Shown here: piece after piece, positions 1 through 24,586 of the stretch
Layout: each line of letters begins with the position of its first letter
Position numbering within the stretch: position 1 is the stretch's first letter
Program-made: the position numbers and the translations under genes
Source: a virus
Taxonomy: Duplodnaviria > Caudoviricetes
Virus record (IMG/VR): IMGVR_UViG_3300017965_000073
Location: 1 to 24,586 of that record
Length of the DNA: 24,586 nt
Reading direction: 5' to 3' (one strand)
Notes under the pieces: model-generated
The model's database searches: none
Seen by the model: the letters and a program-made list of their open reading frames with translations, nothing else
Told to the model about the DNA's origin: nothing

Positions 1-2
1 AG

Positions 3-155
3 GCAGGAGTTGGATTGGCCAGGATCTCATCGGTAGAGAGTCTATTCAAGACTGAGCCGACTGATAACCGCTCCGCGCAGTCGTACATTAAGGGTTACAA
101 CGCGGCAATCAACGACGTACTGGTACTGCTAGAGATAGGGGTTGAAGATGCCTAA
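3..155 (+). CDS. Hypothetical protein, 5'-truncated by window edge (...SYIKGYNAAINDVLVLLEIGVEDA*)
   Basis: Frame open from base 3 to TAA 153-155; overlaps the next ATG at 148. Confidence 0.5.
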   Translation, partial: AGVGLARISSVESLFKTEPTDNRSAQSYIKGYNAAINDVLVLLEIGVEDA

Positions 156-405
156 GCCAGTCAAGACCCGGAAGCGGGACTCGATGACTACCGAGTACTA
201 CAACACGGAGGTGGAAGCACAGAGGCGCTCGGACGCCCTAAGTGCGTCCGGCCGGAAGCCCATCTCCTGGATCAACCACGAGAACCCGGCAGAGGGCGAT
301 ACCACCACTTCTCCGGTAAACCTCTATGCGGTCGAGTGGTACGAACCGCGAGGTGGCGATCCCGCACTGGCCCAGATCAAACCACTTCCGGACCTGGAAG
401 ACTAA
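148..405 (+). CDS. Hypothetical phage protein
   Basis: ORF 142..405; ATG 148 overlaps the end of the upstream ORF. Confidence 0.6.
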   Translation: MPKPVKTRKRDSMTTEYYNTEVEAQRRSDALSASGRKPISWINHENPAEGDTTTSPVNLYAVEWYEPRGGDPALAQIKPLPDLED

Positions 406-409
406 GCCC

Positions 410-625
410 ATGAAGATGGGGCTACGGTTACCCCATAACTGTCCTCATTGCGGAAGTCCTATCGAGGCCATCTTTATGAGGGATGTCTCCCGGACGGACG
501 CACAAACCTCAGTCGCCCTCCGTGACCCGATTTCGGGCCTCACTACCGAGTTTACTCCGGTACGTGGCTTCGAAGATCTGCCCAAGGTCTCAGCGGGGGC
601 CAAAGATTTCACCGAAGGTGCCTAA
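410..625 (+). CDS. Small hypothetical protein with CxxC (CPHC) motif
   Basis: ATG 410 just after the upstream stop, in the frame of ORF 326..625. Confidence 0.6.
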   Translation: MKMGLRLPHNCPHCGSPIEAIFMRDVSRTDAQTSVALRDPISGLTTEFTPVRGFEDLPKVSAGAKDFTEGA

Positions 626-634
626 TTTAAGGGC

Positions 635-664
635 TTGCCTTCCCATTGTGACCTGATATATAAT
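635..664 (+). promoter_or_regulatory. Sigma70-type promoter for the Y RNA array / Ro operon
   Basis: TTGCCT (635-640), 18-nt spacer, TATAAT (659-664); the first RNA stem begins at 673; the same GGGCTTGCCTTCC context recurs at 15959. Confidence 0.8.
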
Positions 665-672
665 AGACGGAG

Positions 673-783
673 TAGCAGTTGAGAGGCACGCCAGGGTGGT
701 GCGCAGATTGGGGTTACTTCCCCTCACCCGAGAAAACACCTCAGTCATCCCGGAACTCATCCTGACTGGCCTCTCAGCTGCTA
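673..783 (+). ncRNA. Y RNA-like module 1 (divergent, long terminal stem)
   Basis: 673-687 pairs with 769-783 (15 bp, one G-U); GGTGCGCAG at 698; TTACTTC at 714-720; GATTGGGGT/ACCTCAGTC stem; variant 3' motif CGGAACTC. Confidence 0.7.
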
Positions 784-795
784 ACCCGGAATACT

Positions 796-907
796 GGAAC
801 GGTGCGCAGGCAAGGGTTACTTCGTTGGTTTGAACAACAGGGAGGCTTGCCTCCCCGTTGGAGGGTTTCGACCACCCTCAGGACCTTAGCCGACTGGATC
901 TCGTTCC
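796..907 (+). ncRNA. Y RNA-like module 2 (three-hairpin payload)
   Basis: GGAACG/CGTTCC closing stem; GGTGCGCAG at 801; TTACTTC at 817; TGGATCTCG at 895; internal hairpins GGGAGG-CTTG-CCTCCC and GAGGG..CCCTC. Confidence 0.8.
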
Positions 908-923
908 TACAACTAAGGCGTAA

Positions 924-1054
924 TGAAAGCGGTGCGTAGGTAGGAGTTACTTCCCTTTGGAGGACGTGGTCACGGGTTCGAATCCCGTCCGGCTTGCCGG
1001 TAGCTCAGTGGTTAGAGCGCGTACGTTACTTCAACCGCCTGGATCTCGCTTTCA
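924..1054 (+). ncRNA. yrlA: YrlA-type Y RNA with circularly permuted tRNA-like domain (module 3)
   Basis: TGAAAGCG/CGCTTTCA stem; T arm ACGGG-TTCGAAT-CCCGT (972-988) precedes a loop-closed acceptor-like stem CCGG-CTTG-CCGG (989-1000) and D arm TAGCTC-AGTGGTTA-GAGC (1001-1018); upstream of a Ro gene. Confidence 0.88.
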
Positions 1055-1077
1055 CAACTCACTCAACTCGGGAAAAC

Positions 1078-1143
1078 TGAAGACGGTGCGTCAGTCGGGG
1101 TTACTTCGCTGAAAGGTCCTCGACGCCCTGGATCTCGTCTTCA
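1078..1143 (+). ncRNA. Minimal Y RNA-like module 4 (66 nt)
   Basis: TGAAGACG/CGTCTTCA stem; GGTGCG at 1085; GTCGGGG/CCTCGAC stem; TTACTTC at 1101; only a GAAA mini-hairpin as payload; TGGATCTCG at 1129. Confidence 0.8.
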
Positions 1144-1158
1144 CAACTAGACGCATAC

Positions 1159-1279
1159 GGGAGCGGTGCGTAGTTCGGAGTTACTTCGTCACCGACACCG
1201 AAAGGTGTTACCGCCGGCAGACAACCGGCACCTCGGTGAAAACCGGGTTTGGAACTTCGGACGATTGGATCTCGCTTCC
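1159..1279 (+). ncRNA. Y RNA-like module 5 (three-hairpin payload)
   Basis: GGGAGCG/CGCTTCC stem; GGTGCGTAG at 1165; TTACTTC at 1181; hairpins ACACC-GAAA-GGTGT, GCCGG..CCGGC and CTCGGT-GAAA-ACCGGG; TGGATCTCG at 1266. Confidence 0.8.
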
Positions 1280-1303
1280 TAAACCACTTGGGAGGGTGGT
1301 ACA

Positions 1304-3004
1304 ATGGCAAAGCTGGCAAGCCTGTCAGCAAAGGCGCCGACAGCCCCGGTTACTTCTCTGTCCGAGGTGCCGGACGCGCTGACCTATGAAGGGGGCGCCG
1401 GATTCTCGCGTGACGCGAAGTCCGAACTCTTCCTTCTCGCGGTTACCAACATGGTGTCCGAGAAGACCTTCTACGAGGACGCCGGAGCCCGAGATTCCCG
1501 ATTCCGCAACCTCGTTACGCAGGTTGCTCGGGAGAATCCGGACTGGCTCGCAGCGTTCATCCCGTATCTGCGGAACACGATGAACATGCGGTCGGCCTCG
1601 ATCGTGATGGCCGCAGAGGCCGTCAAGGCACGCCTCGATGCAGGCCAGACGAAGAACCGCGACATCATCTCGTCCGCGTTGGTTCGTGCAGACGAGCCGG
1701 CGGAGATGATCGGGTACTGGATCTCGCGGTGGGGCAAGAACATCCCGAAGCCGGTTCGTCGCGGTGTTGGTGACGCTGTCAAGCGCCTCTATACCGAGCG
1801 TAACTTCCTGAAGTACGGGGGTAACGACGGCATCCGGATGGCGGACGTTCTCGAGATCGTCCACCCGGACAATCGAGGCATCTGGCAGCGGGCACTCTAC
1901 GAGTTCATCCTGCAGGATCGCCACAACCGGGCAAACCTCCAGAAGCCGATCCGGAAGTCCGGAGACAAGCTGTCGCTGGTCGATCTCGACACGCAGCTTC
2001 CGATCCTTGCTGCCCGGAAGCGTCTGGAAGCAATTCCGGTAGCGGAGCGGCTCGCAATTCAGTTGGTCGGTGTCGACGGCGTAACGTGGGAGTGGGCGTC
2101 GTCATGGTACGGCCGCAAGCTGGACGCCGACTTCTGGACTGCATTGATTCCGCAGATGGGCTATATGGCCCTTCTTCGGAACCTGCGGAACTTCGATGAT
2201 GCGAAGGTCCCCGATGACATCGCTGGCCTCGTGGCGGCGAAGCTCACCGACCCGGAAGAGGTCGCGAAGTCGCGGCAGTTCCCGCTTCGGTTCGCCGCCG
2301 CCTTCGACCAGATCAACTCACTCCGGTGGGCGTACCCCCTTGAGCAGGCACTGCAGCTGACGTTGCAGAACGTGCCTGCCTTGTCGGGTAAGACACTGAT
2401 CCTGGTGGACAACTCAACGTCGATGGATGGGACGTTGTCCGGCCGGTCGAAGATGCGCATGCGCGATGCCGCAGCCCTCTTCGGGGCTGCATTGGCATTG
2501 CGTGCCGAAGAGGCTACCCTGGTAGCATACGCAAACGAGGGGATCCAGATCCCGGTTCGTAGCGCCCAGGCGGTGCAGCTGCTCCGCAAGGCGGTCTCCA
2601 GCGCGACCAGCGGTGGAACAGAGACCATGCAAGTCCTGATGCGGTGGTACCACAGCCACGATCGGGTTATTATCCTCACGGACGAGCAGGCCTTCAACGT
2701 GTCCGGCACGACGTACACCGGTGCGTGGGGTGGATATCGCATCGGCGAGATCCGCGAGGTACCGGATCAGGTGTCCGGTATCACGGCTCCGATCTACACG
2801 TTCAACCTTGCCGGGTACGCGAAGGGGCATCTCCCGTCCGGATCCGCCAACCGTTACACCTTCGGTGGGCTTACCGACGCAGGTTTCACTGCGATCGACA
2901 TGCTCGAGAAGGGGCGGGACGTCAACTGGGCGTTTCTTAAGTCGTCCACCCCGGTGACGACGGAATTCGAAGCCTCGACTGAAGTCGACATCCAGGAGGA
3001 GTAG
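1304..3004 (+). CDS. rsr: Ro60/Rsr TROVE-domain RNA-binding protein with C-terminal vWA domain
   Basis: 566 aa; TROVE motifs (TYEGGAGF, KTFYE, MGYMALLRNLRNF, SRQFPLRF); vWA MIDAS DNSTS...GGT...LTDEQ; SD GGAGG upstream. Confidence 0.95.
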   Translation: MAKLASLSAKAPTAPVTSLSEVPDALTYEGGAGFSRDAKSELFLLAVTNMVSEKTFYEDAGARDSRFRNLVTQVARENPDWLAAFIPYLRNTMNMRSASIVMAAEAVKARLDAGQTKNRDIISSALVRADEPAEMIGYWISRWGKNIPKPVRRGVGDAVKRLYTERNFLKYGGNDGIRMADVLEIVHPDNRGIWQRALYEFILQDRHNRANLQKPIRKSGDKLSLVDLDTQLPILAARKRLEAIPVAERLAIQLVGVDGVTWEWASSWYGRKLDADFWTALIPQMGYMALLRNLRNFDDAKVPDDIAGLVAAKLTDPEEVAKSRQFPLRFAAAFDQINSLRWAYPLEQALQLTLQNVPALSGKTLILVDNSTSMDGTLSGRSKMRMRDAAALFGAALALRAEEATLVAYANEGIQIPVRSAQAVQLLRKAVSSATSGGTETMQVLMRWYHSHDRVIILTDEQAFNVSGTTYTGAWGGYRIGEIREVPDQVSGITAPIYTFNLAGYAKGHLPSGSANRYTFGGLTDAGFTAIDMLEKGRDVNWAFLKSSTPVTTEFEASTEVDIQEE

Positions 3005-3143
3005 TTGTTCGCTGGTCCGGCCACCATTGCGGGAACCCGCCGGAGTAATCGTTGGCGATCGGTAGGTACAAGAATTGCGTCTCGAGTGTGTGCCACACGA
3101 AAGCGCATGAGTACCTAGGGCATTCGCAGGCCAGCAACACTAC
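3001..3143 (+). ncRNA. Putative structured intergenic RNA element of unknown family
   Basis: GTAG/CTAC, TGTT/AACA and GCTGGTC/GGCCAGC close the whole gap; nested TAGGTAC(3063)/GTACCTA(3111) stem and GCGG-GAAC-CCGC hairpin. Confidence 0.45.
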
Positions 3144-3160
3144 CAACGAAGGGAGCATGA

Positions 3161-4363
3161 GTGCCAGGCGAACTCTTCGATAGACCGGCGACCGCCGTTG
3201 AGGACAAAGGGGATCACGTGGTCCTCGAAGTCCACAACGGCGATCGTGTCACCTATCGAAGGTGCCGACGTAAGTTCATGTTCCAGTCGCGCCTACGTGA
3301 GAACCTCATTGCGATCTCAACCCCGCGGGGCCCGTTGTGGCTCGGGTCGGGGTTTCACTTTGCACTGGAGGACTTCCACGGACATAACAGATTCGGGGAC
3401 CCGCGTCGGGCTTTCGATGCCTACGTGGAGGCCCATCCTCCGGAGGAACTTCCCGAAGACGTAGACAAGTTGGTCGTTTTGGGCAACGGCATGCTTGAGT
3501 ACTACGTGGACTTGTGGCTTCCCCGACGCCAAGCGACTATGCCGCAGACGCTTTGGGTGAACGGGGAGCCACAGGTCGAAGTTCACGTCCAGATTCCCGT
3601 TACCGAACTCATCCAGCCCTGGCTTCTGGACATCCTTCAGGAGAAGCACGGTAAGCGGGTCGAAGTCGTCATCTTCCAGACCTTCGACAAGATCGAGATC
3701 GACCAGGAAGGGCGGATCTGGGGCGTCGACTACAAGACCGCAAAGCAGATGACCCCCGTCAACGATCTGCAGCGGCTTCCGCAGGGCAAGCAGTACTACT
3801 GGGGCGGGCGCTGGTTCTACGGGGATGCGTTCGAAGGGATGACGTGGCAACAACACCTGAAGTCAGTTCCTGAACCCCCTGAACTCCTGAAGTCCGGAGA
3901 CTTCTCAGTCAACAAGTCCCAACACACCACATACTCAATGTACCGAAAGGCCCTGATAGACCAGTTCGGTAAGGTCCCGAAGGGTTACGTCGAGATCCTG
4001 AACATCCTTGCGTCCCGAGAGAACGATGAGGGCGATAGGTACATCAGGCGCGATACGCTTCGGTGGAGTCCGATGCAGGGGTTTTCGGAAGAGGAAGCCC
4101 TTACAGCCGAGCTGCATGAGATGCTCGACCCGAATCTTCCGATCTACCCGAACCCCACAAGGGACTGTAACTGGGATTGCCCATTCTCCCCGATCTCACA
4201 GGCGATGGACGACGGGTCAGACTTCGATTACCTGCTCGAGACCGAGTTCATGCGGTACCAAGGTTACCGAGATGACTGGCGAGCCGCAATTGCATGGCCC
4301 GCAGGAACCGAACCTTCGTTGTCCCCAACCTCGGTTTCGTCTGCCCATGGAGTGCCCGCGTAA
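3161..4363 (+). CDS. Cas4/RecB-like PD-(D/E)xK exonuclease
   Basis: N-terminal RRCRRKF, GSGFHFALE helix, catalytic FD...VDYKT, Q..QYY, C-terminal CNWDCPF. Confidence 0.85.
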   Translation: MPGELFDRPATAVEDKGDHVVLEVHNGDRVTYRRCRRKFMFQSRLRENLIAISTPRGPLWLGSGFHFALEDFHGHNRFGDPRRAFDAYVEAHPPEELPEDVDKLVVLGNGMLEYYVDLWLPRRQATMPQTLWVNGEPQVEVHVQIPVTELIQPWLLDILQEKHGKRVEVVIFQTFDKIEIDQEGRIWGVDYKTAKQMTPVNDLQRLPQGKQYYWGGRWFYGDAFEGMTWQQHLKSVPEPPELLKSGDFSVNKSQHTTYSMYRKALIDQFGKVPKGYVEILNILASRENDEGDRYIRRDTLRWSPMQGFSEEEALTAELHEMLDPNLPIYPNPTRDCNWDCPFSPISQAMDDGSDFDYLLETEFMRYQGYRDDWRAAIAWPAGTEPSLSPTSVSSAHGVPA

Positions 4364-4755
4364 TGGGTCTTTCGCCCTACTCGTTTGAGGCCCACGAAGG
4401 GGTTAGTGGGGCCACCGATATCGGCATTGGCGTCGTTCACGGTATGCTCCATGCAGTCACGGGTTCTCTGTGGGTGCAGATCCAACGCGAACGCCGCGAC
4501 GGTCCGAAGTGGTGTGAAGCCCTCCGTGGCGGCAGGCTTCGGACACCTCCTGTACGACTTATCCCCGACGACTTCTGCCACGTCTGCTTCCATCCCGGTC
4601 ACTCAGAAGGTCCCTGTGCGGCAGAGGCAACGGAATACCGCGATCCCGCTATGGGGGGTAATCCGGATGGCCCTATCGTGCGGTGCGGCTGCATCGAATA
4701 CGTTGACCGCGAGGCGCGGAATAACATCCCGGTGGTGCTGACGAATGTCCCTTGA
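4363..4755 (+). CDS. Hypothetical protein with Cys/His cluster (CHVCFHPGH...C...CGC)
   Basis: ATG 4363 overlaps the TAA of the exonuclease (TAATG); in frame with ORF 4294..4755. Confidence 0.65.
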   Translation: MGLSPYSFEAHEGVSGATDIGIGVVHGMLHAVTGSLWVQIQRERRDGPKWCEALRGGRLRTPPVRLIPDDFCHVCFHPGHSEGPCAAEATEYRDPAMGGNPDGPIVRCGCIEYVDREARNNIPVVLTNVP

Positions 4756-5248
4756 GTCTCGCTTTTGGTCTAAGGTAGATATGAACGGCCCCATGGTCTC
4801 CGAGGAGCTCGGAAACTGTTGGGTTTGGAAGGGATCTCGTACCAGAAACGGGTACGGTCAGATCTTCGTCCGGCGAAACCCTGCAACAGGGAAACGCCTC
4901 GTTCGTGGTGCACACATCATCGCCATGGAGCTCGACGGTCAGTACGTCGAGAAGGGGATGGAGCCGGATCACATGTGCCGGAATCGGCTCTGTGTCCGGG
5001 TATCCCATCTCGAGCTCATTACCCACAAGGAAAACGCCCAACGGCGGACTCCGCCGAAGTGTAAGCGCGGTCATCCCTACGAGGGGAACTACGTGCTAAA
5101 CGGAGGTGGGAATAGAACCTGTAAGACCTGTAAGTACGAGCGGGAGCAGCGGCTCATCAAGAAGGCCGCAGCTCGCATCCGCCACGATCGCGCACTGCGG
5201 GCAGCCCTAGCGGCACCGACTCCGCAGGCGACAGGAGTACTGCACTAA
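4745..5248 (+). CDS. HNH homing endonuclease (HNH_3-like)
   Basis: RFWSKV...CWVWKG...GYG, AH, DHMCRNRLCV..HLE..THKEN, followed by a CKRGH...CKTC zinc finger. Confidence 0.9.
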   Translation: MSLESRFWSKVDMNGPMVSEELGNCWVWKGSRTRNGYGQIFVRRNPATGKRLVRGAHIIAMELDGQYVEKGMEPDHMCRNRLCVRVSHLELITHKENAQRRTPPKCKRGHPYEGNYVLNGGGNRTCKTCKYEREQRLIKKAAARIRHDRALRAALAAPTPQATGVLH

Positions 5249-6379
5249 ATGACCTTTCCAAGGCCGACGGCGTCTACGCCAGCGCCTTCGCGTGTCACAC
5301 AACCCGGTGTGGCTGCTACGGCAGCCAGCACAGCGGCACCCTCACCGATCTTCCGCATCACCCACCCAGCAATCGGCGGTACGGGACAGTACCTGAATCT
5401 CCTCGTCTACGGCGAGTACGGTTCGGGTAAGACAGTCCTCGCCGGTACAGCCGACGACGTGCCCGAGATGAAGAACGTCCTCTACATCGATGCGGAGGCG
5501 GGTAAGACTGCCCTCACCGATCGTCCGAACCTGGACGTCGTGACCATCAACACGTTCAAGCAGCTGGCACGGGTCTACGAGTTCCTCCGCCTTCACTGTC
5601 GCCTGCGCGACGACGGCTCTCCTGAGGCCCTGAGGCGGATGGCCGAGATCGAGATGCAGCTGAAGGGGCTTGAAGCCCCGCCCGAGAAGCCGACCATCTA
5701 CAGGACGGTCGTTGTCGACTCGTTGACCGAAGTTCAGACGTATCTCATGTACCAGCTGATGGGCGTCGACCCGAACAAGGTCGCCCTGGATGCCGAACTC
5801 ACAAGCCCTGAATGGGGCGAGTGGCGGCAGTCCAGCGACACCATTCAGCTACTCGCCCGTCAGTTCCGAGACCTTCCGATGAACGTCATCATGGTCCTAT
5901 CGGAGCAGGAAGTTCAGGAGTCCGGCACCCGCATGGTGCGCAGGATCAACCTTCCGGGCAAGCTCGCATCCAGGATCCAAGGATTCTGGGACATGGTCGG
6001 TTATCTCCAGAAGGCCGTCATTCCAGGCGACCAGGGGACAACAGTTACGAGGTGGCGCCTATACCTTACGAAGGGGCAGAACTTCCAGGCGAAGCACCGC
6101 TTCCGCCGAATCGACGTTGACTTCGTCGAAGATCCGACTATCGGTAAGCTGCTTGGACTGGCCAAGCAGGAATGGGCGGCCGAAACCGCCGAAAGGACAT
6201 CTAACACCAATGCCTCAGCCTCCCCAGCAACTCCGCCGCAACCCAGCCCAGCGACCGCAGCCGCCCCAGCAGCAGTTCCAGGCCGCGCCGCCGCAGCAGG
6301 CAGCGCAGGACCAGGATCCGGACGAGCAGTCGTTCGGCCAGGAGCAGTACGCACAGGACGACCAATCGGGCGAGGATGA
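5249..6379 (+). CDS. Phage AAA-family ATPase (AAA_24/Sak4-like)
   Basis: Walker A YGEYGSGKT, IDAEAG, Walker B VVVDSLT; lies between the exonuclease and DUF669 as in phage recombination modules. Confidence 0.85.
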   Translation: MTFPRPTASTPAPSRVTQPGVAATAASTAAPSPIFRITHPAIGGTGQYLNLLVYGEYGSGKTVLAGTADDVPEMKNVLYIDAEAGKTALTDRPNLDVVTINTFKQLARVYEFLRLHCRLRDDGSPEALRRMAEIEMQLKGLEAPPEKPTIYRTVVVDSLTEVQTYLMYQLMGVDPNKVALDAELTSPEWGEWRQSSDTIQLLARQFRDLPMNVIMVLSEQEVQESGTRMVRRINLPGKLASRIQGFWDMVGYLQKAVIPGDQGTTVTRWRLYLTKGQNFQAKHRFRRIDVDFVEDPTIGKLLGLAKQEWAAETAERTSNTNASASPATPPQPSPATAAAPAAVPGRAAAAGSAGPGSGRAVVRPGAVRTGRPIGRG

Positions 6380-6821
6380 GCTGCCGGACGTCTTCAATCT
6401 CGCAGACGTCCCGGATCAGCCCGCCTTCGAGGCCATCCCGGCAGGGCGCTACAACGCGACCATCGACAGCGTCGAGTACGGCCGTTCGCAGTCGTCCGGC
6501 GACCCGATGCTCACGTTCTTCCTCCGTGTCCACGTCGAGGGGCAGGAGGGGACGCGTGACGTTCCGATGCGTCTGTACAACTCCTTCGGGGAGCGGTCGA
6601 TCAGTCGGACGAAGCGGCAGCTCGAGCAGCTCCTTCCCGGCCACGACTTCTCGAACTTCCAGCCGAACGAGGCAGATGGTCTGCTCGCTGGCGTCGAGGT
6701 GATCGCCCAGGTCCGGGTCCGGAGCAACCCGCCCAACCACCAGTACCCCGGGAAGCAGAACAACATCCAGGCTCTGAGCCTGCCGGCAGCCGGCGAAGGC
6801 CGGGACGGCTTCCTCAGCTAG
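6210..6821 (+). CDS. DUF669-like single-stranded DNA-binding protein with Gln-rich N-terminus
   Basis: FEAIPAGRYNATIDSVEYGRSQSSGDPML motif; SD GAAAGGA at 6191 before ATG 6210; overlaps the ATPase by 170 nt. Confidence 0.75.
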   Translation: MPQPPQQLRRNPAQRPQPPQQQFQAAPPQQAAQDQDPDEQSFGQEQYAQDDQSGEDELPDVFNLADVPDQPAFEAIPAGRYNATIDSVEYGRSQSSGDPMLTFFLRVHVEGQEGTRDVPMRLYNSFGERSISRTKRQLEQLLPGHDFSNFQPNEADGLLAGVEVIAQVRVRSNPPNHQYPGKQNNIQALSLPAAGEGRDGFLS

Positions 6822-6830
6822 TACCAGCAC

Positions 6831-6941
6831 GGGAGCGTAGCTCAGAGTAGAGCATCAACCGCAACGGCATCGGATGAGGTACCTCTAAGATGCCGCCGGA
6901 GACTGTTGAAGGTCGAGTGTTAACGCCACTCCGCTCCCGCC
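6831..6941 (+). ncRNA. tRNA-like RNA with a 45-nt insertion replacing the anticodon loop and degenerate D/T loops
   Basis: GGGAGCG/CGCTCCC acceptor stem, TA, GCTC/GAGC D stem, TCAAC/GTTGA anticodon stem, AGGTC variable loop, GAGTG/CACTC T stem; T loop TTAACGC, no D-loop GG, no encoded CCA. Confidence 0.75.
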
Positions 6942-6955
6942 TTACCACACAAACG

Positions 6956-7387
6956 GGTCGTAGCTCGGGTTACCGGATTTGGAGGTCTTCCTAGCCGATG
7001 TGGGACGCCTGGATAAGCCCCGCAAGAGGTGAAAGCCAGATTTACGGTCGTCCGAAGTCGGGCCCATCTACGGTCAGCAGGATGACACCCCTTTCATTGG
7101 GTGAACAGTGCCGAGGCCTGATCAACCTCAGCTGGCGGCTCCCGGTAACCAATCATGGGGATACTCCGGAGAGGAACCGACGTTTGTTAGTACCATTTAG
7201 TCCGACGTGTGTAGAGCACGTAGGACACAGGGTGGGTCCTGAATCTAGGGCACAGATCGGCGTTTGGATGGACAAGTGTCGGGGAAGTGTTCGTAGCAGG
7301 GCAGTCGGACCGCTCCCACGGTCCGTCATTCTGGGCAGTGGCGCTGACGATCGTTCGAGTTGGACGACCTCTCCGGAGTCCCCACCA
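6956..7387 (+). ncRNA. Large putative structured RNA(s) of unknown family ending in ACCA
   Basis: Long-range helices 6968-6976/7142-7150, 7157-7174/7368-7383 and 6956-6967/7356-7369; several local hairpins; no convincing coding signal. Confidence 0.55.
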
Positions 7388-7405
7388 TATTCGGGAGGAG
7401 AAGCA

Positions 7406-7675
7406 ATGAATCTCGTTCGGTTGGGTCACTACTACACACCTCAGGGTGAGGGCGAGAAGGGTTCATGCCAGACGGCGTTGGTGTGCGGCCACGACGAGTA
7501 CGGCGGAGCAGCTCCAGAGACCGTCAACGTTACGGTCTGGAACCACCGCGGCGAGCCGATCGGTAATCGAGAGAACGTCCCGGTGATGACGCTCGAGCAG
7601 ATCCACGCCCCCAAGCCAGGCGAGGAGAATCGCGCCAGCTATCACCTGTCGTCCGAATGCCCCTGGCACCGATAG
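7406..7675 (+). CDS. Hypothetical phage protein (89 aa)
   Basis: SD GGAGGAG at 7394-7400 before ATG 7406; 3' part of ORF 6998..7675. Confidence 0.75.
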   Translation: MNLVRLGHYYTPQGEGEKGSCQTALVCGHDEYGGAAPETVNVTVWNHRGEPIGNRENVPVMTLEQIHAPKPGEENRASYHLSSECPWHR

Positions 7676-7683
7676 GAGCCCCC

Positions 7684-8163
7684 ATGAAGATCGTCACCCT
7701 CCTCTCCGGCGGAATGGATTCCGCCACCTTGGCATACTGGGCTAAGTTCAGGGCCCCCGCAGATGGTAACGAAGCGGAGCTCATCTGCCTCTCGTTCGAT
7801 TACGGGCAGCGGCACATTAAGGAACTCGAGGCCGCAAAGAACATCGCGGGGATTCTCAACGCCACCCACGACGTCATCCGCCTTCGGGTCGACAACACCT
7901 TCATCGACAAGGGCTGGGAAGCCCAGCACATCTTCAAGGACGGTAAGTCCCCCAAGATTGCCCCACTCGGGTCGATTCTCGATTCGGCTCTGACTGGTCA
8001 CGGCGAGATCCCTGAAGGGCATTACGCCGACGAGTCGATGAAGGCAACCGTCGTCCCGAACCGTAACGCGATCATGCTCAGCATCGCATACGGCATCGCA
8101 GTGGCGAAGGGAGCAGACCTGGTCCTCTTCGGAGCGCACGCCGGAGACCATGCGATCTACCCT
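7684..8163 (+). CDS. queC: 7-cyano-7-deazaguanine synthase QueC, exon 1
   Basis: SGGMDS PP-loop, FDYGQRH, VPNRNAIMLS; breaks at YP of the conserved YPDCRPEF. Confidence 0.93.
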
Positions 8164-8758
8164 AAGCCACACTGAGTTGGGGTAGTAAAACCATTCCTGA
8201 TCAATTGGGAAAGGCCACTGTGCAACAGGCCAACCCACAGCAAGCAGAACTCGCCTACGCGGCCGGGTACTTTGATGGTGAGGGAGCCCTTCACCTTCAG
8301 GTGCAACGCAGAAACGGTCGTGTACACCAGAAGTGCCTCAACGTCACCGTGAACAGCTCGGACAGGGACACGTTGCTTTGGCTCGCGTCCCTGTTTGGTG
8401 GGAGCGTATTGCTCTACCAGAACCGTAGCCCATTGACACGGAAGCGGATGTACAACTGGAAACTGAGCGGCAGTGCCACTCGGAACTTCCTCGAACTCAT
8501 CCTGCCCCACTTGCGGTATAAGAAGGAATACGCAGCCTTCTGTATCGCGGCATGGGATTTCAGGACGGACACCGAGAGGTTTGAAGAGGCATGTCGAACA
8601 GGTAAGCAGCGGTGGGGACGTGCAGCTGCAGAGACTGAGTGGAATGGCGCCGGAAACGGTGATGCGACAGTCCGATCTGAAGGGACGGTTCAACCTTCAG
8701 AGGTAGCAGAAATGACTACCCGCTCATGATGGTCATCGTGAGTCTAAGTAACAGATTG
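8164..8758 (+). mobile_element. Group I self-splicing intron (595 nt) in queC
   Basis: Exon ends in U and intron ends in G; P1 CTACCCT/GGGGTAG(8179-8185); P3 CCATTCC(8191)/GGAATGG(8641); P7 GACTG(8633)/CAGTC(8668); P8 and P9 hairpins; removal restores YPDCRPEF in frame. Confidence 0.93.
8220..8729 (+). CDS. Intron-encoded single-motif LAGLIDADG homing endonuclease
   Basis: LAYAAGYFDGEG motif, ILPHLRYKKE; probable start GTG 8220 after GGAAAGG (alternative TTG 8205). Confidence 0.88.
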   Translation: MQQANPQQAELAYAAGYFDGEGALHLQVQRRNGRVHQKCLNVTVNSSDRDTLLWLASLFGGSVLLYQNRSPLTRKRMYNWKLSGSATRNFLELILPHLRYKKEYAAFCIAAWDFRTDTERFEEACRTGKQRWGRAAAETEWNGAGNGDATVRSEGTVQPSEVAEMTTRS

Positions 8759-9067
8759 GACTGCCGCCCGGAGTTCGTGATGGCCCTCGACTTCGCCCTC
8801 CGAACCGGAAACCAGTGGGACGCCACCACTAACGTCCCCGCGATTATGGGTCCGTTCCTCGACAAGACCAAGACAGACATTGCCCGACTCGGTTCGGAAC
8901 TGGATGTTCCCTTCTCCCTTACCTGGTCTTGCTACAAGGGGGGCGAGAACCACTGCGGAGTCTGCGGAACGTGCACGGAACGCATCGAAGCCTTCCGCGA
9001 CGCAGGCCTGGACGATCTGACCGTGTACGGCGAAGGCAAGGCAGTCGAGGCCGTATCCAGTGAGTAG
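8759..9067 (+). CDS. queC: QueC exon 2
   Basis: DCRPEF, KTDIARLG, TWSCY..CGVCGTC zinc site; spliced product 262 aa. Confidence 0.93.
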   Translation, partial: DCRPEFVMALDFALRTGNQWDATTNVPAIMGPFLDKTKTDIARLGSELDVPFSLTWSCYKGGENHCGVCGTCTERIEAFRDAGLDDLTVYGEGKAVEAVSSE

Positions 9068-9380
9068 CTGGTGTGTCACCCACTCTACCGACACGTGTAC
9101 TCACGGACGACACTACAACGATGCTGTTCCTGCCAAGCTCCCTCCTTCCGTTCGGCGGGACGAGGAGGAGGTCATCGTAGAGGTTACCTACAGGGGCGTA
9201 AGGTACACGGCCAAAGGGCAGCCGACGACTGTTACTGTCGACAACCGCACGCGTGAAACTACCGGACGATTCGACAGTTGGCGGTCGTATGAACTGACAG
9301 GTAAGAAGACGTTCACCCTCGTAATCGAGGACGCAGACATTGTCGTCGAAACCCAGCTACCAAAAAGGATCGAGGCGTGA
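9060..9380 (+). CDS. Hypothetical protein
   Basis: ORF overlapping the queC stop and the next start (GTGA). Confidence 0.6.
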   Translation: MSSWCVTHSTDTCTHGRHYNDAVPAKLPPSVRRDEEEVIVEVTYRGVRYTAKGQPTTVTVDNRTRETTGRFDSWRSYELTGKKTFTLVIEDADIVVETQLPKRIEA

Positions 9381-9880
9381 CGACAACAAACCGGCCCTCT
9401 GGTATCTGCGCGGATTCCCTTACGCAGATCCAGGCCGACTGCCACCGCATCGCTCGGGAGCACGGGTGGTGGACGACACCTGAGGACAAGAGCGTCCCCG
9501 TCAAGCTCGCCCTGATCCATTCCGAGGTCAGCGAAGCCCTCGAGGAGTACCGCGACGCCCACCCTGCAGACGACCTCGCCAAGATCCGGTACGAGTTCAA
9601 GGCGACGGACAGGGTCCCGAAGGACGCCGTCATCCGCAAGGCGTTCGGTAAGATGTACGCACAGATCGGCGATGGTCCGTCATTCGAGTTCGACCAGACC
9701 ACCGCATACGATCTGGGCTACGATGTGAAGCCGATCGGGTTCGCGATCGAACTGGCCGATGCGATGATCCGCATTATGGACCTGGCAGGACACCTCGGTA
9801 TCGACCTGACTGCGGCCATTACCGAGAAGATGGCGTACAACGAAACACGGCCACTGCGTCACGGGGGAAAGACGATATGA
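9377..9880 (+). CDS. MazG-like nucleotide pyrophosphohydrolase
   Basis: LALIHSEVSEALEEYR ... ELADAMIRIMDL ... EKMAYNETR.HGGK. Confidence 0.85.
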   Translation: MTTTNRPSGICADSLTQIQADCHRIAREHGWWTTPEDKSVPVKLALIHSEVSEALEEYRDAHPADDLAKIRYEFKATDRVPKDAVIRKAFGKMYAQIGDGPSFEFDQTTAYDLGYDVKPIGFAIELADAMIRIMDLAGHLGIDLTAAITEKMAYNETRPLRHGGKTI

Positions 9881-10134
9881 GGGCAACGTTCGTAGTGGTC
9901 CTCGATACCGGTCAACGAGTCGTGTACGACGGTGAGATCGTCGGGTTCGATCTCCGTCAGCAGCATGAGGAGGCTGGGACACCACAGGCCCACGACGACT
10001 GGGCCCCGCGTCTCCCGACCGGCAAGTACAAGGTAACGTTCCTAACAACAGGCGAAACGCCGATGCCTGTAGTCATTCACGAAGACGCCTTCAAGCCACA
10101 GCCACTCCCGCTTCCCCAAGCCCAGGAGGTCTAA
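9877..10134 (+). CDS. Hypothetical protein
   Basis: ATGA overlap with the MazG-like stop. Confidence 0.6.
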   Translation: MRATFVVVLDTGQRVVYDGEIVGFDLRQQHEEAGTPQAHDDWAPRLPTGKYKVTFLTTGETPMPVVIHEDAFKPQPLPLPQAQEV

Positions 10135-10137
10135 GCA

Positions 10138-10512
10138 GTGTTCCGGGCACACGTCGAGGAAGAGTTCGAGGCGGCACACGCCAATGGGCCCGAGGGGCAC
10201 AAGTGCCGCACGATGCACGGCCACACGTGGTTGGCGGAGGTGGAGTTCGAGTACCCGGAAAGCATGCTTGACGAGAATGGGTGGGGACCGGACTTCGGGG
10301 CGATCAAGGCCATTATCAAGCCCCTCGACCACAACGAGCTGAACTCCCACTTCGCGGGACGGTTCCCACCGTCGGCCGAGAACCTCGCCAAGTGGCTGTG
10401 GAACGAAGCCGCATCAGTGGTCGGACTGACGAGAGGACGGGCGCAGAACTTGGTTGTGCGCATCCACGAAGGTGGTGGCAACTTCGTCGAGTACCGGGAC
10501 GAGATGCGATGA
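10138..10512 (+). CDS. queD: 6-carboxy-5,6,7,8-tetrahydropterin synthase QueD
   Basis: FEAAH..C..MHGHTW, DFG.IK, LDH..LN, PSAENLA; SD GGAGG. Confidence 0.93.
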   Translation: MFRAHVEEEFEAAHANGPEGHKCRTMHGHTWLAEVEFEYPESMLDENGWGPDFGAIKAIIKPLDHNELNSHFAGRFPPSAENLAKWLWNEAASVVGLTRGRAQNLVVRIHEGGGNFVEYRDEMR

Positions 10513-11327
10513 CTGAGGAATCGGTTGCGGTAACGGAGGAGCCACAAGTTAGTCCGCTCGGGCCGTCTCCTGAACGCCGACTCATGGTCATCGAGATATT
10601 CGGCCCGACGGTTCAGGGCGAGGGGGCACTCGCCGGAAGGATAACCCACTTCATTCGACTTGGCGCGTGCGATTACCGGTGCGGGTGGTGTGACTCGGAT
10701 CATGCGGTAATCCCGGCGAAGGTCCGTGAGAACGGGAAGCGGATGACCACGGGCGAGATCGTCGAGGCGCTCGCCAAACTCAAGGGCCGCCCCGAGTGGT
10801 TGACAATCTCTGGTGGGAATCCTGCCCTACAAGAGTGTGGCGAACTTGTCGAGGCCGCACACGCCCTGAACTTCAAGGTGGCGGTTGAGACTCAGGGCTC
10901 CGTGTGGAAGGACTGGCTTGCACAGGTCGATCAGCTGACCGTGTCACCGAAACCGCCGTCCTCAAACATGGATTCCAAGGAACATCGCCTTAACCTCGCG
11001 TCCTTCTTCGAGCGAGAACAACTCACCCTGGGGCGCCCAATAGGTGCTTCAACGTGTATCAAGGTTCCGGTCTTCGACGAGAAGGACTACGAGTGGGCAC
11101 GACACGTCCACCAGCGTTGGGCACGGTATCCGTTCTTCTTCAGCGTGGTCACTCGGATGGGTGGCCTTTACGGCGACTTCGACGGCGGAAAGGTGGATAC
11201 GAAGGATGACGTTATCAAGCGGTACCGGTGGCTCGTCGAACGGGCCGTCGAAGACCCCGACTTCGGAGACGTCGCCCTCTTCCCCCAGATCCACGTCCTC
11301 CTTTGGCAGCACGAAAGGCAACGGTGA
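10509..11327 (+). CDS. queE: 7-carboxy-7-deazaguanine synthase QueE (radical SAM)
   Basis: EIFGPTVQGEG, CDYRCGWCDS (CxxxCxxC), ISGGNP, VETQGS, SPKPPSS, PQIH; ATG 10509 overlaps the queD stop. Confidence 0.93.
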   Translation: MTEESVAVTEEPQVSPLGPSPERRLMVIEIFGPTVQGEGALAGRITHFIRLGACDYRCGWCDSDHAVIPAKVRENGKRMTTGEIVEALAKLKGRPEWLTISGGNPALQECGELVEAAHALNFKVAVETQGSVWKDWLAQVDQLTVSPKPPSSNMDSKEHRLNLASFFEREQLTLGRPIGASTCIKVPVFDEKDYEWARHVHQRWARYPFFFSVVTRMGGLYGDFDGGKVDTKDDVIKRYRWLVERAVEDPDFGDVALFPQIHVLLWQHERQR

Positions 11328-12018
11328 TGACGGAGGAGAAGCCGAAGAGGGTTCGGTCCCGAAAGAAGTCACCATCAACCTCCCCGACGGAGACGACTGG
11401 TTCGAACTCCTCGACCAGTCAACCGACGACCCCCAGGCAGACGTCGACGCGTCGATCGACAGGCGGCTCCGCGAAGTCCTCCGCCTTATCGGGGTCAACG
11501 CGAGCGGCGAAAACTTCGTCGACACCCCCGCCCGATTCCGCAAGCTCCTCCAGCACTACCGCCAAGGTAACCCCACCGACCTGGGCGCCATCCTCAAGGC
11601 CGGATTCGAAGAGGGATCCGGAGGAGACAAGGGTCTTGTTGTCCAGACGAACATCGCCTTCCGGGGCCTATGTGCTCACCATCTCCAGCCCTTCATCGGG
11701 AAGGCCGCCGTCGGGTACATTCCACGCAACCGTGTGGTCGGACTCTCAAAACTTACGCGTCTTGTTCAAGCCGCCGGAGTCCTTACTCCGTCACTTCAGG
11801 AGCACATTACAAACCTGGTGGTTGACACGCTCCAGGATACCCTTCAGCCAACAGCTTCCGGATGTATCACCGTGGCAACTCACGGTTGCATGTCTGCTCG
11901 GGGCGTACTTGCTCCGGAGACGGAGACGATCGTCTCAGCACTGAGGGGTGGGTTCCTGATGAACCCGATCGCGCGCCAGGAGTTCATGTCGGTATGGCAG
12001 ACGACGTACAGAAGGTAG
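11327..12018 (+). CDS. folE: GTP cyclohydrolase I FolE; coding frame lacks a nearby start, candidate -1 frameshift from ATG 11327 at CGA-AAG (11360-11365)
   Basis: DTPARF, LCAHHLQPF, VGLSKL, LQE and HGCM..RG motifs in the frame of ORF 11044..12018; the start coordinate is inferred. Confidence 0.85.
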
Positions 12019-12023
12019 CATCC

Positions 12024-12275
12024 ATGCCAACCCTGGATGAAACACCAGGTCTCTCAGACCATGACCCGCTAACGGGTATCGAGAAGTCCCTCATCGGAAA
12101 GGGACTTGTACCCCACCTGCGGTTCAGTAAGGGGCAATCCGATACGTACTGGGAGTATCCGCAACGTCCCGCTCCGGCAGCGGCCACGTACTGGGGAACA
12201 CTCCTAGTCATCGTCTCACTGATGTTCTTCTTCCTCGTGCTGCTGAGGGGGTGGCCATGGGCACCGACGGGGTAG
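12024..12275 (+). CDS. Small membrane protein
   Basis: ATG 12024 after the folE stop; C-terminal hydrophobic helix YWGTLLVIVSLMFFFLVLL. Confidence 0.6.
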   Translation: MPTLDETPGLSDHDPLTGIEKSLIGKGLVPHLRFSKGQSDTYWEYPQRPAPAAATYWGTLLVIVSLMFFFLVLLRGWPWAPTG

Positions 12276-12532
12276 TTCTGAACCGGCAGAACCGACAGAA
12301 GCGCATCGACAACTTCATCACCTACCTCCAGAGTTCCAAGAGTGCTGAACGTCGGGAAGTCGGTCGCCTGGCCCGTATCGGCCAGGAAGCAGAAGAGATG
12401 ACAGCCCGACAAGCTACGGTGTCATCGCAACGACACGGGTTCGAACAGGCAGCGACGTTCTTCCTAGGGGAGCCGACCATTGAGTCCGAGATGGAAGCAG
12501 GACAAGAGGACCGCAAGCAAACGGCCCCATAA
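12257..12532 (+). CDS. Hypothetical protein
   Basis: ORF 12251..12532 with SD-like GAGGGGG upstream. Confidence 0.6.
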   Translation: MGTDGVVLNRQNRQKRIDNFITYLQSSKSAERREVGRLARIGQEAEEMTARQATVSSQRHGFEQAATFFLGEPTIESEMEAGQEDRKQTAP

Positions 12533-12619
12533 GGCCGCTGCGCGCGGACGAACTCACCCATGGGTCCTCGCCGTTAAGGCGCGAGACACCGCAGTCCGGA
12601 AGAGGAAGGCAGAGAAGCA

Positions 12620-12880
12620 ATGGCAGACCTACCGCGCTTCACACAAGCAGACCGGGCAGGCGAGCTCCTCCACGCCGATGCGGGTGCTCGCACGTTTCGC
12701 AAGCGCAGTCGGATCCTTGCGGTCCGGGTCGACCACGCGTTCGAAGTCGAGACCGACCGCGGAGTAATGGAAGCGGCGGCGGGTGATTGGCTCGTCACCA
12801 ATCATCCGGACGATGATCCCGGCTCTGATGTCTGGTCGATTAGCAACGACCGGATGCAAGCAACGTACGAAGAGGAATAG
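12620..12880 (+). CDS. Hypothetical phage protein (VET..G.MEA..GDWLV family)
   Basis: Recurring small phage protein motif FRK...VETDRGVMEAAAGDWLV...TYE; purine-rich SD. Confidence 0.7.
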   Translation: MADLPRFTQADRAGELLHADAGARTFRKRSRILAVRVDHAFEVETDRGVMEAAAGDWLVTNHPDDDPGSDVWSISNDRMQATYEEE

Positions 12881-12890
12881 GGAGGATACA

Positions 12891-13301
12891 GTGACAGAAC
12901 AGTCATACGTCAGCCGGTTCGTCCCGGTCGACCCGGATGAGATCCCGAACATCCGGGAGGCTCGTCGAGGCCGGGTGAGTTACCCGCTCCTGAAGGGCTT
13001 CCTGGAGTCGATGCTCCCGATTGCTCGTCTCGACCGAACGGGGATCAGCAGGACCTCGTACTCGCTGAGCATGACGCTCGGCCTGTACATCAAGAACCAC
13101 GAGCTCCCGATCAAGGTGTGCACCCGGAAGGGGGAGATCTACCTCGCCCGGACGGACGTGGACGATGAAGGCAACATCATCGGCGACTCGTCGGGCAATC
13201 TCCCCGATGTGCCGGATGATGACCCGTCCGATGTGACGGAGCTCGACTCGGCTGAGGTCGAGCGTCGGTTCGCTGAGGAGGCCGTTCAGGTCACGAAGTG
13301 A
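12891..13301 (+). CDS. Hypothetical protein with acidic C-terminus
   Basis: SD GGAGG at 12881 before GTG 12891. Confidence 0.75.
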   Translation: MTEQSYVSRFVPVDPDEIPNIREARRGRVSYPLLKGFLESMLPIARLDRTGISRTSYSLSMTLGLYIKNHELPIKVCTRKGEIYLARTDVDDEGNIIGDSSGNLPDVPDDDPSDVTELDSAEVERRFAEEAVQVTK

Positions 13302-13339
13302 AAGTCCTCGTCGTCTGCTCCCGTCGGTTCAATGGCTAA
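13298..13339 (+). pseudogene. 13-codon orphaned 5' end of the DJ-1/PfpI gene (MKVLVVCSRRFNG*)
   Basis: 11/13 aa identical to the N-terminus starting at 13723; coupled to the upstream stop (GTGA) and overlapping the endonuclease ATG. Confidence 0.8.
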
Positions 13340-13757
13340 GGGCATCTCCCTCCTCGAGGTTGCATGGGCGGCCAGGTTCTTTGACGGCGAGGGCCATATA
13401 CGGTTCAAGCCGCGTCCGAATCTCGGGCTGAAGTTGATTGTCGCGGTAGGTGGCGGGCATGATCCGGAGCTTCTGCTTAGATTCCAGACGGCGATCGGTA
13501 ATGTAGGACATATTCACGGTCCGTATAACCACAAGAGGGGGAAGCCGTACTACGCACTAGAGGTAACAGTCGCAAAGGATGTAATCGCCTCTATCGAACT
13601 CCTTGCGCCGTACCTAGGTACGGTAAAGCGAACACAGGCACAGGCAGCTATCGACATGTACTTCTCCGCTGGCGGAGGGGTTGGGAGTGGTCGATGGGGC
13701 TTACGGAAGGGGGTGATACCCAGTGAAGATCCTCGTGGTCTGTTCCCGCCGCTATAA
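13332..13757 (+). CDS. Free-standing single-motif LAGLIDADG endonuclease
   Basis: VAWAARFFDGEG, LAPYLGTVKRTQA; the usual Gly before FFDGEG is Arg. Confidence 0.82.
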   Translation: MAKGISLLEVAWAARFFDGEGHIRFKPRPNLGLKLIVAVGGGHDPELLLRFQTAIGNVGHIHGPYNHKRGKPYYALEVTVAKDVIASIELLAPYLGTVKRTQAQAAIDMYFSAGGGVGSGRWGLRKGVIPSEDPRGLFPPL

Positions 13758-14379
13758 CGGACATGAGTTAATCACGGCTCTCGGCATCGTCGTTAAGGCC
13801 GGTTTGGAGTTCGAGGTCGTCTCCTCAGGTACCAGGCTCGTAGATGAGGTGACCAATAAGGCCAACAAGATCCGGCGTACGATCGACGACGTAGACCCCG
13901 CGGAGTTCTCAGACACGTTCAAGGGCCTGATGATCGTGTCAGGGAATCCGCAGGACACCGAGAAGTTCTGGGTTAACCCCAAAGTCCTGAAGTTGGTCGA
14001 AGAGGCCGATAATCAGGAGCTTCCCATTGCAGCCATCTGTGCAGCAGTGCCGACGATCCGATACGCCGCAAAGGGCAAGAGGGTATCGTTCTACCCACTA
14101 GTCCGAGCTGCCCAACTCCTAACGGAAGCAGGAGCCATCCTGACAACCCTTTCGTTCAACGTGGACGGTAGGATCGTAACAGGAGAACACCAGATGGCAA
14201 CAGGGATGTGGGCAACTGCATTCTCTGACCTGGTGAACGGTGTTCCTGTTAGGACCCCACAACTCATCGATTCCAAGTGGGCGCCAAAGGGGAAAGAGCG
14301 TCGACCTATTGCCGCCGTAGAGCGCCTTAAGCCCCTCCATCTACGTAAGGTCTCACGCGACGGAAAACCCCTCAAGTGA
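13723..14379 (+). CDS. DJ-1/PfpI (class I glutamine amidotransferase-like) protein
   Basis: N-terminal beta strand with HEL Glu, LMIVSG, nucleophile elbow IAAICAA, VDGRIVTG. Confidence 0.8.
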   Translation: MKILVVCSRRYNGHELITALGIVVKAGLEFEVVSSGTRLVDEVTNKANKIRRTIDDVDPAEFSDTFKGLMIVSGNPQDTEKFWVNPKVLKLVEEADNQELPIAAICAAVPTIRYAAKGKRVSFYPLVRAAQLLTEAGAILTTLSFNVDGRIVTGEHQMATGMWATAFSDLVNGVPVRTPQLIDSKWAPKGKERRPIAAVERLKPLHLRKVSRDGKPLK

Positions 14380-15038
14380 TCCCGACAGCCCGATTGATTG
14401 CCCTGACGCAGCCCGTCGAAGAGGCTGCTGACCTGGGGATCCACACTCCCCTTGACCTAATCGAGTTCGCCGGGCGCTGGGACTACGGTGAGACGTCGGT
14501 TGCCAAGATGACAGAGGGGAACGAGATCATCGGTAGGTGGCTGGATGCAGGCGAAGAGTCGATGGTGGAGATGGTCCATGCCACCTTCTTCATCACCTGC
14601 TCCCGTGTCGTCTCGCACGAACTGGTACGCCACCGTATCGCCTCATACCAGCAAGAGTCCCAGAGGTTCGTGTCTTACAAGGGTGCTGACACTGACGACC
14701 TGTTCTATGTTCCGGAAGGCAACGAGGCCACGTCCAAAGCGGCCTTTCTCTTCAGGGGGGCGTACGAGTCGATGGCCCTCCTTTACGAACAGCTTCTGGG
14801 TATGGGCGTCCCGAAGCAACTGGCCAGGTATGTCCTGCCAAACGCGACCAGGACCCGAATCATCGCCACCATGAACCTGCGGCAGTGGCGCCACGTTAAC
14901 TTGCTGCGGATGCATCCGTCGGCACAACCGGAGATGCAGATCATCGCCAAGCAGGTCTACGCAGCGTTGGACGCCAGGTTCCCGATCGTCTTCAACGACA
15001 TCCCAGAACGTATTGCCAAGGGACGGGAGGCCCGATAG
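14376..15038 (+). CDS. thyX: Flavin-dependent thymidylate synthase
   Basis: SRVVSHELVRHRIASYQQESQR, ARYVLPNA, NLRQWRH, AQPEM. Confidence 0.93.
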   Translation: MIPTARLIALTQPVEEAADLGIHTPLDLIEFAGRWDYGETSVAKMTEGNEIIGRWLDAGEESMVEMVHATFFITCSRVVSHELVRHRIASYQQESQRFVSYKGADTDDLFYVPEGNEATSKAAFLFRGAYESMALLYEQLLGMGVPKQLARYVLPNATRTRIIATMNLRQWRHVNLLRMHPSAQPEMQIIAKQVYAALDARFPIVFNDIPERIAKGREAR

Positions 15039-15039
15039 C

Positions 15040-15681
15040 ATGCCGTCAGAGATGTACCTTCAACTGCTCCAGGATGCTGCCGATCTGCACAAGCGTAAGT
15101 CGGCTGGTTATGTTGGGCAGACGAATCCGGACCCGTGGGCGAACTTCCGGGAAAGCGAACGGATCGGCGTTCCGGCATGGCAGGGTGCCCTCATCCGGAT
15201 GGGGGATAAGTACCAGCGCATTCTGACCCTCGCGAAGGACGCCTCGAATGATCAGGTCGGAGAGTCAATCCAGGACACTCTCCTCGACCTTTCGGCATAT
15301 GCCCTGATTGTGCTGTGCCTTCTTCGAGGCGACGGTGTCGCCCCTTCCGACCGCGAACTGGCATTGACTGCGATGCAGTCACTCCTCAAGCGGCTCGAGT
15401 ACGACGGGCTGCTCACTGCCATCAACACAGCGGAGGCCGAGATCCTGATAGACAGGGCGCTTACCTCACCTGTAGTTCAGTGTGCGATGTCCGCTCCGCA
15501 CGCACCTCATGGGAACGTCGGTCTCCAACGAGGCGATTGCCCCGGGATTTCGGTAGCGGAAGGGCCTGGTCCGTTCAGGACAGTTCTGCCTCTCCAGGCC
15601 GAAGTGTCGCCGGAAACGATGGCGCGCGAGCAGGCCCGTCGCGGCCAAGTTGCCGGCGAAGAAACTGCAGCAGCCATCTGA
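15040..15681 (+). CDS. Nucleotide-modification-associated (Nmad1/DUF1599-like) alpha-helical protein
   Basis: KRKSAGY..DPWANF ... IRMGDKYQRI ... ESIQDTLLDLSAYALI. Confidence 0.7.
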   Translation: MPSEMYLQLLQDAADLHKRKSAGYVGQTNPDPWANFRESERIGVPAWQGALIRMGDKYQRILTLAKDASNDQVGESIQDTLLDLSAYALIVLCLLRGDGVAPSDRELALTAMQSLLKRLEYDGLLTAINTAEAEILIDRALTSPVVQCAMSAPHAPHGNVGLQRGDCPGISVAEGPGPFRTVLPLQAEVSPETMAREQARRGQVAGEETAAAI

Positions 15682-15974
15682 TGAAGACCGCTACGTACCC
15701 CCTACTCGCAGGAGGTCAGGTCGTTATCGAGTACGACGAGAAGGCCCCTTGTATTGGGTGCGGACTACCCGTAGTAGAAGCATCAATGGGGGGCACTGCC
15801 TTGTGTCCGTGGTGCGACACCGGAAAGAACCGAGACGGGACTCCCATCGAGTACCGTATGCGAGAAGCTACCGTAGACGAGTTGGCAGCAGGTAAGGGCA
15901 GCGTCGTCTTCGACAATGCCTATAAAGCAACGATCGAGGAGTACGCGGCCGCGCTTGCGGGCTTGCCTTCCTAA
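15681..15974 (+). CDS. Small zinc-ribbon protein
   Basis: ATG overlaps the upstream TGA; CIGC...CPWC. Confidence 0.7.
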   Translation: MKTATYPLLAGGQVVIEYDEKAPCIGCGLPVVEASMGGTALCPWCDTGKNRDGTPIEYRMREATVDELAAGKGSVVFDNAYKATIEEYAAALAGLPS

Positions 15975-15991
15975 GGGATCTGTGTTATAAT
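15963..15991 (+). promoter_or_regulatory. Sigma70-type promoter with extended -10
   Basis: TTGCCT (15963-15968), 17-nt spacer, TGn-TATAAT (15986-15991); ATG follows at 15998. Confidence 0.8.
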
Positions 15992-15997
15992 ATAGTC

Positions 15998-16234
15998 ATG
16001 GTAGAACAACAGCAGGACGAACCAAGACCGCTTGAGAGTTACGGGTACAAGGCGGAGCCGTGGCTCCTGGATAAGGAAGTAATCGCCCGTGCCGAGGAGG
16101 AGCACAGTAAGTGCGAAGCCCGGTGGTTACGTCGAGGGTTGAAGAACCCGCGGTTGCACAAGAAGACCATCTCCCATCCGATCGATGCGCATCTACCTCC
16201 GGATCTGAAGTATAGGCGGAAGCACTTCCGATGA
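15998..16234 (+). CDS. Hypothetical protein, probably leaderless
   Basis: ATG 6 nt after the -10 box, no SD; ATGA coupling to the next gene. Confidence 0.65.
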   Translation: MVEQQQDEPRPLESYGYKAEPWLLDKEVIARAEEEHSKCEARWLRRGLKNPRLHKKTISHPIDAHLPPDLKYRRKHFR

Positions 16235-16455
16235 AAGTCCGAATTGTGGTCGACGACCGGGTTAACTGGGCCCGGAATAATCGGGCAGAGCCGGATCCGG
16301 TGCTGCCGAACACGACGATCAGTGACTGGCAGGGACCGCTCCCGCAGAGGGGAGATCCGTTTGATTACCGTGGGGAGTCGCTTTCGGTGCAGAGGGTCTT
16401 GTGGGAGCTGGGTGAAGGGGCCGTTACCCCCCAAGTCGTGCTTCGTCTCCGATGA
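16231..16455 (+). CDS. Hypothetical protein
   Basis: ATGA overlaps at both ends. Confidence 0.65.
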   Translation: MKVRIVVDDRVNWARNNRAEPDPVLPNTTISDWQGPLPQRGDPFDYRGESLSVQRVLWELGEGAVTPQVVLRLR

Positions 16456-17093
16456 GCCTCAAGGACCTGAAGAACGGACCTATTTCGGACTCGTACAGCC
16501 CGCCGAATCTTACTCCCATCCGACCCTTCGGTGATCCGTGGAAGCGGGTTCCGGAGGGGACGATCTACCTGTTCAGCATGTCGCAGTCGGTCGACATGTA
16601 CCACTGGCAGTCATTGAAGGACCCCTCCGATTTCCGAGAGCATATCCTGAAGCACCTGGAGCAAGTGTTCTCAGAGACGTTCACCCGGACGGCGCTGTCG
16701 GCAGAGGCCGCACCTCTGCACCCGATGATTACCAGTCCCGTAACTCGTTCGGAATTCGATAGCGTCAGGCATGCATCGCGCCGTACAGGGCACGAAAGCT
16801 ACTCCTATATGCCGTCGATGCCGTCTGGTCCTGACCGTGAGCGGGCTGCATACAACCTGGCCCAGTCCCGCGGAGCCCCGATGCGGGTGTTCGTGATGGA
16901 AGCCAAGGTCTTTGTCCCCGCTACTATTAACCCAGTACAGGTCAGTACAGCTGCCGGGGTTCTCGAGGGCATTGTTGTCCCTAGAGACGCTTACACCGCC
17001 CCTGATAGGATCTACGACGAGTATTCGAGGATGCCGTACCCAGAGGACTACTGGGACTTCAAGGGTAGTGGAGACACTGATGACGTCAGGTAA
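16452..17093 (+). CDS. Hypothetical protein
   Basis: 213-aa ORF coupled to its neighbours. Confidence 0.7.
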   Translation: MSLKDLKNGPISDSYSPPNLTPIRPFGDPWKRVPEGTIYLFSMSQSVDMYHWQSLKDPSDFREHILKHLEQVFSETFTRTALSAEAAPLHPMITSPVTRSEFDSVRHASRRTGHESYSYMPSMPSGPDRERAAYNLAQSRGAPMRVFVMEAKVFVPATINPVQVSTAAGVLEGIVVPRDAYTAPDRIYDEYSRMPYPEDYWDFKGSGDTDDVR

Positions 17094-17916
17094 GTTTGCT
17101 CCTGTTGCGAACCTTCCCGTTTATGAGATGCTCGCGGAGTCAGGGGATCTCGGGTCCTACCATCTCCTCATTGCCTCTGAGGTGCTTAAGGCCCCAAAGG
17201 CATGGGGGGCCTTTTGGACTCGACGTTCGTTGATCGATGGGGAGCCAGTGTTCACGATCATGGATAATGCCCTGATCGAACTTGGGTACCCGTTGGAGTC
17301 CACACAACTCGTGGCAGCTGCTGCCGCAGTTATGGCGTCGTGTATTGTTCTTCCTGACGTCCTCGGGGATGCCAAGGAAACGATGCAGCTTGCGGGCAAG
17401 GCGCTGGACGATGCGGTTCTTCGGGGATCAGGGTTCCCTTTGATGGGTGTGGTTCAGGGGACAACGCTTCTTGAGGTTGACACGACCGTTCGGTTCTACA
17501 TGAACGCCGGTGTCGAGTACCTCTCGGTTCCTCGGGTGATGACGGATATCTTTGGGTCTCGGGTCGAACTTACAAAGAGGGTTTGGGATTGGGCTTACAA
17601 GCCTATCCATCTTTTGGGGTTCTCCAACGACCTTCATGACGACATGGTTGCAGCGGTCCAAGATGGGGTTATGGGGATTGACTCCGCAGTTCCCCTCTGG
17701 GCCGGAATGGAAGATCACCGCCTCGACGAGATCACGGCGATGTCCAAGCGACCCAAGAACTACTGGGATCGCGTTCCGGTCACCGACAAGCAGTTCCTCG
17801 TCATGCTGGAGAACGTTCGGCTGACGCGGTCTCTGATCAACCAAGCCCGCATCAACCGCAAGAAGGCGACTCTCGAAACCCGGATGCAGGCCTCACGGCC
17901 TAAGGGTTCCAAGTAG
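17080..17916 (+). CDS. tRNA-guanine transglycosylase-like TIM-barrel protein, candidate DpdA-type DNA 7-deazaguanine insertase
   Basis: Motif order IMDNA..ELG, VLPDV, VVQG, IHLLG, GIDS matches the TGT/DpdA fold; same arm as folE/queDEC and next to the DNA polymerase. Confidence 0.65.
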   Translation: MTSGKFAPVANLPVYEMLAESGDLGSYHLLIASEVLKAPKAWGAFWTRRSLIDGEPVFTIMDNALIELGYPLESTQLVAAAAAVMASCIVLPDVLGDAKETMQLAGKALDDAVLRGSGFPLMGVVQGTTLLEVDTTVRFYMNAGVEYLSVPRVMTDIFGSRVELTKRVWDWAYKPIHLLGFSNDLHDDMVAAVQDGVMGIDSAVPLWAGMEDHRLDEITAMSKRPKNYWDRVPVTDKQFLVMLENVRLTRSLINQARINRKKATLETRMQASRPKGSK

Positions 17917-20453
17917 TGGCTGTTGTTAACCCGTTCCGGGCCTGCGAGGGCTGTCCCTACGGCGGACGGGTTGCTGGTACGCGCGGACCAGAGAATGCGA
18001 GGGTGTGCGTTGTCGGAGAAGCCCCCGGAGCCAACGAGCTCCGCGACGGCATCCCCTTCATCGGAGAAGCCGGACAGCTCCTTGCCAAGAGTCTTGCGCG
18101 CATCGGGGTCGATCACGAGCAGGTCTTCATCACAAACGCCCTTCGGTGCCGACCACCCGTGGGAAAGCCACCTGGACCGGGTCCAATCAACGCCTGTAAG
18201 CCTCGCCTACTTGAAGAGGTTACGCGACATCCTCGGGACCTCGTCCTGGCGCTTGGCAATACGGCACTCCGCTCGCTTACAGGCAACCTTACTGCGAAGA
18301 TCACCCAGGAACGAGGACGACTCCGAGACGTAACCCTAAACGGAACAGTCCCTACGACCATCATTAAGGTCGCCCCAACATACCATCCAGCACTCATTCT
18401 CCGATCGCCCGGAGAGATGCCGAAGTTCATGGAAGACCTGAAGTACTTCTTCAAGGTCCTCGAAGGACAAGGGCCAGTCAAAGATCCAGGCGCCGTAACG
18501 TTCACCGTACCCAAGTGGGAGGAGATTCCGGACGCGGTTGATTACCTCCTCGGGTTCGAAACGCTGGCGTGCGACATTGAGACCTCCGGGTTCAACCCCC
18601 GCTCCAATGACATCCTGTGTATCGGGGTGGCCGGGGAGAAGAACAAGGTCGTCATCTTCGAGGACGCCGTTCTACACCACCCGGATTTTGTTAGGCTGTA
18701 TTCGGACCCAGGTCCAAGATGGGTCTACTGGAACGGCAAGTTCGACGCGGCGTACATCCGACAGCTGCTCAACTCCATCGAGCAGACGCGCGTCGACGCT
18801 GGGGCGCCAAAACCTACCATCGTAGCTAGCTACCTTAGGCAGTCGTCCGGACTGCTGAAGATGGTAACGGAGAAGAGGATCCACACCCTCTACGAGGGGG
18901 ATGGCGGGATCTCTCCAGTCCGGGTGGATGAGGACGGGATGCTCATTCACTATATGCTGAGTGAGGGAAACCGCGAGCCGCATGGCTTAAAGGACGTCGC
19001 TGCGGACCTCTTAGGGGCCGATCCGGACTACGACAAGGTCGTCAAGTCGTACGCCCCGAAGATGACAGATTCGTTCGCAAGCGTTCCCCGTGACATTCTC
19101 TACCTGTACGCCGCGAAGGACGTTGACCATACCTTCCAAGCATACCAGATCCTGAAGCCGCGGCTGATGAAGCGTGGTCGGATGCACTGGGCGTACGAAA
19201 ACATCCTGATTCCAGCATCGGCTATGCTCCAGGATGTTGAACGGTACGGCGTATGGGTTCATAAGCCAACCGTGGCCAAGTTGTCGAAGGAACTCGAGGA
19301 AGAGCTCGGCAAACGTCAGGCAATCCTCCGTAAGGTGGCCGAAGACGGACTTTGGGACCCGAAGGACTACGCGAAGTGGAAAGGGCCCAGTGCGAAGGTA
19401 CCGAAGGAGTTCAATCCTGGTTCCTCGTACCAGCTCCTGTACATCTTCGAGCAGCTGGGGATAACTCCTCGTGATCCAAGAACCCGTAAGGTCTCATCCA
19501 ATGAACCGGCTCTCAAGGAGCTTCCTTCGTCCCCCTTCGTGGACGCACTCCGGGCTGCGCGTAAGGCCGCCAAGATGCTCTCCACCTATGTGGATGGCGT
19601 CTGGAATGTCATTGACCCCGGAGATGGCCGCGTTCACTCGACGTACCTGCTTCATGGCACCGCGACTGGTCGTCTATCGAGCCGGAACCCTAACATGCAG
19701 AACATCCCACGGGATGCGCGCATACGTGATATGTTCCAGGCTCCTCCTGGAAGACTTCTTGTGGAGTTGGACTACAGACAGGTTGAGCTACGCGTTCTGG
19801 CCTACCTCAGCGGAGATCCTGGCCTCCGTCGAATCTATGACGAGGGCCGAGACCTACACGACGAGGTTTCGAAGCAGCTATTTCCTGGGTGGGAGTCCTA
19901 CAAGGACACCGTCCTTGGCAAGGAGCAGCGCGTAAGGGCCAAGTTCGTAAACTTCGGCATCGCGTACGGCAGGGGCGCCGAATCCCTCGCTGCCGAGTTC
20001 AAGATGGGCCGACCAGAAGCGAAGCACATGATCGACCGGTGGTGGGCCGCATTTCCTCAGGCCCAACGGTTCGTTCAGAAGATGCGCGGGAACTCTCGTT
20101 CGGGGGTACCTATCGAAACCCCGTTTGGTCGTCGACGACGATTCTCTCTGATCACCACGTCTAACCAAAATGCCCTCGAGAACGAGGCAATCAACTTCCC
20201 GATTCAGTCCACGGCATCCGATCTGACCCTACTGTCCGCGATCGACCTGCATCCACGACTTATTCCCCTCGACGCCCATATCATCAACCTCGTCCACGAC
20301 AGCATCCTCATCGAGTGCGATCCCGGAAGTGCAGATCAGGTAGTTGCATTGGCCAGGCAGATAATGCTTGACACTCCCGCGTACTACCTTTCAACTGACT
20401 TCCCCTTCGAAGTCAGTCATGCTGTCGCAGCGTCGTGGGGTCAACTTAAGTAA
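17916..20453 (+). CDS. polA: Family A DNA polymerase with N-terminal family-4 uracil-DNA glycosylase-like domain and 3'-5' exonuclease
   Basis: UDG: CEGC, VGEAPG..E, PFIG, NALRCRPP, HPA; exonuclease: DIETSG, NGKFD, YAAKD; polymerase: TGRLSS.NPNMQNIP, DYRQVELR, RAKFVNFGIAYG, VHDS. Confidence 0.95.
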   Translation: MAVVNPFRACEGCPYGGRVAGTRGPENARVCVVGEAPGANELRDGIPFIGEAGQLLAKSLARIGVDHEQVFITNALRCRPPVGKPPGPGPINACKPRLLEEVTRHPRDLVLALGNTALRSLTGNLTAKITQERGRLRDVTLNGTVPTTIIKVAPTYHPALILRSPGEMPKFMEDLKYFFKVLEGQGPVKDPGAVTFTVPKWEEIPDAVDYLLGFETLACDIETSGFNPRSNDILCIGVAGEKNKVVIFEDAVLHHPDFVRLYSDPGPRWVYWNGKFDAAYIRQLLNSIEQTRVDAGAPKPTIVASYLRQSSGLLKMVTEKRIHTLYEGDGGISPVRVDEDGMLIHYMLSEGNREPHGLKDVAADLLGADPDYDKVVKSYAPKMTDSFASVPRDILYLYAAKDVDHTFQAYQILKPRLMKRGRMHWAYENILIPASAMLQDVERYGVWVHKPTVAKLSKELEEELGKRQAILRKVAEDGLWDPKDYAKWKGPSAKVPKEFNPGSSYQLLYIFEQLGITPRDPRTRKVSSNEPALKELPSSPFVDALRAARKAAKMLSTYVDGVWNVIDPGDGRVHSTYLLHGTATGRLSSRNPNMQNIPRDARIRDMFQAPPGRLLVELDYRQVELRVLAYLSGDPGLRRIYDEGRDLHDEVSKQLFPGWESYKDTVLGKEQRVRAKFVNFGIAYGRGAESLAAEFKMGRPEAKHMIDRWWAAFPQAQRFVQKMRGNSRSGVPIETPFGRRRRFSLITTSNQNALENEAINFPIQSTASDLTLLSAIDLHPRLIPLDAHIINLVHDSILIECDPGSADQVVALARQIMLDTPAYYLSTDFPFEVSHAVAASWGQLK

Positions 20454-20848
20454 TGGCAGGGATTGAACGTGCTACGTCGGGAACAGGAGAGTCGGACGCC
20501 GCACCGAAGGGCATCGACTACACCCGGAGTAAGGCAGTCCAGAAGGTAAAGGGACTGCCGCGGAACAACAACGTCCGGATCCGGGTGTGTATCTACAAGT
20601 GCCGCTTCTGCCTGTCCTTCACAACAACAGGACTTACGTCGGCATGGGTACATACGATGATTCATGGTCCGTGGGAGTCGATGGGCTCACAGGCGCATGC
20701 CGAGATGAATGCGAAGCCCCCGCCTGCTCCTCGGGGGCGCCCACCTCTGTCCTCAGTTAGGTCTGCGGAACCAAACCGTTCTGGCCATCGAATCGGATCC
20801 CCTCAGCGCGTCGGCTCGAAGTTCCGTAATAACTCCAGCCGTGGATGA
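20453..20848 (+). CDS. Hypothetical protein with C2H2-like motif (CRFC...H...H)
   Basis: ATG overlaps the polymerase TAA. Confidence 0.5.
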   Translation: MAGIERATSGTGESDAAPKGIDYTRSKAVQKVKGLPRNNNVRIRVCIYKCRFCLSFTTTGLTSAWVHTMIHGPWESMGSQAHAEMNAKPPPAPRGRPPLSSVRSAEPNRSGHRIGSPQRVGSKFRNNSSRG

Positions 20849-21425
20849 TCGTCCGCACAGACCAGTAACCCACGGAGTCAAGGGTGTCCGGTGTAAGTGC
20901 GGAGGCCCGTTAGAGTGGAACCCCTTACAACGCCGCTATAGGTGTGTTTGGCAGCGCGAGGAACGGGGTCAGCCTGCTCCCCCCGCCTCCTTCGTGGGAC
21001 ACCCCCCTCGTCCCCTCGTACATCCGCGAATCCCTGCAGACCCTACTAAGCAATCCCACCGGATGATGCTAACTGGAAGGTGTAACTGTGGTGTGGCTGG
21101 GGTAGAAAACTGGAACCAGAATGGTAGACTAGTCTGCCCCGTAGCTAATCCTCGGGCGCTCTATTCACACGTACCGAAACTCGTATGCGGACGGTGTGGA
21201 TTCGTACCGGAAGATCCGTGTCAACTAGACATTGACCATATCAACGGTCGGCATGCTGACAACCGTCCGGAAAACCTACAGGTACTCTGTGCGAACTGTC
21301 ATCGACTAGTAAGCCGGAAGTGGGGACGGGGGCCCCACCCGCGTTTTTCGCTGAGCGCTGACTCTCTGGCGAAACTGCCCCCTGCCCTACGTGAAGTCCT
21401 CGGTGACCTCACATTGGGGACTTAG
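20841..21425 (+). CDS. HNH endonuclease with repeated Cys-rich N-terminal modules
   Basis: CGRCG...LDIDHING.HADNRPENLQVLCANCH; two CxCG...C repeats; start GTG 20841 inferred. Confidence 0.8.
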   Translation: MDDRPHRPVTHGVKGVRCKCGGPLEWNPLQRRYRCVWQREERGQPAPPASFVGHPPRPLVHPRIPADPTKQSHRMMLTGRCNCGVAGVENWNQNGRLVCPVANPRALYSHVPKLVCGRCGFVPEDPCQLDIDHINGRHADNRPENLQVLCANCHRLVSRKWGRGPHPRFSLSADSLAKLPPALREVLGDLTLGT

Positions 21426-21501
21426 GTGAAGTTCACGAGGTCTGGCGCCAGGAACATCTCAATGCCAAAGCTAAGTAAGAGCTTTGCGCATAGCGCTTTA
21501 G

Positions 21502-21966
21502 TCAAGAGTTTCCGTCCTGTGGTGAGCGGGGACTGCCTTCCTCGTCGTGGTCGCGGTCTTCCTGGGCGTGGACGAGGTCCTGCTCATCCCGGATGCGCGT
21601 GTCGCGTTCAACAACTGCTGCCAGTGCGATGCGCTCAGCCTCAAGGCGCCGCTTAAGGCGCTTTTCTTCGACGGTCTCGTCCTGTGATCCCTTCATCTCG
21701 AAGAACAGCTGGGTGCCGATGATAAGCGCCCAGCCGATAAGTGGGGCTACCAGGAGAACACGCAGCAGGTCGCGGTCGACGCCAGTGAGGTATGCGGCCG
21801 ACAGGTTCAGGGAGTAGAAGACGAACCAAATGTATCCCTGTAGCCGTGCTGGAGCGTACCTATAGCGCCAAGCCCTGTAGGCGCACGCAGACCACACGAT
21901 CAGGTTCAGGAGTGAGAAGAACCCCAGTGGGGTCCTGAGTTGCTGTCCCAGGGTGTCAAGGTCCAT
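21502..21966 (-). CDS. Membrane protein with about three TM helices and a charged coiled-coil tail (holin-like?)
   Basis: Three hydrophobic segments followed by an E/R/D-rich tail; SD GGAGGAG. Confidence 0.7.
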   Translation of the reverse strand: MDLDTLGQQLRTPLGFFSLLNLIVWSACAYRAWRYRYAPARLQGYIWFVFYSLNLSAAYLTGVDRDLLRVLLVAPLIGWALIIGTQLFFEMKGSQDETVEEKRLKRRLEAERIALAAVVERDTRIRDEQDLVHAQEDRDHDEEGSPRSPQDGNS

Positions 21967-21984
21967 CCGTACTCCTCCGCTGCA

Positions 21985-23067
21985 TCAGGGGACTGTCGCC
22001 AGACGTTCCCAGGCCGTGTCGGCTGCCCCCACCTTGATGTAGATCCGTCCGTCGTCCGTGTCAGCTCGGCAAAGGTAGAGCGATCCGGGAGGCGCAGCGA
22101 CTCCAGCGCCACCATCAGGCGGATCGAACCCTCCGGTGATCCTGGGAGCCGCAGACGCGGTCGTGAACAGCTTGGGGATGATGCCCACGGCACCACCGGG
22201 CCCGTCCTGGCCGACGAACGCCGTCTGCGCGATCGACGCCGTTCCGTTGACATCGACCTGCATCGGGCCGATCGTCAGGCCGTCCTCGCCCGCGCTCACG
22301 ACGGTGTGGAGCAGATTGCCGTCCGCGTCGTAGGAGAAGATCGTGACGCGGCCGCCACCGTCGAGCCCGATGTACCCGCGGAGGTTCCCAGCGGGGTCGT
22401 ACATGTAGACCTTGCCGGCCGGGGCGGTCTGGACCCACCCGACAGGGTCAAGTTCGAGAGCGGGGTTCCCTACCTTCGTGCCCTGGTGCGACACGTAGGT
22501 GTACTCGATCCCGGTCAGCGTGTCCCTGTATACCTGCCCGTCGACCCCTACGGGGGCGGGAGGTGATCCGACCTGGTCGCCGGTGATGCCGCTGTCAGGC
22601 GGGTCCTCGTACACCGACAGGGTACCGTCGGTCGTGTCCTCGACGATCGTGAACATCTCGACGTCCTCGATGCCGAGATCGTTGATGAAGATAATCCAGT
22701 GGGCGCCGTCCTCGGAGAGGGACCGACCAGCGGTCGGAGGCTCCGGCATTGTGTTCCCGGCCCCCACGGTAGACAGCGCGTTCAGCTCGTCGCAGACTTC
22801 CTGCGTCGTGGCGTCGAACGCAATCGGACCTGTCTCCTGCCCCCGGAAGGCTAGACGGAAGAAGCCTTCGGTCGGGTTGTTGTTGGCCTCGATGTCCCAG
22901 ATCGTATTGACGCCGTTAACCGGAGGCCCTTCCCCGGAAAGTAGAGGCGGGCCACTGCCACCCTCCTCGACAGCCTCGATCCGGTTTTCGAGTTCAACCA
23001 ATTCTGCGGCCATGCCTACTGAGAGCCCCTGGTTGGTATATCGGCGAAGCAGGATATCGTCGGTCAC
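21985..23067 (-). CDS. Putative virion/tail-associated protein (paralog A)
   Basis: Acidic Gly-rich, beta-type composition; GFFRLAFRGQETGPIAFDA domain; C-terminal APPGSLYL...IYIK...W motif typical of tail fibres. Confidence 0.7.
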   Translation of the reverse strand: MTDDILLRRYTNQGLSVGMAAELVELENRIEAVEEGGSGPPLLSGEGPPVNGVNTIWDIEANNNPTEGFFRLAFRGQETGPIAFDATTQEVCDELNALSTVGAGNTMPEPPTAGRSLSEDGAHWIIFINDLGIEDVEMFTIVEDTTDGTLSVYEDPPDSGITGDQVGSPPAPVGVDGQVYRDTLTGIEYTYVSHQGTKVGNPALELDPVGWVQTAPAGKVYMYDPAGNLRGYIGLDGGGRVTIFSYDADGNLLHTVVSAGEDGLTIGPMQVDVNGTASIAQTAFVGQDGPGGAVGIIPKLFTTASAAPRITGGFDPPDGGAGVAAPPGSLYLCRADTDDGRIYIKVGAADTAWERLATVP

Positions 23068-23105
23068 GTCAACTCCTACCTAATTCATATACGGTGCGGA
23101 GAGGG

Positions 23106-24152
23106 TCAAGTTAGAGCGACCTCACCCTCTACAACGTTACCGGATTCGTCCTTTGCCTTGATCATAAGCTTCGCCGACCCTTCGGTCGGGTCGAACCAGA
23201 GAGCCATCTCACCCGAGTTAAGGTCGCCATCAGCGGGGGCAGTAACCTGTCCGATCTTTACTGCTCCGCCAGGCAGTGCGGTGAAATAGGGACCGGCACC
23301 ATACCGGAGTCGCTGCTTGCCGATCGACAGGCCGATCTCCGATGTCTTGACCGTGCCCTCGTACTCCTTGAGGTCGAAGTCGACGAAGTCCTCGTCGGCG
23401 CTGATCGACGCGACGGTCTGGTTGAACTCGTTGGTCAGCCGGGCCGCGAACGCGTCGTCGACCGTGACTCGGCTCTTCTCGCTTCCGTCCTCGCGCCACG
23501 TGACCAGCGCCACCTCGCCACCGTCAGCAGTAGCCTCGGCCGACATCTGACCGTTCTCGTAGAAGTGTCCGACCGCATCCTGTGCCGCCCAGACCCCGAG
23601 CACCCGCGCCCAGACCACCCCAAAGTTGGAGTCCAGGTACAGCTCATCGACCGACGTAGCCTCTTCGCGAGGGCCGCCACCGACGCCGACGCCGCCGATT
23701 TCGACTCCCGGACTGCTACCTCCGGACAGTGAGTTGTTCGAGAGTGTCGGAAGGTTCTGAGCCGCCCCGGCAAGGGTACCTGTAAACGTACCGACTACTC
23801 GGCCGTCCGAAAACTCCCCCTGAATCTCGATGTTGCCAGCGCCGATGTTCGACAGTGGCTCAAACGCCGCCTGGATCGTAGCGTCGTCCGCGTCAAACGC
23901 AATGGGTGCTGTTTGCTGGCCGTTCCAGGTAAACCGAACTGTACCGTCTTCTGGGGCTCCGGTCATTAGCAAGTAGAACATTGCGTTGTAGGGCAGGGGC
24001 GGATCTTCTGCAGTGGTGACCTCCGGCCCCCCGCTCGGTTCTGCAGTTTCTACGACCTCCACCCGGTTTTCGATGGCCACCAACTCCTTGGCCATATCTA
24101 CGGTCAGGCCAAGGTTGATATACCGCTTAAGTAGAGTGGTGTCGTCAGCCAC
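23106..24152 (-). CDS. Putative virion/tail-associated protein (paralog B)
   Basis: Shares its N-terminus and the GTVRFTWNGQQTAPIAFDA domain with the neighbouring gene. Confidence 0.7.
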   Translation of the reverse strand: MADDTTLLKRYINLGLTVDMAKELVAIENRVEVVETAEPSGGPEVTTAEDPPLPYNAMFYLLMTGAPEDGTVRFTWNGQQTAPIAFDADDATIQAAFEPLSNIGAGNIEIQGEFSDGRVVGTFTGTLAGAAQNLPTLSNNSLSGGSSPGVEIGGVGVGGGPREEATSVDELYLDSNFGVVWARVLGVWAAQDAVGHFYENGQMSAEATADGGEVALVTWREDGSEKSRVTVDDAFAARLTNEFNQTVASISADEDFVDFDLKEYEGTVKTSEIGLSIGKQRLRYGAGPYFTALPGGAVKIGQVTAPADGDLNSGEMALWFDPTEGSAKLMIKAKDESGNVVEGEVALT

Positions 24153-24162
24153 TTTGTCCTCG

Positions 24163-24534
24163 CTAGATGACTGCAGGGTCGGAGCCGGGTCCCGTTACGG
24201 GGACACGGAGGAGCAGTGTACCTTCAAGCGGATTGGAGATACGCCCGGAGCCCTCGATTACCTCGATGTCCCAGACCAGATACAGTGGGGCATACAGGGT
24301 CGAGGTGTCGTCACCCCCGATCGATACCTCGATCATCCCGTTTGGGGCGTCGGTGATGTTTACCCCATTACCGCCGGTCGTCTTGACGATGGCGGCACTT
24401 GCGGCTGAGTCCTTCTTACGCCGCTTCGCGGTAAACGTAATCAGGGCCGACGTAAGGTTAACCGGCAGCTGGTTTCGCTGGATCTGGAAGTTCCAGGTCC
24501 GATCGTTACCCCGGTGGAGCTCCAACTTAATCAA
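24163..24534 (-). CDS. Putative baseplate/tail accessory protein (BppU N-terminal-like)
   Basis: RGNDRTWNFQI...PVNLT...FTAK...G.I.V....DT...WDIEV pattern; SD GGAGGT. Confidence 0.6.
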   Translation of the reverse strand: MIKLELHRGNDRTWNFQIQRNQLPVNLTSALITFTAKRRKKDSAASAAIVKTTGGNGVNITDAPNGMIEVSIGGDDTSTLYAPLYLVWDIEVIEGSGRISNPLEGTLLLRVPVTGPGSDPAVI

Positions 24535-24586
24535 CGAGCCTACCTCCCGTTTCCGGCTCGGCTGTTACAATTGCAGACGTGCCTCC

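Follow-up and report, generated by a model that had tools for sequence, protein, structure and literature searches.

The window analysed here is a whole virus contig of 24,586 bases (IMG/VR record IMGVR_UViG_3300017965_000073) from an uncultured soil phage of the Caudoviricetes, with an estimated completeness of 36%. Its genes as named by Pfam include Ro60/TROVE (1304-3004), a PD-(D/E)XK nuclease, an HNH protein, an AAA_24 ATPase, a DUF669 protein, QueC (in two parts), QueD, a radical SAM protein, FolE, ThyX and a polymerase A with a fused UDG; the best identity of the AAA protein among cultured phages is 36%. The DUF669 protein, which has a weak SSB match, ends at 6821, and the candidate RNA region sits between this SSB gene and an 89-aa ORF (7406-7675), overlapped by a public gene call with a 225-aa product (6998-7675). 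The order nuclease, AAA, SSB, queC is common to related phages; AAA relatives of 66-68% identity (P0002-P0007) and a small ORF of 61% identity (P0122) are also on record. One public DNA run, possibly the source, spans 6632-8786 with zero differences, while none of the public sequencing runs is listed as an RNA run with the region. A promoter scan of 4300-8200 returned no site, and no + strand terminator was found over the same span. The features of the junction are as follows.

6831-6939, + strand: tRNA-like RNA lacking an anticodon, with full acceptor, D and T arms; 45 nt replace the anticodon loop (z -3.42)
6955-6967, + strand: 5' tail (A), complementary to A' (7356-7369), resembling a tRNA 5' start and the phage Y-RNA 5' motif
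6968-7150, + strand: non-coding segment of ~180 nt closed by the perfect 9-bp helix B/B' (6968-6976 / 7142-7150), a possible second RNA or spacer (z -1.25)
7151-7156, + strand: short leader AATCAT, with a predicted RNase P site at A(-2)U(-1)/G(+1) (determinants from the available part of PMC10731613)
7157-7387, + strand: predicted 231-nt branched-rod non-coding RNA, from G7157 to an encoded ACCA (fold z -5.43, with strand bias)
7157-7174, + strand: 5' strand of the terminal helix (C), with a 2-nt bulge (pair probabilities 0.92-1.0, one pair 0.57)
7200-7226, + strand: predicted hairpin a, at the first three-way junction
7236-7302, + strand: predicted long apical hairpin b, whose internal loops are rich in purines (z -2.8 on +, +0.5 on -)
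7306-7325, + strand: predicted hairpin c, of 7 bp with a 6-nt loop
7368-7387, + strand: 3' strand of the terminal helix (C', 7368-7383), then a discriminator-like A and CCA
7393-7675, + strand: Shine-Dalgarno site (7393-7400) and 89-aa ORF (7406-7675) right behind ACCA, the flanking gene (3 homologs)

The tRNA-like neighbour and the two halves of the region

A preliminary description of this DNA had placed a tRNA-like gene beside the region, and a cloverleaf is indeed found at 6831-6939. A scan with its D-arm motif returned 14 loci, two of which, L129 and L135, are built in the same way. The copy in L129, a distant phage, has a 46-nt insert, an identical variable loop and an odd T loop that is almost the same, and because all 21 stem pairs are kept between the two, 12 of them through compensatory changes on both sides, 6831-6939 is, judged from these sequence changes, a selected RNA. 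It can be grouped with L129:894-1003, L133 and L127 in a phage tRNA-like RNA family with the D loop AGAGTA and the T loop TYAACG, in which U-A may take the place of the usual G19-C56 elbow pair and two members carry a 45-46-nt insert for the anticodon loop. Behind the tRNA-like unit of L129, at L129:1005-1100, two copies of GGTAAGTAC lie in short hairpins.

The strings on which the preliminary description had built its RNA all occur where it had put them, i.e., A at 6956-6967, A' at 7356-7369, B at 6968-6976, B' at 7142-7150, C at 7157-7174, C' at 7368-7383 and ACCA at 7384-7387. The pairing of C with C' ahead of ACCA is above chance: the helix comprises 16 Watson-Crick pairs interrupted by a single 2-nt bulge, RCCA (ACCA, 7384-7387) follows directly, and a helix as long with RCCA was reached in none of 1,000 dinucleotide shuffles of 6939-7405, the best of which gave 11 pairs. 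Long-range helices alone are not rare: related loci totalling 2.27 Mb contain 242 perfect ones of at least 11 bp, and RCCA stands loosely nearby in 18 cases. The fold of 7155-7390 (z -5.43) was reached by 0 of 200 shuffles, and the 3' element gives z -5.5 on the + strand versus -2.1 on the - strand; without the end helix, the inner part (7183-7352) gives z -4.8 on + (0/60 shuffles) and -1.4 on -. This asymmetry would be the pattern expected from selection on one RNA strand. The fold predicted for 7157-7387 contains two three-way junctions and 48 GC, 24 AU and 15 GU pairs (15/87 being G-U), and the hairpins CGGACCG/CGGTCCG and ACGTG/CACGT, which had been singled out earlier, have high pair probability in the fold of this 3' half, whereas the third, CACCC/GGGTG, falls in the fold of the non-significant half. 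A coarse tiling of folds (12 shuffles per tile) places 7157-7387 third among 105, below two tiles inside ORFs. Going by these folding models, 7157-7387 on the + strand is a strong RNA-gene candidate and very probably a real RNA gene, with sharp predicted ends (5' 7157, 3' 7387).

In the 5' half, the fold of 6950-7156 has a z of -1.25 (24/200 shuffles as good) and the inside of B/B' one of -0.2. Helix B/B', also part of the earlier proposal, is at chance level, a perfect inverted repeat of at least 9 bp being present in 290 of 1,000 shuffles. So is the interleaving helix A/A', whose duplex was equalled in 68 of the 500 shuffles made from the 3' half; once opening costs are included, 119 of 300 tails with shuffled sequence and 96 of 293 random 13-mers bind equally well. 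Because A/A' is at chance level and the fold of the 5' half is not significant (z -1.25), the single ~430-nt RNA, pseudoknotted or in two pieces, that had been put forward is unsupported; what survives of the proposed novel structured RNA or RNAs is 7157-7387, structured and with tRNA-type ends, and not the joined 430-nt form. Energy alone is no ground to dismiss the 5' half, since a conserved spacer RNA with a clear motif common to the related loci L049 and L079 likewise has z values of just -1.5 and -1.4. The stretch of ~200 nt that separates the tRNA-like unit from the 231-nt RNA may be a spacer or a third RNA.

Comparison with known families and related loci

The Rfam search proposed in the preliminary description matched no family in the region: over the window there was no match in the region at E<=1, and over 6820-7400 three matches were returned at E 2.9-5.5, far below their cut-offs. 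That no signature of tmRNA, RNase P or SRP had been recognised at first is borne out, with neither an ARAGORN tmRNA call nor an Rfam or SRP match. The SRP covariance models gave nothing at E<=10, with controls detected in 12 and 13 of 14 genomes. In SRP RNA, the helix 8 consensus is a symmetric loop capped by a GNRA tetraloop; AGG (7245-7247) could face AGCAG (7295-7299) in a symmetric loop of this type, but ~40 nt stand where the tetraloop belongs and the predicted fold is in another register, and SRP RNA was rejected. The 6S RNA model RF00013 gave no match at E<=10 (controls found in 7/14), and the candidate bubble is mostly paired rather than open. As a tmRNA, in one or two pieces, the region received no ARAGORN call at the default or the 90% threshold, G3 is paired with C instead of forming G3-U70, and there is no T arm ahead of the 3' strand. 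RNase P RNA has no Rfam match here, and its double T-loop AGNNA...UGNNA is absent: at 7011-7035 the sequence reads GGAUA...UGAAA, the first loop of which breaks the AGNNA...UGNNA pattern given in the available text of PMC3664808, and the forced stem costs 5.5 kcal/mol. A tRNA with giant inserts was likewise rejected, the low-threshold ARAGORN call at 7286-7374 having broken stems, and so was kinship with the L049/L079 spacer RNA (no match in the region); phage C4 RNA has no match in Rfam. The GOLLD and ROOL families, which we take to be RF02032 and RF03087, had been mentioned for their similar context near tRNA genes, and an RNA of that class is unsupported here: there is no family match, the RNA is shorter than 500 nt, and the pseudoknot is unsupported. 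They resemble 7157-7387 in being phage-encoded, near tRNA genes and of unknown function, according to the available part of PMC12286853, where many GOLLD members exceed 800 nt; 7157-7387 differs in its lack of an Rfam match, its much shorter length and the absence of a supported pseudoknot or known family members. No description of this RNA was found in the literature searched, although the catalogue of viral structured RNAs in PMC10690425 was covered in part and an entry there is possible.

By blastn, no homolog was found among cultured phages (five records at E 0.6-7, three at E 9) or plasmids (four records at E 1-5), nor did blastn and nhmmer find one in 124 loci, the majority gathered via the AAA gene. 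The 3' end motif met three loci in viral contigs, all short chance matches, and a T-loop-like motif scan met 12 loci, none homologous. The 3' two-part motif occurs in at least 119 loci (of ~170 estimated), 39 of them with shorter flanks, and none of the 119 has a comparable end helix; one such match, L160, sits in apparent coding sequence. In a DNA search of 50 viral records, eight matched over 15-19 nt only. A covariance model built on the single sequence found, among 100 sources, itself and one match at E 0.2; among 43 records it found none, and among Ro60 phage records one of eight at E 0.012, dissimilar on inspection. No prokaryote genome was reached via relatives of the AAA protein or via the tRNA-like motif. 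In sum, neither half of 6955-7387 has a homolog found by blastn, nhmmer, motif scans or the covariance model, all of which depend on shared words or close sequence and do not establish absence. The 231-nt element is an orphan, its fold having no match in Rfam 15 and no detected relative.

The closest locus spanning the junction, L014 (64% AAA identity), passes from SSB to queC with a short hairpin only, and five relatives (L049, L079, L143, L144 and L145) carry other, unrelated non-coding spacers of 100-170 nt in the same slot. For this reason the slot after SSB looks, on comparison of these sequences, like a site at which small RNA cassettes are gained and lost. In two of them, L049:9447-9580 and L079:9481-9598, the spacer behind the SSB gene holds a common RNA motif of ~120-130 nt that has an end stem and may form a loop-loop pairing, ACCGT/AYGGT; the motif has no Rfam match, and a motif scan found it in these two viral contigs only.

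Proposed processing and possible role of the 231-nt element

The explanation that accounts best for these observations, and which we favour with some reserve, is that a 231-nt rod is excised by host RNase P as a stable non-decoding RNA that binds proteins as a decoy or scaffold. The RNA would belong to a long replication/DNA-modification transcript reading through from the SSB gene, a source proposed because neither a promoter nor a + strand terminator lies nearby (4300-8200). RNase P would then cut at 6831 and at 7157 (5' end G7157), 3' trimming would halt at CCA (7387), and the same cuts would release the downstream message just ahead of the Shine-Dalgarno site at 7393. The released rod would persist as a stable RNA and act in trans as decoy or scaffold for an RNA-binding protein; this role is suggested by the 230 nt of branched structure, which far exceeds the need of a cut signal. 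Going by the sequence at the two ends, tRNA-type processing of 7157-7387 is likely, while the trans role, drawn from the modelled fold, is put forward tentatively.

For bacterial RNase P, A(-2)U(-1), G(+1) and a 3' RCCA are the optimum, and two of its substrates, pre-SRP RNA and phage C4 RNA, have a continuous helix in place of the T loop (PMC10731613, in the part available; the accessible text of PMC11143913 likewise names pre-SRP and C4 as non-tRNA substrates). The end-joining helix, the direct RCCA and A(-2)U(-1)/G(+1) are all present at the ends of 7157-7387, with cleavage itself predicted at 7157. Against an RNase P site count the 2-nt bulge after five pairs and the lack of a T loop in the terminal helix, as well as the ability of U7156, the U(-1), to pair with A7384 and lengthen the helix; pairing of the leader with RCCA slows cleavage and is an anti-determinant, as stated in the available text of PMC10731613. 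With the non-tRNA substrates, i.e., 4.5S pre-SRP and P1/P7 C4, the element shares the continuous helix, U(-1)/G(+1) and 3' RCCA (PMC10731613 and PMC11143913, both in part). It differs from them in having no SRP match at E<=10, no C4 match, and two three-way junctions.

RNA C and RNA D of phage T4 are tRNA-processed and CCA-ended, and a cassette of tRNA-ended stable RNAs like these is, by analogy, likely the best reading of the locus. The tRNA region of T4 includes genes for two small RNAs whose role is unknown (PMC3014915, PMC12685909 and PMC9697503, in the portions available), and these RNAs (rnaC/rnaD, or species 1 and 2 RNAs) are likewise adjacent small phage RNAs from a tRNA-type region, as far as the accessible text goes. 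At about 138 and 118 nt they are smaller than the 231 nt here, where instead of a tRNA cluster there is one anticodon-less tRNA-like unit only, and no cultured phage match. Phage RNAs with tRNA-type ends are a known kind, and this particular fold is without a family in Rfam 15. The 231-nt RNA would exceed T4 RNA C and D in size and in branching, it lies beneath a probably false protein call, and it accompanies an anticodon-less tRNA mimic in a phage with Ro60 and a Y-RNA array.

The same signals could also be processing marks only, the tRNA-like unit and the ACCA rod allowing host enzymes to cut a polycistronic message upstream of the small ORF and of the que genes, with an excised RNA that has no job. 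The ACCA end 5 nt ahead of the next gene's Shine-Dalgarno site fits this, as do the unrelated 100-170-nt structured spacers in the same slot of related phages and the cleavage by RNase P of hairpins in polycistronic mRNA (PMC10731613, available part). However, the inner 170 nt, at z -4.8 without the end helix, go beyond what a cut signal needs, and L014, the closest relative across the junction, has only its short hairpin between SSB and queC; this account is unlikely.

Ro60, the Y-RNA array and the remaining readings

Five Y-RNA-like repeat units (window 690-1281) precede the Ro60 gene, and one of them holds a YrlA match. They have in common GGTGCGYAG, 5-6 nt and GTTACTTC; four end in YTGGATCTC, and the outer stems differ but pair. 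The four complete units here measure 67-132 nt. Their TACTTC box is present again in 20 units before or near the Ro60 gene of six other phages, many of them without a YrlA match, and no mention of it was found in the available parts of the Y RNA literature covered. An ARAGORN tRNA-Gln call at 926-998 overlaps the YrlA match at 964-1023 within one array unit, which is probably a Y RNA and not a tRNA gene.

Given this array, 6955-7387 could be a giant two-piece Y-like RNA for the phage Ro60 (1304-3004). In such an RNA, A/A' would be the Ro60-bound stem, the crossing 16-pair helix with ACCA would lead RNase P to cut at 7157, and the two halves, held by A/A', would form a ribonucleoprotein scaffold with a pseudoknot, several times as large as the other Y-like units—a new architecture for Y RNAs, if true. 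Its start lies 3,951 nt past the end of the Ro60 gene on the same strand, which is borderline for ~4 kb, with three genes between, and A' has TTGGA, as in the 3' motif of the Y-like units. In the available portions of the sources, Y RNAs have an end-to-end stem (10.1101/312249), YrlA of M. smegmatis is cut in two by RNase P (PMC4201824), and the published 5' motif GNCGAAN0-1G (PMC4201824) is one that the 5' tail fits with one mismatch. On a matrix made from the window's own five repeat units the tail scores 9.1 bits and ranks 7 in the window; sites of at least 9.1 bits on that matrix occur 159 times in 2.88 Mb, however, and an independent matrix, made from 20 units of six other Ro60 phages (five of seven other phages' Ro60 regions plus L062), gives the site -3.3 bits (rank 438 of 49,118) versus 20-27 for the five true units. 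The tail lacks the TACTTC box, A/A' is at chance level, and Ro60 is found in none of the five relatives with RNA-like spacers in the slot, with four of the five records less than 60% complete. The tail is, moreover, equally well explained as a tRNA-like 5' start, because it has eight bases in common with the neighbour at 6831-6939. A joint descriptor of 5' and 3' Y motifs, which recovered only one of the four true units and produced 374 hits over 2.56 Mb, was given no weight.

Likeness to the bacterial Y RNAs (YrlA, RF02553, and YrlB) thus consists of the phage Ro60, the five Y-like units and the partial fit of the 5' motif, whereas the site fails on the motif matrix from other phages, RF02553 has no match in 6955-7387, the permuted tRNA-like T/D module is absent, and 430 nt compare with 67-132 nt. 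The two-piece reading is accordingly improbable, and is kept at that standing because a two-piece YrlA exists and because only the 5' strand of Y RNAs is conserved in bacteria (10.1101/312249, in part).

Less probable again, and very unlikely as such, is a miniature inverted-repeat DNA element at 7157-7383, with GGGG...CCCC ends and a 5-bp target duplication that includes ACCA. The flanks ATCAT (7152-7156) and ACCAT (7384-7388) are alike at four of five positions, and no match exists in the related phage loci. Ends in GGGG and 5-bp duplications are typical of the Tn3 family. On the other hand, the end repeats are just 16-18 bp long and carry an indel of 2 nt close to the tip, pairing within the element holds on one strand only, via G-U pairs, and the element is present in a single copy in the contig, with no plasmid or cultured-phage match.

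That 6998-7675 encodes a real 225-aa protein, with the region as its 136-codon front part and the fold incidental, is highly improbable: the public gene call, a GGAGG 12 nt upstream of ATG 6998 and a frame open from that ATG through into the small downstream ORF (as 6998-7405, in 41 of 5,000 shuffles for that frame and 323 of 5,000 for any frame) speak for it, but the coding score of 6998-7405 is -0.22 bits per codon with a GC3 of 0.56, equal to the overall GC (six other ORFs score +0.10 to +0.49), none of 53 candidates of 123-394 aa is a relative of residues 1-136 at E<=10, a strong Shine-Dalgarno site (7393-7400) stands 5 nt behind the ACCA end and ahead of 7406, the 89-aa ORF aligns with its three homologs of 79-87 aa from a shared start Met (7406) in six of six rows, and the DNA upstream of the small ORF is unrelated in five viral copies. 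Translation of 6998-7405, which the preliminary description had named as evidence that would speak against an RNA, therefore finds no backing in codon score or relatives; the extension is probably non-coding, and the 225-aa call an over-extended start of the 89-aa ORF. The segment 6968-7150 has a negative coding score in all six frames.

Elsewhere in the window (7657-12018 and 17916-20453), queC, queD, the QueE-like radical SAM gene and folE suggest a 7-deazaguanine DNA modification, and the family A polymerase carries an N-terminal uracil-DNA glycosylase domain. At ~8170-8760 an insert splits queC in two and holds a homing-endonuclease-like ORF (PHROG 5046); it is probably a group I intron, and Rfam gave nothing for it at E<=5. 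A similar insert is present in queC of the related locus L048, and a second ORF of the same PHROG 5046 homing-endonuclease-like family lies at 13332-13757 of the window.

Follow-up and report, generated by a model that had tools for sequence, protein, structure and literature searches.

Minus-one ribosomal frameshifting at the codon pair CGA-AAG has been described for cdd of Bacillus subtilis and for IS1222; the passages of PMC5009743 that deal with these sites give A_CGA_AAG in the former as incidental and G_CGA_AAG in the latter as productive. Wobble codons of the CGA type are said there to raise the level of shifting, and a passage on T. thermophilus describes slippage as dependent on there being just one tRNA-Lys, and an additional tRNA specific for AAG is expected to dissociate poorly. 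According to the relevant sections of PMC4066793, shift-prone tetramers need a strong 3' stimulator 4–10 nt downstream, and A_AAG in E. coli, placed behind a different 5' codon, was barely shifty alone; a strong pseudoknot raised it to 5.6% at most. "Savior" or compensatory frameshifting of indels is treated in its own part of PMC5009743. As for gene context, preQ0 clusters comprising folE-queD-queE-queC together with DpdA are known from phages 9g, CAjan and nt-1, on which the corresponding sections of PMC6884629 report.

The window, i.e. the whole stretch of DNA analysed, is a single virus record of 24,586 nt from an uncultured soil phage. As in 9g, CAjan and nt-1, as far as they are described in that source, its queC, queD, queE and folE genes are adjacent and lie near a DNA polymerase gene and a possible transglycosylase gene; unlike in these phages, queC carries an intron-like insert, the DpdA match is weak and the start of folE is irregular. 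At the queE-folE junction the window shares with cdd and IS1222, as presented in the passages cited above, a zero-frame CGA-AAG, an SD-like word upstream and a useful -1 product. It differs from these accounts in that the 5' base is C, the site lies 12 codons after the start and a shift would be the only route from that start to the enzyme, and further in that the site is unconserved, has no strong 3' structure and is followed by a zero frame that continues for about 190 codons. By analogy, the site would work like those of cdd and IS1222 only if slipping occurs. As in the savior cases outlined in that source, a low level of slipping could yield some product from a gene with an indel; the window instead offers an in-frame upstream start.

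The preQ0 gene cluster and the integrity of FolE

Besides a split queC, queD, queE and folE, the window encodes Ro60, a PD-(D/E)XK nuclease, an AAA_24 ATPase, DUF669, DJ-1/PfpI, thyX, a UDG-domain family A polymerase and tail-like genes, and related uncultured phage contigs show the same gene order. The 5' exon of queC (7684–8163, + strand; PF06508 positions 1–129, E 2.5e-27) ends in H-A-I-Y-P and the 3' exon (8759–9067, +; PF06508 positions 130–209, E 2.2e-20) starts with D-C-R-P, and QueC in relatives is contiguous. The queD gene (10138–10512, +) is recognized by PF01242 (E 9.9e-24), with TIGR03367 matching below its cut-off, and queE (10509–11327, +) matches TIGR03365 above its cut-off, at 241.7 bits. 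The folE region (11365–12018, +) comprises an acidic linker and an intact GTP cyclohydrolase I core, which begins at about 11460 (PF01227, PHROG 2197). The genes folE, queD, queE and queC are all found together, as in phage 7-deazaguanine clusters, and folE encodes the first enzyme of what is likely a DNA-modification pathway.

A conserved ORF at 17080–17916 (+), which is also present in relatives and directly precedes the polymerase gene, might encode a divergent transglycosylase of the DpdA type. It matches NF041059 only at E 0.009, far below the cut-off (14.9 vs 200 bits), a PDB search gave no match, and its sequence possibly represents a divergent transglycosylase subfamily. The family A DNA polymerase itself (17916–20453, +) carries an N-terminal domain of the uracil-DNA-glycosylase family. 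An integrase was found in none of five related records, only one of which is at least 90% complete.

The FolE core scores 144 bits with PF01227, against a cut-off of 27, and matches PHROG 2197, while the NCBIfam FolE models match it below their own cut-offs (e.g. 146.9 vs 162). Residues C115, H117, H118, H185 and C187 of the CxHH and HxC motifs are invariant in alignment A1, and we take the Cys, His and Cys of these motifs to be the zinc ligands. The window FolE deviates at three of the 62 columns that are 90% conserved across 34 homologs, the homologs themselves ranging from 0 to 13 deviations. Its distance to near relatives divided by their mutual distance is 1.25, and the corresponding ratios of seven other genes span 0.78–1.45; the long FolE branch in a quick tree (1.3) was accordingly rejected as a peculiarity of folE. 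To judge from these comparisons, the folE core is under purifying selection, and any inactivation of the gene would therefore be recent. The N-termini of FolE homologs vary widely in both length and sequence. Among the cultured-phage FolE matches listed, the closest share only 31–41% identity. In a set of distant phage FolE proteins (L035, L049, L050, L053, L056, L062, L063, L075, L077, L084 and L085) the N-terminus carries a further domain of about 110 aa, which shows the motifs GxPxGG and DDxxDSG and is presumably phosphoribosyltransferase-like.

The queE-folE junction in the window and in relatives

A preliminary description of the window had proposed that folE is expressed by a -1 frameshift at CGA-AAG that throttles the preQ0 pathway, and direct reading of the sequence confirms the elements on which it drew. 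The queE stop, TGA at 11325–11327, is overlapped by an ATG at 11327–11329 (TGATG), which is preceded by AAGG at 11315–11318 (whole element 11315–11329, +) and lies in the +1 frame relative to FolE. The frame of this ATG opens with MTEEKPKRVRSRKK and ends after 205 aa at 11944, and within it CGA (11360–11362) is followed by AAG (11363–11365); the FolE frame is -1 of that frame. C_CGA_AAG is the candidate -1 slip site (11360–11365, +), which is not conserved, and a GAGG at 11347–11350 (+), 9 nt before CGA and 12 nt before AAG, is a possible stimulator. Between the queE stop and the core, the FolE frame holds no ATG, GTG or TTG, and the only near-cognate codons are ATC 11374, ATC 11455 and AGG 11461. 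Upstream it stays open for 94 codons back into queE, a stretch that includes GTG 11044, GTG 11161, ATG 11206 and ACG 11311.

When SD strength is scored as pairing with a generic anti-SD, which may not be that of the host, the AAGG before ATG 11327 reaches -2.8 kcal/mol, and 20 of the 26 other scored starts have a stronger SD. In the window, 4 of 25 stops are followed by TG, and all four appear to be coupled starts (three had been assigned as starts, and the fourth shares the frame of the next ORF). ATG 11327 looks like a real or former start, and if it is one, the codon-usage scan places the switch of frame, by a slip or by the loss of one base, between 11330 and 11375 (+). The hexamer CGAAAG occurs seven times on the + strand of the window.

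For comparison, a folE match was found in 246 loci, with queE directly upstream in 81 of them, 68 of which are distinct, the window included. A canonical start is absent from the region between -20 of the stop and the core in 3 of those 68, namely the window, L086 and L052. In an extended set of 80 distinct queE ends, whose filters leave L052 outside, the window and L086 alone have no canonical start among the loci whose folE frame continues open through the stop. In the nearest relatives folE begins at a GTG inside the terminal Arg-Gly/Gly-Val codons of queE, 8–11 nt before the stop and in the queE+1 frame, and other relatives use TGATG or TAATG. The folE of the window likewise occupies the queE+1 frame, as in the five nearest lineages with DNA (L086, L001, L007, L002 and L010/11). 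The C-terminus of its QueE reads WQHERQR, as opposed to WGxxRG(V/F/H) in relatives (alignment A2 and junction tables), and the window is without the GTG of its nearest relatives because the end of queE has changed in this way.

The overlapping start appears to have been lost more than once in this phage group. In L086, the closest locus with DNA (61%), the usual GTG is gone through a synonymous Arg codon difference and there is no frame break; at 3127–3145 of this locus a CTG lies at +4, 11 nt after a GAGG. In L052, which also has no frame break, a CTG overlaps the stop (-4) and an ATG lies at -76. P0017, which is represented by protein only, has Ala where L086 has the changed GTG position, suggesting that the overlapping GTG was probably lost there too. 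L086 and P0017 might reflect either repeated use of non-standard starts or errors in contigs.

The preliminary description had named a shared frame break and hexamer in related phages as a check on its proposal, and this check goes against it: the break occurs in none of 68 other distinct queE-folE junctions, nor does CGAAAG follow the queE stop in any of them. Of 69 distinct junctions, 2 contain the hexamer, those of the window and of L266, and in each of them its first occurrence lies at -16 inside queE. These counts are to be read with the provisos that identity to the nearest relatives is only about 60%, at which a young signal would be missed, and that the scans for relatives covered 9 of 64 metagenome parts and 13 of 64 genome parts, so that closer relatives may exist. 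A region search and a local BLAST of the junction revealed no close relatives with the same N-terminal extension, a degenerate junction pattern had no matches in viral contigs, and the P0003 and P0011 scans recovered known or distant loci only.

Routes to the FolE protein

Our tentative preference is for a reading in which FolE is made without recoding from an ordinary in-frame ATG at 11206, 122 nt inside queE; the weights that we attach to this and the other readings are judgements rather than computed posteriors. The ATG stands 10 nt after the SD-like AAAGGTG at 11189–11195 (whole element 11189–11208, +), and its frame is open to the core. Its SD energy of -7.2 kcal/mol, compared with -2.8 for ATG 11327, ranks among the top 20 of 262 ATGs, with the qualification that it is sensitive to settings and rose above -6.5 with a shorter pairing window. 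Initiation at this very codon had been named in the preliminary description as an outcome that would speak against recoding, and on these features it is the most likely start of FolE. FolE from 11206 would be 270 aa long, with a queE overlap of 122 nt and a long, probably disordered N-terminal extension. ATG 11327 would then probably once have been the coupled start of folE, and a single base would have been lost in the dispensable first ~45 nt of the gene during a local remodelling of the queE-folE junction. Such a loss might have been tolerated because the upstream in-frame start, and perhaps also host FolE, covered for it.

Synonymous recodings of the queE tail (n=1500) contain such an ATG site in 10.8% of cases, and some NTG with an SD of -6.5 or lower in 30%; the support that this test lends to 11206 is modest. 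The same phage group might offer a precedent for a long +1 overlap, as in 9 of 24 distinct loci, the window among them, DUF669 (SSB-like) appears to start in the +1 frame within the AAA gene, with 119–170 nt of overlap. Both overlaps are +1 and both starts fall inside the upstream gene, the N-terminal extension of DUF669 being of low complexity; whereas the AAA_24/DUF669 overlap recurs in these nine loci and occupies a non-conserved tail, the proposed folE start is confined to this genome and falls in a conserved part of queE. The AAA_24/DUF669 overlap lies at 6210–6379 in the window and was also noted in L001, L007, L009, L010, L014, L015, L017 and L086. In the seven nearest loci (two of them near-identical) the +1 frame of the queE tail has no stops against 7.6 expected, a pattern noticed post hoc with a stop model that over-predicts stops in folE and most window genes; the same frame in 23 more distant loci has 50 stops against 49.3 expected.

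Several observations count against 11206. No start was found at its position in any relative examined. The TGATG looks active, as do all four stop+TG cases, and an active start there would waste ribosomes on the 205-aa frame, which has no early stop. Furthermore P0003, the likely sister of the window FolE, has a rare basic head like that of the ATG-11327 frame. A GTG at 11161–11163 (+) forms a second upstream candidate in the FolE frame (SD -6.7), which is a by-product of the Met-Gly-Gly codons of queE. A conserved upstream start near -150 was considered and rejected, the SD+NTG being a by-product of the same codons and being found also where the frame is closed, in the three closest control loci.

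Initiation at ATG 11206 would above all call for caution in annotation, as gene callers will miss or mis-start this folE, and the ESM Atlas already holds the off-frame ORF that begins at ATG 11327. This Ser/Thr-rich ORF of 205 aa (11327–11944, +) has no Pfam or PHROG match, and its Atlas entry has a pLDDT of 0.47 and no usable look-alike. Under the window model an open frame of this length has a P of about 0.003; in relatives, open stretches of 130–154 codons occur in this frame of folE, and stretches of 157–166 codons are found in other genes of the window. A functional product was rejected given the missing family, the low pLDDT and the commonness of long open frames, and the ORF is probably a by-product. 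The frame to which unshifted ribosomes had been assigned in the preliminary description exists, and its product is unremarkable.

The foremost competing reading, which we consider unlikely, is that ribosomes re-initiate at ATG 11327 and a fraction slips -1 at CGA-AAG, with tRNA-Lys moving from AAG to AAA, to give a 230-aa FolE. Roughly two thirds of the weight that we give to slipping goes to an incidental rescue of a one-base loss and one third to a programmed throttle under selection. The passages of PMC5009743 on cdd and IS1222 name this very hexamer, and it falls inside the ~45-nt zone where the switch must occur; as in both, CGA_AAG stands in a translated frame and the -1 frame leads to an intact product, here the FolE core. 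Elsewhere in the window an in-frame CGA AAG is found at 1 of 4477 codons. The TGATG provides coupling, GAGG stands at stimulatory spacing, and GC3 before the site is 10/12 in the ATG frame versus 6/12 in the FolE frame. The FolE of P0003 (sister position with SH-aLRT 88, subject to a long-branch warning) starts with a basic head, after which KEV stands 53 residues ahead of TPxR as against 54 in the window, and a basic head is seen in only 4 of 120 homologs. However, the alignment of the P0003 head is not significant (shuffle p 0.43), and wherever one frame reads as acidic, the next is bound to read as basic. The basic head, the TGATG and the codon bias support ATG 11327 as a former start and do not separate a slip from a deletion.

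Against slipping stands the conservation record, in that the break is seen in 0/68 other junctions and the hexamer elsewhere only at -16 inside the queE of one locus. The site is a bare tetramer or hexamer rather than a heptamer, and it differs from the cdd/IS1222 type in its 3' stimulator as well as in conservation. The 3' fold, computed without pseudoknots, has -8.0 kcal/mol (z -0.44), weaker than the median of -9.8, and 68% of 666 background windows are as stable. No strong hairpin was found 4–10 nt downstream of CGA-AAG, and a stronger one about 30 nt downstream of the slip site occupies the same strand. The GAGG singled out in the preliminary description is present, yet the stimulation that it implies is no better than background, since an SD-like word lies 6–17 nt upstream at 1004 of 4592 codon positions (21.9%). 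An identical C_CGA_AAG stands in frame in the PD-(D/E)XK gene, which is unbroken; it is one of 16 in-frame NNA_AAG sites in unbroken window genes. Lysine codons in the phage are AAG:AAA = 183:11, a preference that suggests a host tRNA-Lys(CUU), which would be expected to dissociate poorly from AAG. Finally, the codon-usage scan gives the CGA-AAG position about 3%, with about 98% lying on switch points up to 11374; as a means of placing the switch the scan was set aside as uninformative, there being 0.8 bits between the frames and p 0.06–0.08 for both readings.

If ribosomes do slip at CGA-AAG, this would be incidental leakage and not regulation. The equation of the hexamer with the cdd/IS1222 shift site holds insofar as it is named for both, and falls short insofar as the passages of PMC5009743 concerned call the cdd case incidental. 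A lineage-specific, selected -1 shift at a bare CGA-AAG 12 codons into the frame, serving as the sole route to FolE, throttling preQ0 and limiting the drain on GTP, is very improbable. The throttle proposed in the preliminary description fits poorly with the break being absent from all 68 other junctions, the lack of strong 3' structure and the better SD of the in-frame ATG 11206. If frameshifting did occur, it would mean that functional CGA-AAG shifting, as in IS1222, also serves a phage metabolic gene, and it would place a control point on 7-deazaguanine modification. Among the papers listed in a search mostly of literature outside subscription, there was no case of recoding-dependent FolE or of another such metabolic enzyme in a phage DNA-modification pathway.

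It is rather unlikely that a recent single-base deletion simply inactivated folE and that the folate FolE of the host supplies the pterin precursor; the sharing of FolE and host supply are treated for phage 7-deazaguanine pathways in sections of PMC6884629. The TGATG start, the codon bias and the sister-like basic head are all compatible with a broken gene, as is a single dominant genotype at a word depth of about 6x. Against it, the break lies within the opening ~45 nt of a gene of ~690 nt, the part where rescue is easiest, folE has no other lesion, and no other frame break is seen in window genes relative to 14 relatives.

Initiation at a near-cognate codon in the FolE frame (ACG 11311, ATC 11374 or ATC 11455) is quite improbable. 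Consistent with such a start, L086 and L052 have no canonical start near the stop and have CTG at +4 and -4, respectively, and the shortest homologs begin at the position of ATC 11455. However, an SD is absent at all three codons (0 to -0.9 kcal/mol), such codons reach 0.01–2% of AUG in E. coli in the data cited from bioRxiv 10.1101/063800, and ATG 11327 would be met first by re-initiating ribosomes.

The chance that the break is an artefact of library or assembly is slighter still. A Logan contig of run X1 covers 8776–11565 with 0 differences and 0 gaps at a depth of 6.4, and eight long pieces from X1 contigs spanning 4191–23900 likewise have 0 differences and 0 gaps. X1 is a 2018 soil metagenome run and probably the source of the window, so that these matches test the assembly rather than the library and do not amount to independent reads. 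Run X2, from another study, yielded identical 151-nt pieces at 10806–10956 and 11097–11247 and nothing over 11313–11413. The low depth, and the representation of the site in one run that may be the source, leave some room for an artefact; the identity of a separately assembled contig over the site and an A run only three long speak against it, and an assembly slip is unlikely.

Finally, a +1 shift in the queE tail giving a QueE-FolE fusion is extremely improbable: the FolE frame is open 57–94 codons into queE in the nearest loci, but the conserved PQxH-L-W end of QueE would be lost, no +1 signal was identified and a weak search recovered no longer, fused homolog.

The queC insert, other endonuclease genes and a Y-RNA-like region

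The queC gene is split by an insert at 8164–8758 (+), between ...IYP and DCRP, which is absent from the queC of six near relatives and may be worth more than the folE finding. An intron of group I that carries an endonuclease ORF is the probable identity: T is the last base of the exon and lies within a predicted P1 hairpin with G-U at the splice site, G is the last base of the insert, and the 3' part of the insert folds (z -2.5). No Rfam match was obtained for the insert. Its endonuclease-like ORF of 174 aa (8205–8729, PHROG 5046) may be LAGLIDADG-like by a reading of the motif.

A region at 926–1023 (+) upstream of the Ro60/TROVE gene (1304–3004) contains a match to a YrlA Y-RNA-like element at 964–1023 (E 2e-6, below the gathering score); ARAGORN calls this Y-RNA-like region beside the Ro60 gene a tRNA-Gln. 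Y RNAs of the YrlA type were reportedly described in an earlier study.

A second PHROG 5046 endonuclease-like ORF in the window (13332–13757, +) is apparently free-standing and overlaps the start of the DJ-1/PfpI gene. In L092 (~1913–2340) a free-standing endonuclease ORF, 31% identical to the ORF of the window intron, lies between queE and folE; its end (RGHVRER) is similar to the C-terminus of QueE and provides folE with its GTG.
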